From contig JAJEDB010000129.1 of NCBI GenBank assembly GCA_022821725.1, positions 7,914 to 71,913 on the forward strand: DNA of 64,000 bases, given 5' to 3'. The stretch comes from Candidatus Poribacteria bacterium (lineage in GTDB: Bacteria > Poribacteria > WGA-4E > WGA-3G). A model generated the notes under the pieces. That model did no database searches. It was given only the letters and a program-made list of their open reading frames with translations, and was not told the origin of the DNA. Below, in pieces: positions 1 through 64,000 of the stretch; positions within the stretch are counted from its first letter, which is position 1, and each line of letters starts with the position of its first letter. Position numbers and translations under genes: made by a program.

Positions 1-9
1 GAAACAACA

Positions 10-285
10 GTGAGCGACTTAAAACAGTATATCGAAAAACGTAGCGCCAAAGACCCTGAGTTTGCCGAAAATTACGAGACGGGTTATTTGGAGTTCAAGA
101 TCGGTGTCCTTCTTCGACAAGCCCGAGAGGAAACTGGCTTAACTCAAGAAGATGTTGCACAAAAATTGAATACTAAGAAATCTGCTATTTCAAAAATGGA
201 AAACCATGCGGAAGATGTTAGATTGTCAACCTTAGGAAAGTACGCAAAAGTACTTGGGAAGAAATTGTATTTATCAGTTGGATAA
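10..285 (+). CDS. XRE-family helix-turn-helix DNA-binding protein (antitoxin-like; any partner would lie left of the window)
   Basis: 91-aa ORF with GTG start. '[31 protein letters not shown]' is a classic HTH_3/XRE motif. The size and N-terminal region resemble HigA/antidote-type proteins. Confidence 0.7.
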
Positions 286-301
286 GTAAGGAGACATAGT
301 C

Positions 302-1099
302 ATGGGAAGATTCAGACTTGCCTGCCACCTCATTCAATTTGGGGGTGAGCAGCGCGAAAACCCGGAAAAAGTGCTGCGTGAAGTCGCTGACGCTGGGTGG
401 GACGGTGTCGAAGGCTTAGGAATAGAAACAGCCGATGAACTCGTTGAAATGGCGACGCTCGCACGGAGTCTCGGACTTCATATCGTTAACGCGGGTGGGG
501 CAGGACTTGACAGGGTTAAGTTTAATATCGCTCTGGGCAATGATGCCGCTGAAGTCCCTTCGTTGAGACGCTCAGAATGGGGTGGACCCGACCCAAGCGA
601 TACTGACTTCGAGAACGCCGCCCGGACCTTAGACGATGTCCTCGCGTTCTGTGACGCACACAATATCAAAGGCTTCCATCACGCACATCTCGGTACCCTG
701 CTTGAGACAGTCGAGGATGCGGAACGCCTTTTGACAGCCGCACCGAGTCTCTGGTTATTATTTGACACAGGCCACATGCTCGCCGCCGGAAGTGATCCGA
801 TGCAGGTTTTTGAGAGCGAAAATTTGCGGAATCGGATTGGGCACGTGCATCTCAAGGATTGCCACGCGGATGCTCCAAGCACATGGGATTATAGAACGCA
901 ACGTTTCGGTGAACAAGCACGTTTCGCTGAACTGGGCGCGGGAAATCTGGGACTTGATGTCAAAGCTGCACTAAAAGGACTCGAATCCGTCGGTTATGAC
1001 GGATGGGTCTCTGTCGAACTCGACCGTCCTTATCCGCCGCGTCCACCCGCTGAAGCCGCAGTTGTAAATCGCGAATATCTACGGAGTCTTGGATATTGA
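302..1099 (+). CDS. Sugar phosphate isomerase/epimerase (xylose isomerase-like TIM barrel family)
   Basis: 265 aa with AAGGAG upstream of the ATG. 'IGHVHLKD', 'FAELGAGNL' and 'DGWVSVELD' are typical of the AP_endonuc_2/xylose-isomerase-like TIM barrel fold. Confidence 0.7.
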   Translation: MGRFRLACHLIQFGGEQRENPEKVLREVADAGWDGVEGLGIETADELVEMATLARSLGLHIVNAGGAGLDRVKFNIALGNDAAEVPSLRRSEWGGPDPSDTDFENAARTLDDVLAFCDAHNIKGFHHAHLGTLLETVEDAERLLTAAPSLWLLFDTGHMLAAGSDPMQVFESENLRNRIGHVHLKDCHADAPSTWDYRTQRFGEQARFAELGAGNLGLDVKAALKGLESVGYDGWVSVELDRPYPPRPPAEAAVVNREYLRSLGY

Positions 1100-1115
1100 A
1101 CGGAGGCATATTACT

Positions 1116-2438
1116 ATGCTGAAGCGAATCAGAATTCAAGGGTATAAATCACTCGTGGATATTGAGTTAAATCTCAAACCTCTTTCCGTGCTCGTTGGTC
1201 CTAACGCTTCGGGAAAAAGCAATTTCCTTGATGCCCTGCAACTTCTGTCCCGGATGGCGACCTGCCAAACCTTAGAAAACGCATTTGAGCCACCGTATCG
1301 AGGGCATCCGCTGGAATCATTCACTTTTGGGGACGAAGGTATCAAGAGCCTCATGGAAAAAGAAAGCGTGTCCTTTAGTATAGAGGTAGACGTTCAACTT
1401 TCCGCTGCTGTTATTGACAGTATCAATCGGCGTATTCAGGAAATACGGGAAACAACGGCAAAAAGCACACACAGTGTAGATAAACCCGTTTCCGACCGAC
1501 GGGTCCTTGTGCGTGAGAAGGCGCTGCGGTACCGAATTGAGGTTGAAATGCTTCCAGGATTCGGTATTCTACGCGTGGCAGATGAATATCTCATCGCATT
1601 AACCGATGAAGGGCAACCAAAACAGAACAGAAAGCCTTTCTTAGAGCGAATCGGGAATCGGTTGCATCTGCGCATGGAGGGACAAGCACATCCCCTCTAC
1701 TATGAACGCTACCTTGACTACAGTATCCTTTCGAGATCACACTATCCACCACACTATCCGCATTTGATTGCGATGCAGCGAGAGTTGGCAAACTGGCTTA
1801 CCTTCTACCTTGAGCCTAAGGAACAAATGCGACTCCCAAACCCGATCAAGGCGGTTCACGATATCGGATCGATGGGGGAGGACCTCGCAGCCTTTCTCAA
1901 TACCTTGCGAGCTCGTAATAAGCAACAATTTCAATCTGTCCAGAGATCGCTTCATACGATGATTCCATCTATAACGGGAATTGATGTCAGTGTTAACGAA
2001 TTAGGTGAGGTCGAATTGGATCTTCGTGAAGGTGAAAAGCGCATTTCTGCCCGCGTCCTGTCGGAAGGCACCCTCCGAATTTTAGGACTCTTAGCACTCG
2101 TTAGTGCCGAGGCACCTCCTACGTTGATAGGATTTGAGGAACCGGAGAACGGCGTTCATCCTCGTAGAATTCAGCGTATCGCCCGATTTTTGGAAACTCG
2201 TATGCGTCTTGAAGATGTCCAACTCATTGTGACAACGCATTCATCGCTTCTGCCCGATCTCGTTCCCGCCGAATCGTTATATGTTTGTCGCAAGGTCAAG
2301 GGGAACACAGAAATTGAGCCTTTCAATATGATGCATGTGGGTCCCCTATGGAAAAAATCAGAGATTGAGGTAGCATTAGACGATGAAGATGCCTTATCCC
2401 CTTCCGAGCGTATCTTGAGAGGGGACTTTGATGCGTAA
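1116..2438 (+). CDS. AAA family ATPase (AAA_15/AAA_21, ABC/SMC-like; defence-associated type)
   Basis: Walker A 'GPNASGKSN', signature-like 'LSEGTLRILGLLAL', Walker B/D-loop 'LIGFEEPENGVHP', H-loop 'VTTHS'. ATG at 1116 has GGAGG 9 nt upstream; the track ORF opens at a TTG at 1089. Confidence 0.8.
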   Translation: MLKRIRIQGYKSLVDIELNLKPLSVLVGPNASGKSNFLDALQLLSRMATCQTLENAFEPPYRGHPLESFTFGDEGIKSLMEKESVSFSIEVDVQLSAAVIDSINRRIQEIRETTAKSTHSVDKPVSDRRVLVREKALRYRIEVEMLPGFGILRVADEYLIALTDEGQPKQNRKPFLERIGNRLHLRMEGQAHPLYYERYLDYSILSRSHYPPHYPHLIAMQRELANWLTFYLEPKEQMRLPNPIKAVHDIGSMGEDLAAFLNTLRARNKQQFQSVQRSLHTMIPSITGIDVSVNELGEVELDLREGEKRISARVLSEGTLRILGLLALVSAEAPPTLIGFEEPENGVHPRRIQRIARFLETRMRLEDVQLIVTTHSSLLPDLVPAESLYVCRKVKGNTEIEPFNMMHVGPLWKKSEIEVALDDEDALSPSERILRGDFDA

Positions 2439-2511
2439 CATCAGTCTATTCGTTGAAGATATCACCCACGAGATTTTTTTTAGGAACAGCACGCTATCAT
2501 TTTTAGCCTAA
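2431..2511 (+). pseudogene. Possible 5' remnant of a DUF4276-like partner gene of the AAA ATPase
   Basis: The ATG overlaps the ATPase stop (ATGCGTAA). The 26 codons 'MRNISLFVEDITHEIFFRNSTLSFLA*' resemble the 'I-x-hFVEGxTE..F' N-terminus I recall for DUF4276. The frame contains a T8 run and ends inside the convergent ggt 3' end. Confidence 0.25.
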
Positions 2512-4119
2512 GCCTGCCGCATGTCGTCCAGCAGCTGGGTCCCCAGCAGCGTAGCAGGTTCCGCTATCTGTGTCGATATGGATCATGGAAGGCGCGGCAA
2601 TGGCACCTCCGTGCGCTCTAACTTGATGCCCGCGACCGGCAAGCTCCTCTCGAACGCTCTCACTCACACTATCGTTGATCGTTAACGAACCCGCTTGCCC
2701 GAACGTCTCTACACGGTTGGGATTCGGATCAAACGAATCTTCGTGATGCGCAGTGGCAAAACGCGGTGCTGTGACAGCCGCTTCGGGTTGCATACCAAAC
2801 TCAACGAAATTGAGCAGTAAATTCATCGTCGCCTGATCCTGCAGATCGCCACCGGCAACGCTTATGGCTAAAATCGGGGTCCCCTCTTTGAGAACGAGCG
2901 TCGGTGTCAGCGTAATTCTCGGACGCTTTCCGGGCTGGATACAATTCGGATGTCCAGGCGTTGTATTGAGGCTGCGTAAACGGTTGCCGTAACTGACCCC
3001 CGTCGGTCCGACCATGCCGCCTGCATGATAGACATTGGCACTCGGTGTCGCAGCGACGACATTCCCCCATCGGTCAGCAACCGCACAGGTCGTCGTTCCA
3101 CCCACACCGGGTCGAAAGACCCCACCGGCCTTTAGGGATTCCATATTATCCACATCACCGGGTCTCACCTCGTGTGAGGCTTTCTGCATATCAATGAGCG
3201 GTCGGCGAATTTCGGTATAGGCATCCGAAAGCAATGCGGTCATTGGAACATCAACAAATTCTGGGTCCCCATAATACGCGTCGCGATCCGCCATCGCCAA
3301 TTTAAGTGCCTCCGTAACCACATGTACATAGTCCGTCGCGGCATTACCCATCGCTTTGAGATCGAAGCCTTCCAATAAACGCAACGCCTGACAGAGATAG
3401 GGACCTTGTGTCCAAGGGCCGCACTTGTAGACCCTATACCCTCGGTAATCGACTGCTACAGGGTCCTCAATAAGCGTAACATGCGCAGCGAGGTCTGCCT
3501 TACGGAGAAACCCGCCCTTGTCAATGTAAAAACCTTCTAATGCATCGGCAATGTCGGTATCAGCACCGTTTCGTCCGTAGAAACGATCGCTTGCCGCTTG
3601 GATTTTGTCCTCGCGGCTCCCAGATGTCTTCTGTTCCGATTCAACCATCCGACGCAGGGTGACCGCCAAATCAGGGTGCCAATCTGCCTCACCAGCATCA
3701 AGGAGTGCCAATGTAGGTGCGACGATCTCCTCAAACGTCTTGGTCCCGTAAAGTTTGAGTGTCGTTGTGCAGAGGTCCACAACCGACGGGACGGGAGCCA
3801 TTTTGATGTCGCCGTTCGGAATCCCGTTTTCCATGTACCAATCGATGGCGGTCTGTGAGAACGGTGCACGTCCTTGTCCGGAGAGAGACTTCACTTCCTG
3901 TTTCTTCGAATCGAAGATAAGGAGTGGCACTTCACCTCCAATGGAACAGGCACCGTGGTCCGTAACATTGAGCGCAAGAATCGTTCCTGCTGCTGCGTCT
4001 GCCGCATTGCCACCTACTTCCAGAATTTCGATCCCCGCAGCAACCGCTTTCGCACCCCCCGCGGCAACGACCCCGGTTTTACTAACGGCTTTCCAACCAA
4101 TTTCTTGAGTGTTCTGCAT
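2503..4119 (-). CDS. ggt: Gamma-glutamyltransferase family protein
   Basis: 538 aa. 'GVGGTTTCAVADRWGNVVAATPS' contains the autoprocessing/catalytic Thr context of GGT, with family-wide similarity. No obvious signal peptide. Confidence 0.85.
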   Translation of the reverse strand: MQNTQEIGWKAVSKTGVVAAGGAKAVAAGIEILEVGGNAADAAAGTILALNVTDHGACSIGGEVPLLIFDSKKQEVKSLSGQGRAPFSQTAIDWYMENGIPNGDIKMAPVPSVVDLCTTTLKLYGTKTFEEIVAPTLALLDAGEADWHPDLAVTLRRMVESEQKTSGSREDKIQAASDRFYGRNGADTDIADALEGFYIDKGGFLRKADLAAHVTLIEDPVAVDYRGYRVYKCGPWTQGPYLCQALRLLEGFDLKAMGNAATDYVHVVTEALKLAMADRDAYYGDPEFVDVPMTALLSDAYTEIRRPLIDMQKASHEVRPGDVDNMESLKAGGVFRPGVGGTTTCAVADRWGNVVAATPSANVYHAGGMVGPTGVSYGNRLRSLNTTPGHPNCIQPGKRPRITLTPTLVLKEGTPILAISVAGGDLQDQATMNLLLNFVEFGMQPEAAVTAPRFATAHHEDSFDPNPNRVETFGQAGSLTINDSVSESVREELAGRGHQVRAHGGAIAAPSMIHIDTDSGTCYAAGDPAAGRHAAGLG

Positions 4120-4339
4120 CGGTTTCTCCTTTGCTTAAGTGTCAGAGATAGTTCTGATTTCCTTCTTTGCATGAGAGCATAGCATAAACTGTCATCTTAT
4201 GCAATGTCTAAGCCAAAAATGAGTTGAATAATCGGACGGAGTCGGTTAAAATATTGTTCAAACAGCGAGTCAAGTACGTGATAGTTTTCACACAATCAGC
4301 CCATTTGGAAATGCAAGCAATCAACCCAAAAAAGGCAGT

Positions 4340-4642
4340 ATGAGTCATCCAATATATCGCGTGGTTTTTTTTGAAATACAGGCACCCTACACACTTCGCG
4401 TCTGTTTTGATGACGATACAGAGCAAGTTATAGACTTCCAACCCACATTAGAAGGTGAATTATTCGGTCCACTTCGCGATAGCTCTTTATTCAACCAAGT
4501 GCGGATTGATCCTGAAGTTCATACGTTGGTATGGCCGAATGGGGCTGATTTTGATCCAGCGACCTTACATGATTGGCCTGGGCATTTGCCCGAACTTAAG
4601 AGGATGGCCAAGTGCTGGTCTAAGGCAATCGAAGCATCATGA
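4340..4642 (+). CDS. DUF2442 domain protein
   Basis: 100 aa. '...LRVCFDDDTEQVIDF...FNQVRIDPEVHTLVWPNGADFDPATLHDW' matches the DUF2442 pattern (...v.id.e.g.l.WpnG.D..P..Ly). Its stop overlaps the next start (ATGA). Confidence 0.65.
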   Translation: MSHPIYRVVFFEIQAPYTLRVCFDDDTEQVIDFQPTLEGELFGPLRDSSLFNQVRIDPEVHTLVWPNGADFDPATLHDWPGHLPELKRMAKCWSKAIEAS

Positions 4643-5517
4643 TCGAAATACAATCTCACAACCATGCAAGTGAACTGATTTCACTTTCTGGTGCCTACCT
4701 GGAACAGAATGAGAGTGAAAATAATTTGCCGATCGGTCTGGCTTATAGGCTCGCCGAAGACCCATACTATTACGGATCCGAATTGCCGCTGCTATTGAGT
4801 ATTTTGGAGCAGAGAAGAGTCGTTGGCGTTTCACTCATGACACCCCCCAAGAGAATCATCTTAAGCAGAATTGACGCGAACATCCACCCCGTTATTGTAT
4901 CTCTTGTGCGGCACCTCCGTGAAATTGATATCCAGATACCGGGAGTCGTTGGACCGGAGACAGAAACCCAAGTCTTTTCTGAGTGTTGGGTTGAAGGCAT
5001 AGTTGGTGTATCAGCCAGCATAGACAAACGAATGCGTGTATTTGAGGCGAGAAGCGTCACAAATCTACCACTTTCATCGGGGAAGTTGCGTCTCGCTCGT
5101 CCCGATGACCATCCACTCATGGCGAAATGGATTGTTGGTCTCTCGGAGGCAATCGGTGAACCTACCAGTTTTGAGGATGCTAAAAGTCGCGCCGAGAAAC
5201 TCATCACGGATCAGCAACTATACATTTGGGATAATAACGGTCCAGTGTCTATTGCCGGCGTATCCCGCCCGATGAGAAATGGTGCAACAATCGGTGTGGT
5301 ATACACCCCACCTGAGCATCGCAGCAAAGGGTATGCGACTTCATCTGTTCTATTATTGACAAAGAAACTACTTTCGGATGGCTATTCATTTTGCAGCCTC
5401 TATACCGATTTAGCAAATCCAACTTCTAACAGCATCTACACCAAAATCGGCTATGTGCCAATCGGAGATGCGTTGGCTTTTGATTTTGTGTCTGCAGATG
5501 GACACAATACTGCCTAA
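4639..5517 (+). CDS. GNAT family N-acetyltransferase (long, ~290 aa form)
   Basis: C-terminal 'IGVVYTPPEHRSKGYATSSVLLLTKKLLSDGYSFCSLYTDLANPTSNSIYTKIGY' is a GNAT acetyl-CoA-binding core. Confidence 0.75.
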   Translation: MIEIQSHNHASELISLSGAYLEQNESENNLPIGLAYRLAEDPYYYGSELPLLLSILEQRRVVGVSLMTPPKRIILSRIDANIHPVIVSLVRHLREIDIQIPGVVGPETETQVFSECWVEGIVGVSASIDKRMRVFEARSVTNLPLSSGKLRLARPDDHPLMAKWIVGLSEAIGEPTSFEDAKSRAEKLITDQQLYIWDNNGPVSIAGVSRPMRNGATIGVVYTPPEHRSKGYATSSVLLLTKKLLSDGYSFCSLYTDLANPTSNSIYTKIGYVPIGDALAFDFVSADGHNTA

Positions 5518-5592
5518 CACCCTATGTTCAGTTGTGGTCCAAGATAACCTTCGCCAAACCACAGCGCAGGCACCACTTTAGCAGGAGAAAAT

Positions 5593-6657
5593 ATGGCTGA
5601 ATACAAGATTGCGGTAATTCGAGGAGACGGCATTGGGATTGAAGTGATGGAGGAGGGACTCAAGGTCCTCAACACCATCGCCGACAGGTATAACATCAAA
5701 TGGGACTTTGTGGAGTTTCCTTGGGGCTCAGACTACTATTTCAAGCATGGGCACATGATGCCAGCAGATGCGCTTGACACCTTGGCGACGTTCGACCAGA
5801 TTTATCTCGGCGCAGTCGGACACCCCGACATCCAAGATCACGTTACACTCAATGGGCTTTTGCTGCCAATCCGACGTAGATTCGATCAATACGTCTGTGA
5901 GCGACCGAGTGTCCTCTATCCGGGCATAAACACACCGCTTAAGGACAAAGCGGCTTGGGACATTGATTTGGTGGTGATACGAGAGAACACAGAAGGGGAG
6001 TATGCCAATGTCGGTGGGTTCCAGTACCAAGGGTTCCCGGAAGAGGTCGGCGTGCAGGTTGGCGTATTTACGCGTCATGGCTGCGAGCGGATTATCACCT
6101 ATGCCTTCAAGCAAGCTCGGGCACGAAACAAAAAACGCAAAGTCACTTCGGTCACCAAGTCGAACGCCCAAGGTTACGGCATGATTGTATGGGATACAGC
6201 CTTCGAGCGAGTGGCTGCAAAGTATCCCGACATAGAGACGGAATCGTTACTTGTGGATGCAGCATGTATGGATTTCGTACGGAGACCCGAGGACTTTGAT
6301 GTCGTCGTCGCCAGCAATCTGTTTGGGGACATCCTCACGGACATCGGCGCAATTATCACCGGAAGCATGGGATTGGCTCCGAGCGGCAATATCGACCCGC
6401 AACGCCGATTCCCGTCGATGTTCGAACCGGTTCACGGGAGTGCCCCCGACATCATGGGGATGGGCATCTCGAATCCGCTGGCGGCAATTATATCTGGTTC
6501 GATGATGTTGCGTTTCATCGGTGAGGTGGAAGCGGCAGAAACGATAGATGCAGCTGTCCTACAGGTCGTCGAAGAAGGGAAAACCCTCCCACAGGACCTT
6601 GGAGGGCAAGCCACGACCTCACAGGTCGGCGATGCTGTGGTGAATGCACTCTGCTAA
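5593..6657 (+). CDS. Tartrate dehydrogenase/decarboxylase-like member of the isocitrate/isopropylmalate dehydrogenase family
   Basis: 354 aa. 'YKIAVIRGDGIGIEV', 'WGSDYYFKHGHMMPADALD', 'LGAVGHPDIQDH' and 'NLFGDILTDIGA' resemble TtuC/D-malate dehydrogenase more closely than LeuB. AGGAG RBS. Confidence 0.75.
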   Translation: MAEYKIAVIRGDGIGIEVMEEGLKVLNTIADRYNIKWDFVEFPWGSDYYFKHGHMMPADALDTLATFDQIYLGAVGHPDIQDHVTLNGLLLPIRRRFDQYVCERPSVLYPGINTPLKDKAAWDIDLVVIRENTEGEYANVGGFQYQGFPEEVGVQVGVFTRHGCERIITYAFKQARARNKKRKVTSVTKSNAQGYGMIVWDTAFERVAAKYPDIETESLLVDAACMDFVRRPEDFDVVVASNLFGDILTDIGAIITGSMGLAPSGNIDPQRRFPSMFEPVHGSAPDIMGMGISNPLAAIISGSMMLRFIGEVEAAETIDAAVLQVVEEGKTLPQDLGGQATTSQVGDAVVNALC

Positions 6658-6725
6658 TGTGCTTTGTCGTAGATTTCGCAGTTAACTAACTTGAGGGACA
6701 CAGAGAAAATGAAGGCAGTCATCTG

Positions 6726-7763
6726 GTGAATTCTACTATCTACCCATTCAAATCTGTTGGTTCAATGAAGGAACAAGACTCCTCGCAATTCAATTCTAAA
6801 AACCATGCGTTACCGCTGAAGGGACACGTATACTGTAAAGTTTTATTTGATGAAGTTTTTCTACCCGTTTTAAAAAAACGCTTTCCGGAGGTCCTTCCTC
6901 GCCTCAGTGCTGGAATCATCGGATTAGGATCCGATGTTCTTGGTGCCGATGACGAACTGTCACGCGATCACGACTGGGGACCCAGTAAGTGCCAACTCCT
7001 GCTGCCGGAAGAGGATATTGCAGAATATGGATCTTCTATTGCTCAAGCTCTGGAGGCGGCTATTCCAGATGCGTTTTTAGGAATTGACACGACCCAATTG
7101 CAACCGAAGACAATACGGATAAACACCATCAACGCAGTCTATCGTGATTTTCACGAATCTGCCTATCCACCTGTGAGGATCGAGGAATGGGCTGCCGCTG
7201 ATGATAACAATCTCTGCTATGCGTCGTCCGGTTTTGTTCTCTACGACCCCTCTAATGCCCTTAGCGAACGCATATCCGCTTTCCAAAAGGCGTACTACCC
7301 GGCAGACATCTGGAAGTGGAAGATCGCGAGTGATCTATGGGGACTTTGGCACAATGGCGACTACAACTCGTGCTATCGTTTAGCGAAACGCGGGGATGGT
7401 ATAGGTTTACTCATTGGCCAGGGTGCTTTCGTCGAAGGCACCCTAAGACTCCTGTGTCTGTTCAATAGACGCTTTCCCGTATACTGGAAATGGCTACACT
7501 GGCAGGCACAAAGCCTTCCGAAATGGATGGACCTGATAGAACCCTCTCTCAAGAAACTCGAATCGGCAAACAATCATGAAACGCGCAGCGAGATCATCCA
7601 CACGATATGTCAATCAATTCGGGAAATCCTTTACAAAATGGATTTACTTCCCGATACAGAATGGCGCAATTACATGGGGAGCGAAGAGATTGTCCTGCAA
7701 ATCGAATCGACTCAGGTGAAGGCGTTGATTCGGGAGAAAGAACCCCATTTGTATGTGTGGTAA
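6726..7763 (+). CDS. DUF4037-like (nucleotidyltransferase-associated) protein
   Basis: 345 aa. 'GLGSDVLGADDELSRDHDWGP' and the C-terminal 'RRFPVYWKWLHWQ' recall DUF4037 proteins. Start uncertain (GTG 6726 or ATG 6765). Confidence 0.4.
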   Translation: MNSTIYPFKSVGSMKEQDSSQFNSKNHALPLKGHVYCKVLFDEVFLPVLKKRFPEVLPRLSAGIIGLGSDVLGADDELSRDHDWGPSKCQLLLPEEDIAEYGSSIAQALEAAIPDAFLGIDTTQLQPKTIRINTINAVYRDFHESAYPPVRIEEWAAADDNNLCYASSGFVLYDPSNALSERISAFQKAYYPADIWKWKIASDLWGLWHNGDYNSCYRLAKRGDGIGLLIGQGAFVEGTLRLLCLFNRRFPVYWKWLHWQAQSLPKWMDLIEPSLKKLESANNHETRSEIIHTICQSIREILYKMDLLPDTEWRNYMGSEEIVLQIESTQVKALIREKEPHLYVW

Positions 7764-7784
7764 TTAACCTAACGGAGGAGTGAT

Positions 7785-8456
7785 TTGAAAGCAGTCTTCT
7801 TTGATTTGTTTGAAACACTCATAACAGAGAAAACGAGAAAGGATTTCCAAGCACGGGCTCCGTTTCATGAACGGCTGGGCACGACTGAAGATAAATCTTT
7901 GCTTTGGTGGGAGGAAAATGAGGATGCCGCGATGATCGGAAAATTTCCTGATTGTCTGGCGAGGTTCACCGATATGTGTATAGCAGTCGAGTCGCCACTG
8001 ACGAAAAATGAGATTATCATGGCTGCCCAAGAGCATGAGGTATGGAAATCGAAAGTCTTGGGTCAAGTCGAGCCTCAGATATTTGAAATGTTGCGCGCCG
8101 TCCGGGCGTGTGGGCTGAAAGTTGGAATTATCAGTAATGCCCTGCCCGAAGAAGTCCTCGCTTGGCAATTTTGTCCGCTCCAAGATCACGTGGATCCGGT
8201 CGTGTTTTCCTGCAGTGTTGGGGTAATGAAACCCGATAGGGAGATATTCGAGCTGGCTTGCTCACGCATGTGTGTTCAACCTTCTGAAGCGTATTTTGTT
8301 GGCGATGGCGGTTACGATGAACTGCGGGGTGCGGCATCTGTCGGTATGAGAGCGATTCAGGCGGCGTGGTATCAAGATCGAGATGTGGAATGGTCCTGCA
8401 CATCTCCTTTAGTCCGGGCAAATTCGATAAGGGACCTTCCCAAGCTGCTGTGGTAG
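7785..8456 (+). CDS. HAD superfamily hydrolase
   Basis: TTG start with GGAGG upstream. Motif I-like 'AVFFDLFETLI', 'GIISNA', motif IV 'VGDGGYDELRGA'. Confidence 0.65.
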   Translation: MKAVFFDLFETLITEKTRKDFQARAPFHERLGTTEDKSLLWWEENEDAAMIGKFPDCLARFTDMCIAVESPLTKNEIIMAAQEHEVWKSKVLGQVEPQIFEMLRAVRACGLKVGIISNALPEEVLAWQFCPLQDHVDPVVFSCSVGVMKPDREIFELACSRMCVQPSEAYFVGDGGYDELRGAASVGMRAIQAAWYQDRDVEWSCTSPLVRANSIRDLPKLLW

Positions 8457-8485
8457 ATCAAAATGTGGACAAGGAGGATTCTCAC

Positions 8486-9343
8486 ATGGTTACCAGATTT
8501 AAGTTTCTGCTCATCGTAGTCCTATCTCTTAGCTTCGTTATGCCCGTCTTTTCTTTCCAGCCCTCTGGTCGTGTTTTGTCGCTGGATGGCGTTGATGACT
8601 ATGCCGTTCTCCCGTTTGAGGAACACGGGTATCTGTTTCCGAAAAAAACCCGTGAGTTCACTGTTGAAATGTGGTTTTATCCGAAGTCTGAACCAACAAA
8701 TCACGGTGAGAACAGTATCATTTTTACGCAGCAAGTTTACTTCGGATTGAGCGCAAACCGTGCGGAATGTAAAAGCGATGCGAGTCAACTGTGTTGCTAC
8801 GGTGGCGCGTATCTGGAAGGAGAAGATACCCACGGTGTCTCGTTTTTTTACGCGCCAATAGAGAGAAACCGATGGAACTATGTGGCGATCATTTACAAGG
8901 ACAGCACATTTGGTTTCGCATATAACAATCGGATTAAACGGAAAAGCAAATTCGGCTTGATGGATCGAGTGTCTGTGGAGGATCGCGGACACATTAAAGA
9001 TTTCTTCGTCGGTGGGTATGCTCAGGAGAGGGTCCGAACGATTCGCTTTCACGGCGATATTGATGCCATAAGATTTTCCAGGACCGCCCGGTATGACTTA
9101 CCTGATCTACCGTGGTTCGAGGAGCCATTCGATCCGCCCGACTATTTTTTAAGTGACAGGGACACTTTAGCACTTTGGAATTTTGATGAGCGAGAAGGTG
9201 AAACTCGTTTTCAAGATGAATCGAAAAAGGAAAGAGTGTTAATCGGGATGAATGGTGCTTCCATCAGTAGCGCGCTTGCCGTCAGTCCGGATAGCACCTC
9301 TCTAACGACGACATGGGGCCAAATCAAGTCGAGATCGCGTTGA
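8486..9343 (+). CDS. Exported LamG-fold (concanavalin A-like lectin/glucanase) protein with conserved C-terminal TTTWGQIK tail
   Basis: ATG at 8486 has AAGGAGG upstream and gives the signal peptide 'MVTRFKFLLIVVLSLSFVMPVFSF'. 'LSLDGVDDYAVLPF' is the Laminin_G_3 hallmark. Ends '...LTTTWGQIKSRSR*'. The track ORF from 8366 is an upstream extension. Confidence 0.7.
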   Translation: MVTRFKFLLIVVLSLSFVMPVFSFQPSGRVLSLDGVDDYAVLPFEEHGYLFPKKTREFTVEMWFYPKSEPTNHGENSIIFTQQVYFGLSANRAECKSDASQLCCYGGAYLEGEDTHGVSFFYAPIERNRWNYVAIIYKDSTFGFAYNNRIKRKSKFGLMDRVSVEDRGHIKDFFVGGYAQERVRTIRFHGDIDAIRFSRTARYDLPDLPWFEEPFDPPDYFLSDRDTLALWNFDEREGETRFQDESKKERVLIGMNGASISSALAVSPDSTSLTTTWGQIKSRSR

Positions 9344-9389
9344 ACCTGACGCACGAAATCCTAAAAGGGAAACCAGACATTTCACCCAA

Positions 9390-11531
9390 TCACTGTTCTT
9401 GGGTTTCTTCGGGCAGACGGAAGTGCGGCCCGCCATCGGTCGATTCGATGGTAAAGCCGCTCCAGCCCCACCTGTTATATCTACCTTTTACATGGGTATA
9501 TACCACTTGCGTTAAATGCTCATCTGTAATTGTGATAGTGTAACGGCTATCAATCGTCTCATTTCCTACAGGAATCTGCAATTGCTGAATCTGTTTCTTA
9601 CCATTCGCGATAAGATTTACTTCTAACGGTTCAGATCTATCCTCTTCATCTACTATATTTGCACTGAAATAACAGACCACTTCATAAGTGCCATTCGGAA
9701 GTGCGACCCGGAAAACCGCATCTTCTTTCCCCAAAATGCTATCTGCGTAAGGTTGTGCAACCCCGAATTTGTTTTGTGACGCTTCCCGCGCCGATACCGT
9801 TAACCAGCCGTATTTCCCATCCGTGTAGACGGTATCCACATATACAGGAATATGTCCGGGTGCTGTCTGACCCTCTTCAGGCTGCATGTCAAAAGAGACA
9901 AAGGTTTCGCCATTCCACATCTGCGAATCGGGCGGCGTGCGTTTGCGGCGGTAGAGTCGGTTGTAGTCGTTAGCATCAATAAGATCATACTCTTCTTCCA
10001 AACCACCAACGTCGCCGTATTCTGTCCGCCAAATGATAGCGAAGTCGGCAAGATGTTCCTTTTCCTTATACGCCTCCTTATACCGTAGCGGAAAATGGTC
10101 TGTATTCGCCTCGTAGTTATCGAGATAAGCGATCCCTTTATGCACCGCCAACAGACACTCAAGATGACCGAAGGGTTCAACGTATTTCGGTTCAAAACCG
10201 AGCGAATCTGAAAAACCACCCCATTCTCCGGGTTCACTCGTGAGAATTGTATCCTTTTCGTCAATACCCTCCAACGCGATAGCATTGGCAATGTCGCGGT
10301 TCAACAAGGTATAAGTGTGAACGTTGTAACCGAGGTGCCATAAGGATAAAGCAATGATAATCGCTCCGGCAGCATAGTTTATATGCCGATGCAAATTGAC
10401 GGCAAAGAATGGAATCAAGATAAGGAATATGTACAGATGAAATCGGTCATTTATCCAGCCACCGCTGTAGCCAGACCAAGGAGCTATGAAAAACATCACC
10501 GTGATAACGACAGACATGATCAGAAACCCGTCCATTTGTGACACAGCACGTGTCCAGAGGCGTTCGCCAGTCTCTTTCCATGCCTCTGATTTATGGAATT
10601 TGTAACACTGCCAGATTCTGTTGGTGATTGTCAGGACAATAGCGATAGCAAAAAAGATCAGCAGTACACGTCCAATCAGCACATGATCGTCTCGGAAAGA
10701 GACCAAGGATTTCATGCCAAAGAAGTAGTCGTTTAACCATTCAAAACCCTTATGATTGCTGTTACCTCCGTGGTTGTTAGAAAGGTAGAAGTAGTAGGAG
10801 AACAGGATAAAGTAAGCAGGTATAAGACTCCCTATGAAAGTCAATGTCGGTTTGTGCCTCCCTACACTCACCTTGAGTCGGTGCATGAGTGGCTGTGATG
10901 TCTCCTTATGACTCCATACCCGATGTAACACATCATAAGCCGATAAAAAGAGAGGGAAGAACGTCAATGACATGATAAGCACCGCGTAAGAGTGATAGTG
11001 GGTGAGGTAGGTCACCAACGACAATACGTATATGACAATGATGTTTGTCAGCCGGAGTTTATCCTTGACCCGCCACCAGTAACCCATCGTGAAGAAAAAC
11101 AGGGACATGCTGAGGACAAAGTTGTAGAACCCCATGTGAAGTAGGTAGTTGTAGGCAAAAATAAACCCAAGCAGTCCAAACACTATATTCTTTTTCTCGA
11201 CACGGTTGAGAAAATAGAAAAGGGAGAGCGGTAGGAGACCGATGCAGAGCGTAAGCACTATCTTTTCACAAACGAGGGGTGGAAAAACGTATAACAGGAC
11301 GACAAGGAGCGCGTGGGAGGTCCAGTTCGGGAAGATCGTGGCGTTCAGTTCATAGACTTCGCGTAATCGGTAGTTTTCGTGATTGTGGTATTCCTTCACC
11401 ACGTAGGAATTGTAGATATGACTCGCTCCATCTTGCGTCGGGAAATACTTGAAACCCCAGACCGGCAGAAGATGTAGTACTATTAACACAATGACGGTAA
11501 TATACCCAACAGATAACAGACGTGTTTTCAT
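9390..11531 (-). CDS. Polytopic membrane protein with a large C-terminal soluble domain (possible GT-C-like glycosyltransferase; function unknown)
   Basis: ATG at 11531 (MKTRLLSVGYITVIVLIVL...) is preceded by GGGGGA. More than 12 hydrophobic segments are followed by ~280 soluble residues. The 77 codons upstream in the track ORF look non-coding. Confidence 0.55.
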   Translation of the reverse strand: MKTRLLSVGYITVIVLIVLHLLPVWGFKYFPTQDGASHIYNSYVVKEYHNHENYRLREVYELNATIFPNWTSHALLVVLLYVFPPLVCEKIVLTLCIGLLPLSLFYFLNRVEKKNIVFGLLGFIFAYNYLLHMGFYNFVLSMSLFFFTMGYWWRVKDKLRLTNIIVIYVLSLVTYLTHYHSYAVLIMSLTFFPLFLSAYDVLHRVWSHKETSQPLMHRLKVSVGRHKPTLTFIGSLIPAYFILFSYYFYLSNNHGGNSNHKGFEWLNDYFFGMKSLVSFRDDHVLIGRVLLIFFAIAIVLTITNRIWQCYKFHKSEAWKETGERLWTRAVSQMDGFLIMSVVITVMFFIAPWSGYSGGWINDRFHLYIFLILIPFFAVNLHRHINYAAGAIIIALSLWHLGYNVHTYTLLNRDIANAIALEGIDEKDTILTSEPGEWGGFSDSLGFEPKYVEPFGHLECLLAVHKGIAYLDNYEANTDHFPLRYKEAYKEKEHLADFAIIWRTEYGDVGGLEEEYDLIDANDYNRLYRRKRTPPDSQMWNGETFVSFDMQPEEGQTAPGHIPVYVDTVYTDGKYGWLTVSAREASQNKFGVAQPYADSILGKEDAVFRVALPNGTYEVVCYFSANIVDEEDRSEPLEVNLIANGKKQIQQLQIPVGNETIDSRYTITITDEHLTQVVYTHVKGRYNRWGWSGFTIESTDGGPHFRLPEETQEQ

Positions 11532-11781
11532 TTTTTTATTTTCCCCCACTCGATGGGTAGCAGCTGCGGTCGGGGCAACACATCCAATGTCATAGGATCG
11601 AACCAATCGGCTGACGTGTTCGCGTGATACAGTTCTCCAATATGTGTCAGTTGTGTCACTTCTCGACTGCCTACTCATCGAATTACCTCTAAGAGATCCT
11701 GAAAAAACAGACTTCCTTTTCTGTCTGAACTCCATTCTAATAGATTTTCGCTTTTGTTTCAATATTTGAAATTTTACAGAT

Positions 11782-11901
11782 CAGGGTCATTCAGTTCTCG
11801 GTTTCTGAGTGGCTTATCGAGAGTAGATGTGACACTTTTGGCATAAATCGGGGTTGAAAACCCCTCCCACAAGAGAGATTTCGGACAATTGAATGACCCT
11901 G
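11782..11901. mobile_element. MITE-like element (12-nt TIR CAGGGTCATTCA, flanking TTACAGAT duplication)
   Basis: Left TIR 11782-11793, right TIR 11890-11901 (exact reverse complement). 'TTACAGAT' occurs at 11774-11781 and 11904-11911. Central hairpin GGGGTT-GAAA-AACCCC at about 11850-11865. Confidence 0.5.
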
Positions 11902-11976
11902 TCTTACAGATTCCCAAAACTTGCTATCTATTCCCAATTGTGATAAACTACTCTCAAGATTGATGTGTATAATATA

Positions 11977-12069
11977 TAGGACTTACGCAATTTTTCGATA
12001 AAGTGCTTACATATTGTGCTATTGGCGAGGTTCGGAAACCTCGCCAGCAAGGAAGCCGCGTAAGTCCTG
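11977..12069 (+). mobile_element. MITE family 1, divergent copy F
   Basis: TIRs AGGACTTACGC / GCGTAAGTCCT. Central hairpin GGCGAGGTT-CGGA-AACCTCGCC (12024-12045). No clear target-site duplication. Confidence 0.65.
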
Positions 12070-12086
12070 AAAAATTTGAGGTAACT

Positions 12087-13199
12087 ATGCACGATCCACG
12101 ACTTGATAAACTCGCAAATGTTCTCACAACCCATTCCACGAAAATCCAACCCGGCGAATTTGTGCTCATTGAAGGCATAGATATCCCACAAGAGATGGTC
12201 ATTGCCCTCATCCGAGCAGTTCGGAAAGCGGGTGGGATACCTCTCGTGGAACTCAAGCAGAATCGCATCCAACGTGAAATTATTCTCAACGGAGACGATG
12301 CCGGAATAAAACTGATTGGTGAATACGAAATATATCGGATAAAAAAGGTCCAGGCGTATATCGGTATCCGTGGGAGCCACAATATCACAGAGCTGTCTGA
12401 CGTCCCAGCAGAGGCAATGCAACGCTATCAAAAGCATTGGATACGTCCGCTCAACGATATCCGCGTGCCACACACCAAATGGGTCGTTCTACGGTGGCCC
12501 TACCCGGCAATGGCACAACAGGCACAGATGAGCACAGAAGCGTTCGAGGACTACTATTTCGACGTTTGTACGCTTGACTACAGCCGAATGGAACAGGCGA
12601 TGAAACCCCTCACGTCTCTGATGGAGGAAACGGATGCAGTTCACATCGTCGGTGAGGATACCGATCTCCGGTTCAGTATCAAGGATATTCCTGTGATCCC
12701 GTGTGCCGGCGAAAAGAATATTCCCGATGGTGAATGCTTCACGGCGCCTGTGCGAGATTCCGTCAACGGCACGATCCATTTCAATACACCCACAATCTAT
12801 CAGGGAACGACCTTCACTGACATTCGCCTCGGCTTTGAAAACGGTAAAATCGTTGAGGCAACGGCGAATAACACCGAAAGACTGAACGATATTCTTGACA
12901 CAGATGAGGGCGCGCGGTATATCGGTGAGTTTTCTATTGCCTTCAATCCGTATATCACGAACCCGATGCTTGACATTCTGTTCGATGAGAAAATCGCCGG
13001 ATCGTTTCATTTCACCCCCGGTCAGGCTTACGAGGAGGCGGATAACAGTGTCCGTTCCGCGGTCCACTGGGATATGGTCATGATACAGACCCCGGAACAT
13101 GGGGGTGGAGAGATGTACTTTGACGGAAACCTGATTCGGAAGGACGGGCGGTTTGTTCATCCTGAATTGGAGGCACTGAATCCGGAGAACCTGAAATGA
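12087..13199 (+). CDS. Aminopeptidase, peptidase family M29 (PepS/AmpS-like)
   Basis: 370 aa from the ATG at 12087 ('MHDPRLDKLANVLTTHSTKIQPGEFVLIEG...'). The length and N-terminus are typical of M29 aminopeptidases. The track ORF start at 12003 lies inside MITE copy F. Confidence 0.75.
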   Translation: MHDPRLDKLANVLTTHSTKIQPGEFVLIEGIDIPQEMVIALIRAVRKAGGIPLVELKQNRIQREIILNGDDAGIKLIGEYEIYRIKKVQAYIGIRGSHNITELSDVPAEAMQRYQKHWIRPLNDIRVPHTKWVVLRWPYPAMAQQAQMSTEAFEDYYFDVCTLDYSRMEQAMKPLTSLMEETDAVHIVGEDTDLRFSIKDIPVIPCAGEKNIPDGECFTAPVRDSVNGTIHFNTPTIYQGTTFTDIRLGFENGKIVEATANNTERLNDILDTDEGARYIGEFSIAFNPYITNPMLDILFDEKIAGSFHFTPGQAYEEADNSVRSAVHWDMVMIQTPEHGGGEMYFDGNLIRKDGRFVHPELEALNPENLK

Positions 13200-13200
13200 G

Positions 13201-13293
13201 TAGGACTTACGCAAAATGATCCAATTTCCTCTATTTTCACAGGATTCGGTGCGGTTGGGAAACCGCACCTACCGGGGGAGTGCGTAAGTCCTG
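13201..13293 (+). mobile_element. MITE family 1, copy A
   Basis: T-AGGACTTACGCA ... TGCGTAAGTCCT-G. Hairpin GGTGCGGTT-GGGA-AACCGCACC (13248-13269). ATGAG is duplicated on both flanks, and the left copy overlaps the pepS-like stop codon. Confidence 0.85.
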
Positions 13294-13351
13294 ATGAGCA
13301 GAAAACAACACCCGGTATACGGGGATCCCCAGCGAAAGGAATAATTAAAGA

Positions 13352-14818
13352 ATGGCACGACAACCCAATATCCTTTTTCTTCTCACCGACCAGCAACGCT
13401 TCGATTCACTCGGTTGCAACGGCGCACCCATTTGCAGAACACCTGCTATCGATGAAATCGCTGCAACGGGTATGCGGTTCACAAACGCCTACACCCCTAT
13501 CGCGCTCTGTTCACCGGCACGTGGGTCGCTACTCACCGGACTCTATCCTCACAATCACGGACAGTTGTCAAATATGGGCAATTTCAACGCCGTGTTTGCG
13601 AACCAGATCCTCGACAAACCCGCGTATCCTAAACTCCTTGGTGAGGCAGGATATCGGGTCAGCTGCATCGGTAAGTGGCATCTGGCGAAGGAAGGCGACA
13701 CAGCGTTTTGGGGTTACGATAAGTGGCATCCGTATAGCGAGTGGCACCAATGGCTCCGCGAGGATGGGATTGATTTCCGAATCGATAGGGATGCTGTCCA
13801 GCCGTATGAGTGGGGCGGGGAGGCACCTTTCTATGGAAGACATCCGCTCCCGGCTGAACGGACGATGGAAGCGTGGACGGCAGACAAAACGATTGAGCTC
13901 ATCAACGGTTACTCCGATTCCGAATACCCTTTTATGATTGCCGCGAATTTCTTTGGACCGCACTTCCCGTATGCCGTGCCAGCACCCTACGACACGATGT
14001 ATGATCCCGACACTGCTGAACGGTGGGGCAACTTTGACGAGCAGTTCATCAACAAACCGCTCATCCAGCAGAAAGAGATGCTCCGGTGGAACGCCAGTCA
14101 TTTGACGTGGCCCGATTGGCAGAAGGTCATCGCGGCTTATTGGGGATACTGCACCTTCATTGACGACCAAGTGCGCCGAATTCTCGACTCTCTTGAGGCG
14201 AACGGTTTGGCAGAAAATACCGTCGTCATCTTTTCAACCGACCACGGCGATATGCTCGGCAGCCATCGGCTTTTCAACAAGGGATTCCACATGTATGAAG
14301 AAACACACCACATTCCGCTCGTCATCCGGTATCCCGGCGCAACGTCCCCCGGAACGACGTGTGATGAATTCGTGAATCTTGTGGACCTTATGCCGACGTT
14401 TTTGGAACTCGGGGGTGCAAAGATGCCCGAACGTCTTAATATCGGCTCGCAAGCTTCGCCGGGACTTGACGGTAGATCGATTGTGCCTCTGTTGCGAGGA
14501 GAAAATGTGGAGGATTGGCCCGATGATGTGTTCGCCGAATTTCACGGTTACGAACCGACACTCGCCTCTGTTCGGATGGTCCGGACGGATTCGTGGAAAT
14601 ACGTCTACAACCCCTACAGCGAGGACGAACTCTACGACATGAAGAGCGATCCTCATGAACTCCATAACTTGGCGAACCATCTCGGATACAAGCACGTCCT
14701 CCGGCGTATGAAGGCACGTATGGTCGAGCGTCTGCGTGAAACGCGGGACAACATCGTTATGGAAGGCGGATGGCAGAGCAATTCGTTCGATCTACTGGTT
14801 TCAGCACGGGAACGATAA
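13352..14818 (+). CDS. Sulfatase (formylglycine-dependent arylsulfatase family)
   Basis: 488 aa. 'PNILFLLTDQQR', the Cys-type active-site motif 'LCSPARGSLLTG', and 'STDHGD'. Confidence 0.9.
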   Translation: MARQPNILFLLTDQQRFDSLGCNGAPICRTPAIDEIAATGMRFTNAYTPIALCSPARGSLLTGLYPHNHGQLSNMGNFNAVFANQILDKPAYPKLLGEAGYRVSCIGKWHLAKEGDTAFWGYDKWHPYSEWHQWLREDGIDFRIDRDAVQPYEWGGEAPFYGRHPLPAERTMEAWTADKTIELINGYSDSEYPFMIAANFFGPHFPYAVPAPYDTMYDPDTAERWGNFDEQFINKPLIQQKEMLRWNASHLTWPDWQKVIAAYWGYCTFIDDQVRRILDSLEANGLAENTVVIFSTDHGDMLGSHRLFNKGFHMYEETHHIPLVIRYPGATSPGTTCDEFVNLVDLMPTFLELGGAKMPERLNIGSQASPGLDGRSIVPLLRGENVEDWPDDVFAEFHGYEPTLASVRMVRTDSWKYVYNPYSEDELYDMKSDPHELHNLANHLGYKHVLRRMKARMVERLRETRDNIVMEGGWQSNSFDLLVSARER

Positions 14819-14831
14819 GACTGACGAAGTG

Positions 14832-15851
14832 CTATTTCTGTTTGATTTGTCCCCATGTTGTCGTCAATAAATTCGGTTTAGGTGCGACTGGCAGGGCATA
14901 CGCTGGATCGAACCAGTCGTCTGGGCTATTTGCTTGGAAGAACTCTCCAAATACCTTTGGTATAAAAGTATCTGTGAGCTGCTCCGAAACATCGCTGCCC
15001 AACGCTATTTTGAAGACTTGCAAGCGGTTATGCTTATCGGTTTTGTCATACAGAAGGGCATCCCCTTGCGGAGACCAGACCGGCGAAGTTTCTCTCGGGG
15101 GAGTATTGCTTGCAACTCGTTTAAGTCCGGTCCCGTCGCTATTTAGCGTATAAAGCGTTTCCATTTCAATGTTTTTCTGTTCCGCTCCCGGATTCCAAGA
15201 AAAAGCCAGCTGATCCGTTGTTGAAGACCATACTAAAGTGCCATTTATCCAAGTAGATTGTGCCTCGCGTGGAAAGAGCACCTTCTGTTTTTTCGTGCGC
15301 ACGTTAAGCATATTGATTCGCACCTGCTTGTTCTCAAATCCAGAGAGGAAGGCTATCTGCGTCCCATCAGGAGACCACGCCGGTTTACCTCCTCCGATCG
15401 CCACGCGTTCCTCTTTTTTCCCATCTATTGTCCCGATGTAGATATACGATCCATTCAGTTCTCGCCTTCTGTAAGCAATCTGTTTCCCATCTGGCGACCA
15501 CGTCGCTGCAGATCTGTCTTCTGACTTGCCGAACACCCGCCTCACATTTTTGCCATCAGGATCCATGAGATACAGGTCTCGACTGAGCGTAAACCGATCA
15601 CGGTCAGAGGCAAAAAGAATGTGTTCCCCGGTTGGAGACCAAGCGGCCAGGGCATCATCTGAACGATGGTTGGTCAACCGCATCTGATCGCTTCCATCAG
15701 GATTCATCATATAGATTTCGCGATTGCCGTCACGTGTTGAGGTAAACACAATTTTGGCGGTTGTAGGTGCTTTTGAACATATTCCAGAAACGCTGACGCT
15801 TAGTAAACTCACCGTCACGACAGCAGATAGAAAAAAACGTTTATATTTCAT
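14832..15851 (-). CDS. Exported TolB-like beta-propeller (PD40 repeats), paralog 1, with conserved C-terminal tail
   Basis: Signal peptide. Repeated 'IVFTSTRDGNREIYMMNPDGS', 'AWSPTGEHILFASDRD', 'WSPDGKQIAYRR' PD40 units. Ends 'ALPVAPKPNLLTTTWGQIKQK*'. Confidence 0.8.
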   Translation of the reverse strand: MKYKRFFLSAVVTVSLLSVSVSGICSKAPTTAKIVFTSTRDGNREIYMMNPDGSDQMRLTNHRSDDALAAWSPTGEHILFASDRDRFTLSRDLYLMDPDGKNVRRVFGKSEDRSAATWSPDGKQIAYRRRELNGSYIYIGTIDGKKEERVAIGGGKPAWSPDGTQIAFLSGFENKQVRINMLNVRTKKQKVLFPREAQSTWINGTLVWSSTTDQLAFSWNPGAEQKNIEMETLYTLNSDGTGLKRVASNTPPRETSPVWSPQGDALLYDKTDKHNRLQVFKIALGSDVSEQLTDTFIPKVFGEFFQANSPDDWFDPAYALPVAPKPNLLTTTWGQIKQK

Positions 15852-15878
15852 CAGAATTCCTCCACGAGTTAAACTTAA

Positions 15879-15970
15879 CAGGACTTACGCAAAATGACCA
15901 AATTTCACCTATTTTCACAGGATTCGGTGCGGTTAGAAACCGCACCTACCGGGGGAGTGCGTAAGTCCTA
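15879..15970 (+). mobile_element. MITE family 1, copy B
   Basis: 12-nt TIRs AGGACTTACGCA/TGCGTAAGTCCT. Hairpin 15926-15946. ACTTAA duplicated at 15873-15878 and 15971-15976. Confidence 0.85.
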
Positions 15971-15995
15971 ACTTAAAACACATTATTATAGACGA

Positions 15996-16979
15996 TTATT
16001 GTTTTAATCGTCCCCATATCTCTGTTGCCAATTGGGGTTGTGGTGCGACTGGCAATGCGAACGCTGGATCGAACCAATCCCCTACAAAATTCCGGAAACT
16101 GGGATCGGCGAGTTGCACCGGTTCGCCACCATCCACTGTAACTTTGAAGATTTGCTGCGTGTCATTCCGGTCCAGTTGACTATAAAGCAGTGTGTCTCCT
16201 CGTGGAGACCACACTGGCTCTACGGCTCGCTTTCCTTCTTCAATAATCTGCTGTAGACCTGTGCCATTACGCTTGACAATATAGATTGTCTCTAAATGCG
16301 CATCCTCGCGCCGAAACTCAACACGATTATACCAAGAGAACACCAATCTATCTCCTTCCGGCGACCATGCCGGATGCCGAACCCACGCGGGTCCCTTGGG
16401 CGGAAAAAAGAACTTGTGTTTACGCGTTCGCACATCTAATATACTAATCCGCCTGGGGTTTCCTACTGCCCCTTCAATAAAGGCGATCTCCGTGCCATCA
16501 GGAGACCACACGGGTTGGCTGCCAAGTGCGATACGTTCCTCTTTTTTACCATCTATTGGTGCGATATAAATATAGAACTTCCCCTGCTCCCAGCGGCTGT
16601 AAGTGATCTGTTTGCCATCCGGCGACCATGTTGCCCTGCCCCGCGCCGCTTCCTTCTCGAACACGCGCCGCACATTCGATCCATCGGCATCCATCAGATA
16701 CAGATCCCAGTCTCCTGGAGCCCCGTCTTGGTCAGAGTTAAAAAGAATGTGTTCGCCCGTCGGAGACCATTTCGGACCGCCATCCCTTGCGAGATCGTGG
16801 GTGAGGCGCACCTCCTCGCTGCCATCGGGATTCATGAGATAGATGTCCAGATTCCCATGACGCCACGATGAAAACACTATTTTTGCTGATGTGGGTGCTC
16901 CCGCCCACACCTCATAGATACCTATGTCTACTGCGGCTACACTTAGCAGAAAACATAGGAGAAAACACTTATGTCTCAT
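15996..16979 (-). CDS. Exported TolB-like beta-propeller (PD40 repeats), paralog 2
   Basis: ATG at 16979 (MRHKCFLLCFLLSVAAV...) has GAGG 6 nt upstream. PD40 repeats. Ends 'ALPVAPQPQLATEIWGRLKQ*'. Confidence 0.8.
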   Translation of the reverse strand: MRHKCFLLCFLLSVAAVDIGIYEVWAGAPTSAKIVFSSWRHGNLDIYLMNPDGSEEVRLTHDLARDGGPKWSPTGEHILFNSDQDGAPGDWDLYLMDADGSNVRRVFEKEAARGRATWSPDGKQITYSRWEQGKFYIYIAPIDGKKEERIALGSQPVWSPDGTEIAFIEGAVGNPRRISILDVRTRKHKFFFPPKGPAWVRHPAWSPEGDRLVFSWYNRVEFRREDAHLETIYIVKRNGTGLQQIIEEGKRAVEPVWSPRGDTLLYSQLDRNDTQQIFKVTVDGGEPVQLADPSFRNFVGDWFDPAFALPVAPQPQLATEIWGRLKQ

Positions 16980-17039
16980 GGAATACCTCATCACAGGAAA
17001 ATTATAATTCAGGACGTTCCACACCAATCTAACGACCAA

Positions 17040-17161
17040 TAGGACTTACGCAATTTTGATCATTGTTCTCGCTATGAGAAAGGGATTGTATAAAAAACAT
17101 AGGCGGTCTGTGGCACAGGCTAACAGCCTATGCTACAAAAGAGCGTCCTACGTAAGTCCTA
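17040..17161 (+). mobile_element. MITE family 1, copy C (same ends, different 120-nt core)
   Basis: AGGACTTACGCA ... TACGTAAGTCCT. The core carries a CTGTGG-[CAGGCT-AAC-AGCCT]-ATGCTACAAAA hairpin instead of the GGTGCGGTT hairpin. GACCAA is duplicated on both flanks. Confidence 0.75.
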
Positions 17162-17198
17162 GACCAATCTCCGGAAGCACTATATTCGCAAACAGCCG

Positions 17199-18176
17199 TT
17201 ACTTCGTTTTTATTTCTCCCCACTGTGTCGTTAACAATTGGGGTTGTGGTGCGACTGGCAATGCAAACGCAGGATCGAACCAGTCACCTACAAAATGCCA
17301 AAATTCTGGATTCGTGAGTCGCACAGAAACGCCGCCATTCAACCCAATTTTGTAGATTTGCAACGGCTTGTCTTTGACACGTCGGTTATAAAGCAGGGCA
17401 TCTCCCCGAGGGGACCAGACGGGAGAGGTTGCTCTCGAACCTTCTTCGTCAATAACCTGTTGAAGTCCTGTACCATCTCGGTTTATAATGTATATTGTCT
17501 CTGTATCAGCAAACTGTTTCAATGGGACCTGATGGAGCCATGTAAACGCTATTTGATTCCCTGAAGGGGACCATGCTGGAGATGTCATCCACGAAGGTCT
17601 TACCGGTCTGGGAAACAATACCTTCTGTTTACGCGTGCTGACGTTGAGAATCGTGATCTGCATGCGCTCGGGCCACCCCGTAAGAAAAACGATTTCTTCT
17701 CCATCCGGTGACCACGCAGGACTCCCCCCAAAAGCCACCTCTTCCTCATTTTTGCCATCTATTGTCCCGATGTAGATATACGCGCCACTCGGTTCTCTCC
17801 GTCTATAAGCAATCTGTTTCCCGTCCGGCGACCACGTCGCTGCAGATCGATGCGCTTCTTTGCCAAATACCCTCCGGACGTTCGAGCCGTCCGGCTCCAT
17901 CAGATATAAGTCAAGCACACCCCCTCGATCCGACGCAAAGAGAATATGCTCACCTGTCGGAGACCACATCGGATAGCCATCGAGTGCCTTGTGCTGGGTA
18001 ATGTTTACCTGATCAGTACCATCAGGATTCATGATATAGATGTCTCGATTTTCGTCACGATAGGCTGAAAAGACAATTTTAGGGGTGTCAGGTGCTTTTG
18101 CCAAAACAGGGTAGATATTCAGGCATAACATTACGTAACTTAACGCGAAAAAGAACGAGACGTATGGATTTCTCAT
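17199..18176 (-). CDS. Exported TolB-like beta-propeller (PD40 repeats), paralog 3
   Basis: ATG at 18176 (MRNPYVSFFFALSYVMLCLNIYPVLA) is preceded by GAAGGAAAAAATA. PD40 repeats. Ends 'ALPVAPQPQLLTTQWGEIKTK*'. Confidence 0.8.
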   Translation of the reverse strand: MRNPYVSFFFALSYVMLCLNIYPVLAKAPDTPKIVFSAYRDENRDIYIMNPDGTDQVNITQHKALDGYPMWSPTGEHILFASDRGGVLDLYLMEPDGSNVRRVFGKEAHRSAATWSPDGKQIAYRRREPSGAYIYIGTIDGKNEEEVAFGGSPAWSPDGEEIVFLTGWPERMQITILNVSTRKQKVLFPRPVRPSWMTSPAWSPSGNQIAFTWLHQVPLKQFADTETIYIINRDGTGLQQVIDEEGSRATSPVWSPRGDALLYNRRVKDKPLQIYKIGLNGGVSVRLTNPEFWHFVGDWFDPAFALPVAPQPQLLTTQWGEIKTK

Positions 18177-18403
18177 TATTTTTTCCTTCAAAGCAGAAAA
18201 GAAATATAACCATCCATTATTATATTATCAAGTATGATATGAATTCAACAAACATAAGTAGGGTTAGAAAAAACCCTTAATTATAAAGACACAATTTCAG
18301 GATGGAAAGGGTGCATAATTTTAAAAATCGGTGCGTTAGGTGCGTATATTCATCAAGCAAGGCGATTTTCGCTGAATATACCCTAATCAAGTTTTACACC
18401 ACC

Positions 18404-18530
18404 TGAGACTCATTTTCTACTGGATGGAATCTGAGGAAACACGAAATTCAGATTTGAAAAAAATGTGGAAATGTGATAACATGTTCACAATTTAAAATTC
18501 AAAAACGGTAGCCTGCAACAACAGCGCAGG
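18404..18530 (+). repeat. Direct repeat copy A bracketing the restriction-modification segment (uninterrupted 'empty-site' version)
   Basis: 18447-18530 aligns with 22865-22947 at roughly 90% identity by eye. The similarity extends upstream to 18404 ('TTACACCACCTGAGACTCATTTTCTAC...'). Confidence 0.8.
18454..18482 (+). promoter_or_regulatory. Sigma-70-like promoter inside repeat copy A
   Basis: TTGAAA - 17 nt - (TGa)TAACAT, with an extended -10 TG. Lies 255 nt upstream of the RM gene start. Confidence 0.35.
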
Positions 18531-18736
18531 GTGTTTTGATAGGGGTTTTTGCTTGGGTGTTTCTGCGTATTTCTGCGTATTGCTTGGGGTATTTGCTGAG
18601 GGGTTTCTGCAGATTTTTTCAGATTCCACGGATTTTTTGGGCACTTGTCCTACAGGTATTTAGCCCTGTAGAGGCGACATCTGGACCGCCTAAAATCGCC
18701 CAAAGTTTAGTCAATTTGACGTAGAGGTAGCAAACA

Positions 18737-21700
18737 GTGGTATTACCCTTTAACAATACTTTATTTTCCAGTTATCACCTTGAAAAAGTTGTAGAAAATC
18801 AAACATCGGATACATTGAAGTCTGTCTACGATCAGATTAAACAACTTTACGCCTCTGTGACTGGATTTGTAGAGAATCTGAATGAACCACAAACGGAGGA
18901 GCAATTCATCCGCCCGGTCCTGAAATGCCTTGGACATGTCTTTGAAGTCCAGCCAATACTACCAACATCCTTAGGGACAAAGCAACCAGATTACGCCTTT
19001 TTTGCTGACCAAGAATCGTTGGATACAGCACATCCACAGGTTAATACAGATGCCTTTTTCAATACAGCAGTCGCTGTCGGCGATGCTAAGGCGTGGAAAA
19101 AAGACCTTGATAAGAAAGCAGTGGTCGGTGGAGATCATTTTTCTAACGCTAATCCTAACTATCAGATTGATTTCTATATTCGCACATCAGAGCTCAGATG
19201 GGGAATGCTGACAAGTGGAAAATTATGGAGGCTTTACCATCGGGATACAAGTTATAAGTTAGATAGTTTTTACGAAGTTAACCTTGAAAAGATACTAACC
19301 GATGGAGATATAGATGCGTTTCGTTATTTTTATTATTTTTTTCGGAGTGAGGCACTCGTTCCAGCCCCTTCTCATCGATCCTTTCTGGATGATGTGTTAT
19401 CAGGCAGTATCCACTATACCGTTTCAGTTTCAGATGATCTCGGAGAGAAAATATATTTAGCATTAGAAGAACTCATCAACGGATTTTTAAGCTATCAAGA
19501 GAACAATTTAACCACTTCTGCTGCCGATGTAGAGAAAATACATGAAAATAGTCTTATTCTGCTTTATCGCCTGCTGTTTGTGCTATACGCCGAAAGCCGT
19601 GGACTCTTGCCTCTTCAGAATCCTGAATATCAGACCGGATACAGTGTAGAGGGACTGGCTATCGAGATACATAGTCAGTTAGACACCGGAGCCGTAGTTC
19701 CTGATTTACGCAGTGATCACTGGGACCGTCTCCAAACCCTTTTTAAGCTCATTGACAAAGGATGGGAAAAAGACATCCCTCAATATAATGGAGGGCTTTT
19801 CAATCCGACACGCCATCAATTTCTGGTAAAGAAGAAAATTGGGAACCGATCTCTCGCTAAGGTTATAGACACATTGACCCGGACAACAGAACAAGAACGT
19901 ATTGCATATCAAGATTTAGCGATTCAGCACTTGGGCAATATTTATGAAGGGCTGCTTGAATATAAGCCGACTGTGCAGCATCAAACCGGAGGCGTGAAAT
20001 TAAAGAAAAATAGAAATGCTAAAAAGGCAAGTGGTAGTTATTATACCTCTGATGCGATTGTGCGATCGATGGTTGAAAACGCGCTAAGTCCTCTCTGTGA
20101 GCGAAAAGCGTTTGAAGAAATCTTGAGACTGAAGGTATTAGATCCTGCTATCGGAAGTGGACATTTCCTTATTGGTGTGATTGATCACTTGGCATTGGAG
20201 TTAGCAACACATCCTGACGCGCCACCTATGGAAACTGAGGACATTGACACAGAAATTGCATATTGGCGTAGACGCGTTGTGGAAACGTGTATCTATGGTG
20301 TAGACAAAAATCCGATGGCAGTGGAGTTAGCGAAAGTAGCTCTCTGGCTTCACACCGTGGCAAAAGGAAAGCCTCTCTCGTTTTTGGATCACCATATCCG
20401 GTGTGGAAATTCGCTGGTTGGGGCAAACATCGCTAATCTCGCGAATTTACCTGTCCCTAAGAAATCTCGCCGTTCCCCGGAAACACTCCAGCCTACTTTC
20501 GATATAGTTTTCGAGTTCACCAACACCGTCTCTGAAGCAGTCGGACACTATCTTAAGATTGATAGTATAGAGAGCTCGACTGCTGAAAATATACATCTTA
20601 TGGAGAAGGAACTGGAACAGGCACAGCAAACGCTCAATCAACACAGAGAAATTGCGAATCTCTGGCTAAGTGTCTATTTTGGCAATGAGGTTAACCGCGG
20701 TGATTACCATAATATACTCAGCGTTCTGAAATCAGGACAGGTGGCAGACTTTTCCAACCTTCAAGGTTATAAAAAAGCGCAACAATTAGCGGAAGACTAT
20801 CGCTATTTCCATTGGGAGATTGAATTTCCAGAAGTCTTTCGCGATGAACTGGGAAATGAATTGGAAAACCCTGGCTTTGACGTTATCGTCGGTAATCCAC
20901 CGTACGGGGCAAAGCTTACCTCTCACGAAAAAGCACACTTAAAGACAGTCAGAACAGATACCGGAAACAATAATAATAGTGCTGCATTCTTCATAGACAT
21001 TGCTAAAAACCGTTTGATGAAATCTGATGGGGTGCTCGCCTTCATCGTGCCAAAGTCACTGTTATTCGTTAAAAATTGGCATCGTTTGTTTTTTGCACTG
21101 TTGGAAAAAACTCGAATTTTGATTGACGTAGGCGAGGCTTTTAGAGGAGTCAAACTGGAACAGGTAATTTTCATCTATGACTCTTGCTATAAAGAAAGTT
21201 TTTACGAAGCACGCAGATTCGTCAATGAAGCCCCGGTTGGGAAGACACGTGTCTTTTACTCTTATCCGAAACTGTTTCAGACATGGATATGTGATGTTTC
21301 ACTTGAAGATATCCAAATCGGTTTAAAGGTCAGGCAAATTGGAACATTGATGAAAGACATTTCTGATACAAAGCGAGGTTTACCATGGCAAAGCAAACTG
21401 AGTGAATCCGGCGATGTTCCAGTCGTTGGGGGAAAGCAAATCGTTCGCTACGGGACGAATGGGATTAAGGGTTTTGTAAACTTCGAAGATTTAGAGCCTC
21501 TCGAAGATTCGGATTCTCTTAATGAAAAAATCGAATTTTTACAGCAACCGAAGGTAATGTCACAGAATATTATAGCACATATTACCGATCCAAAACCACA
21601 CATCAAAATTACGGCAACAGCAGACCGGACAAATGAGGTATTAAGTGTAGATACAGTAACGAATACTGTCCTTACTGATAGAAACATCTCTCCCATTTTT

Positions 21701-22009
21701 ATCTCGGCTCTTTTGAATTCGACGTTGATCAATTGGTACGCCCACAAATTTATTTTTTCTTCCGCTGTTAGGACTATGCATTTTGACCAGGACTATGTTG
21801 GCAAGATACCAATCCCCATCGTAACATTAGCAGAACAACAACCGATAATTGAATTAGCGGAGCAGATTATGACAGCGAAGCAGAAAAATCCAGAAGTCGA
21901 TACGTCTGCGAAGGAGCAGAAAATTGATACTTTAGTGTATAACCTATATGGACTGGAAGCAAAGGAAAGGAAGATTGTCCAATCGTCAATTGAACGATCA
22001 CACTCCTGA
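18737..22009 (+). CDS. Type IIG (MmeI/Eco57I-like) restriction-modification enzyme: fused PD-(D/E)xK nuclease, N6-adenine methyltransferase and target-recognition region
   Basis: 1090 aa with GTG start. N-terminal 'QPDYAFF...AVGDAKAWKK' (PD...D-x-K). SAM motif I 'VLDPAIGSGHFLIG'. 'YGVDKNPMAVELAKVALWL'. Catalytic motif IV 'VIVGNPPYGAKL'. Long C-terminal TRD-like region. Confidence 0.85.
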   Translation: MVLPFNNTLFSSYHLEKVVENQTSDTLKSVYDQIKQLYASVTGFVENLNEPQTEEQFIRPVLKCLGHVFEVQPILPTSLGTKQPDYAFFADQESLDTAHPQVNTDAFFNTAVAVGDAKAWKKDLDKKAVVGGDHFSNANPNYQIDFYIRTSELRWGMLTSGKLWRLYHRDTSYKLDSFYEVNLEKILTDGDIDAFRYFYYFFRSEALVPAPSHRSFLDDVLSGSIHYTVSVSDDLGEKIYLALEELINGFLSYQENNLTTSAADVEKIHENSLILLYRLLFVLYAESRGLLPLQNPEYQTGYSVEGLAIEIHSQLDTGAVVPDLRSDHWDRLQTLFKLIDKGWEKDIPQYNGGLFNPTRHQFLVKKKIGNRSLAKVIDTLTRTTEQERIAYQDLAIQHLGNIYEGLLEYKPTVQHQTGGVKLKKNRNAKKASGSYYTSDAIVRSMVENALSPLCERKAFEEILRLKVLDPAIGSGHFLIGVIDHLALELATHPDAPPMETEDIDTEIAYWRRRVVETCIYGVDKNPMAVELAKVALWLHTVAKGKPLSFLDHHIRCGNSLVGANIANLANLPVPKKSRRSPETLQPTFDIVFEFTNTVSEAVGHYLKIDSIESSTAENIHLMEKELEQAQQTLNQHREIANLWLSVYFGNEVNRGDYHNILSVLKSGQVADFSNLQGYKKAQQLAEDYRYFHWEIEFPEVFRDELGNELENPGFDVIVGNPPYGAKLTSHEKAHLKTVRTDTGNNNNSAAFFIDIAKNRLMKSDGVLAFIVPKSLLFVKNWHRLFFALLEKTRILIDVGEAFRGVKLEQVIFIYDSCYKESFYEARRFVNEAPVGKTRVFYSYPKLFQTWICDVSLEDIQIGLKVRQIGTLMKDISDTKRGLPWQSKLSESGDVPVVGGKQIVRYGTNGIKGFVNFEDLEPLEDSDSLNEKIEFLQQPKVMSQNIIAHITDPKPHIKITATADRTNEVLSVDTVTNTVLTDRNISPIFISALLNSTLINWYAHKFIFSSAVRTMHFDQDYVGKIPIPIVTLAEQQPIIELAEQIMTAKQKNPEVDTSAKEQKIDTLVYNLYGLEAKERKIVQSSIERSHS

Positions 22010-22093
22010 AAATCCTACAATCCGTCAAAGTTTATCAGGTTGATGCGGCGACAACATCCTACGCTACAGATTCTCCATATACTATTGCGACTT

Positions 22094-22351
22094 TCAGTGG
22101 ACGGGATGTCTATACTTGTGAAGTGACAACAACGTCTCTTCAACGGCAGTAGGGAGTTGGATAGGGTGAAAACGGTTAATTGTATAGGCATAATCTTCGC
22201 CGCTTTCATCAATAACGCGAATATAGCCGTGAAGTGCCGCTTCATCATCTTGGACAACACGATACACTTTCCCCACTTCAAGAGATGTTGGGTATCCCTC
22301 GTTATTAAGACATAAGACGAATTGCGTAAGTTGGTCAACTTTTGTAGTCAT
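22094..22351 (-). CDS. Small conserved hypothetical protein (85 aa), convergent with the RM gene
   Basis: 'LNNEGYPTSLEVGKVYRVVQDDEAALHGYIRVIDESGEDYAYTINRFHPIQLP' matches a recurrent small-protein pattern (...YP.SLE..K.Y.V..D.....g.iRViDESGEDY.Y....F..i.LP) that I recall from many bacterial genomes, with no assigned function. Confidence 0.55.
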   Translation of the reverse strand: MTTKVDQLTQFVLCLNNEGYPTSLEVGKVYRVVQDDEAALHGYIRVIDESGEDYAYTINRFHPIQLPTAVEETLLSLHKYRHPVH

Positions 22352-22541
22352 CTTTCATCAATCAAGAAATGGGAGTTTAATTTTAAATTCTCTCTTTCCG
22401 ATGTTGTCAGCTTGATACCAATGCACTGTAGATATTTAATTGTAGCACACTTCTAAAGATTTCTCAAATCAAAACATGCGAGACACGCAGATTCGTTCGT
22501 GAATTTCATTCCGCTTACCCCACCTAAGACCTCATTTTCTA

Positions 22542-22696
22542 ACCTAAGTTGCCACTTGTAGCACAAACTTTATAGTTTGTGTCTGTGGATGCGCAAACTA
22601 AAAGTTTACGCTACAAAACGTTTATGCATCATGACCCATTTCGATGAAAAACGCTATCTGCAGGTTTCCGAAAATCTCGTAAGTAGCAACTTGCGT
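22542..22696. mobile_element. MITE-like insertion (family 2) present only in repeat copy B
   Basis: Imperfect 16-nt TIRs ACCTAAGTTGCCACTT / AAGTAGCAACTTGCGT. 'TTTTCTA' flanks both sides (22535-22541 and 22697-22703), whereas copy A has a single TTTTCTA (18423-18429) at the homologous position. Confidence 0.65.
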
Positions 22697-22871
22697 TTTT
22701 CTATTGGATAGAATCTGGGAAAAATCCGAAAATGAAGATTAAGAATTTAATCAGGTAATTCCCCAACGTGCGATAAATCGCACTACTACGAACCAACCCG
22801 TTTGTAGTAGGGAGACCATTCATGGTTTCCCGTCAATTACCCAATTTATCTATTAAGCCTCATATTCGGAT

Positions 22872-22900
22872 TTGAAAAAAATGTGGAAATGTGATAACAT
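22872..22900 (+). promoter_or_regulatory. Sigma-70-like promoter inside repeat copy B
   Basis: Identical TTGAAA-17-(TGa)TAACAT, 113 nt upstream of the ATG at 23013. Confidence 0.4.
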
Positions 22901-23012
22901 GTTCATAACCTAAAATTCAAAAACGAGAGCCTGCAACAATACGCAGGCAGACTTCAGGAACGAATCTCAGAGTCTTAACGCTCGCTATTTCTCCGCAAGG
23001 TAAATTTAAAAA

Positions 23013-25217
23013 ATGGTTATCACAGTCGACGAAAGCTACCGCCATAAGAGGGATCGCACTGAACAACAACTCTTCGCAGTCGTTGAACAGAATACGCCGG
23101 ATTCCATAAAAACACCTCTGTTTCCGCAAGATGAACCCAATGCCTTCACGTTCCACCTTGATAAGGAACGGATTGCGCGTTTGAACCTCTGGGAATGGTT
23201 CCGTAACTACGCGAAAGAAGCACAAGTCTCGACCGCCGGTATCCGCGGTCCACAGAATATTTTATACCCATGGGACACCCGCTTCCCGATTAACCAGATT
23301 GGGATTATTTTAGCAACGCTCGGAAAAAGTCTCGTCGCGAATGAAACCGCAGATGGAAGGTTGGTTGAGAAACTCGCCGGATGCGAGGTGCGCTACAACT
23401 CACAGAAATATGTCGAATACATCGCCCGTATCCAAGCCGGACAAGGGATTCGGACGTATGTGCCGAAATCATTTGGCACCCTCCCCATCTGGATGGCATC
23501 GTTTTTGATCTTCATGCTTGATTTGGACGGTGGCGAACACGTCACGTCAAGCCATTCCGTCAGTACAAAAAACGCCACCAAAGACCTCAACAATCAGGGA
23601 AGCCAATACCTACCCGAGGAATCCATGCGGTTCGTCAACAAAATTGAAGAGATCCTCACAATCGCTGAGACGGACAGCTATCCCATTCAGTTCAGTGCCG
23701 TTAGCGACGCTCACATCGATTTTGAACGACTGGAAGAACTTCACGACGGCGTGCAGCTTTATGTCGGCTATCTCAAAGGCGGCGTTGCTACAGATGCGAA
23801 TCTCAAACTCATCCGCGAGACGAAACCCTCCATTGTTATCGATTGTGTTGGTGGGTGTATGTATCGTCCGATGCGTGCCATCTTTGAACGGTTGGGAATC
23901 GCCAACGCTGTTCGCTGGCTCCACGTTGAGGCGGACCCGCTCTATCACAACATCGGAAAACTCGATCGGAATCCGAAAACGGGTGAAACTGAATTTTACG
24001 ATCTCGGTTGCGACTTTAGTATCCTCGATGTCGTCACATCCACAGATTACGCAACGAAACTCAAATCGCAGCCCATTGGAACCATTATCGAAGCGACCGA
24101 TCCGGATGGCGACCGACTCATCGTCTGTGAAATAGAGGACGCATCACGCTCAGAAACGTTGGAACAACTCGGCATTGATTTTCTTGATCTCGGGGACGAC
24201 CGACTCTTGACGATCTATACACCGAATCAAGCGTTCCTGATGTTGATGGACTTCTACGCCAAGCAACTGAAAACCGCCGGTCTTTGGGAAGATCATCCGC
24301 GGTTCATGATTAAGACGACACCCTCCGCGCTCGCGTGGGATCAGTGGGGTGATGCGAACAGTGTGAAGGTCATTAACGTTCCTGTCGGTTTCAAGGAGAT
24401 CGCCGCGATTATGAAAAAGATTGAACGACAGTTGGCTGATGCGCCAGAGGCGCCCGTTGTTGTTCAAGATGTCTACGGTAAAACGATTTCACTGGGTGTC
24501 CAACCGCGACTGATTTTCGCAGGTGAAGAGAGCGGAGGCATGATTACCGGTCCCGAAAAACTCATCCAGAGCCAGAGCCGTCGCACAGCGATTGCGATGC
24601 GTGAAAAATCGGCAGGTGAATCCATGGTGCTGGTTACGGCACTCGCAGCGCATTGTAAAGCGGCAAATATTTCGCTCTCTGACTATCTCGCCGCTGTGTT
24701 TGCAGAGAGCCAAATTACAGCGATGTATGACGTGAGAGAGGACATCACGTATTACAACGAATCGGAGCCAAATCCTGAAAAACTCCGGGCAGCGAAGCGT
24801 GAAGGCGAGGCGAAACGCGATAAAAACGACCTGTTTTTTCTCGGCATCGCCATTGCGCTCCGAGATGGGAAAATAGATGTAGAACACGCACGTGCCATCC
24901 TCTCAGATGCCCTGCCGAGCCTTGATTTCTCAACGCTTGAGGATGTCAGATTTGTTGGCGACGGCAGTTATCTCAAGTTTCACGATAAATGTGTTGAAGT
25001 CCGAAAGTCCGGCACGGATGCGAAAACCAAAGCCTACGCCTCTGGCAGCGATAAGAAAGAGTGTCGGAAGTTCGCCAAAGCCTTCGGTGAAGCAAGTGGT
25101 GAATTAACCGAACTTTACACCGAACAAATAGGTCAAAATTACTTAGGGGATGTTGAAAGCAGAGCACGCCAGATTTACGATGCATTTCAGTCAGCTAAAA
25201 AAGGAGAATTATCATGA
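23013..25217 (+). CDS. Alpha-D-phosphohexomutase superfamily protein (PGM/PMM-like, unusually long and divergent)
   Basis: 734 aa. Phosphoserine-loop-like 'HVTSSHSVS', metal loop 'TDPDGDRLIV', sugar loop 'GEESGGMI', phosphate loop 'VRKSGTDAKTKAY'. Conserved leader TCCGCAAGGTAAATTTAAAAA-ATG. Confidence 0.65.
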   Translation: MVITVDESYRHKRDRTEQQLFAVVEQNTPDSIKTPLFPQDEPNAFTFHLDKERIARLNLWEWFRNYAKEAQVSTAGIRGPQNILYPWDTRFPINQIGIILATLGKSLVANETADGRLVEKLAGCEVRYNSQKYVEYIARIQAGQGIRTYVPKSFGTLPIWMASFLIFMLDLDGGEHVTSSHSVSTKNATKDLNNQGSQYLPEESMRFVNKIEEILTIAETDSYPIQFSAVSDAHIDFERLEELHDGVQLYVGYLKGGVATDANLKLIRETKPSIVIDCVGGCMYRPMRAIFERLGIANAVRWLHVEADPLYHNIGKLDRNPKTGETEFYDLGCDFSILDVVTSTDYATKLKSQPIGTIIEATDPDGDRLIVCEIEDASRSETLEQLGIDFLDLGDDRLLTIYTPNQAFLMLMDFYAKQLKTAGLWEDHPRFMIKTTPSALAWDQWGDANSVKVINVPVGFKEIAAIMKKIERQLADAPEAPVVVQDVYGKTISLGVQPRLIFAGEESGGMITGPEKLIQSQSRRTAIAMREKSAGESMVLVTALAAHCKAANISLSDYLAAVFAESQITAMYDVREDITYYNESEPNPEKLRAAKREGEAKRDKNDLFFLGIAIALRDGKIDVEHARAILSDALPSLDFSTLEDVRFVGDGSYLKFHDKCVEVRKSGTDAKTKAYASGSDKKECRKFAKAFGEASGELTELYTEQIGQNYLGDVESRARQIYDAFQSAKKGELS

Positions 25218-26305
25218 TCAGAACGATTATCGCTTTATTCGGAGTTGCGATGCTTTTTTGTTTCGCAACAGTTTCCGAAGCAGCGTGGACGATCCTGCGT
25301 GAAGACAACTTTGTCCGAGATGATGGAATTGACGCGAGGTTACAAGATGTCTATTTCATGGATAACGAGAGAGGTTTGGTCGTTGGAGATGGCGGTTTAA
25401 TATTGGTGACGACGGACGGTGGCAAAATCTGGGGCAAAATCGAAGTTGATATGCGTCCCCCCGGTGCCGGGCAAAGACCAGGCGGACGCCCGGGTGCTGG
25501 CGGTGGTCCCCCAGCGGGTATGTTCGGTGGTGGCGGTGGTGCGCCGCTCTACAATATCTACTTTGTAAATGAAAACGTCGGCTATATCACTGGCGGTAGA
25601 GCGACTATCTTGAAGACCGAAGACGGTGGTAAAACTTGGGCACGGAAAACAGCGATGAGCGATACCCCCGGACGTGATGGCAGGCCAGGACGTCTTCGCG
25701 CGAATCTAATGGGTATCCAGATGATTAGTGAAACAACCGGTTTCATTGCCGGCAGCGAGAACACGATCCTCAAAACGACCGATGGCGGCGAAACTTGGAT
25801 AGGGAGTTCCGAACGGGCACGCGTCGGCGAGACCCGGAACAACCTTGAGAATATCTGGTTTGTCTCCCCTACAATGGGGTGGGTTATCGGTTCCTTCGGA
25901 ACGCTCCTGCACACCACGGATGGCGGTGAAACCTGGGAGAAACGGAACCTTGCCAGCGTCGATGATAACCTGTTTGGTATCCACTTCGTTGATGAAAACA
26001 CGGGTTGGATATGCGGACAGGGAGGCTTAATTTTGCATACCGCCGACGGCGGTGCAACGTGGAATCAGCAAGAAACCGACTCATACGACGATCTCCACGA
26101 TATTATCTTCGTTGATGCCATGATCGGTTGGGTAGTCGGCGGCTATAACACTATTTTACACACAACCGATGGCGGCAAAACCTGGAATAAACCCGCTGCA
26201 TCAGTGGGTGGAATTGATAGTTTTAAAGGCGTTCATGCAACCGACTCGAATAACTGTTGGACAGTTAACGATGGAGGGGTCATCGCAGGATACAAAGCCC
26301 AATAG
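25214..26305 (+). CDS. Exported Ycf48/BNR-like beta-propeller protein with a Gly/Pro-rich insertion
   Basis: Signal peptide. Six or more 'T(T)DGG(K/E)TW' repeats. Insertion 'RPPGAGQRPGGRPGAGGGPPAGMFGGGGGAP' at nt 25454-25546. Its start overlaps the upstream stop (ATGA). Confidence 0.65.
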   Translation: MIRTIIALFGVAMLFCFATVSEAAWTILREDNFVRDDGIDARLQDVYFMDNERGLVVGDGGLILVTTDGGKIWGKIEVDMRPPGAGQRPGGRPGAGGGPPAGMFGGGGGAPLYNIYFVNENVGYITGGRATILKTEDGGKTWARKTAMSDTPGRDGRPGRLRANLMGIQMISETTGFIAGSENTILKTTDGGETWIGSSERARVGETRNNLENIWFVSPTMGWVIGSFGTLLHTTDGGETWEKRNLASVDDNLFGIHFVDENTGWICGQGGLILHTADGGATWNQQETDSYDDLHDIIFVDAMIGWVVGGYNTILHTTDGGKTWNKPAASVGGIDSFKGVHATDSNNCWTVNDGGVIAGYKAQ

Positions 26306-26564
26306 TTTTTAATTATTCGCAAGGCGTTCAATGAAGTGATTTGTTTACTGAGGGTTCTTCTTTAAATCCGCCCGCGCCGTTGTTGCGGGCTACGGTCTTA
26401 ATCCAATTTTTTTGCACATAACCGTAGCCCACAATGGAATGGAGGGGTTTTTGCGAATCAACGCCGAATGCGCGTGTGGCATTCAGCGGGGTGTTTCTTC
26501 AGATAAATAGAATGCACGTCAACTTCTAAACGCACACTATTACTCCGCAAGGAAAACGAGAAAA
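26306..26564 (+). repeat. Composite intercistronic repeat region (IG1)
   Basis: Begins right after the stop codon with TTTTTAATTATTCGCAAGGCGTT. Contains hairpin GCCCGC-GCCGTTGTT-GCGGGC (26370-26390), modules shared with 40521-40557 and 55477-55527, and ends in the TCCGCAAGGAAAACGAGAAAA-ATG leader. Confidence 0.75.
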
Positions 26565-27767
26565 ATGAAGAGCCATAACGTCACGATGCTCGGTACTGGA
26601 CTCATCGGAATGTTCTACACGATGACGCTCCACAACCAACGCGGCGCAGACCGCGTCCACAGCGTCTATTCACGGCGCGAAGAACGTGCGACAGCGTTCG
26701 CCGAAGAGTGGAACATCCCCCACGCAACAACCGATCTATCAGAGGCTATCAACCATCCTGAAACGGATACCGTTGTCATTGGATTACCCAATAACTTGCA
26801 CCTGAAAGCCGTGGAGATCGCGGCAGCAGCCGGCAAAAGCATCCTCTCCACCAAACCGCTTGGACGCACTGCTGAAGAGGCAAAAGCGATGTTGGACATC
26901 GTTGAAAACGCCGGTGTCTTTGGCGGTTATCTTGAAGATCTCGTCTATCCCCCGAAAACCCTCAAAGCGTTAGCGTCCGTCCAAAACGGTGCCCTCGGTA
27001 AGATCCTGTGGGTGCGTTCCCGTGAGACGCATCCCGGTCCACACAGTGATTGGTTCTGGGATCTGGAGCAAGCAGGCGGTGGTGCCATTGTCGATATGGG
27101 GTGCCACTGCATCGAGATCATCCGAAACTTCGTTGGGAAAAATAACAGACCGCTTGAAGTGATGTGCTGGGCAGACACGCTCGTGCATCCCATTGATGCG
27201 GAGGACCACGGCATTGCGCTTATCCGATTTGAGAGCGGCGCGATGGGACAATTTGAGGTCGGCTGGGCATTCCGCGGGGGCATGGATTTACGTGACGAGG
27301 TCTCCGGGAGTGAAGGAACCATCTGGCTCAACCACTGGCTCCGCACAGGTTATGAGATGTTCACGGCTGTTGGGCAGGGGGGATATGTCGCTGAGAAAGC
27401 CGAGAGCGACACGGGTTGGCTTTTCCCCGTTGGCGATGAGGTCGTGGAGCTTGGCTATCGCGATATGTTCCTCGATATGTTCAACGCGATTGATGAAGGA
27501 CGTGAACCGATGGAAACCTTTTATGACGGTTACGTCGTGAACGCTATTATCGATGCTTGTTATAAATCCGCGAAATCGAAACAGTGGGAAGCCGTTGAAA
27601 TTCAGGAGTGGCGTGGCACAACGGAAACCGCTGATGCCCAAACCGCTAAGTCGGACACTGATGAACGATATGCCCCGCTCAAGAGTGAACGGATGCCGGA
27701 TGGCAGAATGAAACGCATTTTCCGGGATCGGGAAACAGGGGAAATTATTGAGAGAGTGGAAAATTAA
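26565..27767 (+). CDS. Gfo/Idh/MocA family oxidoreductase
   Basis: 400 aa. N-terminal Rossmann '[10 protein letters not shown]', '[10 protein letters not shown]', 'STKPL' (EKP-type motif), and a C-terminal alpha/beta domain. Confidence 0.8.
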
Positions 27768-27775
27768 AAAAGAAA

Positions 27776-27817
27776 GGCGATTGCGGTTCAGCATTTACGC
27801 TGACAGTGGCAATCGCC
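27776..27817. terminator. Candidate bidirectional terminator hairpin between convergent genes
   Basis: GGCGATTGC (27776-27784) pairs with GCAATCGCC (27809-27817), with an inner TCAGC/GCTGA stem. An A-run precedes it and a T-rich tract follows. Confidence 0.4.
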
Positions 27818-27843
27818 GTTATTCATCGTTCATTGTTTTTCCT

Positions 27844-28503
27844 TTATTCAATAAGTCCCAGATGTTGACATTCACGCCTCAATTTCAGTTCCACCTGCTT
27901 CAAGAGTTGACTCACCCTTGGCGCGCTCAGTCCAAGTTTCTTTGCGATGTCGCACTGTTTCATATTTTCATGAATACAGGCGAACGCTTGCCGCTCACGT
28001 TCTGTCAAGCCTTGTAAGAGTTGCGGCAATGCTTTCTCGAAATCGGCGTTCCACATCTCATAGATGAGTGTATCCTCAAAGTCAGCCTTCTTGTCTGGCA
28101 ATGTGAATAACTCCCTCGCTTGTCCGTTCCGATGTGCCTTTGAACTTTCTTGAGAAGAATCCTCTTGATAACAAACAGGCGTAAACCGGTAGCATTGTTG
28201 TAACTCCCTTTTCTTTTCTCGTGTGAGTGCCCCGCAGATCCATGGCAGGATATAGCTGCGAAAGGATGCCTGCTGCTGATGGTTTGGATCAAACGCAGGT
28301 CCTTTTTTCCATAAGGTGATCCGAGCGATTTGCAACAGATCGTCCTGAAAACTTGGGAGTGCCGGGCGGATATACGCGATACACTTCGCACATGAAGTCA
28401 GATCCCTTTCAAAATGGGTGAGCATTTCGCTCGATGCCTCAAAAACGCCTTCATGGGCGTAAGGTGGACACCGCTTGCCTTTAGACTGACATCTCAATTT
28501 CAT
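27844..28503 (-). CDS. Sigma-70 family RNA polymerase sigma factor with a Cys-rich N-terminal extension
   Basis: Region 2-like 'DLLQIARITLWKKGPAFDP...FRSYILPWICGALTREKKR'. Region 4 HTH 'LTERERQAFACIHENMKQCDIAKKLGLSAPRVSQLLKQ'. N-terminal Cys at positions 5, 12, 38 and 41. Confidence 0.7.
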   Translation of the reverse strand: MKLRCQSKGKRCPPYAHEGVFEASSEMLTHFERDLTSCAKCIAYIRPALPSFQDDLLQIARITLWKKGPAFDPNHQQQASFRSYILPWICGALTREKKRELQQCYRFTPVCYQEDSSQESSKAHRNGQARELFTLPDKKADFEDTLIYEMWNADFEKALPQLLQGLTERERQAFACIHENMKQCDIAKKLGLSAPRVSQLLKQVELKLRRECQHLGLIE

Positions 28504-28658
28504 AATATACCCCCTTCCTCAAAGTATAACAGATGCGATTTTTATCTGTCAAGAAAAATTTTATTTCAAGTGCTTTCGCTAAAGAGTGGATAGAAGGACT
28601 TAACTGCCCTTCTATCACAGCCCGAAAGTGCGATAGCATTCGCAAGAGATCAGAAACA

Positions 28659-29003
28659 CTACTCTGCTTCAGCGTCATCATGCTCCTGATAACCAACGCC
28701 ATCATAACCTACCCCTCCAATTGAGGAATCTGACTCGCCGCGTCGCTTGGGGTTAAGTGTATTCGAATGATAAGGAGATGTACTGCCGACGAATTGTGAC
28801 CTCAGATCAGATTTGCCTGTGACTGACATAACATATCCGCCAACTTCAATTCCCTCCGCATCACCTGATGCGCTGAGGTGCACAGAATTGTTACTGGACC
28901 AAGCACTTGCGGATGCTATCACGTAACTGACACTCGGCACAGAGTTAGAACAAAAAACAACACACAGCACAAGTAGTATGAGCGAAAAACCTAGAATCTT
29001 CAT
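28659..29003 (-). CDS. Small exported protein, unknown function
   Basis: 114 aa. Signal peptide 'MKILGFSLILLVLCVVFCSNS', acidic C-terminus. Its start overlaps the upstream stop. Confidence 0.5.
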   Translation of the reverse strand: MKILGFSLILLVLCVVFCSNSVPSVSYVIASASAWSSNNSVHLSASGDAEGIEVGGYVMSVTGKSDLRSQFVGSTSPYHSNTLNPKRRGESDSSIGGVGYDGVGYQEHDDAEAE

Positions 29004-29743
29004 TAGGGTAACTCCGTAGAAGTTAGGAAGGTGTAGGGGTCAATCCCTTGACCTTCAGGTGAATTCATGTCGATTAAATGGACGGAGCGTGGCGGAAGAT
29101 CGAAAGGATGTTTTGGTCTCCAAACACCTACAGGTCCGACAAAAGAAGAAATGTACTCCTGCTTTGTTCCATCATCCATAGTTGCCTCGTCCCATTCAAC
29201 ATAGAGTGTATTTGTATAGTGTGGACGTACTCTACCGGTGTCATCAATAGAACCGCCCCCAAAATTATGCACGCCTTGTCGCCAGAGTTTGACGAGAACA
29301 TGCATGACTAATTTATGGTCGTAAGTCCAATTCACTTGACGGTCGGCGGGTCGATCCCAATACGGGATGAGCGGAAACCCTTCGGGCGTTGTTTTGAAAT
29401 CAAATGGGACCTCTTCTTCTGGAACCGATTCCGAAAATTCGGCAACATCCACCTCTACCTCAGGGAACACCTCAAACTCAACATCGTTTTCTGGTGTGTC
29501 GGGAACGAGAGATGGCAGCGTCTCAACTAGCCCTACCTCAGGTTCTGAATCAGAGAAGAGTGTCTCCTGATATTCAGACTGCGGCTCCTCCGATTTGACC
29601 GATCGTACCGGAGGTTCCGTATATTTATAGATTATCACAGGTTCTAAGGGTTTTGAATTCCGGTGATGGTTGTAGAGCATCCCCAAGCCTATCAAGATAA
29701 CGAGCAATAAAATGCCCCAACGAACCCTATTTTTTCCAAACAC
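29003..29743 (-). CDS. N-terminally membrane-anchored protein with an acidic linker, unknown function
   Basis: 246 aa. GTG start with AAGGAGG 8 nt upstream. TM segment 'WGILLLVILIGLGMLY', then an E/P/V-rich linker and a globular C-terminal domain. Confidence 0.55.
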   Translation of the reverse strand: MFGKNRVRWGILLLVILIGLGMLYNHHRNSKPLEPVIIYKYTEPPVRSVKSEEPQSEYQETLFSDSEPEVGLVETLPSLVPDTPENDVEFEVFPEVEVDVAEFSESVPEEEVPFDFKTTPEGFPLIPYWDRPADRQVNWTYDHKLVMHVLVKLWRQGVHNFGGGSIDDTGRVRPHYTNTLYVEWDEATMDDGTKQEYISSFVGPVGVWRPKHPFDLPPRSVHLIDMNSPEGQGIDPYTFLTSTELP

Positions 29744-30098
29744 AAGTTCCGCCTCCTTTCAAATCATACACCATTTTAGCCATGAACTTCAAATTTAAAG
29801 GACAAACATGCAAATTCTTTAACCTGTGCCCCTTGGTACTCTATATATGGCACTGAAACGAAAAAAGTTAATAGCAAAATTGCACTTTTTTTACTTTTTT
29901 ACAAAAAAATCTGAAAATTTCGGGATTTATTTCAGAAATCGAGCCGAAAATCTATGATTACACATATCCACATCTATCTGTCAAAGACTAAAGCGGATAC
30001 GAACTCCAAAACACCTGACAAAATTTCACTTTTTTGATACAATAAACGCAAATATTCCGAAGGCAATTCTTGGAACACAGTATAAGGAGGCTTAGGAA

Positions 30099-30857
30099 AT
30101 GGCTCGGACGCTAATACTTGCAACATGCGCGTTGCTTCTAAGTGTCAATTGCTTCGCTGCATTTGAAGAGGAGACCGTGTTGTTATACCTCTTTGATGAA
30201 GAGGTCGTCGATGAAGCGACAGATCTCTCCGAGTTTGAAAACCACGGGGAAATCACCGATGCTGAATGGACGAAGGATGGAAAACTCGGTGGTGCGTTGA
30301 TCTTTGATGGCGCGAGTAGTCTTATTGAAGTGCCACATCACGAAAGTCTTTTTCCGGGCGGCGATGAACTGACAATCGAGGCGTGGTTCAAACCGGCTTC
30401 ATTTCCAGCCGGACATCCACCGATTGCGCGGAAAGGCTCTGTCCCTGAAAGCGGATGGGGTTTTGATACCCCTGGCGGAAAAATCCGCGGATTCGTCTAT
30501 ACCGCACCCGGTGCCGCTGCTGTGGCACAAGGCGCAACCCCGATGAAGGTGGACACATGGCATCATCTCGCTATGGTCTATGATGGTTCGGAAATTCGCA
30601 TCTATCTCGATGGTGAACAGGATGGACAGGTTGATCGAAAAGGGGACATCAACGAAAATGAAGCCTCCGTCTGGATCGGGAAGAAAGCAAATGAAAATAT
30701 CTGGCTTGATGGAACGCTTGATGAACTCCGAATTCTCAACATCGCAATCACGGAAGAACAGATTCAAGCGGATATGGAAGGTATCGCGTTTGCTGTGGAA
30801 GTCACGGGAAAACTCACAACCATGTGGGGACGTATTAAATCTGAAGTCCGCCGTTAG
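30099..30857 (+). CDS. Exported LamG-fold protein with conserved C-terminal tail
   Basis: Signal peptide 'MARTLILATCALLLSVNCFA'. 'ALIFDGASSLIEVPHH', 'IEAWFKP', 'WHHLAMVYDGSEIRIYLDG'. Ends 'KLTTMWGRIKSEVRR*'. Confidence 0.75.
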   Translation: MARTLILATCALLLSVNCFAAFEEETVLLYLFDEEVVDEATDLSEFENHGEITDAEWTKDGKLGGALIFDGASSLIEVPHHESLFPGGDELTIEAWFKPASFPAGHPPIARKGSVPESGWGFDTPGGKIRGFVYTAPGAAAVAQGATPMKVDTWHHLAMVYDGSEIRIYLDGEQDGQVDRKGDINENEASVWIGKKANENIWLDGTLDELRILNIAITEEQIQADMEGIAFAVEVTGKLTTMWGRIKSEVRR

Positions 30858-30869
30858 TCTCTGGAGGAA

Positions 30870-31727
30870 ATGACCATGGATACAAGTTGGCTTGACTACT
30901 GTGCTACGGAAGAACAACTCAAGGCATTCAATGACGAGGGTTACCTTATTGTCGAAGACGCGATAAGTCCTGAGATGGTAGACGCATTAGAGGTCGTCGC
31001 AGATCGGCTTGATGCTGAGGAACGCGCCAAAACGGGGTTAGCACCGCACGAATTGTTGTCGAAGTTCCGCACTGTCATTGAAGACGATGTGCTGCTGGAG
31101 CTGCTCGATAACAAGAAGGTCTTTCCGCTGCTCTGGGACATTCTGGGATGGAACATCCAACTTTACATCTCACACCTCATCATGTATCCACCCGAACCGC
31201 CCGACAAGGCGCGGATTCGCAAAGGGGCGCATTGGCATCAAGACGGGGGTAGACCTGTGCCGGAGATGGAGCGTCCGCACCCCCGACTCTCACTGAAAGT
31301 CAGTTACTGGTTGAGCGACGTTACCCACCGCGACAATGGCGCGATGCGCATTGTCCCGTGTAGTCATAAACTGGACACCCGTCCACCCAACAGAGACGAC
31401 GATCCTGATGGGGATCCCGAAGGTGCGATCGATCTGACCGTCAAGCGCGGGACAGCAGTGCTATTCGATCGGCGGATGTGGCACTCACGCGGTTGGAATT
31501 TCTCGGATGCAACTCGGAAGGTTCTGTTTATGGGGTATAGCTACCGGTGGTTGCGTGGTTTGGACTACAACCTTATGCCCCCCGAAATTCTTGAAAAATG
31601 CGATCCGATTCGACGGCAGTTGCTGGGAGACGGTGTAGACATTAAGGGGTGGTGGCAGCCCACAGACGCAGATGTGCCTTTAAAGACATGGATTGCGGAG
31701 CATCGTGGGGAAGAATACGTGCAGTAA
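30870..31727 (+). CDS. Phytanoyl-CoA dioxygenase (PhyH) family Fe(II)/2-oxoglutarate oxygenase
   Basis: 285 aa. 'QLKAFNDEGYLIVEDAI', 'HWHQDG' (HxD), 'GTAVLFDRRMWHS'. The start could instead be the ATG at 30876. Confidence 0.75.
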   Translation: MTMDTSWLDYCATEEQLKAFNDEGYLIVEDAISPEMVDALEVVADRLDAEERAKTGLAPHELLSKFRTVIEDDVLLELLDNKKVFPLLWDILGWNIQLYISHLIMYPPEPPDKARIRKGAHWHQDGGRPVPEMERPHPRLSLKVSYWLSDVTHRDNGAMRIVPCSHKLDTRPPNRDDDPDGDPEGAIDLTVKRGTAVLFDRRMWHSRGWNFSDATRKVLFMGYSYRWLRGLDYNLMPPEILEKCDPIRRQLLGDGVDIKGWWQPTDADVPLKTWIAEHRGEEYVQ

Positions 31728-31747
31728 TTTTTGACGGATGTGTGCCC

Positions 31748-31969
31748 CTAATCGGGTGCGGTGTGTTTGGACGGATCATGGGGAACATATTTTTTCCTAT
31801 CCTGTTTATCCTCTTCCTCCAATGCTTTCAAATACGCAGAGAATTCCGCTGGGGTCTTGAATTGGGCACTGATCTCCGCTTTGATTCTATAACATTCTTC
31901 AAGGATGGGATTCGTGTAGGTTTCAGGGTCGAATTCTGGGGACTTTTCCGGGATTTCTTTCTCTTTCAT
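31748..31969 (-). CDS. Small hypothetical protein, tandem paralog 1
   Basis: 73 aa from the ATG at 31969 (GGAGG 8 nt upstream): 'MKEKEIPEKSPEFDPETYTNPILEECYRIKAEISAQFKT...'. Confidence 0.55.
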   Translation of the reverse strand: MKEKEIPEKSPEFDPETYTNPILEECYRIKAEISAQFKTPAEFSAYLKALEEEDKQDRKKYVPHDPSKHTAPD

Positions 31970-32011
31970 TTGAATGTCCTCCATCAGTTCTACCAAAGTT
32001 CCCATTAGCAG

Positions 32012-32245
32012 TTAGGTATCGTCATCGGATTTCTCAGGTGGTATGCGTTTGGATGGATCATACGGGACATATTTGATGCCATTGCGTTTATCTTCTTCCT
32101 CCAGTGCTTTCACATACGCAAAGAATTCCTTTTGAGTCTTAAATTTAGCACTGAGCTCTGCCTTGATTCGATAGCATTCTTCGAGGATAGGGTCCGTATA
32201 CGTTTCGGGATCGAATTCTGGGTGCTTTTCTGGGACTTCTTTCAT
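32012..32245 (-). CDS. Small hypothetical protein, tandem paralog 2
   Basis: 77 aa from the ATG at 32245 (GGAGGG upstream): 'MKEVPEKHPEFDPETYTDPILEECYRIKAELSAKFKT...'. About three quarters identical to paralog 1 by eye. Confidence 0.55.
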   Translation of the reverse strand: MKEVPEKHPEFDPETYTDPILEECYRIKAELSAKFKTQKEFFAYVKALEEEDKRNGIKYVPYDPSKRIPPEKSDDDT

Positions 32246-32397
32246 TCGGATGCCCTCCATCAGCTCTATAGGTGTGCAGATAGTTATGGATTGAAACCTT
32301 GCCAAACCGCTGGTAGAATAAAAGCGTAGAAGGATGGCAAATTGTGGGGAATTTCTCTTCCATCCTTCCATTCTCCCAACCCAAACTTAAGACCGCA

Positions 32398-33465
32398 TCA
32401 TGCCAACGCATCCTCTCCATCTGTCAGCCATGCCAGATCGAACTTTGCGAACGACAACGTCTCATTAGCCCTCTCTTCACCACACTCATAGAGACAACAG
32501 ATATGCGTGTCCGCGGCGATACAGAGATCGGAATACGCCGCGGGCCCCGCGTGCAAGACTTTGCCGCTACTCCAACTTTGACACTCATCGTAACTGATAC
32601 GAATCGTCATCCGTTCACGGGTCGTACTGGCGGGGTTAGAGAATAGGACGCGGTTCTTATCGTGCTGATTCGCATCCGTATAGCGCACCAGACTCGCCTG
32701 ACAGATCGGTTCAATCAGGTCCTCCTCGTAGCCGCATTCTGTGAATGTATCGCCGCCGTCACTGCTCCTTGCGTATGCACGCCGCTTCGGTGCGACGTAG
32801 TTCCGACAGTTGAAATAGAGTCCACCGTCCACAGTTTCAACGACAACGGATTCATTCGTCCCCGGTTGCGCCTTGCCCGCAATCCGCCACGTTTCACCGT
32901 GATCGTCGCTAACAATCAGGTGCGAGTAGCCGTATTGCGCGTAGTCCCGGCTGTTTCCAAGCACATGGTCACACGGAATGACGAATCTGCCGCTTGCGAG
33001 TTGAATTCCGTGGCAGGGACCGGTTGCATACCACGTCCAGTCCTCGTCCTTCGTCGTGGCGGTGATTTCTCTCGGTTCTGACCAGGTTTCTCCGTCGTCG
33101 TCACTGGAGGTCACCCAAACGGTGCGGGGTGCTTCGCCGGCAACAATCTTTCCTTCCGCGCCGTCAGCGAGATTTTTGCAGAAAAGCAGATAGATCGTCC
33201 CCGTGTCGCGATCAACCACTGGGGCAGGATTGCCATCCGTATCGGTTCCTGTGGAAACGGCGACTTGCATCGGTTGCCAACGCTCGCCGTTGTCGAAACT
33301 CCGTTTCAGGACAATATCGATGTCTCCAGAATCTCCACCACCTGTGCGCCTGCCCTCACAAAACGCTAACAGCGTTCTCTCGTTCGATCGGACAAGCGCG
33401 GGGATCCGGAACGTATGGTATCCCTCCGTCCCTGCTGTGAAAAGCGGACTTTCCGTTTTGTACAT
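32398..33465 (-). CDS. Exo-alpha-sialidase (GH33-like BNR/Asp-box beta-propeller)
   Basis: 'YHTFRIPALV' (FRIP motif). Asp boxes 'SFDNGERW', 'SSDDDGETW', 'SDDHGETW', 'SSDGGDTF'. No signal peptide. GGAGGAGG RBS. Confidence 0.85.
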   Translation of the reverse strand: MYKTESPLFTAGTEGYHTFRIPALVRSNERTLLAFCEGRRTGGGDSGDIDIVLKRSFDNGERWQPMQVAVSTGTDTDGNPAPVVDRDTGTIYLLFCKNLADGAEGKIVAGEAPRTVWVTSSDDDGETWSEPREITATTKDEDWTWYATGPCHGIQLASGRFVIPCDHVLGNSRDYAQYGYSHLIVSDDHGETWRIAGKAQPGTNESVVVETVDGGLYFNCRNYVAPKRRAYARSSDGGDTFTECGYEEDLIEPICQASLVRYTDANQHDKNRVLFSNPASTTRERMTIRISYDECQSWSSGKVLHAGPAAYSDLCIAADTHICCLYECGEERANETLSFAKFDLAWLTDGEDALA

Positions 33466-33492
33466 GCCTACAAGCCTCCTCCGCGAGGTAAA

Positions 33493-34209
33493 TTAAAAAC
33501 GTTTCAGCCGTGCCCACGTCGTTGCGAGCTTCCCGATCGGCTGAATAGCCGCCGGATCATCCATCACAAACTCATCGGGTTCCTTCTGATGATCGGAGAG
33601 TCGCACGCCATCAACGACACAATTCGTCGGGAACTTGGGGTCAGGCGGAGAGGCGTTGTTAATCTCAAAGGTTTCAGCGAACACAGTCGGTCCCTTTTTG
33701 AAGGGAGCTTCACCTTCGAGCCTGCCATCTAAATAGAGTTTCAAGCCGTCGGGTCCCCATGTGCCTGCCATGTGGTGATGCTCTCCCTCTTGCCACTTGA
33801 GTGCTGCACTGTTGGCGTTATGCCATGAGCCTGCGCTTTTAATCCGCATCTGCGCGATCCCGCCATTGTTAAACTGCAGAAATACCGCGTCGGTGCCGCG
33901 TTTGTAAGTCATGAACGTGAAAAGTTCGCCCGTGATGGAACTGGTGTCCATACCCATTGTTACCCACAACTCAACGGTGCCTTCGTCGAGGTTGACAAAA
34001 CGGTCTTCCACAGGGAAATGGATAACATCGCCAACGGATTCGCTAACGAAACCGTTGCCAAATTTACCGGGTTTGAAGGTTCCACCATCAACGGTGCCGC
34101 CCTCTTTTTCAACTTCCGCTTTGCTCTCCAATGCAGAAAAGAAGGTCTCCTCTGCCATCGCTACAGAAACACAAAGCAATGTGATTGCCAAAAGACATAA
34201 CGTTTTCAT
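33493..34209 (-). CDS. Exported LamG-like/jelly-roll protein with conserved C-terminal tail
   Basis: Signal peptide 'MKTLCLLAITLLCVSVAMA'. 'GTVELWV', 'HHMAGTWGPDGLKLYLDG'. Ends 'GKLATTWARLKRF*'. Confidence 0.65.
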   Translation of the reverse strand: MKTLCLLAITLLCVSVAMAEETFFSALESKAEVEKEGGTVDGGTFKPGKFGNGFVSESVGDVIHFPVEDRFVNLDEGTVELWVTMGMDTSSITGELFTFMTYKRGTDAVFLQFNNGGIAQMRIKSAGSWHNANSAALKWQEGEHHHMAGTWGPDGLKLYLDGRLEGEAPFKKGPTVFAETFEINNASPPDPKFPTNCVVDGVRLSDHQKEPDEFVMDDPAAIQPIGKLATTWARLKRF

Positions 34210-34380
34210 GAGAGATTCTCCTATTTATTGGGTTAGATTGTAGTTTCAGGCTTACAAAGCCCTCCCACATGTTTGCTTTTTCTTCAACTTCCAACCTTCC
34301 AATCCTATTAAACTTCAAAACATCAAATTCAACGGTGAAACTTACCAATAAAAAAATGATACCCTGTTCTTGAATCATCC

Positions 34381-35178
34381 TCACTTTGGTTTTGTGGAAA
34401 GTGCGTATACATACGGCGAAGTCAGCTGTTGGTTCGGCACACGAAGCCCCACTAAGAAATTACCAAGGACAATATCCGTCAGATTCACACATTTACAAAG
34501 CACTTCATGCCCCCATTTACCGATGACTGCTCGCCACGGCGAATAATCGACAACGCTCAACTTCAAGGGACCGCCTGTATACCCGAACGCCGTGACCTGA
34601 AACCCTGTGTCTCGCAATGCTGAAGCGAGGTCAGTCGGCAAAATTACTTTGTGCGTCGCAAGAAGTTTCGGACTCGCGACGCGGGCTATCGGTGTATACA
34701 TACCCCGTAGATTCGGCGTCACCGTGAGCATTGTTCCACCGGGTGTGAGGAGGTTGTACATCTCCTCTAAGATCGCTTGCGGTGTGCTGAAATGCTCAAT
34801 CAATCCCATCGAGTAAACGAAATCAAACGCCGAGCGATGTCTTTTAGCGAATGCGAACAGATCTTCACAGAGAATTGTTCCTTCCGCACCCGCGAGGGCA
34901 AGATTGCGTTGTGCGAGTTGACACCCTAATTCTGAAAAATCGACCCCGTAAGCGTCGCTTCCATACTTTTGCGCGAGATAAGGGAGCCACAATGAATCGG
35001 CACATCCCAACTCAATGAGCGTCGGTTGTTTAACACCTACAAGTGCCCGATCGAACAACTTCGCGAGTTGACGGTTCGCGACATACACCCATCGCAGATG
35101 ACGAATCTTATGCTGTTGACCGTCCCAAAGGGTCGTCCAATAGGATTCATCCGTTAAGGGGGTAACCTGCGACCCCAT
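34381..35178 (-). CDS. Class I SAM-dependent methyltransferase
   Basis: ATG at 35178 with GGAGGAAGG upstream. Motif I 'LIELGCADSLW', then 'LLTPGGTMLV'. Confidence 0.75.
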   Translation of the reverse strand: MGSQVTPLTDESYWTTLWDGQQHKIRHLRWVYVANRQLAKLFDRALVGVKQPTLIELGCADSLWLPYLAQKYGSDAYGVDFSELGCQLAQRNLALAGAEGTILCEDLFAFAKRHRSAFDFVYSMGLIEHFSTPQAILEEMYNLLTPGGTMLTVTPNLRGMYTPIARVASPKLLATHKVILPTDLASALRDTGFQVTAFGYTGGPLKLSVVDYSPWRAVIGKWGHEVLCKCVNLTDIVLGNFLVGLRVPNQQLTSPYVYALSTKPK

Positions 35179-35179
35179 A

Positions 35180-36640
35180 CTAACCTTCCTCCGAGAAAAC
35201 TGCGTCATGCTCCAAAATAGGGCATAGGTCGCAGAGCCGATCAGCACAGTAGTTTTTATAGAGACGGATCATGCCTTGTTCAATTTTAGCAGTCGGTTTC
35301 AGAAGACGCATTTGCTGCGCCTCTGTGAAAATCTGTTTATCAATTTTCCGGATAATCTGGTTGCCTGTTGACTTGGAGGCGACACTGTAAAGTCTTAGGA
35401 GTCCGTCCTGTAATTTCTGACTATTCGCTTCAATTGCCCAAACATAGGCGACGGGTAAGACTTTATTGACGATGATGTCTATAGCCCGAGGCTTTCCAAT
35501 CAGTCCTGCATTCTGAGTGCCGCCTGTCCCGAAGTTGGCGTGCTTTTCCCAGTAGCCGATGGGTTCAATCATCAGTAGATTTGTTAACTCTTTTTCGATA
35601 GCGCGTAACGACGTTCGCGTATCCGCAGCCACAGCCTTTTCACATGTCGGCAGAAAATACATCATCAGACTGCCTTGTGAACGATGGATCAACTGGCTTA
35701 TCGCGGCAATGCGTCGGGTAGGATAGTTCAGAGGTCTCCCGGTAAAACTCCAGCGTGCTTCTGTCATGCGTGATGGAAGTTCAGCATACTCCGACCCACG
35801 CCACAACGCTTCTAACGCTGTAACACTCGGATCCGCTGTTACTTCCGGGGGTAGCGGTTTCTCCCTTTGTGAAGGTAAGAGTCCGGCGACTCCAAAAAGG
35901 ATCGCCTGAATCTCCAGTTCAGATTTCTGATCGAGATCGGAGAGCGGGACGTGCTGCGCTAATTCTCTTAACGCCTTGCTGTTGCGTTCGTATCCCAACG
36001 CCTCCATGATCCCTTCGTAGAGAAGCTGCTCGAAATCAAGGCGCGTTCTTAACAAACGCATCGACTCCGTCTTTTCCAAAAAGCGTTCACGTCCTAAAGA
36101 TTCAAAGACCCCTTTCAGGACCTCTATATTGAGTTGTTTTCCCGTTACTCGACAAAGCCCATCCGCCGTTGTCGCGTCTCGGGTATCATCATGGAGATCG
36201 CCGGTATCCACGGCAATCCATTTCAGTAACTCCAACGTTGGAACGCGCTTGTTGTTCTGGAGCCGCGTTCGCAGATTGAAGTCGTCGTTAAAGAACACGG
36301 CATGTAAAATAACGCGGTTATATCTGGAATTGAGGTGATGTTTATGTGCATACCACTCCGAAGATTGGACATGAATCTCGACATCGCCGACATGGAGTTT
36401 TCCATTAATCTCAACTTCAGCGTGCATAAAGTCGGGACCTTCGTTATGATTCCAGATTCCAGGTTTTAGCACGCGAATCGCGCGTCTATCAATTGATGCC
36501 ATGTTGGTATCGAAAAAGCGTTGTTCATGCCACAATTTCTGAACGAAGGCTTCATCGATCTTATCGAGGTCAGGACTATAAGTCTCATCAATTTCTCTGA
36601 AAAGTTTAGAGAGGCGTTCAACTTCGACTCTGTCATCCAT
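35180..36640 (-). CDS. DUF2851 family protein
   Basis: 'FVQKLWHEQRF...IRVLKPGIWNHNEGPDFMHAEVEINGKLHVGDVEIHVQSSEWYAHKHHLNSRYNRVILHAVF' is the characteristic DUF2851 N-terminal signature. Start taken at M26 of the track ORF to avoid overlapping thiE. Confidence 0.75.
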   Translation of the reverse strand: MDDRVEVERLSKLFREIDETYSPDLDKIDEAFVQKLWHEQRFFDTNMASIDRRAIRVLKPGIWNHNEGPDFMHAEVEINGKLHVGDVEIHVQSSEWYAHKHHLNSRYNRVILHAVFFNDDFNLRTRLQNNKRVPTLELLKWIAVDTGDLHDDTRDATTADGLCRVTGKQLNIEVLKGVFESLGRERFLEKTESMRLLRTRLDFEQLLYEGIMEALGYERNSKALRELAQHVPLSDLDQKSELEIQAILFGVAGLLPSQREKPLPPEVTADPSVTALEALWRGSEYAELPSRMTEARWSFTGRPLNYPTRRIAAISQLIHRSQGSLMMYFLPTCEKAVAADTRTSLRAIEKELTNLLMIEPIGYWEKHANFGTGGTQNAGLIGKPRAIDIIVNKVLPVAYVWAIEANSQKLQDGLLRLYSVASKSTGNQIIRKIDKQIFTEAQQMRLLKPTAKIEQGMIRLYKNYCADRLCDLCPILEHDAVFSEEG

Positions 36641-36648
36641 ATTGTAAT

Positions 36649-37278
36649 CTACTTCGCCTCCTGAATTTCGTTCAGCAACGCCCGCGTTGCGACTTGTGGC
36701 TCCGGGTGGGCGCAAACAGCGGAAATTACGGCGATGCCGTGCGCCCCTGCCCGAATGACTTCACCTGCAGTTTGAATACCAATCCCGCCGATCGCAATAA
36801 CCGGACACGCCGCGATGTCGCACATTCGGCGGAGTCTCTCTAACCCTTTAGCCGTTTCCGCGTCTGGCTTTGAAGTGGTTCCATAGATAGGTCCAAACCC
36901 GATGTAGTCAGCCCCTTCTGAAATTGCGGCGAGTATTTTCTCTTCGGTTCGGGCAGATGCGCCAAGGATTGCCTCTGGCGATAGAATCCGTCTTCCGATA
37001 GAAACAGGCATATCGTCTTGCCCAAAGTGTGCCCCCGTCGCCCCAACAGCTAGGGCAATATCGGCTCTATCATTCACAATCAACGGCACAGTGTGTTTTG
37101 AACATACGGCTTGCATGGATTGTGCCATCGCTATTAATTCGCGCGTCGTCCCTTGTTTCTGCCGGAATTGCAGGGTATCTGCGCCGCCTTCGATTGCCAA
37201 CTCCGCCAATTCCGCGTGCGTAAATCGAGATTGTAGCGTCGTATCGGTGATGACGTGTAGAACGCCGATGTCTTTCAT
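36649..37278 (-). CDS. thiE: Thiamine-phosphate synthase
   Basis: 209 aa. 'LHVITD', 'GADTLQFRQK', 'LIVNDRADIALAVGATGAHFGQDD', 'DYIGFGPIYGTTSK', 'IAIGGI'. Confidence 0.9.
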   Translation of the reverse strand: MKDIGVLHVITDTTLQSRFTHAELAELAIEGGADTLQFRQKQGTTRELIAMAQSMQAVCSKHTVPLIVNDRADIALAVGATGAHFGQDDMPVSIGRRILSPEAILGASARTEEKILAAISEGADYIGFGPIYGTTSKPDAETAKGLERLRRMCDIAACPVIAIGGIGIQTAGEVIRAGAHGIAVISAVCAHPEPQVATRALLNEIQEAK

Positions 37279-37520
37279 GTTGGTATATCGCTCAAAATGT
37301 GGTAAATTATAATTATTGGTTGTCAGTTGTCGGTGCGGTGAATCAACGGTATGAAGCCCTTATGGGTTTCCCTGCCTCCGAAAAACCTTTCAGTTATCAG
37401 TTAAGAGGTTCTCGTTTAATGGCATCCTCTGGTAACTGATAACCGTTCCTTCGATACCCCTTAACTCTGACAGTCGATAGTCGATAACTAATTTAGTATA
37501 ACACATCTGGGAGACACTTT

Positions 37521-38156
37521 GTGAACAATTTATTATTTCAATCCGGAGATAAAGTGCTTTTTATCGGGGATAGCATTACAGACTGCGGACGGCGTGATGC
37601 CTACGCGCCATTGGGACACGGCTATGTCCGTAAAATAACCGAACTCATCACTGCGAAATACCCGGAACGTCGCATCACCTACGTCAACAAAGGTATTGGT
37701 GGGGATATCGTGGAAGGTTTGGAAAGCCGATGGGATATCGACGTGATTGACGAAAAACCGGAATGGCTTTCGGTGAAAATCGGCATCAACAATGCGAGTC
37801 GGCAGCACGCGGAAGGTGTTTCAACGGCAGACTATCTGCCGATGTGGGAGGACTGCTATCGACGGATTCTCACACGTGCGAAAACTGAATTAGATGCCGC
37901 ACTTTTTCTCTTTGAAATTTTCTACGTCGCAGAAGATGTTGAGGCACCGCGTCCACTGGACGTAGACGCTTACAACACAAGTATCCATAGACTCGCGGAA
38001 GAATTTGATGCCCGGTTGATTCCGACGAGTACCGCTTTTGAGAACGCGGTCGCTGCGCGTCCCGGTGCCCTCTGGACAACGCAAGACGGTGTCCATCCAA
38101 ATGCGGAGGGACATACATTGATGGCACTGGAATTTCTCAAACAAGCGGCGTGGTGA
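37521..38156 (+). CDS. SGNH/GDSL hydrolase family protein
   Basis: GTG start. Block I 'VLFIGDSITDCG', block III 'GINN', block V 'DGVHPN'. Confidence 0.8.
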   Translation: MNNLLFQSGDKVLFIGDSITDCGRRDAYAPLGHGYVRKITELITAKYPERRITYVNKGIGGDIVEGLESRWDIDVIDEKPEWLSVKIGINNASRQHAEGVSTADYLPMWEDCYRRILTRAKTELDAALFLFEIFYVAEDVEAPRPLDVDAYNTSIHRLAEEFDARLIPTSTAFENAVAARPGALWTTQDGVHPNAEGHTLMALEFLKQAAW

Positions 38157-38170
38157 ACGAGGAAGCGTAT

Positions 38171-39022
38171 CTATCGTCCCGATGATTTTTTCAATGCCTC
38201 AATTAACTCACGCTCGCGATGCGAGTTATATTCGGAGGCAAGTCGTTGTGCTTCGACGCGATTGCCCCAATAAAATTGGCATCCGATCAAGGAGATACTC
38301 GCACCGTCAACATAACGGCGTTCACGAATGGCATCGGCGACAAGATACATGAATGTTCCACCCAAAACTGCTGCAAAAATACCTTCTTTGACGCTGCCCA
38401 CATAGAGCTGCCCACTTCCGGGAACGATTGTGGACAACCATCCGGCTAATTGCGGCGATTTGTGTGGGAGCGGTGTCTTTTCAAAAAGCATGTTCGCCAA
38501 TCGACGCGCATTTTTTCCATGCGGTGCACCCGTTTGGAGGGTATCCATTCGCCGCAATTCCGCAATCGCCTTATTCCAATCGGATGTATGAACGTAACAC
38601 CAACCGCGCAGATAGTGCGCTGCTGCCACTACCTCTATATCTTCAGTCGAGTTCAGAAGTTCAAAGAGTGCCGTTCGTGCCAGTGAGTATTCACCATCAT
38701 CAAAATGGAGCTGCCCAATCATCAACTGGCTCCGAAACCGAAAAGGTGAATTCGGATAAACGGCTAAAAATTCACGAAACAGGTGTTCAGCACGTTCAGG
38801 TCGATTTTGGTAGTAATAACTCTGTGCGATCCGGTAATCCGCCACATCCCTGAATTCCGTGTCAGGTCGATAGAAGAGGAGGCGTTTGTATGCCAACCGT
38901 GCCGCCCGATAATCGCCCGATTCAAAAAGGTGTTCCGCATAACGATATTGTTGGATCGTCTCCTCGGTAGTCCCACCAGCCGCAAAGACTATAAGAGAGA
39001 TTAAAAAACTTGCAGTTATCAT
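38171..39022 (-). CDS. TPR-repeat protein with a C-terminal membrane segment (tandem paralog B)
   Basis: Signal/anchor, BamD/YbgF-like TPRs, then 'IVPGSGQLYVGSVKEGIFAAVLGGTFMYL'. Confidence 0.6.
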   Translation of the reverse strand: MITASFLISLIVFAAGGTTEETIQQYRYAEHLFESGDYRAARLAYKRLLFYRPDTEFRDVADYRIAQSYYYQNRPERAEHLFREFLAVYPNSPFRFRSQLMIGQLHFDDGEYSLARTALFELLNSTEDIEVVAAAHYLRGWCYVHTSDWNKAIAELRRMDTLQTGAPHGKNARRLANMLFEKTPLPHKSPQLAGWLSTIVPGSGQLYVGSVKEGIFAAVLGGTFMYLVADAIRERRYVDGASISLIGCQFYWGNRVEAQRLASEYNSHRERELIEALKKSSGR

Positions 39023-39023
39023 A

Positions 39024-39971
39024 TTAAAATCGATACTTCCATACGACTAATTCCATCTTGTCTCTTAGAGGCAATATTGCTCCGAATAACCCTGAACCCC
39101 GAATTTCCTGTTGAAGTCGATTCCGAAATTGTGCCTCGTGTCGGACGTTGAAGCCCCGCGCAGATTGAATACTCTGATAGATACCGTTTCCATAGAAAAA
39201 CAGACTCAGTACCCCGACAGGTATCGCAACTTCATAACGCTCTTGGTCGGCGTAATAGAAACTCGCACTCCCTAATACCACCATCCCCAGAAAGGTGTAA
39301 AGTCCGTCAGTCGTTCTCCCGGTATAAACCTGCCCGCTCCCCGGTACTAACGCTGAAAGCACACCAGCGACCGTCGGCGAACGGTGCGGAAGCGTATCAG
39401 CGTTTTTTATCCGCCGCGCCAATCTATCGCTCACTTCAGCGAAAGGCGTATCGGGATAGGTTGAATATACGTCGCTCCACACGCGACTCGCTTGTGTCCA
39501 TTCTCCCTTATCTGCATGGAGCATTCCAATTGTAAAGTGTGCGCGGGGTGCTAAACCGCTCTCCTGATGTTCTGAAAGGAAGCGTTTAAGGGATGCAAGC
39601 CCCTGCTCAGTATTGCCCGATAGCACATGACACTGCGCAATATTATTTTTCGCGCGTTCAACAAGAACACTTTTCGGATAGGTATCAATCAGAAGTTGGT
39701 AGGCGCGGATGGCGTTCTCCAATTTGCCTGCATTCTGGTAGGAGGCGGCAACACGGAACGCTATGAAATCAATTTGAGGGGCATCGGGATGTAAAAAGAG
39801 GAGTCGCTTATACTCGTGAGCGGCGTTGAGATAATCCCCTTCTTGGAAGAGTGAATCCGCAAAAGAGGCCTCTACAGCTTCAGCAGGTAACGGAAATGCA
39901 CATAAGAAAATAAGCGACACGGCACAAGCGACGCGCCCATATCGCTCTAAAAGGGAGAGAAAAATTTTCAT
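39024..39971 (-). CDS. TPR-repeat protein with a C-terminal membrane segment (tandem paralog A)
   Basis: Signal peptide, TPRs, then 'LVPGSGQVYTGRTTDGLYTFLGMVVLGSASFYY'. Same architecture as the downstream gene. Confidence 0.6.
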   Translation of the reverse strand: MKIFLSLLERYGRVACAVSLIFLCAFPLPAEAVEASFADSLFQEGDYLNAAHEYKRLLFLHPDAPQIDFIAFRVAASYQNAGKLENAIRAYQLLIDTYPKSVLVERAKNNIAQCHVLSGNTEQGLASLKRFLSEHQESGLAPRAHFTIGMLHADKGEWTQASRVWSDVYSTYPDTPFAEVSDRLARRIKNADTLPHRSPTVAGVLSALVPGSGQVYTGRTTDGLYTFLGMVVLGSASFYYADQERYEVAIPVGVLSLFFYGNGIYQSIQSARGFNVRHEAQFRNRLQQEIRGSGLFGAILPLRDKMELVVWKYRF

Positions 39972-40462
39972 TCGGTATCAAGTTGCTTTTGCACATGCTC
40001 CTTGCTAATTGCCCAAACGCTATTTCCGATATCTGTAAGGTATGGGGCAAATCGAGAATTCGCAATCTCGTTTTTGAAGCCATCGGGACCATAAACGTTG
40101 AAAAGGATGAGCGCGAAGGCTATAACAAGTCCACCAGAAACAATCCCAAAGCCGAGTCCGAGCAGATGGTTCATCCATCCCAAAACGCCGCTTTCGAGAA
40201 TCCGCTGAATCCGTTCAAAAAGAGAGTCCACGAGAATAGAGACGACCAGCACAATAGCAACAATGCTCAGCCACTTTGCCCAACTCGGATCTGTTACCAA
40301 CTTCTGGATAACTATCGCAAGTTGACTCCAAAATTGACAGGCAGTAAAGAACCCGATGCCAATGACGAATATACCCCATACACTTCGGGTGAAACCTGCC
40401 CGATAGCAACTTACACCCGCCAATCCAACAAGAATGAGAATACCGATATCGAGTTTGGTCAT
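39968..40462 (-). CDS. cvpA: CvpA family membrane protein
   Basis: 164 aa with four hydrophobic segments. N-terminus 'LDIGILILVGLAGVSCYRAGFTRSVWGIF' is CvpA-like. Its stop overlaps the next start. Confidence 0.65.
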   Translation of the reverse strand: MTKLDIGILILVGLAGVSCYRAGFTRSVWGIFVIGIGFFTACQFWSQLAIVIQKLVTDPSWAKWLSIVAIVLVVSILVDSLFERIQRILESGVLGWMNHLLGLGFGIVSGGLVIAFALILFNVYGPDGFKNEIANSRFAPYLTDIGNSVWAISKEHVQKQLDTE

Positions 40463-40566
40463 CTTTTTAACTATGCGCCTTGGTGATCAGCAATCGGCGA
40501 TCAGAAGGCGGGGTTGTAAAACCTGTAGCCCGTAATGGAAGGGAGGGGTGTTTTTGCAAGGAAACA

Positions 40567-41637
40567 TTAAAAAACTGGGTTGGGTATCTGTTCGCTCTGT
40601 TGCAGAAAAAGGATCTCTGTCAGATTGCACCCAAAGACGTGTTCAATTGCAATCGCTATCGGAGTACCGTTGCCTAACTGGTGAAGCAGCTTGCGAATTT
40701 TGGGGAAACCGAACTGCTGGATGAGAAATTCCGCGACTGCAGTGGATTGGATATACGCCAACTTCCGATATTTTGTGGGAAGTTGGTTAAACGGTTTATT
40801 CAATAGCGCGAAGGGGAGTAAACGTTTCATCTGCCCTGCTTGCTGTAAGTCCCGGCGTTCAGATTTAAACATAGGTCGGGCAATGCTTTGTGCGAGTCCC
40901 TCATCAAGCCATACAGGACAATGCCCGTGTGCTACATGATGAATCAACAAGTGGACCCATTCATGTCGTAACAGCGCATATAAGATGCTGAGCACTGGCT
41001 CACCCGCTGCGCAGTATGCCAGACGGATGCCGCCGTCATAGCACCCACTCGCCCATCTTGGCATTGAATGTTGAGAGGTTGCACGTCCGTTCGTATTTGC
41101 AATCGATATAGAGACGGGTAAAGCGGGATAGTGCCCTAACATTTCCCCCAATTCCGAATAAGTTCGATAAATCAGGCGACAGATGTTCCAGATTGTCTGG
41201 GAGTTCATTTCGGAATGACACGTGAGATCGAAAAATTCGGAATGGACAACCTGTTTAGGGAACTTCGCGGGACAGAGTTGTAACTGTTCAAGGAATTGTA
41301 GAGGGGGAGGTTCGTTCAAGTCATCCAAAGAGATAAGTGTATTATAACACGCTTTCTCGTCAAGAATGCGTGCTTTCCGCCTAAGCGCCGTCGGCGAATC
41401 AGGACATAATCGCAAAGCGATGTCTAAGCACGCCAATGCCGTATCCCACTCTCCTACCATCTCGTATGCTTTTGCGAGGTCGGCATAGATATAGTGATGC
41501 TGTGCTGCCCCCAATTTCAAGCCAGCGAGATAGTGGTGGATCGCTTCAACATAACACGCCTGTCCATAACTAAGCGCTGCCTGTTGAAAATGTGATAATG
41601 CCAATGAATTGGTATGTCCAACGTGCACAACCTTCAT
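40567..41637 (-). CDS. TPR plus MA-clan zinc metallopeptidase-like protein
   Basis: N-terminal TPRs. 'LRHEWVHLLIHH' (HExxH) followed by 'WLDEGLAQSIA', as in peptidase MA family proteins. Confidence 0.6.
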   Translation of the reverse strand: MKVVHVGHTNSLALSHFQQAALSYGQACYVEAIHHYLAGLKLGAAQHHYIYADLAKAYEMVGEWDTALACLDIALRLCPDSPTALRRKARILDEKACYNTLISLDDLNEPPPLQFLEQLQLCPAKFPKQVVHSEFFDLTCHSEMNSQTIWNICRLIYRTYSELGEMLGHYPALPVSISIANTNGRATSQHSMPRWASGCYDGGIRLAYCAAGEPVLSILYALLRHEWVHLLIHHVAHGHCPVWLDEGLAQSIARPMFKSERRDLQQAGQMKRLLPFALLNKPFNQLPTKYRKLAYIQSTAVAEFLIQQFGFPKIRKLLHQLGNGTPIAIAIEHVFGCNLTEILFLQQSEQIPNPVF

Positions 41638-41701
41638 AAGGAACGGTGGTGCATTAAAGGTTTATCCCTCAATGCACAACGCAATCCCTCTCCCAGTAAA
41701 A

Positions 41702-42361
41702 TCATGACCGTTCAATATCAACGACCTTGAAACTAATTTTCCCACATTTCAGCGTAGAACCATCTTGAATACGGGTCGGTGCTTTAACGGGCGCGTTATC
41801 AAGGTAAGTCGTATCGGAACCCCCCAAATCCGTGACGTAGACCTCGTCATCCTTCTGCTCAAATCGGACGTGTATACGAGAAAGCGTCTGGATTGCGTCG
41901 TGGCGCTTTAGCAGCTCCGGGGATTCAACGGGTTGTTGTGTATCCCATTTCTGCAGGGTCTCCGCGTCAGGCAAAGATGCCCCCACCTGTGAGATTTCGG
42001 TATCTTCATTGCCCATCCCCTGCAGGCTATAACTGGGTTGCAGTTCGAGCCCTTCTACATCTACAGGCTCGGCTTCTACGGCTTCACCTCGAATTTCTGC
42101 CATCACACGTTCGCGGGCGCGTTGTTCGGCGCCGGGCGGCGGCATGACGTTCTCTCTCTCCTCAAAGCGGTAGTATGAGAAGTCTATTAATTGCTTCAAT
42201 GGCTGAAGGTCCGGAAAGTTGTTAATTTCCTTTAGAAGGCGTTTCTGCTTACGTGATAGCTTCTCATTTTTTAGCCAGCACGTATAAGCTTCCAACATCT
42301 CAGCCTTTTTCAAGTCATCTGCCGAGATGCCGGCCCTCCGCCATATCTTCCAGAAGCGCAT
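41702..42361 (-). CDS. FHA-domain protein (candidate sigma-factor regulator)
   Basis: 219 aa with GGAGG RBS. C-terminal FHA 'IHVRFEQKDDEVYVTDLGGSDTTYLDNAPVKAPTRIQDGSTLKCGKISFKV'. Lies directly downstream of the ECF sigma gene. Confidence 0.7.
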   Translation of the reverse strand: MRFWKIWRRAGISADDLKKAEMLEAYTCWLKNEKLSRKQKRLLKEINNFPDLQPLKQLIDFSYYRFEERENVMPPPGAEQRARERVMAEIRGEAVEAEPVDVEGLELQPSYSLQGMGNEDTEISQVGASLPDAETLQKWDTQQPVESPELLKRHDAIQTLSRIHVRFEQKDDEVYVTDLGGSDTTYLDNAPVKAPTRIQDGSTLKCGKISFKVVDIERS

Positions 42362-42376
42362 GAATTAATCCTCCAA

Positions 42377-42991
42377 TTAATATATCCACTGAATGCCTTT
42401 TGCAATCAGAATCTTCCGCAATTCTTCCGTGCACCGAAAAATCCAGATTTTCACAGTGCCATCCTTGCGGTTGAGAATGCGGGCAATCTCTGCGATACTA
42501 TAGCCTTCTAAGTGCCGTAACATCCACGCAATCCGATGATTTGGTTTCGTTACCTGTTCAAGGGCACTCTCCAAAATCTGTTGCGCTTCCGAGGCTTCTA
42601 ATTCTTGTTCGGGTCCCGGACGCGGGTCTTCGTATTTACTCAGCGGTTGTTCATCCTCATCGGGTGAACCACTGAGCGGGTGTTCCCGAATCCTGTCCCG
42701 CTTCCGTATCGCATCGATAATTGTATTTCGCGCTACCGTATTTAACCATGCCTGAAAACTACCTTGCTCCGTGTCCCATTTGCCCAGCTTCTGCCAAACT
42801 TTGACGAACACATCGGAGGCAACTTCTTCAGCATCTTGATAATTTCCAAGCATTCGGTAGGCTTTATTATAAACCCACTTATAATGCTTGTCGAACAATT
42901 GCCTAAACGCGGCTTCGTTGCCTGCTTTCGCTTGCGTCGCGAGATAGGTATCTTCGACAGCAGATAAGTCATTAGATATTTGGCGCGCCAT
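42377..42991 (-). CDS. ECF-type RNA polymerase sigma-70 family factor
   Basis: 204 aa. Region 2 'FRQLFDKHYKWVYNKAYRMLGNYQDAEEVASDVFVKVW', 'FQAWLNTVARNTIIDAIRK'. Region 4 'GYSIAEIARILNRKDGTVKIWIFR'. Confidence 0.85.
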   Translation of the reverse strand: MARQISNDLSAVEDTYLATQAKAGNEAAFRQLFDKHYKWVYNKAYRMLGNYQDAEEVASDVFVKVWQKLGKWDTEQGSFQAWLNTVARNTIIDAIRKRDRIREHPLSGSPDEDEQPLSKYEDPRPGPEQELEASEAQQILESALEQVTKPNHRIAWMLRHLEGYSIAEIARILNRKDGTVKIWIFRCTEELRKILIAKGIQWIY

Positions 42992-43253
42992 TCAAATCTG
43001 CTCCTTCGCCTATAAGGATCCTTTTCAGCAGGCTATGCAATGTAACGTTAATGAATCCTATAACGTTTCAAAAAAAGAAAAGAGTGGCACGCCTTGGAGA
43101 ATTAACGCGCTACTAACGTTCACTCATAGATTCATGAGAAAAGAGTTAATTTATTATATACTATTTTCACAAAATATGTCAAGAAAAAACAAGTTTTTTT
43201 TAAATTTATGGATAAATTAGCTGAATCCCGCCAAAACACGTACCTATAGCAGC

Positions 43254-43272
43254 AAAAAAACGCAAAATGCGT
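43254..43272 (-). terminator. Weak rho-independent terminator after prmC
   Basis: The minus strand reads ACGCA-TTT-TGCGT followed by T7, 2 nt after the prmC stop. Confidence 0.35.
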
Positions 43273-43274
43273 CT

Positions 43275-44153
43275 CTATGGGACGCTTGCCAGAACAATGC
43301 GTTCCTTCCCCGCATAGTCCTTGAACAGTTTATACGTGGCGTAGGCAGATTCAGCCTCAAGCAGCGTCCGAATCGTGTTGGCTTGTGTTGCACCGATTTC
43401 AAGGATCAGTTTTCCTGTGGGTGCGAGATATTTCGGTGCCTCAGCAATTAATCGACGAATAACGTCAAGCCCGTCATTTCCCGCAAAGAGAGCGATTTCC
43501 GGTTCATGGTCCCGGACATCCGGACGCAAGGTATCGCGCTCCGTATTTTTGATATAGGGCGGATTGCAGACTATCCAATCGAATTGTGCGTCTCCATTCG
43601 CACATATTGCCGCTACCGGCTCGAAGAGGTCTCCAGACAAAAACTTAATTTGCGCTGTGCAGGCGTGTATTTCAGCGTTCTTCCGAGCAACAGCGAGGGC
43701 AGATTCAGAGATGTCGGTTGCCACGATCTCCCACTCTGAGTGTTGGACCGCCAGACAGGTCGCAATTACACCGCTCCCTGTCCCAAGCTCGAGTAAACGT
43801 TGGAAATTTTCGGTTTCTGCTGTGAGGATCGTCTCAACGAGTTGTTCTGTTTCCGGGCGTGGAATGAGGACCCGTTCATCCACATAGAAATCCAAGGACA
43901 TAAACTCCTTGCGATTCGTGAGGTAACTCACAGGGGTGTGGGCGATTCTCTTTTTTATTAATTCTCGGAAGGGTGTGAGGTGTTCTTGAAAGACAGGCAT
44001 CTCAAAGTGGAGATAGAGCTGCAGGCGACTTTTTTTCAGCAAGTGCCCAAGCAATACTTCAGCATCTAATCTCGGATTTGGAATGCCGTGTTGCTGGAAG
44101 TACCCGGTTGTCCAATCGAGAAGATCCACTACGCTCCACATTTTACTCGGCAT
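43275..44153 (-). CDS. prmC: Release factor glutamine N5-methyltransferase
   Basis: 292 aa. 'LELGTGSG', 'IVCNPPYI'. Immediately downstream of prfA. Confidence 0.9.
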   Translation of the reverse strand: MPSKMWSVVDLLDWTTGYFQQHGIPNPRLDAEVLLGHLLKKSRLQLYLHFEMPVFQEHLTPFRELIKKRIAHTPVSYLTNRKEFMSLDFYVDERVLIPRPETEQLVETILTAETENFQRLLELGTGSGVIATCLAVQHSEWEIVATDISESALAVARKNAEIHACTAQIKFLSGDLFEPVAAICANGDAQFDWIVCNPPYIKNTERDTLRPDVRDHEPEIALFAGNDGLDVIRRLIAEAPKYLAPTGKLILEIGATQANTIRTLLEAESAYATYKLFKDYAGKERIVLASVP

Positions 44154-44179
44154 AGTTTCGTGTTCCTTAACTGGAGGCT

Positions 44180-45247
44180 TTAATCCTCTTTCAACCTTTC
44201 CGCTTGATCGGCAGTTGTGAGCCGTTCAATAAAGGTCTGTAGCGCACCATCTAAAACGGAATCAAGTTGATAGGAACTGAATTGGATCCGGTGATCAGTT
44301 ACCCGAGATTGTGGGAAATTATAGGTACGAATTTTTTCGCTTCTGTCGCCACTGCCAACCATAGACCTACGGGTTTCGGCTCTTTCAGTATTAAGTTCAG
44401 ATTGTTTCTGTTCTTGGAGGCGGGCCCGGAGAATCTTCATCGCCTTTGCACGATTTTTATGTTGAGACTTTTCGTCTTGGCATGTCACAACCAGTCCGGT
44501 TGGTAAGTAGGTAATCCGAATAGCGGAGTCGGTTGTGTTAACGCTTTGCCCACCGGGTCCCGAAGATCGGTAGGTATCAATACGTAATTCGGTTGCCTCA
44601 TCAATCGCCAAATCGAGTTCCTCCGCTTCAGGGAGCACCGCCACGGTGGCGGCAGATGTATGAATGCGTCCACTTGCTTCAGTGGCAGGAATTCGCTGTA
44701 CCCGATGTATACCGCCCTCAAATTTCAGTTGACTGTATGCGTTCTGTCCTACAATTGAGAAGACGACCTCTTTGAATCCTTTTAAGCCAGTTGCGTTTGA
44801 ACTGAGGAGTTCTAACTTCCAATTCTGACGTTCAGCATAGCGGGTGTACATCCGAAACAATTCGGCTGCGAAAAGACTGGCTTCCTCGCCACCGGTCCCC
44901 GCACGGATTTCGATGATGACGTTTTTCTCGTCGTTCGGATCTTTTGGAACCAGAAGCACCTTAAGTGCCTCAGTAAGTTGCTCTTTTTTCGCAGTGAGAA
45001 CGTCCAACTCTTCCTGTGCTAATCCGAGCATCTCCGCATCCGTTTCGGCTTCTATGAGAAGCAGCGTATCGTCAAGGGCAGATTCTAATTGCTGATATTC
45101 CTGATAGGTGGACACGATTGGTGAGAGTTCCGCGTGCGTTTTAGATAACTCCATTAATCGTTGTTGATTTGAAATTTGCGCCGGGTCTCCGAGTGCTTGT
45201 TCGACTTCAGCGTATCTGTTTTCAATATCCTTGAGTTTCTCAAACAT
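44180..45247 (-). CDS. prfA: Peptide chain release factor 1
   Basis: 355 aa. 'GPGGQSVNTT' (GGQ) and 'PATEASGRIHTS' (PxT-type RF1 tripeptide context). Confidence 0.95.
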   Translation of the reverse strand: MFEKLKDIENRYAEVEQALGDPAQISNQQRLMELSKTHAELSPIVSTYQEYQQLESALDDTLLLIEAETDAEMLGLAQEELDVLTAKKEQLTEALKVLLVPKDPNDEKNVIIEIRAGTGGEEASLFAAELFRMYTRYAERQNWKLELLSSNATGLKGFKEVVFSIVGQNAYSQLKFEGGIHRVQRIPATEASGRIHTSAATVAVLPEAEELDLAIDEATELRIDTYRSSGPGGQSVNTTDSAIRITYLPTGLVVTCQDEKSQHKNRAKAMKILRARLQEQKQSELNTERAETRRSMVGSGDRSEKIRTYNFPQSRVTDHRIQFSSYQLDSVLDGALQTFIERLTTADQAERLKED

Positions 45248-45408
45248 TTTTTAATTATTCCTTGCCGTTAAAGCAAGTGGATTTGGAAATGGACGTTTCT
45301 ATGTTGCACCCACGACACAGTTAGGCATTTCCCGCGCCTACTGTTACTAAGGCACGGGTATCCGTTCTTGGAACACCGATCAATAGACTTACCTGCGAAA
45401 CGATACCT

Positions 45409-45624
45409 TTAATTATCGTCTTGGGTGAGTCCGTAACGTCGACGGAAACTTTCAACGCGTCCGGCAGTGTCGATAAATCGAGCCTGTTGTCCAGTGTAGA
45501 ATGGGTGGCATTCTCCACAAACATCTACCCGCATCGTTGGTTGGGTAGCGAGCGTTTTATGGACTGCGCCGCAAACGCATGTAACGACGCATTCTACCAG
45601 TTCTGGGTGTATTCCGGCTTTCAT
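45409..45624 (-). CDS. rpmE: 50S ribosomal protein L31 (Zn-ribbon type)
   Basis: 71 aa. 'MKAGIHPE', 'CVCG...[10 protein letters not shown]'. Confidence 0.9.
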
Positions 45625-45712
45625 AATGTACTCCTTTGGATTCGTAATTTACGATTCTCTACTATTTTTGGAACAGCGCTGCTGAGGCGCGGAAGCGTAG
45701 ATGTATAGAAAC

Positions 45713-47047
45713 TCACGCTGATCGCTTTGAACGCGCATTCGTTCTCACTGACGTATTACTGTAAGTCGCATTGTCCACCATTCGTTGGAGGAATTCTGCG
45801 TTTGTACCCGTCTTGCTGAATTGCGCAATGAGCATCTCAAGCGATTCTGCGTCATCCATCTGACTCGTGAATTTCCGCAGCACCCAGACCTTGTTAAGCA
45901 CATCGGGTGCCAATAAGAGTTCCTCACGGCGTGTTTTCGACTTTTCGATGTTAATCGGTGGATAGATACGGAGATCTAACAAAGAACGCTCCATGTGGAT
46001 TTCCATGTTGGCAGTGCCCTTGAATTCTTCGTAGATGTATTCATCTTGCCGGCTTTCCGTATCAACGAGCACCGATGCGATCACCGTTAGACTTCCGCCT
46101 TCTTCAAATTTCCGAGCTGCGCCGCAGAACTGACGTGGCTTCACAAACGCCATTGCATCTAAGCCACCGGACAACGTTTTTCCGCTGTGGGGTGTCATCA
46201 CATTGTGCGCCCGTGCGAGTCGTGTCATGCTATCTAACAGAACGACGACATCTTTTCCGTACTCTGCCCACCGCTTCGCCTTTTCAATCGCCATATCTGC
46301 GACCTGAATGTGCCGTTCGGGATGCTCATCAAAAGTAGAACTAATGACTTCTCCTTTGACAGAACGAGCGACATCTGTAACTTCCTCAGGACGCTCATCA
46401 ATCAACAAAAAGATGAGAATGACTTCGGGATGGTTTGCTTCAATGCCGGCGGCAATATTCTTGAGTAGCGTGGTCTTCCCACTATAAGGGGGTGCGACAA
46501 TCAACCCGCGTTGTCCCTTCCCAATGGGGGCAATGAGATCCACGATGCGAGTCCCGTACTCTGACTGACTATGTTCAAGCTTCAATTTTTGGTACGGGTG
46601 AATAGGCGTGAGGTTATTGAAAAGGATTTTCTGCTTGACGGCTTCCGGTATTTCCCCGTTAACCTTCTCAATTTGTAACATTGCGAAGTAGCGTTCTGCT
46701 TTATTTTCCGTCTTCTTTGGAGGACGGATTACCCCTTCAACGACGTGTCCGGTTTGTAAATCGAAGCGTCGAATTTGCGAGGAGGACACATAAATATCCT
46801 CGTTACTCTGCAAATAATTGGAGCGCGATGAACGGAGAAAGCCGTAGTGCTGGTCGCGGTCATCAAGGATTTCCAAGACACCACCGCCGTAAAACTGGGT
46901 GTCCCCTTCAGATTTCGCCTCTATAATTTCGTTAATCAATTCCTCTTTCCGAGACCCGTTGTATTCGTTCACTCCGAGAGTCAAGGCAAAGTCTTTGAGT
47001 TCCGAGAACTCCATTTCTTGGAGCTTGCGAATGTCCAAGCTCTCCAT
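45713..47047 (-). CDS. rho: Transcription termination factor Rho
   Basis: 444 aa. N-terminal Rho_N, RNA-binding 'GFLRS...DIYVSSSQIRRFDLQTGH', Walker A 'GLIVAPPYSGKTTLL'. A ~400-nt upstream leader is present. Confidence 0.95.
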   Translation of the reverse strand: MESLDIRKLQEMEFSELKDFALTLGVNEYNGSRKEELINEIIEAKSEGDTQFYGGGVLEILDDRDQHYGFLRSSRSNYLQSNEDIYVSSSQIRRFDLQTGHVVEGVIRPPKKTENKAERYFAMLQIEKVNGEIPEAVKQKILFNNLTPIHPYQKLKLEHSQSEYGTRIVDLIAPIGKGQRGLIVAPPYSGKTTLLKNIAAGIEANHPEVILIFLLIDERPEEVTDVARSVKGEVISSTFDEHPERHIQVADMAIEKAKRWAEYGKDVVVLLDSMTRLARAHNVMTPHSGKTLSGGLDAMAFVKPRQFCGAARKFEEGGSLTVIASVLVDTESRQDEYIYEEFKGTANMEIHMERSLLDLRIYPPINIEKSKTRREELLLAPDVLNKVWVLRKFTSQMDDAESLEMLIAQFSKTGTNAEFLQRMVDNATYSNTSVRTNARSKRSA

Positions 47048-47451
47048 AGTTTCAAATACTCCTCATTGTGCCCGGTTCCAAGGTAATCTTTCCACCACAG
47101 TGTCCATTTAACTACCCAGCGAATTCTTTGTCTCCACTCAAATGTGCGACATGTGAAAAACAGGGACGCAATTTGAAAACCATCGCTAAAATAGGAGGCA
47201 AAATAGAGGTTAAAATGGAATCGGGGCTGATGCTATAGAATAATTATACGCTTTTTTCGGGGGTTACACTGTTTCATCAGGGGAAAGCTGCGAATTGCAC
47301 CCTTAAAGCGTGCTTGCGCTTAGGAAGTTAAGGACCTTCATTGTTAATTATACACAATTGATAATAAAAGGTCAAGTTTTTTTGCAAAAAGACGAATTCT
47401 TCTGAAATTATGATGGCGTGCGCGGTTGAAAAACCACGCACTTCATAAAAC

Positions 47452-49452
47452 TTATTCCGCGCCTTCACCTTTCAACTTAGTAAGGCTGCGCCGGACTTGC
47501 TGGTTATACTGATTTTTCGCCAAGTAGTCTTCCCAAAGGGCTATAGCGTCGTCATTAAACCCTTGTGAGACATAGTAATTGCCAAGTGCCATCAGCGGAA
47601 TATCAGAAAGCGGGTTCTTCTCAATCGAGGCTTTGAATTCAGCAACAGCGGTTTCCGCATTCCCGTCTAAAAGTGCCAACTCACCCCTACCGTAAGGGAT
47701 TAAGGCGTGTTCGGGATACTCTACTGCCAATTCATCTATCATCTTCTGCGCGTCTTCCAATTTCTTCAGATGGTAAGTTGCACGTGCAGCGAGGATAGTC
47801 GCATAAACGACCTGATTGCGAAGTTTTTGTTGTTCGACTTTGCTTTCCGATTTGTTGAGTAACCGCTTTGCTGTCCGCGCGGCGGCTCTATACTTCGCGC
47901 GGGATTGCACATAATTCCCGTACTTATAAGTGAGGTCACCGAGGGTTTTAGATCCGATGTACGAATCACCTTTCTGATCAACGAGATCCTGAAAAATTGC
48001 AGCGGCTTTCCGATCCTTCAACCGATAATGGAGGACTTCAGCAAGGCTCTGCAACGCATCCAAATTCTGTGTGTTCGCCGCAACAGACTTTTCAAGGACC
48101 TCCCGTTCTTTCTCAGGTTCACCTAACTTTTTGTGTGCCAGCGAGAGTAACCAGTAAATCTCGGAATCTTTGCCGCGCGCCATTCCAAGAACAGAATTGT
48201 AGGTCTCTATCGCTTTCTCATACGAGTCGGAAGTGTAGTGATTGCGTCCGGTGTCAATGACGGCTTGAATGACGCCCCCATCTCGGCTGGCAGCTTTCTT
48301 GAGGACCTCTCGTGCTCGTTGATGCATCCCGACTTTTCGATAACAAATCGAGAGTTTGAGGTAGGTATACGGGTCAAGCTTCACATTCGCCGATTCTGCG
48401 CGGGCGATTGCATCGAAATACAGGGCGCCTGCGTCACGGTAACTTTCATCACCGTAGAAGAAGTTGGCAATCATGAGTTCGGCATCATAGTAACTGCCTT
48501 GTTCATCGCCTGAGATACCGCCTTGACCGCCGAAATTCCGCATGACCTCTGATGCGCTCACCCCGAACCCAGAATCTGCGATTTGCATATCAATATTCCC
48601 CATGGCACGACTTCTCTCAACACCGCCACGGGGTCGATTCATTTCACGTCTGGCGTCTTGCCGTGCATAGGCTCTGTCCATCTGTGTTGCCAGTGGGTCA
48701 TCGGGCTCTGGAATTCTGGCGTTCAGGTCGGTCAGTTCCTGTTTCGCGATCTCAATCTCTTTCTCGGCACCTTCGACCTTACCATATCTTTTAACGAGTG
48801 ATTGATAAGTGCGTTTCGCTTCATCTTCGTTTTTGAGATACTGTCGTTGAATCCGCCCTTTATTGGCAATAGCGAGTGCTGCGCGTTGACTTCGAGGGTT
48901 CCGGTTCGCGAAGTTATCGAAAACCTCTACTGCCTGTTCAAAATCTTTTGCTTCTTCAAAACTTTTCGCCAGCATGAGTTGGGCGTTGTGGCTCAATTCA
49001 AGGTTCGGAAAATTGTTGATGATTGCGTCAAATTGGGTTTGAGAGGCTTTATAATCCTTCTGCCGGAAATAGTGCATCCCGATTTCATAATGCGCCTCAG
49101 CGGCTTGATCGCTCTTCGGTGCAGCGGCAATGACGGCTTCATAGGCTTTGATGCCCTCTGCGGGTTGATCCATCTGATCCGTGAAAATTTTGCCTATAGC
49201 GAGTTGTGCCTGATGTGCTTCGGGTGTGCCGGGTTTAGTATCCACAACACTTTGATACGCCTCTATTGCCCCTGAGTAGTCTTTCTGTTCAGCGAGCTTT
49301 TCGCCAGTGCGCAGCGCACTACCGGTTACACAACTGATTTGGATCACTCCTACGAAAACAATAGCAACGAGCGAGCAATACTGCATACTTTTAACAGCCA
49401 GTCTTTGCCAGCGATCATAAATCTTGATTGCGGGTTGTGCTGAAAATTTCAC
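47452..49452 (-). CDS. Large exported/lipoprotein-like TPR-repeat protein
   Basis: GTG at 49452 is preceded by AAGGAG at 7 nt. '(M)KFSAQP...MQYCSLVAIVFVGVIQISC' is signal-like. TPR units run throughout. The track ORF extends to 49509. Confidence 0.65.
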   Translation of the reverse strand: MKFSAQPAIKIYDRWQRLAVKSMQYCSLVAIVFVGVIQISCVTGSALRTGEKLAEQKDYSGAIEAYQSVVDTKPGTPEAHQAQLAIGKIFTDQMDQPAEGIKAYEAVIAAAPKSDQAAEAHYEIGMHYFRQKDYKASQTQFDAIINNFPNLELSHNAQLMLAKSFEEAKDFEQAVEVFDNFANRNPRSQRAALAIANKGRIQRQYLKNEDEAKRTYQSLVKRYGKVEGAEKEIEIAKQELTDLNARIPEPDDPLATQMDRAYARQDARREMNRPRGGVERSRAMGNIDMQIADSGFGVSASEVMRNFGGQGGISGDEQGSYYDAELMIANFFYGDESYRDAGALYFDAIARAESANVKLDPYTYLKLSICYRKVGMHQRAREVLKKAASRDGGVIQAVIDTGRNHYTSDSYEKAIETYNSVLGMARGKDSEIYWLLSLAHKKLGEPEKEREVLEKSVAANTQNLDALQSLAEVLHYRLKDRKAAAIFQDLVDQKGDSYIGSKTLGDLTYKYGNYVQSRAKYRAAARTAKRLLNKSESKVEQQKLRNQVVYATILAARATYHLKKLEDAQKMIDELAVEYPEHALIPYGRGELALLDGNAETAVAEFKASIEKNPLSDIPLMALGNYYVSQGFNDDAIALWEDYLAKNQYNQQVRRSLTKLKGEGAE

Positions 49453-49515
49453 GATCTTTCTCCTTTTTTCATATTGACCCGGTTCAAAGACCCCTACGTG
49501 AATAAGCATCCGTGT

Positions 49516-50652
49516 TTAATAACAGGATTTGGATGCCCATTCATCAATTAATTCTAAGACGTCTTGCCGAGTGTATCCCTCTTTCTGAATGAGGTCGTCA
49601 CAATTCACCCTGTTTTTTGGGTCGGGTCCCTTACCGGCATCAAGGATGGCATTTGTCAACCAACTGGTGCGTATCCCGTTGATGCCAGAGGTGTAATTTG
49701 TTTGGTATTCGCCTTTTACCAACCCGACGAGTTGATCGACCTTGTTGCGGGGATACCCTTCTGGACGCGGATAAGCAAGGGGTGTTGGTTCGCCATTTTT
49801 GGGTGTGTAACGGATGCCGTTTTTGATTTCGATCGTTCCTTCATCCCCTTCCAGAATTACCCGTTCTTCAAACCCAACGCGCGTGTTGCCGAGGATAGTG
49901 ATTGTGCCTTCGGCACCGTTATCCAGTGTGACATCAGAGTAGGAATTAATTTCAACGAACTTTGGAACAAGGTTTCCATCGTCGTCCTCAAATTTCATGT
50001 CAGTTGTCCCGTAAACCTCAGCAGGTAAAGTCCCCGTCATCCATAAGAATATATCTTGGAGGTGACTACCTGAGTCATTCGGCTGCCCACCCCCAGAGAA
50101 GCGTGGATCCCCGCGCCACCCACCGGCACCCCAGCGCTGTGCCATGTAGACCTCAAATTTCTGGAGGTTACCGATGCGTCCTTCAGCGATAGCGCGTCTG
50201 GCTGCCATGTAGGTATCCTCGTAATGGCGTTGATACCCACCCACAAGATGTAATCCGCTGCCCATTGCGATCTTGGTTACAGCGATTGCATCGCCAACGA
50301 CATTCGCCATCGGTTTCTCGACGATAACGTGGCATCCGGCGCGGAGCGCGTATTTCGTGTGAATATCGTGAAGGGAGTGCGGCGAGAATACACCGACTAT
50401 ATCCAGATCTTCGTGATTGAGCATCTCCACGAACTCGTATTCACCGAGGTAACGGTTGAAACTATTCGCTTTATAGCCATCAACCCGTTCTTGGAGCGCA
50501 GTTTCTAAAGCGTCTAAACTCGCTTCGTGGGTGTCCACAGCGGCAACGATTTCAGCGTCGGGACGTGTTGCGAAACCGAGTGTGTTTCCCCGCCCTGCAC
50601 CGCCGGGCCCAATCACACCAACTCTTAAAATATCATTTTTGCTGGTTCCCAT
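49516..50652 (-). CDS. Gfo/Idh/MocA family oxidoreductase
   Basis: 378 aa. 'LRVGVIGPGGAG', 'HVIVEKPMA'. Confidence 0.8.
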   Translation of the reverse strand: MGTSKNDILRVGVIGPGGAGRGNTLGFATRPDAEIVAAVDTHEASLDALETALQERVDGYKANSFNRYLGEYEFVEMLNHEDLDIVGVFSPHSLHDIHTKYALRAGCHVIVEKPMANVVGDAIAVTKIAMGSGLHLVGGYQRHYEDTYMAARRAIAEGRIGNLQKFEVYMAQRWGAGGWRGDPRFSGGGQPNDSGSHLQDIFLWMTGTLPAEVYGTTDMKFEDDDGNLVPKFVEINSYSDVTLDNGAEGTITILGNTRVGFEERVILEGDEGTIEIKNGIRYTPKNGEPTPLAYPRPEGYPRNKVDQLVGLVKGEYQTNYTSGINGIRTSWLTNAILDAGKGPDPKNRVNCDDLIQKEGYTRQDVLELIDEWASKSCY

Positions 50653-50754
50653 GATTTTAACATCTCCGGATTATATCTGTCAAGAGATTTTTTGGTATAC
50701 GCATTTGAGAATGGTGATTCACTTCACTGTGGTTTAGACGCACAAATACGTCTC

Positions 50755-51495
50755 TCAACGACTAAAGACACGGAACAATTTTTTGATCGGATCGTAGAAT
50801 TGGTCAACAACCCGTTCTTTGAGCGGAATAATGGCGTTATCCGTAATCGTGATATGCTCTGGGCAGACCTTCGTGCAACATTTGGTAATGTTACAATACC
50901 CGATCCCGTCCGAATCTTTCAATTCTTCGAGACGGTTCTCAGTGTCAATTGGGTGCATTTCCAAGGAAGCGGCGTAAACGAAGAATCTCGGTCCGATGAA
51001 TTCGTCATGAAGATCGTGTTCTCGGAGGACATGGCAGACATCTTGGCAGAGGAAGCATTCGATGCATTTCCGAAACTCTTGGATGTGATCGATGTCTTCC
51101 TGTTCCATCCGCCACGTGCCGTCTTCGGCATCCGGGGGTCGCGGCGTGAACGGCTTCATCTTCTCTTTCACTCTGAAGTTCCAAGATACGTCTGTAACGA
51201 GGTCTTTAATGAGCGGAAATGCCCGCATCGGTTCGACGGTAACGGGTTCATCAAGCGACAGATCGTTGAGGCGTGTCATGCACATCAATTTCGGTTGCCC
51301 GTTGATTTCGGCGGAGCAGGATCCGCATTTTCCTGCCTTACAATTCCATCGCACGGCCATGTCGTTTGCCTGCTCGGCTTGGATACGGTGGACAGCGTCT
51401 AAAACCACCATCCCTTCGGAAACCTCGGTGTCGTAATTGACAAATTCTGCGCCATCCGCATTGCCACGCCAGATTCTAAAAGTTGCTTTCCCCAT
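50755..51495 (-). CDS. sdhB: Succinate dehydrogenase/fumarate reductase iron-sulfur subunit
   Basis: 246 aa. 'CKAGKCGSCSAEING' (2Fe-2S), 'CIECFLCQDVC', 'CNITKCCTKVCP'. Confidence 0.9.
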   Translation of the reverse strand: MGKATFRIWRGNADGAEFVNYDTEVSEGMVVLDAVHRIQAEQANDMAVRWNCKAGKCGSCSAEINGQPKLMCMTRLNDLSLDEPVTVEPMRAFPLIKDLVTDVSWNFRVKEKMKPFTPRPPDAEDGTWRMEQEDIDHIQEFRKCIECFLCQDVCHVLREHDLHDEFIGPRFFVYAASLEMHPIDTENRLEELKDSDGIGYCNITKCCTKVCPEHITITDNAIIPLKERVVDQFYDPIKKLFRVFSR

Positions 51496-51734
51496 GTTTT
51501 AATTATTCCTTGCGGTTCGGTCAAGTCAGTTTGATATATGAAGTGCTTCTCCGTAGACCCGCTCTCCATTACATTACGAGCTACATGCTTGGTGGATTGA
51601 CAAAGACTTAATCTTTCCTTGCGTTTTTTTAATTTTACCCAAGACGGTAGCCTGCAACAACGGCGCAGGCGGATATGAGCAGAAGCCTTTGATAAACAAA
51701 AAGCCTAATTTAACGCCTTGCGAATAATTAAAAA
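51496..51734 (-). repeat. Composite intercistronic repeat region (IG2) between sdhA and sdhB
   Basis: In gene orientation it starts right after the sdhA stop with the same 23-mer TTTTTAATTATTCGCAAGGCGTT as IG1. It is colinear with IG1 for ~95 nt, including hairpin GCCTGC-GCCGTTGTT-GCAGGC (51650-51670). It ends in the ACCGCAAGGAATAATTAAAAC-ATG leader. Confidence 0.75.
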
Positions 51735-53567
51735 TTATCCGATTTCGTCTATGATTTCCTGCAGATCGGCTCGGAGTTCATCAACCGGTTGGCGACGAAT
51801 TTCCATTGTGCCATCGGGTGCTTTATTGACGATGGTGTTATATTTCCCGGCACCGGGTTCCTCTTTCTCTGGATGATCGTCCCGTGAATGTGCACCGATG
51901 CTTGCCCGACGCTCAAGTGCTGCAAGTGCAATCGATTCAGAGATTGTGATTAAGCAGTCGAGATCAAGGGCGGTATGCCATCCGGAGTTATACTCCCGAT
52001 TGCCGATAGCGTGAACGTTCTCAGCCTGCTCACGGAGGTTTTGGATCTCTTCCAAGGCTTGTGTGAGGCTTTCCTGACTCCGGGCAATACCCACCAGTTC
52101 CTGCATCTTTTCTTGGAGTTGTGCCTGAATGTCGTAGGGTCCCATCTTTTCACCACTGCCATCGTCTGCTGGGTTCTCAAAGGGTTTCAGTGTATGCGCA
52201 GCGATTGCATCAATTTCTGCTGTATCCAGTGGGACTGCTTCGTTCTCCTCCGCAAACTGTGCGGCGTATTCCCCGGCACGTTTACCGAAGACGAGTAGAT
52301 CGGACAGCGAATTACCGCCGAGTCTGTTGGCACCGTGTAATCCCGCAGCGCACTCACCCGCAGCGAAGAGTCCTGGAACCGCTGTCATCTGTGAATCCGC
52401 ATCGACCCGAATGCCGCCCATGATATAGTGCGTTGTGGGACCGACTTCCATCGGCTCCTGTGTGATGTCGATGTCGGCAAGTTCCTTGAATTGGTGGTAC
52501 ATACTCGGCAGTTTTCTACGGATATGCTCTGGCGCGTTCGAGATCTTTTCCTTAATCCACGCGATATCCAAGAATACACCCCCGTGTGGACTTCCGCGCC
52601 CCTCTTGGACCTCCCGGACGATACACCGTGCGACATGATCGCGTGTGAGGAGTTCAGGAGGACGGCGTGCCTCTCGGTCGCCTTGCGTATATCGCCACCC
52701 CTCCTCAGGACTATCGGCTGTCTGGTTCACATAGAGTTCTGGGATGTCATCGAACATGAAGCGTTTGCCCTCACTGTTTGTGAGGATGCCTCCTTCGCCA
52801 CGCACGCCCTCCGTGACCAAGATACCCCGGACACTGGGGGGCCACACCATGCCCGTCGGATGGAATTGGACGAACTCCATATCTATGAGTTCCGCGCCGG
52901 CGTGGTATGCAAGGGAATGTCCATCGCCGGTATATTCCCAGCTATTGCTTGTGATCTTGTATGCCTTCCCAACGCCTCCGGTTGCCAAAACGACTGCGTT
53001 TGCGGAGAATACTTTGAACCGTCCTTTTTCACGTTCGTAACCGAATGCCCCTGAGACCCTTTCGCCGGTTTTGAGGAGCGAAACCACGGTATTTTCCATG
53101 TGCACTTCAATGCCTTGATGGATACCGTGATCCTGCAGGGCGCGGATCATTTCCAATCCAGTTCGATCACCGACGTGTGCGAGACGTGGGTATTGGTGTC
53201 CACCGAAATTCCGTTGAAGGATACCGCCCTCCTGTGTGCGGTCAAATAGAGCACCCCAGGCTTCAAGTTCACGCACTCGATCGGGTGATTCCTTCGCATG
53301 GAGTTCCGCCATTCGTGCGTTAGAGAGATATTGTCCACCCCGCATGGTGTCAGCGAAATGCACACGCCAACTGTCTCTTTCATCGACGTTTGCCAAAGCA
53401 GCTGCGACACCACCTTCTGCCATAACAGTATGCGCTTTACCGAGCAAAGATTTGCACACAAGCCCTACTTTTAGGTCACCTGCGGCGGCTTCAATCGCTG
53501 CACGAAGTCCAGCACCACCGGCTCCGATTATCAATACATCATAGTCATGAGTTTCGTAAGATGCCAC
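51735..53567 (-). CDS. sdhA: Succinate dehydrogenase/fumarate reductase flavoprotein subunit
   Basis: 610 aa with GTG start. 'DVLIIGAGGAGLRAA', 'HTVMAEGG', 'HPTG', 'GLFAAGECA'. Confidence 0.95.
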   Translation of the reverse strand: MASYETHDYDVLIIGAGGAGLRAAIEAAAGDLKVGLVCKSLLGKAHTVMAEGGVAAALANVDERDSWRVHFADTMRGGQYLSNARMAELHAKESPDRVRELEAWGALFDRTQEGGILQRNFGGHQYPRLAHVGDRTGLEMIRALQDHGIHQGIEVHMENTVVSLLKTGERVSGAFGYEREKGRFKVFSANAVVLATGGVGKAYKITSNSWEYTGDGHSLAYHAGAELIDMEFVQFHPTGMVWPPSVRGILVTEGVRGEGGILTNSEGKRFMFDDIPELYVNQTADSPEEGWRYTQGDREARRPPELLTRDHVARCIVREVQEGRGSPHGGVFLDIAWIKEKISNAPEHIRRKLPSMYHQFKELADIDITQEPMEVGPTTHYIMGGIRVDADSQMTAVPGLFAAGECAAGLHGANRLGGNSLSDLLVFGKRAGEYAAQFAEENEAVPLDTAEIDAIAAHTLKPFENPADDGSGEKMGPYDIQAQLQEKMQELVGIARSQESLTQALEEIQNLREQAENVHAIGNREYNSGWHTALDLDCLITISESIALAALERRASIGAHSRDDHPEKEEPGAGKYNTIVNKAPDGTMEIRRQPVDELRADLQEIIDEIG

Positions 53568-53594
53568 GCTAATACTTCCTCTCTCTTCTCTACT

Positions 53595-53686
53595 TAGGAC
53601 TTACGCAAAATGACCAAATTTCACCTATTTTCACGAGCTTCGGTGCGGTTAGAAACCGCACCTACCGGGGCGGTGCGTAAGTCCTA
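53595..53686 (+). mobile_element. MITE family 1, copy D (between sdhC and sdhA)
   Basis: 12-nt TIRs. Hairpin 53642-53662. TCTACT duplicated on both flanks. Confidence 0.85.
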
Positions 53687-53693
53687 TCTACTA

Positions 53694-54506
53694 TCAAAAT
53701 GTAATCCAGTCCTGACCGAGTGCCGGTCCTATAAAACGGACGTATACATCCGAAAAACCGACCCAAAAGAGACTCATCCACGCCCAGAGCATGTGTCGCT
53801 CGTTCAAGCAGGTCACACAATTATACGCGCGTCGACGAATGGGTGCTTTAGAGAGCAAATCAACAACCCCACCGACTAAGTGGCGCAAAGAGTGGCATCC
53901 GAGCGTATAACCGCCTAAAAAGATGACATTGCCTGCCAAAACGAGCGTCCCGATGCCGATGCCGAGGGTTTTTCCACCATTTCCATCAGGAAACCAGAGT
54001 GCCACCCAAACATCATAACTGAGGATGATGAGGAAAATGAGGGCGAGATAGAGAAAGTACCGATGGATATTCTGGATAATCAGCGGGAAGGAGTGTTCAC
54101 CCCGATAGCCTTTACGCGGTTCCGATACCGTGCAAGAGGGTGGATCTGCCCAAAACGCTTTGTAATACGCCCCTCGGTAATAGTAACAGGTGAATCGGAA
54201 GCCTGCAGGTGCCCACAAAATCAAGGCGGCAGGTGTAATCAATGCCGGCATCCAGGATGGCATCTCACCAAACCAACTGTGCTCAAGGCTATGCGCATCC
54301 GTACCGAAAAGTAGTGGTGAGTAGAAAGGCGACAGGTAGGGACCAGAAATAAAATGCTCCCCCTCCAAAACCCGGAAGGTCGCATAGACAATGAATGCCC
54401 CCAACCCGACAAATACAGCTAACGGTTGCAACCACCATGTATCTCGGCGCTGGGTGTGGAACGGACGACGTTCCGTTAAGGTGAGTTCAGGGTGCGTCAT
54501 AGGCAA
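53694..54506 (-). CDS. sdhC: Succinate dehydrogenase membrane anchor (cytochrome b-like, long ~270-aa form)
   Basis: Five or more hydrophobic helices with conserved His residues, lying first in the sdh cluster. The 270/610/246-aa subunit sizes resemble the three-gene actinobacterial Sdh1-type arrangement as I recall it. Confidence 0.6.
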   Translation of the reverse strand: MPMTHPELTLTERRPFHTQRRDTWWLQPLAVFVGLGAFIVYATFRVLEGEHFISGPYLSPFYSPLLFGTDAHSLEHSWFGEMPSWMPALITPAALILWAPAGFRFTCYYYRGAYYKAFWADPPSCTVSEPRKGYRGEHSFPLIIQNIHRYFLYLALIFLIILSYDVWVALWFPDGNGGKTLGIGIGTLVLAGNVIFLGGYTLGCHSLRHLVGGVVDLLSKAPIRRRAYNCVTCLNERHMLWAWMSLFWVGFSDVYVRFIGPALGQDWITF

Positions 54507-54664
54507 TTTTCCTTCGTGTGAACAAGTTAGTCTTTCTTATTAGTCTTTCTTATTAGATTCGGTCCGCGGCGGTGGTGGGGCCAGCCAGTTCAAACCGTTG
54601 TTTCAACGTAGACTTTCGGTCTGGTCGTATTATATTGTATCATGTAATAAGGTTTTTGTCAAAT

Positions 54665-55402
54665 TTACACACGTGTATGCGTCAGAGGTTCCCAACCGAG
54701 CAGGCGTTTCGCTTTCGAGAGGTTAATCTCCTTCTGTTCATGATCCCCGGCAATGAAGAAAGCATCAAACCCTTCGTGTTCAACTGAAATCGCAGCGAGA
54801 TACGCGGTCGCCAAATCTTGCTCATCTGTCCACCAGATATGCACTGAGGACTCTTTCGGTTGGGTATAACGTTCAAGCCACTGTTCCCGCGTAGACGGAC
54901 CCGTGATCCGCAGTGCGATAAGCGACATGCCGTGTTCCCGTGAGAAGTATTCGCAGACCTGCTCGCCGAAACCCTTGGTTAACCCATAGACCCCCGGATT
55001 ATCGCGAGGTACGACATCCTCATACGGAAAATTGTTTCGTGTCCGTTCATGCACAGTGAAGGTACTCGTGTAGACGGCGTGTCGAATGCCTGCTTCCTTC
55101 GCGGCGTGTAGGACGATATGCAGTCCCTTCGCGTTCACTTCGTAGTTTGCGACAATGTCGCTGAAATCGGCGGCAGAGGACCGATCGCTCGTGGGTTGCA
55201 GCATCACCATATAGACGAACGTGTCCATCCCCTTCAACGCTTCCTGAACGATAGCAGGGTCGGTAACGGAGCCTTGGATGTAATCAATGGATGTATCTTT
55301 GGGCGGATTCGGGTCAAGGATTCGAAAATTGTGATGAGGCTTCATGTAAGGGAGTGTCATCGTCCCAACGTGTCCCGAACCCCCTATAAGCAAGACGTTC
55401 AT
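54665..55402 (-). CDS. NAD-dependent epimerase/dehydratase (SDR) family protein
   Basis: 'MNVLLIGGSGHVG' Rossmann motif. 'YGLTK' (YxxxK). Conserved leader TCCGCAAGGTATAATTAAAAA-ATG. Confidence 0.75.
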   Translation of the reverse strand: MNVLLIGGSGHVGTMTLPYMKPHHNFRILDPNPPKDTSIDYIQGSVTDPAIVQEALKGMDTFVYMVMLQPTSDRSSAADFSDIVANYEVNAKGLHIVLHAAKEAGIRHAVYTSTFTVHERTRNNFPYEDVVPRDNPGVYGLTKGFGEQVCEYFSREHGMSLIALRITGPSTREQWLERYTQPKESSVHIWWTDEQDLATAYLAAISVEHEGFDAFFIAGDHEQKEINLSKAKRLLGWEPLTHTRV

Positions 55403-55650
55403 TTTTTAATTATACCTTGCGGATAAGTCATAGCATCCGCGAATTTAACGGTTTGCGTGTTCGAGCCGCCCGCGTGTTTTTGCGAATCAACGCTGAATGC
55501 GCGTGTGGCATTCAGCGGGGCGTTTCTGCGTATTGTTGCGGGCTTGCGGTTGTCCTTTACCCGAAAACCTGATTATTATAGTAAATTCTGTAATTACTTA
55601 TACACTCAGCATCGGTGGGGTTAGGAAACCGCACCTACCGGGGGTTGAAA
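55403..55650. repeat. Composite upstream repeat region
   Basis: Contains the leader motif, a 51-nt module (55477-55527) nearly identical to 26448-26498, hairpin TCTGCGTATTGTTGCGGGCT (55525-55544), and a solo MITE-1 core GGTGGGGTTAGGAAACCGCACCTACCGGGGG (55614-55645). Confidence 0.7.
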
Positions 55651-55712
55651 GTGTGTATTTATTTTTGGAATTTACTATAAAAACTTTCCAACAGTTCCTA
55701 TAGGATCTGACG

Positions 55713-56699
55713 CTATTCCTGATACGCATAGGCACGGTGCTGAATCCGCAGATCGAAATCGTCCACTGGATCCCATATCGGCATATCCGATGGCACTGCA
55801 TAACCAAATTGCTCAGTATCCGAGGGATACGGATTCGTCCGGCGTTCGTGGAGGGCGCGTTGATAGAGTTTGCAGCGTTGCGTCAAGAATTCCGACTGCC
55901 ACCATTTATACCGTTCGTTCCACTGTGGGGTCCGTTGATCGAAGTAAATCACCCGACGCAGCGTCCCGCTCGTGTTAATTTTACTGCCGTGCAAGACTTT
56001 GGTATGGTGGAGCAGAATATCTCCGGGTTCAACTTCTGCTGGCACTGCGTCTTCACGTTCAAAATTGGCTTCACCCCTGTCGATAACCTCCTGTGCCTCT
56101 TCGATCCCCCAGAGGTGGCTCTTCGGGATAACCCAGACACATCCGTTATCAACGGTGGAATCATCTATGTAGATGTCGATGTTAAAGATCGGATGATTCT
56201 CACGGATTGCATTGCCGTCCCGATGCCATCGCACAGAAGAACCGTGTTTCGGCAGTTTAAAGACTAAAGATTCATAGCACGGGATAAAATCGGGTCCAAC
56301 GATCCGATGCAGCAGATCCCCAATAAACGGGTGCCCCAGCAGTCGCAGGGAGAATTCGTTCGGGTGCGAGTGTAGATAGGTCAGATAGTAGGGAATTCCC
56401 TCAGGTCCACGATTACACCATGGATCTGCCGGTCCACCCGCCAAAATCTCATCAATCAGTCGTTGACTTTCGCGTTGTATAACGGTAAGTTCATCCGGTT
56501 GGATTACACCTTTTAGGATGAGATAGCCGTTATCGTTGAAGAATTGAATTTCGTCGTCCGTAATTTTCCTTATTTTTAATTTTTCCTTATTTTTAATTTT
56601 TCCTTGCGGATAAGTATCGGTTGCTTGGACTTTTACGTTTTTCGTGTTCGAGTTGAAGAAACCCCCCAGCAAAAACCCTGCGTGTTTTTGCCTGGGCAT
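55713..56699 (-). CDS. Phytanoyl-CoA dioxygenase (PhyH) family protein; true start uncertain
   Basis: 'ITDDEIQFFNDNGYLILKG', 'RWHRDG' (HxD), 'GDILLHHTKVLHGS'. The frame is open to the ATG at 56699, but the first ~45 codons run through intergenic-repeat sequence. No ATG/GTG/TTG lies at the position expected from the conserved leader. Confidence 0.7.
   Translation of the reverse strand: MPRQKHAGFLLGGFFNSNTKNVKVQATDTYPQGKIKNKEKLKIRKITDDEIQFFNDNGYLILKGVIQPDELTVIQRESQRLIDEILAGGPADPWCNRGPEGIPYYLTYLHSHPNEFSLRLLGHPFIGDLLHRIVGPDFIPCYESLVFKLPKHGSSVRWHRDGNAIRENHPIFNIDIYIDDSTVDNGCVWVIPKSHLWGIEEAQEVIDRGEANFEREDAVPAEVEPGDILLHHTKVLHGSKINTSGTLRRVIYFDQRTPQWNERYKWWQSEFLTQRCKLYQRALHERRTNPYPSDTEQFGYAVPSDMPIWDPVDDFDLRIQHRAYAYQE
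56561..56606 (-). repeat. Tandem 17-nt duplication of the leader motif
   Basis: Plus strand: TAATTTTCCTTA + TTTTTAATTTTTCCTTA (56573-56589) + TTTTTAATTTTTCCTTG (56590-56606). In gene orientation this is CAAGGAAAAATTAAAAA / TAAGGAAAAATTAAAAA / TAAGGAAAATTA. Confidence 0.8.
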
Positions 56700-56758
56700 T
56701 TCTGCGTATTGTTGCAGGCTTGGGTAACGTAGTGAAGTGCAGCCCCAGAGGTGATAAA

Positions 56759-57601
56759 TTAAAAATCACCAATCGCGGCGTGCCACGCCGAAACGAACGC
56801 TTGGACAGACTCATACCTCAACTGTTTGTCTGGATGTGTTGCTTTTTTTGCGACATGCCATAGCGCATCGTTCCCTTTCCAGTCGTCTTGTGAATCGCTG
56901 TTGTTGGCGAGCAACACGAACGCCGTCCGCCCTAACATAAAGACGTTTGTCCTTTCGTCGATTCTCGCGCCTTTCTGAAATTCCTCGGGTGCCATGAACC
57001 GAGTTGAGCCATACAACCGTCCTCGGTCGTTTATAAAAGGTGCTGGATGGTAATGGTCGAAATCGTAGAGGTGTATCCGCTTTTCCTCAAAGTCATAGAT
57101 AATACAACCGTCGTAAAAGTCTTCAGCGATAAACCCGTGCCTTTCAATAAGGACATGGACATCATAGATGACGTTGAGGGCATCAATTATCTCAGTTGCT
57201 GGCAACGCACAAAACCTGTCACGCGGGTGTATTTCGTCAGGACGCAGTTCCCTTTCAGGACGTACCCCCTCACCATCTACCCAATTGTAGACCAGTGTGA
57301 ATCCATTGGGAGTCGTGAAAGCGTTGTTCAATCGCGGGAGTGCCTCGTGCTGGACAGCGGCGTGGAAACGCACAGCCTGCTTGAGCCATCTGATGGTCTG
57401 TGGCGTGTTGCCGTGTTTAACGAACCAATGTTGATCGTCCACGACCACTCGGAAGGATTGACATCTCGAATCGTGTTCAGGAAACTGAAACGTGATTTCT
57501 CCGATCTGCTTCAGGTATGCTTCGATATGTGTGTCAATTTCCGAAACTTCCAGAAGTGGATGTCGGGTGGGCATTTCGTTTGTCCTCATCAGGCGCGGCA
57601 A
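56759..57601 (-). CDS. Protein-kinase-like fold phosphotransferase (ePK/APH-like)
   Basis: 280 aa. 'FVKHG', 'FIAEDFYDGCIIYD', 'HLYDFDH' (DFG-like), 'STRFMAPEEF' (APE-like). Confidence 0.55.
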   Translation of the reverse strand: MPRLMRTNEMPTRHPLLEVSEIDTHIEAYLKQIGEITFQFPEHDSRCQSFRVVVDDQHWFVKHGNTPQTIRWLKQAVRFHAAVQHEALPRLNNAFTTPNGFTLVYNWVDGEGVRPERELRPDEIHPRDRFCALPATEIIDALNVIYDVHVLIERHGFIAEDFYDGCIIYDFEEKRIHLYDFDHYHPAPFINDRGRLYGSTRFMAPEEFQKGARIDERTNVFMLGRTAFVLLANNSDSQDDWKGNDALWHVAKKATHPDKQLRYESVQAFVSAWHAAIGDF

Positions 57602-57763
57602 AACAGTTTTTCTCCGCTTTGCGACTGCTAATAATTATCTGCTTGCAAGCGTTACCGAAATAGTATATCATAATATGTATCAAAATTTAATCTTTTTTTG
57701 CCACTGAGAAAACCCAAGAATCACATAACATCGTCTGCTATAAAAGAAATAGGGAACCGCTTT

Positions 57764-58258
57764 ATGCGACATAACCTCTTCGTCCCGAACAAAATGCCTT
57801 ATGCCAAAGGAAAAAACCGTCCAGATGTCCCGTGTATTCTGTGCGCAATTGTCGAGAAAAATGATAAAGTCCAACGGCTTGAGGTCCATCGAACCGAACG
57901 CTTTACCATCTCGCTGAACCTCTATCCTTACAGTCCGGGACACCTCTTAATTTTTCCGAATCGGCATGTGCTCGACGTCCGAGAGTTGAATCAGGAAGAG
58001 GTTCAAGAACTGCACGAATTGCAATGCCTCTGTTTCGAGGCACTCACGTGCGCTTATCAGCCGCGCGGCTTCAATGTTGGCTATAACATGGGGGATGCCT
58101 CCGGTGCAAGCATCGCGCACTTTCATCTGCACGTTGTCCCTCGATATCCGCGTGAATTGGGATTCATGGACGTTATTGGCGGTGCGCGTATCATCATTGA
58201 AGATCCGAACGCTACGCAGGAGAAACTTGTACAGATATTTCAGGAACTAACGGTATAG
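57764..58258 (+). CDS. HIT family hydrolase
   Basis: ATG at 57764. 'CILCAIVE', 'NLYPYSPGHLLIFPNRH', histidine triad 'HFHLHVVPR'. Confidence 0.8.
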   Translation: MRHNLFVPNKMPYAKGKNRPDVPCILCAIVEKNDKVQRLEVHRTERFTISLNLYPYSPGHLLIFPNRHVLDVRELNQEEVQELHELQCLCFEALTCAYQPRGFNVGYNMGDASGASIAHFHLHVVPRYPRELGFMDVIGGARIIIEDPNATQEKLVQIFQELTV

Positions 58259-58468
58259 TTTTTAGTTGTCGGAAAGTTTTTAAAGTCGGTAAAGTGTTCT
58301 AAAGTGCCTAAAGTTGTAAGAGGTACTTTGACCTTCCAAACGAAAACCCTTGCAACTTCCCAACTTTAGTACACTTGCAAACTTCCCGACTACCGATGGC
58401 AACCTCTTAACTGAAAACCGATAACTGAAGACTGACACCCGAAAACTATTCAAGAAAGGAAACACAGA

Positions 58469-59683
58469 ATGAGCAATCCCGCTTATGATATTTTAGCTGA
58501 AACGTTAGAGAAACAGGGAATTCAGGTAGAGGCTATCAAAGCCCATCTCAAGGAACAACACATCGAAACACCGTCATGGGGTTACGGTAATTCCGGGACC
58601 CGGTTCGGTGTCTTTGAACAACTCGGGGCAGCCCGAAATGCCGCCGAACGTCTCGAAGATGCAGCGACCGTTCACCGTTTCACCGGTATCGCCCCCACCG
58701 TCGCACTCCACATTCCGTGGGATAAGACAGACGATTGGGGGGCATTGAAACAGTATGCCGCGGATGTCGGTATCGGCATCGGCGCAATCAATCCGAACGT
58801 CTTTCAGGATCAGGCATATAAACTCGGTAGCGTCTGCAACCCGGATGCAGATATTCGCAGACTCGCGATAGATCACATGCTGGAATGTGTTGACATCATG
58901 GAGAAAACCGGATCCGATCTGCTGAGTTTGTGGTTCGCAGACGGGACGAACTTTCCCGGACAGTCGAACTTCAGGAAACGCAAGCGATGGATGGCGGAGG
59001 CGTTAGCGGAAGTCTACGATGCACTTCCAGATGCCACCCGTATGCTCATCGAGTATAAGTTCTTTGAACCCGCATTCTACCATACCGATCTCCCCGACTG
59101 GGGAACCGCCTACCTCATGGCAACGAAACTCGGTGAGAAAGCGCAAGTCCTCATCGACTTAGGGCATCACCCACAAGGCACGAATATTGAGTTCATTGTC
59201 GCCTACCTGATTGATGAAGGCAAACTCGGTGGGTTCCATTTCAACTGCCGGAAATACGCAGACGATGACTTGACGGTCGGTTCTATCAATCCACAGGAAC
59301 TCTTCCTGATTTACACCGAACTGGTCGCTGCAGAACTCGATCCGAACACGGAAACCGACATTGCTTACATGATCGATCAGAGTCATAACCTGAAACCGAA
59401 GGTAGAAGCGAGTATCCAATCCGTGTGTAATCTGCAAAAGGCGTATGCGAAGGCACTGCTCGTTGATCGGGAGGCACTCGCCGCCGCGCAGGATGCCGCC
59501 GATCTGGTTGAAGCAGAATCTATCCTCCAGCGCGCCTATGAAACGGATGTAAATCCGCTGGTGGAGCAGGTCCGCTTGGAGATGGGACGCGATCCGCATC
59601 CGCTGACGGCATATCGGAAGAGTGGTTATTATGAAAAAATTAGTGTCGCTCGTGTCGGTGGTGAAAGCCAAGGTTGGGCATAG
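58469..59683 (+). CDS. L-rhamnose isomerase-like sugar isomerase (xylose isomerase-like TIM barrel; ~400-aa soil-bacterial type)
   Basis: '[18 protein letters not shown]', 'ALHIPWD', 'IDLGHH', '[14 protein letters not shown]'. Confidence 0.65.
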
Positions 59684-59712
59684 GCACGGTTGAAACAGTC
59701 TTAAACTCGGTA

Positions 59713-59733
59713 GGCGCGGTTAGAAACCGCGCC
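59713..59733 (+). terminator. Hairpin GGCGCGGTT-AGA-AACCGCGCC followed by TTTCTTAT (candidate terminator; solo MITE-1-type hairpin)
   Basis: Lies 30 nt after the isomerase stop. 9-bp GC-rich stem followed by a T-rich tract. Confidence 0.4.
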
Positions 59734-59759
59734 TTTCTTATGGAAGATCATTAAAAAAT

Positions 59760-60701
59760 ATGACCAAGATTAAAATCGGAATTATCGGTTCGGGTGGGAT
59801 GGCACGGAATCACCTCACACGATTTGCTTCAATTCCAGATGCCGAAATCGTGGCGATCGCCTCCAGAAACGAACAGACAGGCACTCAACTCGCCAAAGAA
59901 CACACGACAGTCTTTATACCCGAATGGCAACGTCTTGTTGAACGCGAAGACATAGAGGGTGTCGTCATCTGCACCCACAACGACAGCCACGGTGAGATGA
60001 CCCTCGCGGCGTTGCGATCAGATAAACATGTCTTCGTGGAGTATCCGCTCGCCAGCGATGTCGGTGAAGGAGAAGCAGCACTGCAGCTCGCAGAAAAACG
60101 GGGTCGTGTACTTCGGGTATCGCATCCGGAGGCAGTCTCCAACACCCACACAGCCCTCAAGCAAAAAATAGGCGAACTCGGCGATCTGCTGCTCACCGCT
60201 TTCGTGCGCCTCACACCCGGTCGGGGTGCGCGTCCTGAGATACTCTTCAATCTGCCGGTGTCAGGAACCCCCGCCCACTTTTTCATCTATCATATCTATC
60301 CGATTGTGGATTTCTTCGGGGGTGCTGCGTCCGTTAAAAGAAACGCTGTCTACGAAGGATTAAGGGAGACTGGACAGTACGACGGGTTTGTCAACACGCT
60401 CACTGTTGAATTCAAACGCGGCGGTATCGGACAGTGGACCTGGGCCGGTGGTATCGCCATCAACGCCGCCGAAGAACACGAGCGATACGTCCTCACGGAA
60501 GGCACAATTAGTGATGCGGGTGGCGAGTGGCACTGTACAACACCTTCTGGCGTGACACCGATTCCTATACCGGATTCACCGCAACAGACGCTCCAAGAGT
60601 TATGGTTCTCCGAGATCCGAGGGGCTGCTGATCAGCCTCCCAATTTGGAAGACGCAACAGTCGCATTGGAGGCAATCCGTATCAGTCTCGCCTCCGAATA
60701 G
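59760..60701 (+). CDS. Gfo/Idh/MocA family oxidoreductase
   Basis: 313 aa. 'IKIGIIGSGGMA', 'VVICTHNDSH', 'VFVEYPLA'. Confidence 0.75.
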   Translation: MTKIKIGIIGSGGMARNHLTRFASIPDAEIVAIASRNEQTGTQLAKEHTTVFIPEWQRLVEREDIEGVVICTHNDSHGEMTLAALRSDKHVFVEYPLASDVGEGEAALQLAEKRGRVLRVSHPEAVSNTHTALKQKIGELGDLLLTAFVRLTPGRGARPEILFNLPVSGTPAHFFIYHIYPIVDFFGGAASVKRNAVYEGLRETGQYDGFVNTLTVEFKRGGIGQWTWAGGIAINAAEEHERYVLTEGTISDAGGEWHCTTPSGVTPIPIPDSPQQTLQELWFSEIRGAADQPPNLEDATVALEAIRISLASE

Positions 60702-60705
60702 TCCA

Positions 60706-61482
60706 TCACAGCGTCCGTTGAAACCACGCGACCGATCTGGAGATGACCGCTCGTTCCCATGCAACCGTATTAAAAGTATGATCTGCCTTATCAACGATCT
60801 CAAGTTCCGTCAGCGCATCGCGGTCGCGCATCAATTCGTAGTAGCGTCTGCCGTGGGAGGCGGGCACGACATCATCACCGCTGCCGTGAATCACGAGGAG
60901 CGCGCCTGTGAACTGCTGAATGATAACGGAAGGAGATAGGTGAGGGAGTTCTTCATAGAACGCTTTCCCGACGATGTTCGGATTTAACTGCGCGATTTCC
61001 TCCGGTGTCGGTGTATTTTTGGACCGCTCCAAAATCTCGTTTTTCCGGTCTGGCGGATCGTCCGAGAGCGGTGCCCACATCACCGTCGATTTCACAAGCG
61101 TATCCTGCCCGGAGACACACGCCGCAACACAGCCTCCCATGCTCAATCCCAAAATACCGATGCGTTCAGGGTCCACCCCTTGCATAGCAGTAAGCACATC
61201 AATGGACTTGACGGCATCCGAAATCTCGCCACCGATCGTCATCTCTGAGAAATCGCCTGCACTGTCCCCGGAACCCCGAAAATCGAACCGAAGCACATAG
61301 AACCCGATAGCGGCGAGCTCCCGCGCAGTTTTGACGAATATCCGGTGCGGCTCGACCTTCGTTCCCGTAAATCCGTGAAAAAAGGCAACTGCCGGGCATG
61401 GTGTTTCGTAACCTGTTGGCGAATGCAGTATCCCGTTTATCTGCTGTTCCTGATTGTAAAATACGATCGGTCTTTCTGTCAT
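60706..61482 (-). CDS. Alpha/beta hydrolase
   Basis: 258 aa. 'VAFFHGFTG', nucleophile elbow 'GLSMGG', 'HGSGDDVV', 'ADHTF'. Leader variant CGCGAAGGAAAACAAGAAAT-ATG. Confidence 0.8.
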   Translation of the reverse strand: MTERPIVFYNQEQQINGILHSPTGYETPCPAVAFFHGFTGTKVEPHRIFVKTARELAAIGFYVLRFDFRGSGDSAGDFSEMTIGGEISDAVKSIDVLTAMQGVDPERIGILGLSMGGCVAACVSGQDTLVKSTVMWAPLSDDPPDRKNEILERSKNTPTPEEIAQLNPNIVGKAFYEELPHLSPSVIIQQFTGALLVIHGSGDDVVPASHGRRYYELMRDRDALTELEIVDKADHTFNTVAWERAVISRSVAWFQRTL

Positions 61483-61584
61483 ATTTCTTGTTTTCCTTCG
61501 CGAGGTTCACTCTCCGTTTGATTCTAAAGCCCGTCGGAAATCCTCTGGACTTTCTGCTCAGATTGCGGCGCGGTTTTCTCCAGT

Positions 61585-61614
61585 ATGCTGCGAAATGCTG
61601 CGAAATGCTGCGAA
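61585..61614. repeat. Three tandem copies of a 10-nt unit ATGCTGCGAA
   Basis: 61585-61594, 61595-61604 and 61605-61614, followed by a degenerate fourth unit. Confidence 0.8.
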
Positions 61615-61661
61615 TTATAGCGAAATGTGTCGTCTTTTCAGTTTTTTGTAGGTTTCCTTTA

Positions 61662-61753
61662 TAGGACTTACGCAAAATGACCACATTTTACCTATTTTCA
61701 CAGGATTCAGTGCGGTTAGAAACCGCACCTACCGGGGGAGTGCGTAAGTCTTG
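61662..61753 (+). mobile_element. MITE family 1, copy E
   Basis: AGGACTTACGCA ... TGCGTAAGTCTT. Hairpin 61710-61728. CTTTA duplicated on both flanks. Confidence 0.8.
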
Positions 61754-61924
61754 CTTTAGCAATTCGGCTGTGCGTTTGTGAAATAGGCCTCAGGTTGTGT
61801 CCGACTGTGACGTGCGGAAGTCAAGCGGGACGGGGAAAGTGACGTTTTTTCGGCATTTTTTCTCTCTGCGGGTTTTTCGTTGGCTTCGGTTATCCGGGTA
61901 TTCCGGAACATTGTTGTTATCAAC

Positions 61925-63130
61925 TTATTGAAGAGATTCTGCCGCAAGTATTGTCAAGCATAATTCTTCGTTGAAAAGTTCATAGATAGGCGTTTTTCCG
62001 CTCAATGCTTCACTCTCGTTTAGAATGATGCCGACACCTTCCCCACGTCCTTCTAAAAAGTGCCTTCGCTTTACCTGTTTTCCAACATCAGCATCCAAAG
62101 TAATTTCCGAAAGTAAACGTGCTAAGAGTTCATTACGCGTGGCTTGACTGTAACGTAATTTATCAATTGTTACAGTATTTGCTAACGCCCCTGGGGAATA
62201 TAATTCAAGCCGGTCAGCAAACATGAACAGACGAATTTTTGAGCCGTATTTTGAATAATCTCTATGTACAACTGCGTTAACAATTGCCTCAAATATCGCG
62301 CGCATGCTGTATTGGGGTTGGTCTATCCTGCCAATTTCCTTACGTGCTGATACCTCGTTGTGTTTTTGAACAAATTTAAAGGCATCTACAATCTGTTGGT
62401 CAAGGGGTCCCCTAAAATCTTTTGCATCTATCTGGTAGTTGGCATCTTTTTCTTTGCCACTATAGTAAACGGCTTGAATAAAACTGTTATACAGGTAATC
62501 ATCAGGTGTGTCATGACACATCAAAATACCGGCTACAGAAGCACGGGTTTCTCGCCCCTCTCTAACGAGTAAACTTCTTTTCAGGAGTAGGTCTTCTATA
62601 GCATCTCCAGAGGCATCTTCTGTGATGAATCGTTCATAGAGTGGAGATCTTAAGGTTTCCTTATGTGTATTCGGGACGAACTGTTCATTAAATGCGATAA
62701 TTCTTGCTTGGGAACGGCTCTGTAATACCCGCGCTAATTGCTCGGTGGACATCTCCCTTTTGCTGCTGCCTTGTCTTGTAAAATAACCGTTAGACGTTTT
62801 GTGGACAAAAAGGCTCCTCGGCACCTCTATTTTCAGTAGGTTTTTATCATCAATCCGTAATTTTTCTGTAAATATGGGAACGGTAGGTTCAATGCTGTCA
62901 TTGCATATTTCAACAACCGTTTTTTCTACACTATCCAATTTCTGCAGTTCAATTCCGACGATCTCTCTGTTGTCGTCAATACCGATGAGTATTATCCCGC
63001 CTTGGGTATTCGCAAATGCTGCGATTTCGTCAGCAAGACTATTTCTGTGAGGCATCTCCCTTTTGAATTCAATCGTTGAATCTTCACCAAGAATAATTTT
63101 TTCAAGAAGTTCCGTTAGACTGTAATACAT
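61925..63130 (-). CDS. AlbA_2 (Schlafen-like) plus HATPase_c_4 domain protein ('putative DNA-binding/ATP-binding regulator' type)
   Basis: 401 aa. 'EDSTIEFKREMPHRNSLADEIAAFANTQGGIILIGIDDNREIVGI' (AlbA_2). 'AIFEAIVNAVVHRDYSKYGSKIRLFMFADRLELYSPGAL' (HATPase_c_4). Its start is 2 nt after the upstream stop. Confidence 0.8.
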   Translation of the reverse strand: MYYSLTELLEKIILGEDSTIEFKREMPHRNSLADEIAAFANTQGGIILIGIDDNREIVGIELQKLDSVEKTVVEICNDSIEPTVPIFTEKLRIDDKNLLKIEVPRSLFVHKTSNGYFTRQGSSKREMSTEQLARVLQSRSQARIIAFNEQFVPNTHKETLRSPLYERFITEDASGDAIEDLLLKRSLLVREGRETRASVAGILMCHDTPDDYLYNSFIQAVYYSGKEKDANYQIDAKDFRGPLDQQIVDAFKFVQKHNEVSARKEIGRIDQPQYSMRAIFEAIVNAVVHRDYSKYGSKIRLFMFADRLELYSPGALANTVTIDKLRYSQATRNELLARLLSEITLDADVGKQVKRRHFLEGRGEGVGIILNESEALSGKTPIYELFNEELCLTILAAESLQ

Positions 63131-63132
63131 GA

Positions 63133-63999
63133 CTAATCTCCGAGATGAATACGTCTATAGCGTTGCTCAAATGCCTTTTCTCCGCCTTCAAGAATATTGC
63201 ATATAGATTCCCTAACCTTTTTTTCTTGTATACTTGCAGGATGTTGCACATAAGTTTGACCTTCCACTATCGCAAGCGGTAAAACTAATTCTGCATCACC
63301 GTTAACCACAATATTGGCATTGTGCGTCACAACGATAACCTGCCGTTTACTTTTTGTTTTTCGCAACTGTTTGACAACCAAGTCGTAAATTAACTCGTTG
63401 TCCAAATCGTCTTCGGGTTGGTCTAACAAGAGGGGTTCGTCTCCATAGGATAGGATGAACGCCAATAGCGCAGCTGCTCTCTCACCAGGTGAGCCGAGTT
63501 CCATCGGTTTACGATTGGCATCCAAGGTAATTTTCAACGCATCCTCGGGAAACCACAGAGTGAGATCAATCATAGATTCTCGTGACAACGATTGCAAACG
63601 AGTCGCGAACGATTTATATTTGGCAGTCTTCTCTCCCTTGCGAATACCTTCAATCGTTTCTTTGAGTTTTTCAATTTTCTCGTCTCCACTGTTGTGATAA
63701 ATCTTTTTTAAGTTTTTAAAATCCGAGGCAAAACGATCCTGACATTGCAGTATATTCCGAATCTCTTTCTCTATGCTACTCCACTTTTCGCCAAAAGGCT
63801 GGACTTCAATGCTGACGAATTGATTGTCTTTTAGCACAGAAGCCAGAAATTCTTGCCGATTTTTTGAGAGTATTTTCCTGTTCTCTTTAATTTCCACAAA
63901 CACTCTCCGTTTTTCAGCCTCTAAATTAAGCAAATCTGTCTTATGTTCACCAATTGAATCCAACTCTCTTTTTAAGTTCTTTTGTTGTGTCAATAGCAA
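63133..63999 (-). CDS. SMC/ABC-like ATPase, C-terminal part only (N-terminus beyond the window edge)
   Basis: Coiled-coil-like K/E-rich region, signature-like 'GSPGERAAALLAFIL', Walker B 'LLLDQPEDDLDN', H-loop 'VIVVTHNANIVV'. Resembles TrlF/SbcC-like AAA ATPases. Confidence 0.7.
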   Translation of the reverse strand: MLLTQQKNLKRELDSIGEHKTDLLNLEAEKRRVFVEIKENRKILSKNRQEFLASVLKDNQFVSIEVQPFGEKWSSIEKEIRNILQCQDRFASDFKNLKKIYHNSGDEKIEKLKETIEGIRKGEKTAKYKSFATRLQSLSRESMIDLTLWFPEDALKITLDANRKPMELGSPGERAAALLAFILSYGDEPLLLDQPEDDLDNELIYDLVVKQLRKTKSKRQVIVVTHNANIVVNGDAELVLPLAIVEGQTYVQHPASIQEKKVRESICNILEGGEKAFEQRYRRIHLGD

Positions 64000-64000
64000 A

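Follow-up and report, generated by a model that had tools for sequence, protein, structure and literature searches.

The 64-kb stretch of Poribacteria DNA analysed here, called the window throughout, carries an M29 peptidase gene, three tandem PD40/beta-propeller paralogs of 339, 347 and 330 aa, and a minus-strand operon with sdhA. It also holds six short repeats (copies A to F), which an earlier note, made from the letters of the window, had taken for a family of MITEs. By searching the window for the end sequence TAGGACTTACGCA with at most 2 mismatches, we found 12 matches that formed six convergent pairs, where 0.73 matches were expected by chance and 12 was not attained in any of 100 dinucleotide-preserving shuffles. 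These pairs fall exactly on the six copies as they had been placed (Table 1). First, terminal inverted repeats (TIRs) of 12-13 nt are present as proposed, but their sequence had to be corrected to the consensus Y-AGGACTTACGCA, written in this way because the outermost base varies, being T or C at the left and A or G at the right; the right end of copy E has 2 mismatches. Second, alignment bore out that copies A, B, D and E are nearly alike inside and that C and F differ: the cores of A, D and E are 90-95% identical to that of B without gaps, A having one extra base, and F and C share with the A-type copies the ends alone and have cores of their own. Third, the flanking duplications (TSDs) of A to E read exactly as the earlier note gave them, and F has none. 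Thus the copies are 92-122 nt long, have no coding capacity and carry a TSD in five of six cases. As the note had also said, the window contains no transposase, at least none that a tblastn search with the partner transposase described below could find (E >= 2.3).

Table 1. Positions in the window of the six MITE copies, their nested palindromes and other features named in the text.
Feature	Position	Strand	Length and type	Duplication or other detail
MITE copy F	11977..12069	+	93 nt, F-type core	no TSD
M29 peptidase gene	12087-13199			
MITE copy A	13201..13293	+	93 nt, A-type core	TSD ATGAG at 13196-13200 and 13294-13298
PD40/beta-propeller paralogs	14832-18191	-		
MITE copy B	15879..15970	+	92 nt, A-type core	TSD ACTTAA at 15873-15878 and 15971-15976
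Nested REP-like palindrome	15926..15949	-		GTAG-GTGCGGTT-TCT-AACCGCAC-C
Palindrome in other A-type copies	13248-13272, 53642-53665, 61709-61732			
Palindrome variants	12024-12045 (F), 17113-17136 (C)			
MITE copy C	17040..17161	+	122 nt, C-type core	TSD GACCAA at 17034-17039 and 17162-17167
MITE copy D	53595..53686	+	92 nt, A-type core	TSD TCTACT at 53589-53594 and 53687-53692
MITE copy E	61662..61753	+	92 nt, A-type core	TSD CTTTA at 61657-61661 and 61754-61758
Unrelated MITE	55577-55677		101 nt	TIR TAGTAAATTCTG.../...GGAATTTACTA, TA duplication
Solitary palindrome	59713-59734			compensated stem (GGCGCGG/CCGCGCC)
Intergenic repeat pair	18446-18521, 22864-22939		76 nt	92%
Intergenic repeat pair	26447-26498, 55476-55527		52 nt	96%
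Leader TTTTTAATTATTCCTTGCGG	45245-45285, 51493-51533, 55400-55440			adjoining start codons

Several copies lie very close to genes. The TGA stop of the M29 gene falls within the left TSD of copy A, in agreement with the overlap noted before (ATGAG contains TGA), and the end of copy F is 17 nt from the M29 ATG. Copies B and C occupy both spacers among the PD40 paralogs. Copy D lies inside the minus-strand operon: an ORF of 270 aa for a multi-pass membrane protein stops 2 nt before it, sdhA starts with GTG 27 nt after it, and the copy adds to this operon a stem-loop of -37 to -38 kcal/mol. It had been assigned to the sdhC-sdhA spacer; the spacer between membrane ORF and sdhA stands, but the name sdhC is not backed by a family match, the ORF upstream of sdhA having no match in Pfam or NCBIfam, and it is plausible that this ORF is sdhC. 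Copies as near to their neighbours as F to a start codon, A to a stop codon and D to the genes of its operon possibly affect them; the insertions are probably, for the most part, neutral passengers in spacers. Separately, the two other pairs of intergenic repeats upstream of genes, whose members are 92% and 96% identical, and the leader common to three places (Table 1) may be promoter or leader modules.

A literature search for the end sequence led to a single relevant paper, the description of ISPlag1. This insertion sequence (IS) of Planktothrix agardhii measures 1,306 bp, encodes one 337-aa IS701-group transposase and has the TIR CAGGACTTACGCAAGCACGCTATATATAG, and a 197-bp remnant bounded by its inverted repeats was found in Planktothrix (PMC2464740). 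At a Planktothrix plasmid locus named 'IS701-like element ISPlag1 family transposase' in RefSeq, we observed the ends C-AGGACTTACGCA...TGCGTAAGTCCT-G 1,306 bp apart, and the TSD TTCAA stands on both flanks of the Planktothrix plasmid ISPlag1 locus of that name. The terminal 13 nt (C/T-AGGACTTACGCA) are therefore identical in ISPlag1 and in the window MITEs, and the 5-bp duplication TTCAA is a further likeness. Within the 29-nt TIR of ISPlag1, only these first 13 nt match, and the cores of the MITEs are unrelated to it. Unlike ISPlag1, the window MITEs have a Poribacteria host, are 92-122 nt long and noncoding, and often have 6-bp duplications.

We then scanned a genome collection with one genome per species for TAGGACTTACGCAA and obtained at least 118 stretches, most of which repeat the 12-mer in inverted orientation 70-290 nt off, enclosing wholly different cores. 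Hosts of such MITE-size elements include Nostoc, Calothrix, Okeania, Trichodesmium, many Poribacteria, Anaerolineae, Undibacterium and other Burkholderiales, Legionellaceae and Desantisbacteria. Nostoc/Anabaena elements with AGGACTTACGCA ends are 124-148 nt long. Some cyanobacterial MITEs with these ends hold internal minisatellites (L011:1093-1356, L015:3056-3182 and L026:2820-3030), with units such as GTTCGCGTAGCGTCTCC, repeated about 6 times, or GGGTGTA, by which the element reaches 200-270 nt. Two sequences labelled 'MAG: Klebsiella pneumoniae' (L001 and L068) carry a 101-nt type of MITE whose other hosts are Undibacterium and Burkholderiales MAGs, and the label seems to stem from an error in binning or naming. 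As for density, unselected Poribacteria DNA holds 23 copies in 1.27 Mb and the window 6 in 64 kb.

The autonomous element with the same TIRs that the earlier note proposed to look for does exist, in the form of ISPlag1-group ISs of about 1.06-1.3 kb with a DDE transposase of about 340 aa. An Anaerolineales element of 1,059 bp (L039) has perfect ends and a transposase ORF that scores 317.6 bits to the NCBIfam model NF049921 'IS701 family transposase' (cut-off 250) and matches Pfam DDE_Tnp_1. We found 466 relatives of this transposase in genome contigs. Among the best 80 of these 466, scored with up to 2 mismatches per 12-mer (mostly 0), the ends lie 1.05-1.32 kb apart in 77; in one further locus they are 2.3 kb apart, and two loci are without ends. 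The hosts among these best 80 of 466 are Anaerolineae, Chloroflexia, Caldilineae, Trueperaceae, Latescibacterota, Krumholzibacteria, Cyanobacteria, Undibacterium, Noviherbaspirillum, Caballeronia, a Nanosynbacter MAG and several Poribacteria. The Poribacteria ISs (L162, L179, L180, L193-197 and L222) include one with a 344-aa transposase, 55% identical to that of ISPlag1 and scoring 393.8 bits to NF049921 (L179), and another with an intact transposase of 352 aa (L222). The transposases of these ISs also match NF033540 IS701, under its cut-off. An IS copy on an Acinetobacter baumannii plasmid has ends identical to the Y-AGGACTTACGCA type. In the Anaerolineales sequence OZ252150.1, we counted at least 24 near-identical ISPlag1-like copies of 1,058-1,060 bp (L039:3549-4607, L119-L141 and L165). 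The L039 transposase is split by a frameshift into ORFs of 95 and 284 aa, which could be real, perhaps programmed, or a long-read homopolymer error.

The IS701 family was defined by elements of 1.4-1.55 kb with 4-bp duplications and ends of the form ---YACT-Y--YR (De Palmenaer et al. 2008, PMC2266710). ISPlag1-type ISs resemble that family in a DDE transposase without full YREK, in duplications of about half a helical turn and in wide phylogenetic spread, and differ from classical members in their length of 1.06-1.3 kb and their duplications of 5-6 bp. We take these departures to indicate a distinct subgroup rather than a position outside the IS701 family. The transposase of ISAba11 is about 29% identical to those of this ISPlag1-type subgroup.

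In order to compare the target sites, we assembled a non-redundant set of 157 elements bounded by the TIRs, of which 83 were MITE-sized and 72 IS-sized, and examined the bases abutting their 13-nt ends. A perfect abutting repeat was found in 108 of the 157 (69%), of 5 bp in 94 and of 6 bp in 14. When left and right flanks were re-paired at random, a repeat of at least 5 bp occurred in 0.46%, so that the real excess is about 150-fold. The flanking matches are thus far more frequent than chance would allow; a frequency at the chance level of AT-rich spacers was the outcome that, according to the earlier note, would have spoken against its reading. MITEs and full ISs behave alike in this respect. 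The duplications listed earlier for the window were right in sequence; across the family they measure 5 bp, with 6 bp frequent in Poribacteria, which contribute 9 of the 16 6-bp duplications, B, C and D among them. A 7-bp duplication with the element starting at AGG could be discarded, since offset 1 gave a much better fit than offsets 0 and 2. AT-rich sequence and a weak two-fold symmetry characterise the targets: W stands at positions 1 and 5 of the TSD, and outside it there are W at -2/+2, T at -4 and A at +4.

We also compared the window with orthologous loci of related genomes, as the earlier note had suggested, and this comparison yielded precise empty sites for copies A, B, C and D. The window contig has an identical counterpart in a sponge metagenome assembly. 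Its M29 protein is 99% and 98% identical to those of two Candidatus Poribacteria MAGs, L229 (OY764016.1) and L200, and 78-96% identical to those of about 30 other Poribacteria genomes. In L229 and L200, the two closest genomes, the end motif is entirely absent from the orthologous 13 kb. First, the site of copy A is empty in L229, L200 and L209, where ATGAG occurs once; in L229 the ATG of that ATGAG opens a 161-aa ORF, of which the window keeps just the first ~35 nt, directly behind copy A. Second, the site of copy B is empty in L229, L200 and L202, which read ...CACGAGGTA-AGCTTAAAACAC... where the window has ACTTAA-element-ACTTAA, and a contig of run X7 bypasses 15861-15971. Third, the site of copy C is empty in L208, with GACAAA once. 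Fourth, copy D is bypassed by contigs of runs X2 and X7 that lack 98 nt, that is 92 + 6, with six letters shared. Copy D was inserted very recently, since the flanks of its site in the X2 contig depart from the window at only 4 of 894 positions (99.5% identity). Among the joints listed, none is an empty site of copy E.

The right end of copy F marks the exact point where homology with L229 resumes, with no clean empty site. Its spot could be an insertion hot spot, or the insertion could be an old one with turnover of core and flank or a rearrangement. Other-core MITEs at L225:5862-5982 and L254:5765-5982 end 17-18 nt upstream of the M29 ATG, like F (12069/12087). Around the M29 gene, L229 has a 200-aa ORF upstream and the 161-aa ORF downstream, both absent from the window (window 11778-11976 and 13294-13332, compared with L229:5132-5983 and 7118-7856). 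In the contig data, heterogeneous loose ends begin exactly at 15880, 15970/71 and 17161, which are element boundaries, as would be expected of a dispersed repeat. The bins that contain the MITEs have 25-200x the contig depth of their flanks, a ratio raised by the REP module described below.

The cores themselves fall into three subfamilies in the window (A/B/D/E, F and C), all of which have TSD-flanked relatives in other Poribacteria. An A-type relative with the TSD TAAAA lies in L298, with a 111-nt variant in L037, L291, L309 and L379; F-type relatives with TSDs are found at L204:7639-7728 and in L041, and C-type relatives in L005, L027, L221, L225 and L227. When the cores were compared with the sub-terminal sequence of the Poribacteria ISs sampled, nothing in common was seen beyond the 12-13-nt ends. 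Since the cores have no similarity to these ISs and the ends alone match, the MITEs are not simple internal-deletion derivatives of them.

Inside the cores lies a G+C-rich stem-loop of 20-25 nt, GGTGCGGTT-AGA-AACCGCACC-TAC, which corresponds to GTAG plus palindrome on the opposite strand. A palindrome with a GTAG tag is characteristic of REP elements (Di Nocera et al. 2013, PMC3733652). The copies could accordingly be regarded as REP/BIME-type units, which are tagged palindromes of 20-40 nt, spread by a REP-associated tyrosine transposase (RAYT) rather than by a DDE transposase, all the more as the palindrome is highly abundant in Poribacteria, often in tandem BIME-like arrays: an exact-match scan for GGTAGGTGCGGTTTCTAACCGCACC returned more than 110 Poribacteria stretches (loci L280-L388, among the matches listed). 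However, AGGACTTACGCA ends stand on both sides of just 5 of 116 sampled palindromes and on a single side of 1. The other sampled palindromes are part of other MITE-like families or of arrays, tandem or inverted, that also contain a second palindrome, GGTAGGCGCTGTTTCCAACTGCGCC (for example in L284, L342, L378 and L384). Moreover, the unit that varies between strains is the whole TIR-bounded element with its 5-6 bp duplication, not the palindrome, and elements of Y1 transposases have neither TIRs nor duplications. Spread by RAYT would account for the nested hairpin but not for a TIR-bounded element with a TSD, and we consider it a very unlikely origin of the six copies. We therefore favour their identification as MITEs, in which the hairpin would be a nested passenger, a separate REP-like palindrome. 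A role of the hairpin as a transposon signal was ruled out, as it occurs mostly outside these ends.

The fold of the copies bears on another explanation, namely that selection maintains them in spacers as structured RNA genes or cis-regulatory RNA motifs built of a long closing stem with a hairpin inside. On either strand the fold is much stronger than that of shuffled sequences (z -4.5 to -6), copies F, A and D lie just upstream of or between co-directional genes, and the internal stem shows compensatory changes, which in the C-type stem affect three pairs among seven copies. But a strong fold is a trivial result here, because TIRs and a REP palindrome produce it, and an Rfam scan of the whole window gave 0 matches at the gathering score. 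Nor does the orientation of the copies follow the genes: A lies between plus-strand genes, and B, D and E, in the same orientation, between minus-strand genes. In addition, the cores are unrelated among subfamilies and phyla, with the 13-nt ends alone conserved, and individual copies are precisely absent from close strains. Retention as RNA is thus about as improbable as spread by RAYT. With the copies again taken as MITEs, we note that a perfect stem of at least 8 bp occurs in 27% of MITE cores across phyla and in 1.9% of same-length controls (14-fold). Apart from this enrichment and the covariation, the picture is ordinary throughout.

The window holds a further, unrelated MITE (Table 1), which carries the same REP hairpin and is precisely bypassed by X2 and X7 contigs, with 2 shared letters; its relatives (TATAGTGGATCTTAGAATTAATGAGACACTCC...) occur at many Poribacteria loci. 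Its TA duplication suggests an IS630/Tc1-type partner. A variant of the palindrome with a compensated stem also stands by itself in the window (Table 1). IS630 elements duplicate TA and IS1595 elements 8 bp, and IS200/605-TnpB elements make no duplication. For the six copies, the earlier note had put forward an IS630/Tc1, IS5, IS1595, PIF or TnpB/IscB-associated transposase, a proposal left some room by a window without transposase, where the partner is not seen directly, and by the IS630-typical duplication of its other MITE, but which is extremely improbable, none of these being the partner, given that many full-length ISPlag1-group ISs have exactly these 12-13-nt ends and make the same 5-6 bp duplications, and that TA, 8-bp or absent duplications are a misfit with 5-6 bp.

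Taking IS-identical ends, TSD excess, precise empty sites, dispersed copies and the lack of coding capacity together, the MITE reading of the earlier note holds, and we conclude, with a probability of roughly 93%, that the six repeats are MITEs moved in trans by an ISPlag1-group (IS701-family) DDE transposase. Such a transposase would recognise and bind the 13-nt TIR Y-AGGACTTACGCA, which is the sole part common to MITEs and IS, the REP palindrome lying outside the transposition signal. Because they present the ends of the IS, the MITEs would be mobilised in trans. The transposase would excise or copy the element, presumably by cut-and-paste or copy-out respectively, and insert it at a 5- or 6-bp staggered cut into an AT-rich, weakly palindromic target, after which repair of the staggered cut would generate the flanking duplication. 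The enzyme is probably an ISPlag1-like transposase of this very genome. In the source sponge metagenome X1, we found ISPlag1-like contigs about 85% similar to the L222 IS, one of which carries the TIR at its end (...TGCGTAAGTCCT). A 1,088-nt IS unitig reaches a depth of 786 in X1, compared with about 30 for the genome of the window, these contigs being resolved at the level of the community; this depth fits a multi-copy IS in the sponge community.

A bolder reading, which joins the ends and the hairpin, seems to us rather unlikely: the 13-nt ends would be the whole signal, the cores would be rebuilt again and again round GTAG-tagged REP hairpins specific to the host, and the hairpin would be under selection. 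The ends would then stay invariant over more than 8 phyla, against a divergence of the transposases to about 50% identity, and any short DNA between two such ends would turn mobile. Mobility would be nested in two tiers, in that REPs are carried along by MITEs or MITEs arise at REPs. The compensatory changes and the 14-fold enrichment suggest that the hairpin is kept by selection, and it might act in transposition, in mRNA stability or in termination, for example in the sdh operon.

Similar elements are known from other bacteria. Nezha, a cyanobacterial MITE, has TIRs, TSDs, the ends of ISNpu3 and filled and empty sites (Zhou et al. 2008; PMC3184786). Compared by description, the window MITEs are like Nezha in being small, TIR-bounded and TSD-flanked, in sharing their ends with an IS and in having filled and empty sites. 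Nezha may be linked to the Y-AGGACTTACGCA TIR. The nested hairpin itself resembles REP/GTAG palindromes (PMC3733652) and the small dispersed repeats that lie within cyanobacterial MITEs (Elhai et al. 2008). Unlike in REP elements, the mobile unit defined by the empty sites is the TIR-bounded element with its TSD, in which the hairpin would be a passenger module.

The elements of the window are therefore bacterial MITEs, an ordinary and well-documented kind of mobile DNA, and this result is solid but unsurprising; they reveal no new mechanism. Our literature search returned no paper linking Poribacteria with MITEs. For these uncultivated sponge symbionts, the data document a recently active mobile family with a named partner transposase. 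Because even strains of 99.5% identity differ in their copies, the insertions can serve as strain markers in metagenomes of sponges. The MITEs also explain contig breaks in Poribacteria assemblies and flag insertions beside or inside operons, as at the M29 peptidase and sdh genes. Finally, searching any genome for the 12-nt TIR AGGACTTACGCA offers a simple and highly specific way to locate ISPlag1-group ISs and the MITEs that belong to them.

Follow-up and report, generated by a model that had tools for sequence, protein, structure and literature searches.

A Type IIG restriction-modification cassette bracketed by a duplicated phosphohexomutase promoter region in a Candidatus Poribacteria genome

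A 3.9-kb segment carrying a Type IIG restriction-modification (RM) gene in a Candidatus Poribacteria genome is very probably a horizontally acquired defence cassette, lying between two copies of the promoter region at the 5' end of a phosphohexomutase-like (mutase) gene. RM genes are known to enter genomes by insertion with long target duplication, and the locus adds a clear new case. The window, that is, the whole stretch of DNA analyzed, comprises 64,000 nt of contig JAJEDB010000129.1 (GCA_022821725.1; positions 7,914 to 71,913, forward strand). The genome is that of a sponge symbiont. Related loci (L-numbered; ~1.9 Mb in total), mostly from metagenome-assembled genomes, were used for comparison, with mutase orthologue loci from 80 Poribacteria species. 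Coordinates are collected in Table 1.

Table 1. Features of the RM locus and its flanks (window coordinates).
Feature	Position	Strand	Evidence or content
Left flank, third of three PD40 (TolB-like beta-propeller) paralogues	17199..18191	-	Pfam PD40 E=1e-30
Native intergenic DNA 5' of the promoter region	18192..18390	.	83-84% identity to L001:9685-9873 and L003:9667-9872
Copy A of the duplicated target	18391..18530	+	Upstream region, promoter-like box, start of long 5' leader; -35 at 18454-18459, extended -10 TGaTAACAT at 18474-18482, REP-like hairpin at 18510-18530
Copy A, long 5' leader continued	18531..18619	+	Dispersed G/T-rich modules GGGGTTTTTG, GTTTCTGCGTATT; aligns to L087:3535-3612, in part to the L002 single-copy leader
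Deletion scar CAGATTCCACGG	18620..18631	+	Pairwise alignment of window vs L087
Cassette left end, non-coding, 5' of RM gene	18620..18736	+	92-99% identity to L039:4789-4904, L087:3841-3957, L090, L091
Type IIG RM gene, 1090 aa	18737..22009	+	Pfam Eco57I, N6_Mtase, TaqI_C, MmeI_Mtase
orf85, intact small gene	22094..22351	-	85 aa
orf78 remnant, last 25 codons of 78-aa ORF	22361..22435	-	tblastn 88% over 25 aa
Cassette right end	22428..22515	-	Homologous to L039:8765-8851, L087:7873-7957
Copy B of the duplicated target	22516..23012	+	Mutase promoter plus complete long 5' leader, interrupted by two MITEs; -35 at 22872-22877, -10 at 22895-22900, REP hairpin at 22928-22947, CCGCAAGG leader at 22993-23000
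MITE-like insertion 1 in copy B, 155 nt	22542..22696	.	Terminal inverted repeats; not in copy A or single copies elsewhere; target duplication TTTTCTA (7 nt) at 22535-22541 and 22697-22703
MITE-like insertion 2 in copy B, ~131 nt	22733..22863	.	Inverted ends ATGAAGATTAA / TTAAGCCTCAT; just 5' of -35; 83% match to L032:4730-4832
Target gene, 734-aa phosphohexomutase-like protein	23013..25217	+	Weak Pfam PGM_PMM I/III matches

As the preliminary description had claimed, the sequence 5' of the RM gene recurs 5' of the mutase gene: copy A, a segment of ~140 nt, is found again at 22516-22947, with no further copy in the 64-kb window. The core identity of about 90% judged there by eye was computed as 90.6% over 85 nt (BLAST, 18446-18530 vs 22864-22947) and 92% over 76 gapless nt (18446-18521 vs 22864-22939). 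The repeat extends to the left beyond this core (TTAC.CCACCT.AGAC): copy A begins at ~18391, copy B at 22516. Over the whole length 114 of 141 positions are equal. The promoter-like box previously noted in both copies falls inside a 37-nt stretch, GATTTGAAAAAAATGTGGAAATGTGATAACATGTTCA, that is the same in both, occurs exactly twice in the window and did not occur in 100 shuffles; a consensus scan agrees, marking both copies as promoter-like (TTGAAA, 17 nt, TAACAT, with TG in front). The hairpin reported for both copies was likewise recovered, with one match per copy, and this GCCTGCAACAA..GCAGG hairpin is a REP-like dispersed element. Because the copies have diverged to this extent, a fresh duplication in the window genome is unlikely; with ~19% of positions differing, either the duplication happened long ago or the copies come from different lineages. 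Window copy A is orthologous to copy A of L087 (139/146), and on the question of whether A or B is the resident copy the pattern of similarity is mosaic.

Rather than being a dispersed module, the repeat represents the mutase gene's own conserved promoter and 5' leader. In 41 of the 80 species loci a 29-nt box precedes the mutase orthologue at fixed distances from the ATG (either 62-66 nt or at least 95 nt), and a profile of this box gave one match per locus in 49 sources and two only in the window and L087/L088. Moreover, the promoter-bearing ~100 nt (the TTGAAAAAAATGTGGAAATGTGATAACAT segment) occurs only twice in the window and, throughout the related loci, stands only in front of the mutase gene. 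Judged by its sequence, copy B would be the working promoter and leader of that gene, with a predicted promoter activity. Two MITE-like insertions that split copy B had gone unrecognized in the preliminary description; relatives of the first were found in 17 sources.

The bracketed DNA had been thought to hold only the RM gene and one small ORF. Both are present, at 1090 and 85 aa, but so is the remnant of a second small ORF, orf78. The RM protein matches the PADLOC model REase_MTase_IIG (E=2e-72), N-terminal residues 5-409 included. It combines an N-terminal PD-(D/E)xK nuclease (P84-D85 ... D116-A-K118), a gamma-class N6-adenine methyltransferase (DPAIGSGHF at 469, NPPY at 720) and a TaqI-like target-recognition domain at 895-1026; these motifs are invariant or nearly so across 97 homologues, and profile searches match CamA, BseCI, BrxX and DrdV. 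The enzyme looks intact and is predicted to restrict and methylate DNA; the dN/dS of its gene is ~0.18. Its close family consists chiefly of unnamed metagenome proteins, all named members being from Poribacteria. The small gene orf85 has at least 976 homologue clusters, every named one from Poribacteria, with 21 invariant columns and no match in Pfam; an AlphaFold2 model (pLDDT 77) shows an SH3-like beta-barrel with a C-terminal helix, the best PDB matches being SH3 domains (E ~5e-3). Upstream of orf85, in a common small operon, lies orf78, which is intact in L039 and L087-L090 and broken in the window by a 184-nt deletion at 22427/22428 (BLASTN break at L039:8580/8765 and L087:7688/7873). A minus-strand promoter-like site at 22467-22439 (TTGAGA-17-TACAAT with TG) faces this operon. 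No integrase, transposase or TnpB gene was found in or beside the segment, consistent with the earlier reading, which had named the first two.

Several lines of evidence point to a foreign origin. The AT-richness previously suspected by eye was borne out by windowed GC and GC3: the cassette (18621-22515) has a GC content of 41.7% against 48.3% for the window, the lowest of any 3.9-kb stretch in it, and the RM gene has a GC3 of 0.39, whereas 14 other genes range from 0.47 to 0.61. Between species, synonymous divergence of the RM gene is 3-4 times below that of flanking genes, with a dS between the window and L039 of 0.21 (0.80 and 1.24 for two flanking genes) and between L015 and L026 of 0.26 (0.83 and 0.64). 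RM DNA identity to the window is 96% in L087 and 92% in L039, where the mutase gene shows 86% and 83-84%. The cassette has passed between Poribacteria species at a later date than the split of those species. Among the 80 species loci, the RM gene is intact only in L015, L026 and L039, a remnant with an internal deletion persists in L025, and most loci lack it; in all, it occurs at the mutase locus in at least six species-level lineages, a split gene in L087 being a further degraded copy. The cassette nearly always sits immediately 5' of the mutase promoter.

An empty locus, which the preliminary description had proposed to seek in relatives, was found in the closest of them, L001 and L003 (94.6% and 96.1% nucleotide identity to the window in the mutase gene), where a PD40 gene is followed by the intergenic DNA that precedes window copy A, a single repeat and the mutase gene. 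From the PD40 gene through to copy A the window is contiguous with L001 at ~90% identity, and this PD40 gene is resident backbone; the intergenic counterpart leads directly into the single repeat in both relatives (BLAST). Neither end of the cassette was found at empty sites. Owing to their short 5' leader allele, unlike the long leader of the window, L001 and L003 are not a simple 'before' state. Empty loci, composition and a locus-specific repeat all support the earlier proposal that a defence cassette entered behind a resident promoter and that the promoter region was duplicated. Its alternative, recombination between dispersed modules, holds for the short hairpin only, the promoter-bearing part being locus-specific. 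Of the observations named beforehand as speaking against insertion, namely an RM gene with both repeats in all relatives, or flank-like composition with a ubiquitous repeat, neither was made.

Only two lineages, the window and L087-L089, show both copies together. A single copy stands at L039, L090, L091, L093/L026 and L015, the remaining loci with an RM gene, and the long-target-duplication architecture is therefore not general for the cassette. L087 has the same architecture as the window, with a complete left copy: promoter, leader, ATG and 31 nt of mutase coding sequence (L087:3805-3835), followed by the left end of the cassette. The original duplication, as L087 retains it, was larger, running from ~60-70 nt 5' of the -35 through the promoter and whole 5' leader to coding nucleotide 31. 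Window copy A lacks the coding stub. What L087 keeps between two CAGATTTCA repeats and the window has lost amounts to ~240 nt (3' part of the leader, a MITE, ATG and the 31-nt stub), and the loss was a deletion via 9-nt microhomology. L008, of the same species as L087, has the empty allele: L087 carries 7.36 kb where L008 has 163 nt, and the two are 99.7% identical over 4.2 kb from the right-hand junction onward, which coincides exactly with the -35 in the invariant promoter core. Left of the promoter, L008 matches neither L087 copy, despite 99.7% identical flanks. In this, the only event open to reconstruction, a ready-made two-copy block was demonstrably imported whole into L087 via recombination in flanking homology.

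We propose the following order of events. A defence cassette would have inserted at the 5' end of the mutase gene, duplicating its target, the gene's own upstream region, possibly through duplication in situ, through homology-facilitated illegitimate recombination, or because a circle with the target segment on it integrated by a single crossover. Copy B, on the right, would keep the mutase gene intact and expressed, while copy A would put a second strong, conserved promoter ~250 nt 5' of the RM gene, which it probably drives. Later, as the comparisons show, copy A lost the 3' part of the leader and the coding stub by deletion between the 9-nt repeats, two MITEs entered copy B, and orf78 suffered its deletion.

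Other histories were weighed against insertion. The RM gene and both repeats could be ancestral and the empty loci products of repeated deletion by recombination between A and B; direct repeats of at least 140 nt would allow this, and the number of occupied lineages and the degraded RM copies fit it. It is nevertheless very unlikely, given the low synonymous divergence and atypical GC and GC3 of the RM gene and the majority of species loci without it; furthermore, A x B recombination would leave a long leader, which does not match the short-leader allele of L001 and L003, nor does the DNA left of the L008 promoter resemble either L087 copy. We consider it very unlikely that an IS200/IS605-type element (TnpB) or an integrase catalyzed the insertion, with the repeats as attachment or target sites. 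A 432-aa TnpB element does lie exactly at the copy B -35 in L087/L088, and TnpB genes occur 5' of the mutase gene in L029 and, elsewhere, beside an 80%-identical RM gene in L098. However, TnpB, TnpA and integrase were not found in the window, L039, L090 or L091, the L087 element has its own hairpin ends and lies outside the RM/orf85/orf78 unit, and repeats of 140-300 nt that have diverged are unlike att sites. IS200/IS605 elements are not known to make long target duplications.

That the RM gene merely lies by chance between two of many copies of a ubiquitous REP or MITE module is extremely unlikely. The AGCCTGCAACAA..GCAGG hairpin is indeed dispersed (6 window sites vs 0.28 expected, with more in 14 further loci), as are the two MITEs and the modules of 18531-18620, relatives of which lie at 56654-56710 in the window and in L003 and L020; yet across the window and the ~1.9 Mb of related loci the promoter-bearing 100 nt is confined to the mutase locus, and L087 copy A runs on into the mutase leader and coding sequence. 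A chimeric or mis-joined contig is barely conceivable as the source of the duplication. The window probably derives from a metagenome-assembled genome, and mis-joins classically occur at repeats, but independent assemblies from other samples contain both copies (L087) or, in L088, the cassette with copy B and the last part of copy A, and both junctions are shared at 92-99% identity. The copies differ at 8-19% of positions and by the two MITEs, so a collapsed or duplicated pile of reads does not account for them.

The locus and its enzyme can be set beside several known systems. With Type IIG and IIL single-chain enzymes (Eco57I, MmeI and DrdV families) the RM protein shares the single-polypeptide order of nuclease, methyltransferase with NPPY and C-terminal recognition domain, as well as the Eco57I, MmeI_Mtase, PADLOC Type IIG and DrdV profile matches, but it resembles solved or characterized enzymes only in the methyltransferase and recognition part. 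As in defence islands and integration hot spots between conserved core genes, the interval from the sulfatase gene to the mutase promoter is variable, with 0-4 PD40 paralogues, RM genes of two clades, TnpB elements and, in L018, a NACHT NTPase; this hot spot is, however, small, holds one defence gene at a time and lacks any marking recombinase. Campbell-type integration and homology-facilitated illegitimate recombination both predict an insert between two non-identical copies of a host segment, one truncated where homology ends, as L087 copy A is at coding nucleotide 31. On the other hand, the L087 event is a double-crossover block replacement rather than a single crossover, and among the sequences compared here no circular intermediate or donor configuration was seen.

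An earlier paper, from 2000, which PMC2853133 lists as its reference 37, reportedly dealt with insertion with long target duplication. This mode has already been described for RM systems, defined by an RM unit of <20 kb without a mobility gene, flanked by direct repeats of >30 bp that align with one copy where a related genome has no insert; in the published cases, Type IIG and IIS enzymes among them, the repeats measure 46-423 bp (Furuta, Abe & Kobayashi, NAR 2010, PMC2853133). The RM unit of the window agrees in size, lack of a mobility gene, repeats, single-copy relatives and atypical GC of the insert. It differs in that the target takes in the entire promoter, the 5' leader and the beginning of the gene, and its duplication thereby gives the insert a promoter as well. 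Additionally, the two copies have diverged strongly (81%), the cassette is found repeatedly at one locus in several species, the two-copy block has in one case (L087) been moved whole by flanking recombination, and the host belongs to the Poribacteria, a phylum new for this class.

Two stretches of the window, one upstream of the Type IIG restriction-modification (RM) gene (copy A) and one in front of the phosphohexomutase-like gene, hereafter the mutase gene (copy B), share the sequence that a preliminary description had reported as a duplicated, promoter-bearing repeat with cores about 90% identical. This was borne out: positions 18446-18521 and 22864-22939 align without gaps over 76 nt at 92% identity, and BLAST returns 90.6% for 18446-18530 against 22864-22947. 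The promoter-like box reported for both copies lies in an identical 37-nt stretch comprising TTGAAA, 17 nt and TGaTAACAT. This stretch occurs exactly twice in the window, a count reached in no shuffle, and the hairpin part common to both copies likewise gives two matches. A consensus scan scored both boxes as promoter-like with an extended -10. Alignment moved the true left start of the repeat outward in both copies (see the table), leaving ~140 nt kept in each, so that the direct repeats exceed 30 bp; copies A and B are identical at 114 of 141 positions (~19% different). Copy B is split by two insertions missing from copy A in the alignment, MITE-like elements 1 and 2. Relatives of element 1 occur in 17 of the sources compared (for example at 5680-5832 of locus L093, just upstream of an RM gene), and element 2 has one related copy (L032:4730-4832). 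Searching the whole window against Rfam at the gathering threshold gave zero matches and no RNA gene, so the repeat is not a known RNA family. A CRP-like site in copy A, TGTGA-N8-TCACA, was ruled out, its second half-site not being kept in the other copies.

An empty version of the locus, as envisaged in the preliminary description, is present in the two closest relatives (L001 and L003), where a TolB-like PD40 gene is followed by intergenic DNA, one repeat and the mutase gene. The intergenic DNA after the PD40 gene in these genomes is that preceding copy A in the window, and mutase gene DNA identity to the window is 94.6% and 96.1%, respectively, with similar values for four other flanking genes. 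The insert measures ~3.9 kb between the copies (18620-22515), and the window holds ~4.5 kb extra relative to L001. The DNA between the copies, hereafter the cassette, is AT-richer than its neighbours, as had been judged by eye: it has 41.7% GC versus 48.3% for the window, the lowest value of any 3.9-kb stretch there, and GC3 of the RM gene is 0.39 versus 0.47-0.61 in other genes. Set against the closest genomes, the cassette is an insertion; its composition and divergence mark it as foreign, and a copy of the target's promoter region stands on either side of it.

A search with the mutase-like protein brought up 80 syntenic loci, every one from Candidatus Poribacteria (sponge symbionts); 41 of these have box TTGAAAAAAATGTGGAAATGTGATAACAT, at up to 6 mismatches, in front of the orthologous gene. 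Its 29-nt core is identical in a dozen species and changed at 1-6 positions in ~30 more. The box takes one of two fixed distances from the gene. Twenty short-leader loci, which have a GGAGG Shine-Dalgarno sequence, place it 62-66 nt before the ATG; in 21 long-leader loci it stands at least 95 nt away (most commonly 142 nt), and the leader includes both the GCCTGCAACAA..GCAGG hairpin and, next to the gene, a CCGCAAGG-12 nt-ATG module. In a locus-level search, the repeat profile found one copy per locus in 49 sources and two only in the window and in L087/L088. Because of these fixed distances and the single profile copy per locus, the repeat is the mutase-like gene's own predicted promoter with its 5' leader and no dispersed module. 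Two alternative leader alleles stand behind one promoter (L001-L039, at about 9850-10000 of each locus); they are patchy relative to mutase gene identity, the window being long and its closest relatives L001 and L003 short.

The possibility that the repeats are merely copies of a dispersed intergenic module, also raised in the preliminary description, applies to the short hairpin only and fails for the promoter-bearing repeat, which has one copy per locus in 49 sources. The REP-like hairpin AGCC(T/C)GCAACAA..GC(A/G)GG has 6 sites in the window against 0.28 expected; at 26380 and 55533 its stem shows a compensatory T:A to C:G change, as in REP-like elements. Longer variants have extra loop modules, GTTTCTGCGTATT and GGGGTTTTTGC. 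The (T)CCGCAAGG leader module precedes four long ORFs in place of a canonical Shine-Dalgarno sequence and may be a translation-initiation module typical of these bacteria.

Coordinates of features in the window and, where a locus handle is given, in related Poribacteria
Feature	Location	Strand	Remarks
PD40 paralogues	14832-18191		between sulfatase and mutase genes
Copy A	~18391-18530		upstream of the RM gene
RM gene	18737-22009		1090 aa
orf85	22094-22351	minus	intact; no Pfam match
orf78 remnant	just upstream of orf85	minus	last 25 codons of a 78-aa gene
Promoter-like site of orf78-orf85	22467-22439	minus	
Copy B	~22516-23012		in front of the mutase gene
MITE-like element 1	22542-22696		155 nt in copy B; inverted ends AAGTTGCCACTT / AAGTTGCTACTT; 7-nt target duplication TTTTCTA
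MITE-like element 2	~22733-22863		131 nt, just upstream of the copy B -35; inverted ends ATGAAGATTAA / TTAAGCCTCAT
Mutase gene	23013-25217	plus	734 aa
REP-like hairpin sites	18510, 22928, 26380(-), 51649, 55533(-), 56709(-)		intergenic, either orientation relative to genes
Leader module	22993-23015, 26545-26567, 55400-55422(-), 51493-51515(-)		(T)CCGCAAGG, 12 A-rich nt, ATG
TnpB element	L087:8027-9550, L088:4324-5847		IS605-family, 432 aa, hairpin ends; between ATTCAGAT and the copy B TTGAAA -35 hexamer
Split RM gene	L087:3958-7227		677-aa and 381-aa ORFs
Decaying RM copy	L025:5634-6432		residues 1-162 fused to 982-1086 only
RM homologue	L095:6001-9255		N6_N4 methyltransferase, RM, acetyl-CoA synthetase
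RM homologue	L098:7001-10270		GFO oxidoreductase, RM, TnpB, ArgJ
NACHT-domain NTPase	L018:5807-8134		775 aa, ~1.9 kb upstream of the mutase gene

The extent of the duplication is best seen in L087, L088 and L089. These three assemblies derive from other samples and contain the window's cassette, orf85 and orf78 included. The downstream mutase gene is seen in L087 and L088, three PD40 genes lie upstream in L087, and both repeat copies are seen in L087 and partly in L088. Copy A of L087 is complete: the promoter is followed by a long leader with its own MITE, by the ATG and by a 31-nt stub of the mutase coding sequence (ATGATTATCAGAGTTGACGAAAGTTATCGCC), directly after which comes the left end of the cassette, TTATCACAGATTTCACGGATTTTTTGGGCAC. 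About 265 nt of the repeat are kept in L087. The original duplicated target therefore reached from ~60-70 nt ahead of the -35 to coding nucleotide 31, a length of roughly 265 nt once later insertions are discounted. Between two CAGATTTCA repeats L087 has ~240 nt that are missing from copy A of the window, the result of a microhomology deletion.

L087 and L008, whose site is empty, are members of one species, their mutase genes being 99.45% and their BNR genes 99.8% identical. The two agree at 99.67% over 4.2 kb, starting exactly at the -35 hexamer; left of it stand 7.36 kb in L087 versus 163 nt in L008. Besides copy A, the cassette and the left part of copy B, the 7.36-kb block contains a PD40 paralogue, whose nearest relatives are in L001 (90%) and the window (86%), and an IS605-type TnpB element, inserted exactly where identity to the empty allele begins. 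Since the region left of the promoter in L008 matches neither L087 copy, L008 did not arise from the L087 arrangement by deletion. The L087 event was thus a block import through recombination in flanking homology, its junction on the right falling at the invariant promoter core. Further TnpB genes stand immediately upstream of the mutase gene in L029 and beside the RM homologue in L098, and one 82% identical occurs at L001:1219-2430.

The 1090-aa product of the RM gene matches Pfam Eco57I, N6_Mtase, TaqI_C and MmeI_Mtase, as well as PADLOC Type IIG profiles (REase_MTase_IIG, E=2e-72), also over its N-terminal 400 residues. Of 97 full-length homologues, 96-100% retain P84-D85, D116-A117-K118, DPAxGSGHF (at 469) and NPPY (at 720), and a target-recognition domain lies within the same polypeptide (TaqI_C at 895-1026). 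Neither an S-subunit gene nor a second methyltransferase gene is present adjacent to the RM gene. It shares the design of the Type IIG class, in which nuclease and methyltransferase are combined in one chain with PD-(D/E)xK, NPPY and AdoMet-binding motifs. A dN/dS of ~0.18 argues for a functional gene and indicates that it is under selection. The encoded protein is predicted to be an active Type IIG enzyme guarding against foreign DNA. A family profile picks up CamA, BseCI and BrxX, which are adenine methyltransferases, as well as DrdV, a Type IIL enzyme. We rejected assignment as a BREX (PglX) or DISARM (DrmMI) methyltransferase: the likeness is limited to the methyltransferase region, the score is 64 bits versus NCBIfam cut-offs of 500-900, and the partner genes are missing, BREX needing PglZ, BrxC and BrxL, and DISARM DrmA, DrmB and DrmC, whereas here the RM gene has PD40, orf85 and the mutase gene as its neighbours. 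A large protein collection lacks the window's RM protein (best match 94%), and an exact-protein look-up of the mutase protein found none on record. Scanning metagenome contigs with the RM protein gave only 6 loci, none close enough to help. Decaying RM copies stand at this locus in other genomes: the gene is split in L087, L088 and L089, three independent assemblies, and reduced to a fusion of its two ends in L025.

The bracketed DNA had been described as holding only the RM gene and one small ORF; both are there, along with a remnant of a second small gene, orf78. The latter is intact in L039 and L087-L090, and broken in the window by a 184-nt deletion at 22427/22428. In those five loci orf78 and orf85 are adjacent and co-oriented, while one orf85 homologue stands alone; a promoter-like site on the minus strand would serve as their own. 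The orf85 family comprises at least 976 clusters, its named members all being Poribacteria. An AlphaFold2 model of orf85 (pLDDT 77) shows an SH3-like barrel with a C-terminal helix, for which a fold search returned generic SH3 domains only. Neither orf85 nor orf78 matched Pfam, NCBIfam, PADLOC, PHROGs or PDB sequences. Type II toxin-antitoxin pairs consist of two small, adjacent, co-oriented genes with recognisable folds or families. The pair would be an accessory two-gene module, decaying in the window, and is possibly an addiction module.

Across species, the locus has a backbone of sulfatase, zero to four PD40 paralogues, promoter and mutase gene, and the RM gene lies immediately upstream of the promoter in every RM-bearing example: the window, L087-L089, L090, L039, L091/L092, L093/L094/L026, L015 and L097, with a remnant in L025. 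BLAST and an nhmmer profile found no left-hand repeat copy in the single-copy RM loci L015, L026, L039, L090, L091 and L093. The 17-nt GGATTATCACGGATAAC beside the sulfatase stop in L039, L090 and L091 resembles the mutase gene start; its status as a putative stub remnant is equivocal because it is also an internal CGGATNA repeat. The PD40 paralogues (L001-L038) form a similarity mosaic, the third copy of L003 being only ~65% identical to that of the window versus 93-96% for adjacent genes. In L018, a NACHT-domain NTPase stands where most other species have their sulfatase and PD40 genes. The sulfatase-mutase interval thus looks like a small hot spot for variable, partly defence-related cargo. 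A second RM clade (~80% identical; L093/L026/L025) occupies the same interval, from sulfatase stop to RM start, with different junctions; it lies within L016-like intergenic sequence, has an ATG start, and is without orf85/orf78 and without a duplicated repeat. This indicates an independent insertion or allelic replacement.

The RM gene shows 3-4 times less synonymous divergence than the two genes flanking it: dS between the window and L039 is 0.21 for RM, 0.80 for mutase and 1.24 for BNR, and between L015 and L026 it is 0.26, 0.83 and 0.64, respectively. Likewise, DNA identity of the cassette to L087 and L039 is 96% and 92%, versus 86% and 83-84% for the mutase gene. RM homologues of 76-80% identity stand at two unrelated loci, L095 and L098, around which no long flanking repeats were found; the gene family is therefore mobile within the phylum.

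Empty sites, foreign composition and divergence, and the two promoter-region copies together support the proposal of the preliminary description that a defence cassette was inserted behind a resident promoter with duplication of the promoter region. Copy A, 250 nt upstream of the RM start, would drive the RM gene, a consensus scan having found no plus-strand terminator-like or further promoter-like site in between, and copy B would keep the mutase gene expressed. The first duplication may equally be old and in situ, or reflect one copy arriving with the incoming DNA; the ~19% divergence fits both. An incoming copy could have entered on a circle that integrated in a single crossover, or through homology-facilitated illegitimate recombination, models that alike predict a copy A truncated at the end of the shared segment. 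Comparing both copies with relatives, as to which is the resident one, gives a mosaic pattern.

It is also conceivable, though in our estimation rather unlikely, that the cassette is an integrase-free, homology-guided mobile unit, looping out between its flanking copies and re-entering by single crossover at the same promoter in the chromosome of another species. It would carry the promoter and gene start in a segment that is conserved in many Poribacteria species, and each entry would duplicate the promoter, so that the RM gene is expressed and the target gene is not silenced. This reading draws support from RM dS values that are low in several species at a single conserved locus, and from the L087 junction lying exactly at the -35; if true, the repeat would be a homing arm for recombinase-free transfer between species. 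To our knowledge, natural cross-species evidence for such a cycle is scarce. Looping-out and re-entry of this kind make up the 'life cycle' that Kobayashi's group proposed for RM units (PMC2853133).

With insertion behind the resident promoter as the preferred reading, the locus offers a well-resolved natural case of an RM gene that appears to have entered and moved between genomes without its own recombinase. The L087 intermediate preserves the full duplicated target, and both occupied and empty alleles are found within one species. The duplicated target can be a complete promoter, keeping the host gene working and supplying the incoming defence gene with a promoter in one event. The data document recent defence-gene exchange among species of uncultivated sponge symbionts, in which RM systems are enriched (e.g. 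PMC5649159), and for annotation they identify a conserved Poribacteria promoter and several short intergenic repeat families.

Among known classes of mobile DNA, integrase-borne islands encode an integrase, have short att repeats and often sit at a tRNA gene. We rejected this class, as the integrase is absent, Rfam found no RNA gene in the window, and the repeats are long and diverged. IS200/IS605 elements carry TnpA and/or TnpB between subterminal hairpins and make no target duplication. Cargo of such an element was likewise rejected, since the window is without TnpB and the TnpB element of L087 was inserted separately, outside the RM unit. Integrase and transposase are absent from the window's cassette, as had been noted from the outset, and from its flanks. 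The closest parallel is insertion with long target duplication, described for Helicobacter, Haemophilus, Neisseria, Microcystis and others, including Type IIG and IIS systems (PMC2853133). In line with this class, the insert contains R and M, is shorter than 20 kb and is flanked by repeats of more than 30 bp; empty relatives have a single copy (L001/L003 for the window; for L087 it is L008, whose flanks are 99.7% identical); no further mobile element takes part; and the repeat is single-copy per locus in 49 sources. The present case differs in that a whole promoter together with the gene start forms the target, the copies are diverged, one locus is used in several species, and occupied and empty alleles occur within one species (L087/L008).
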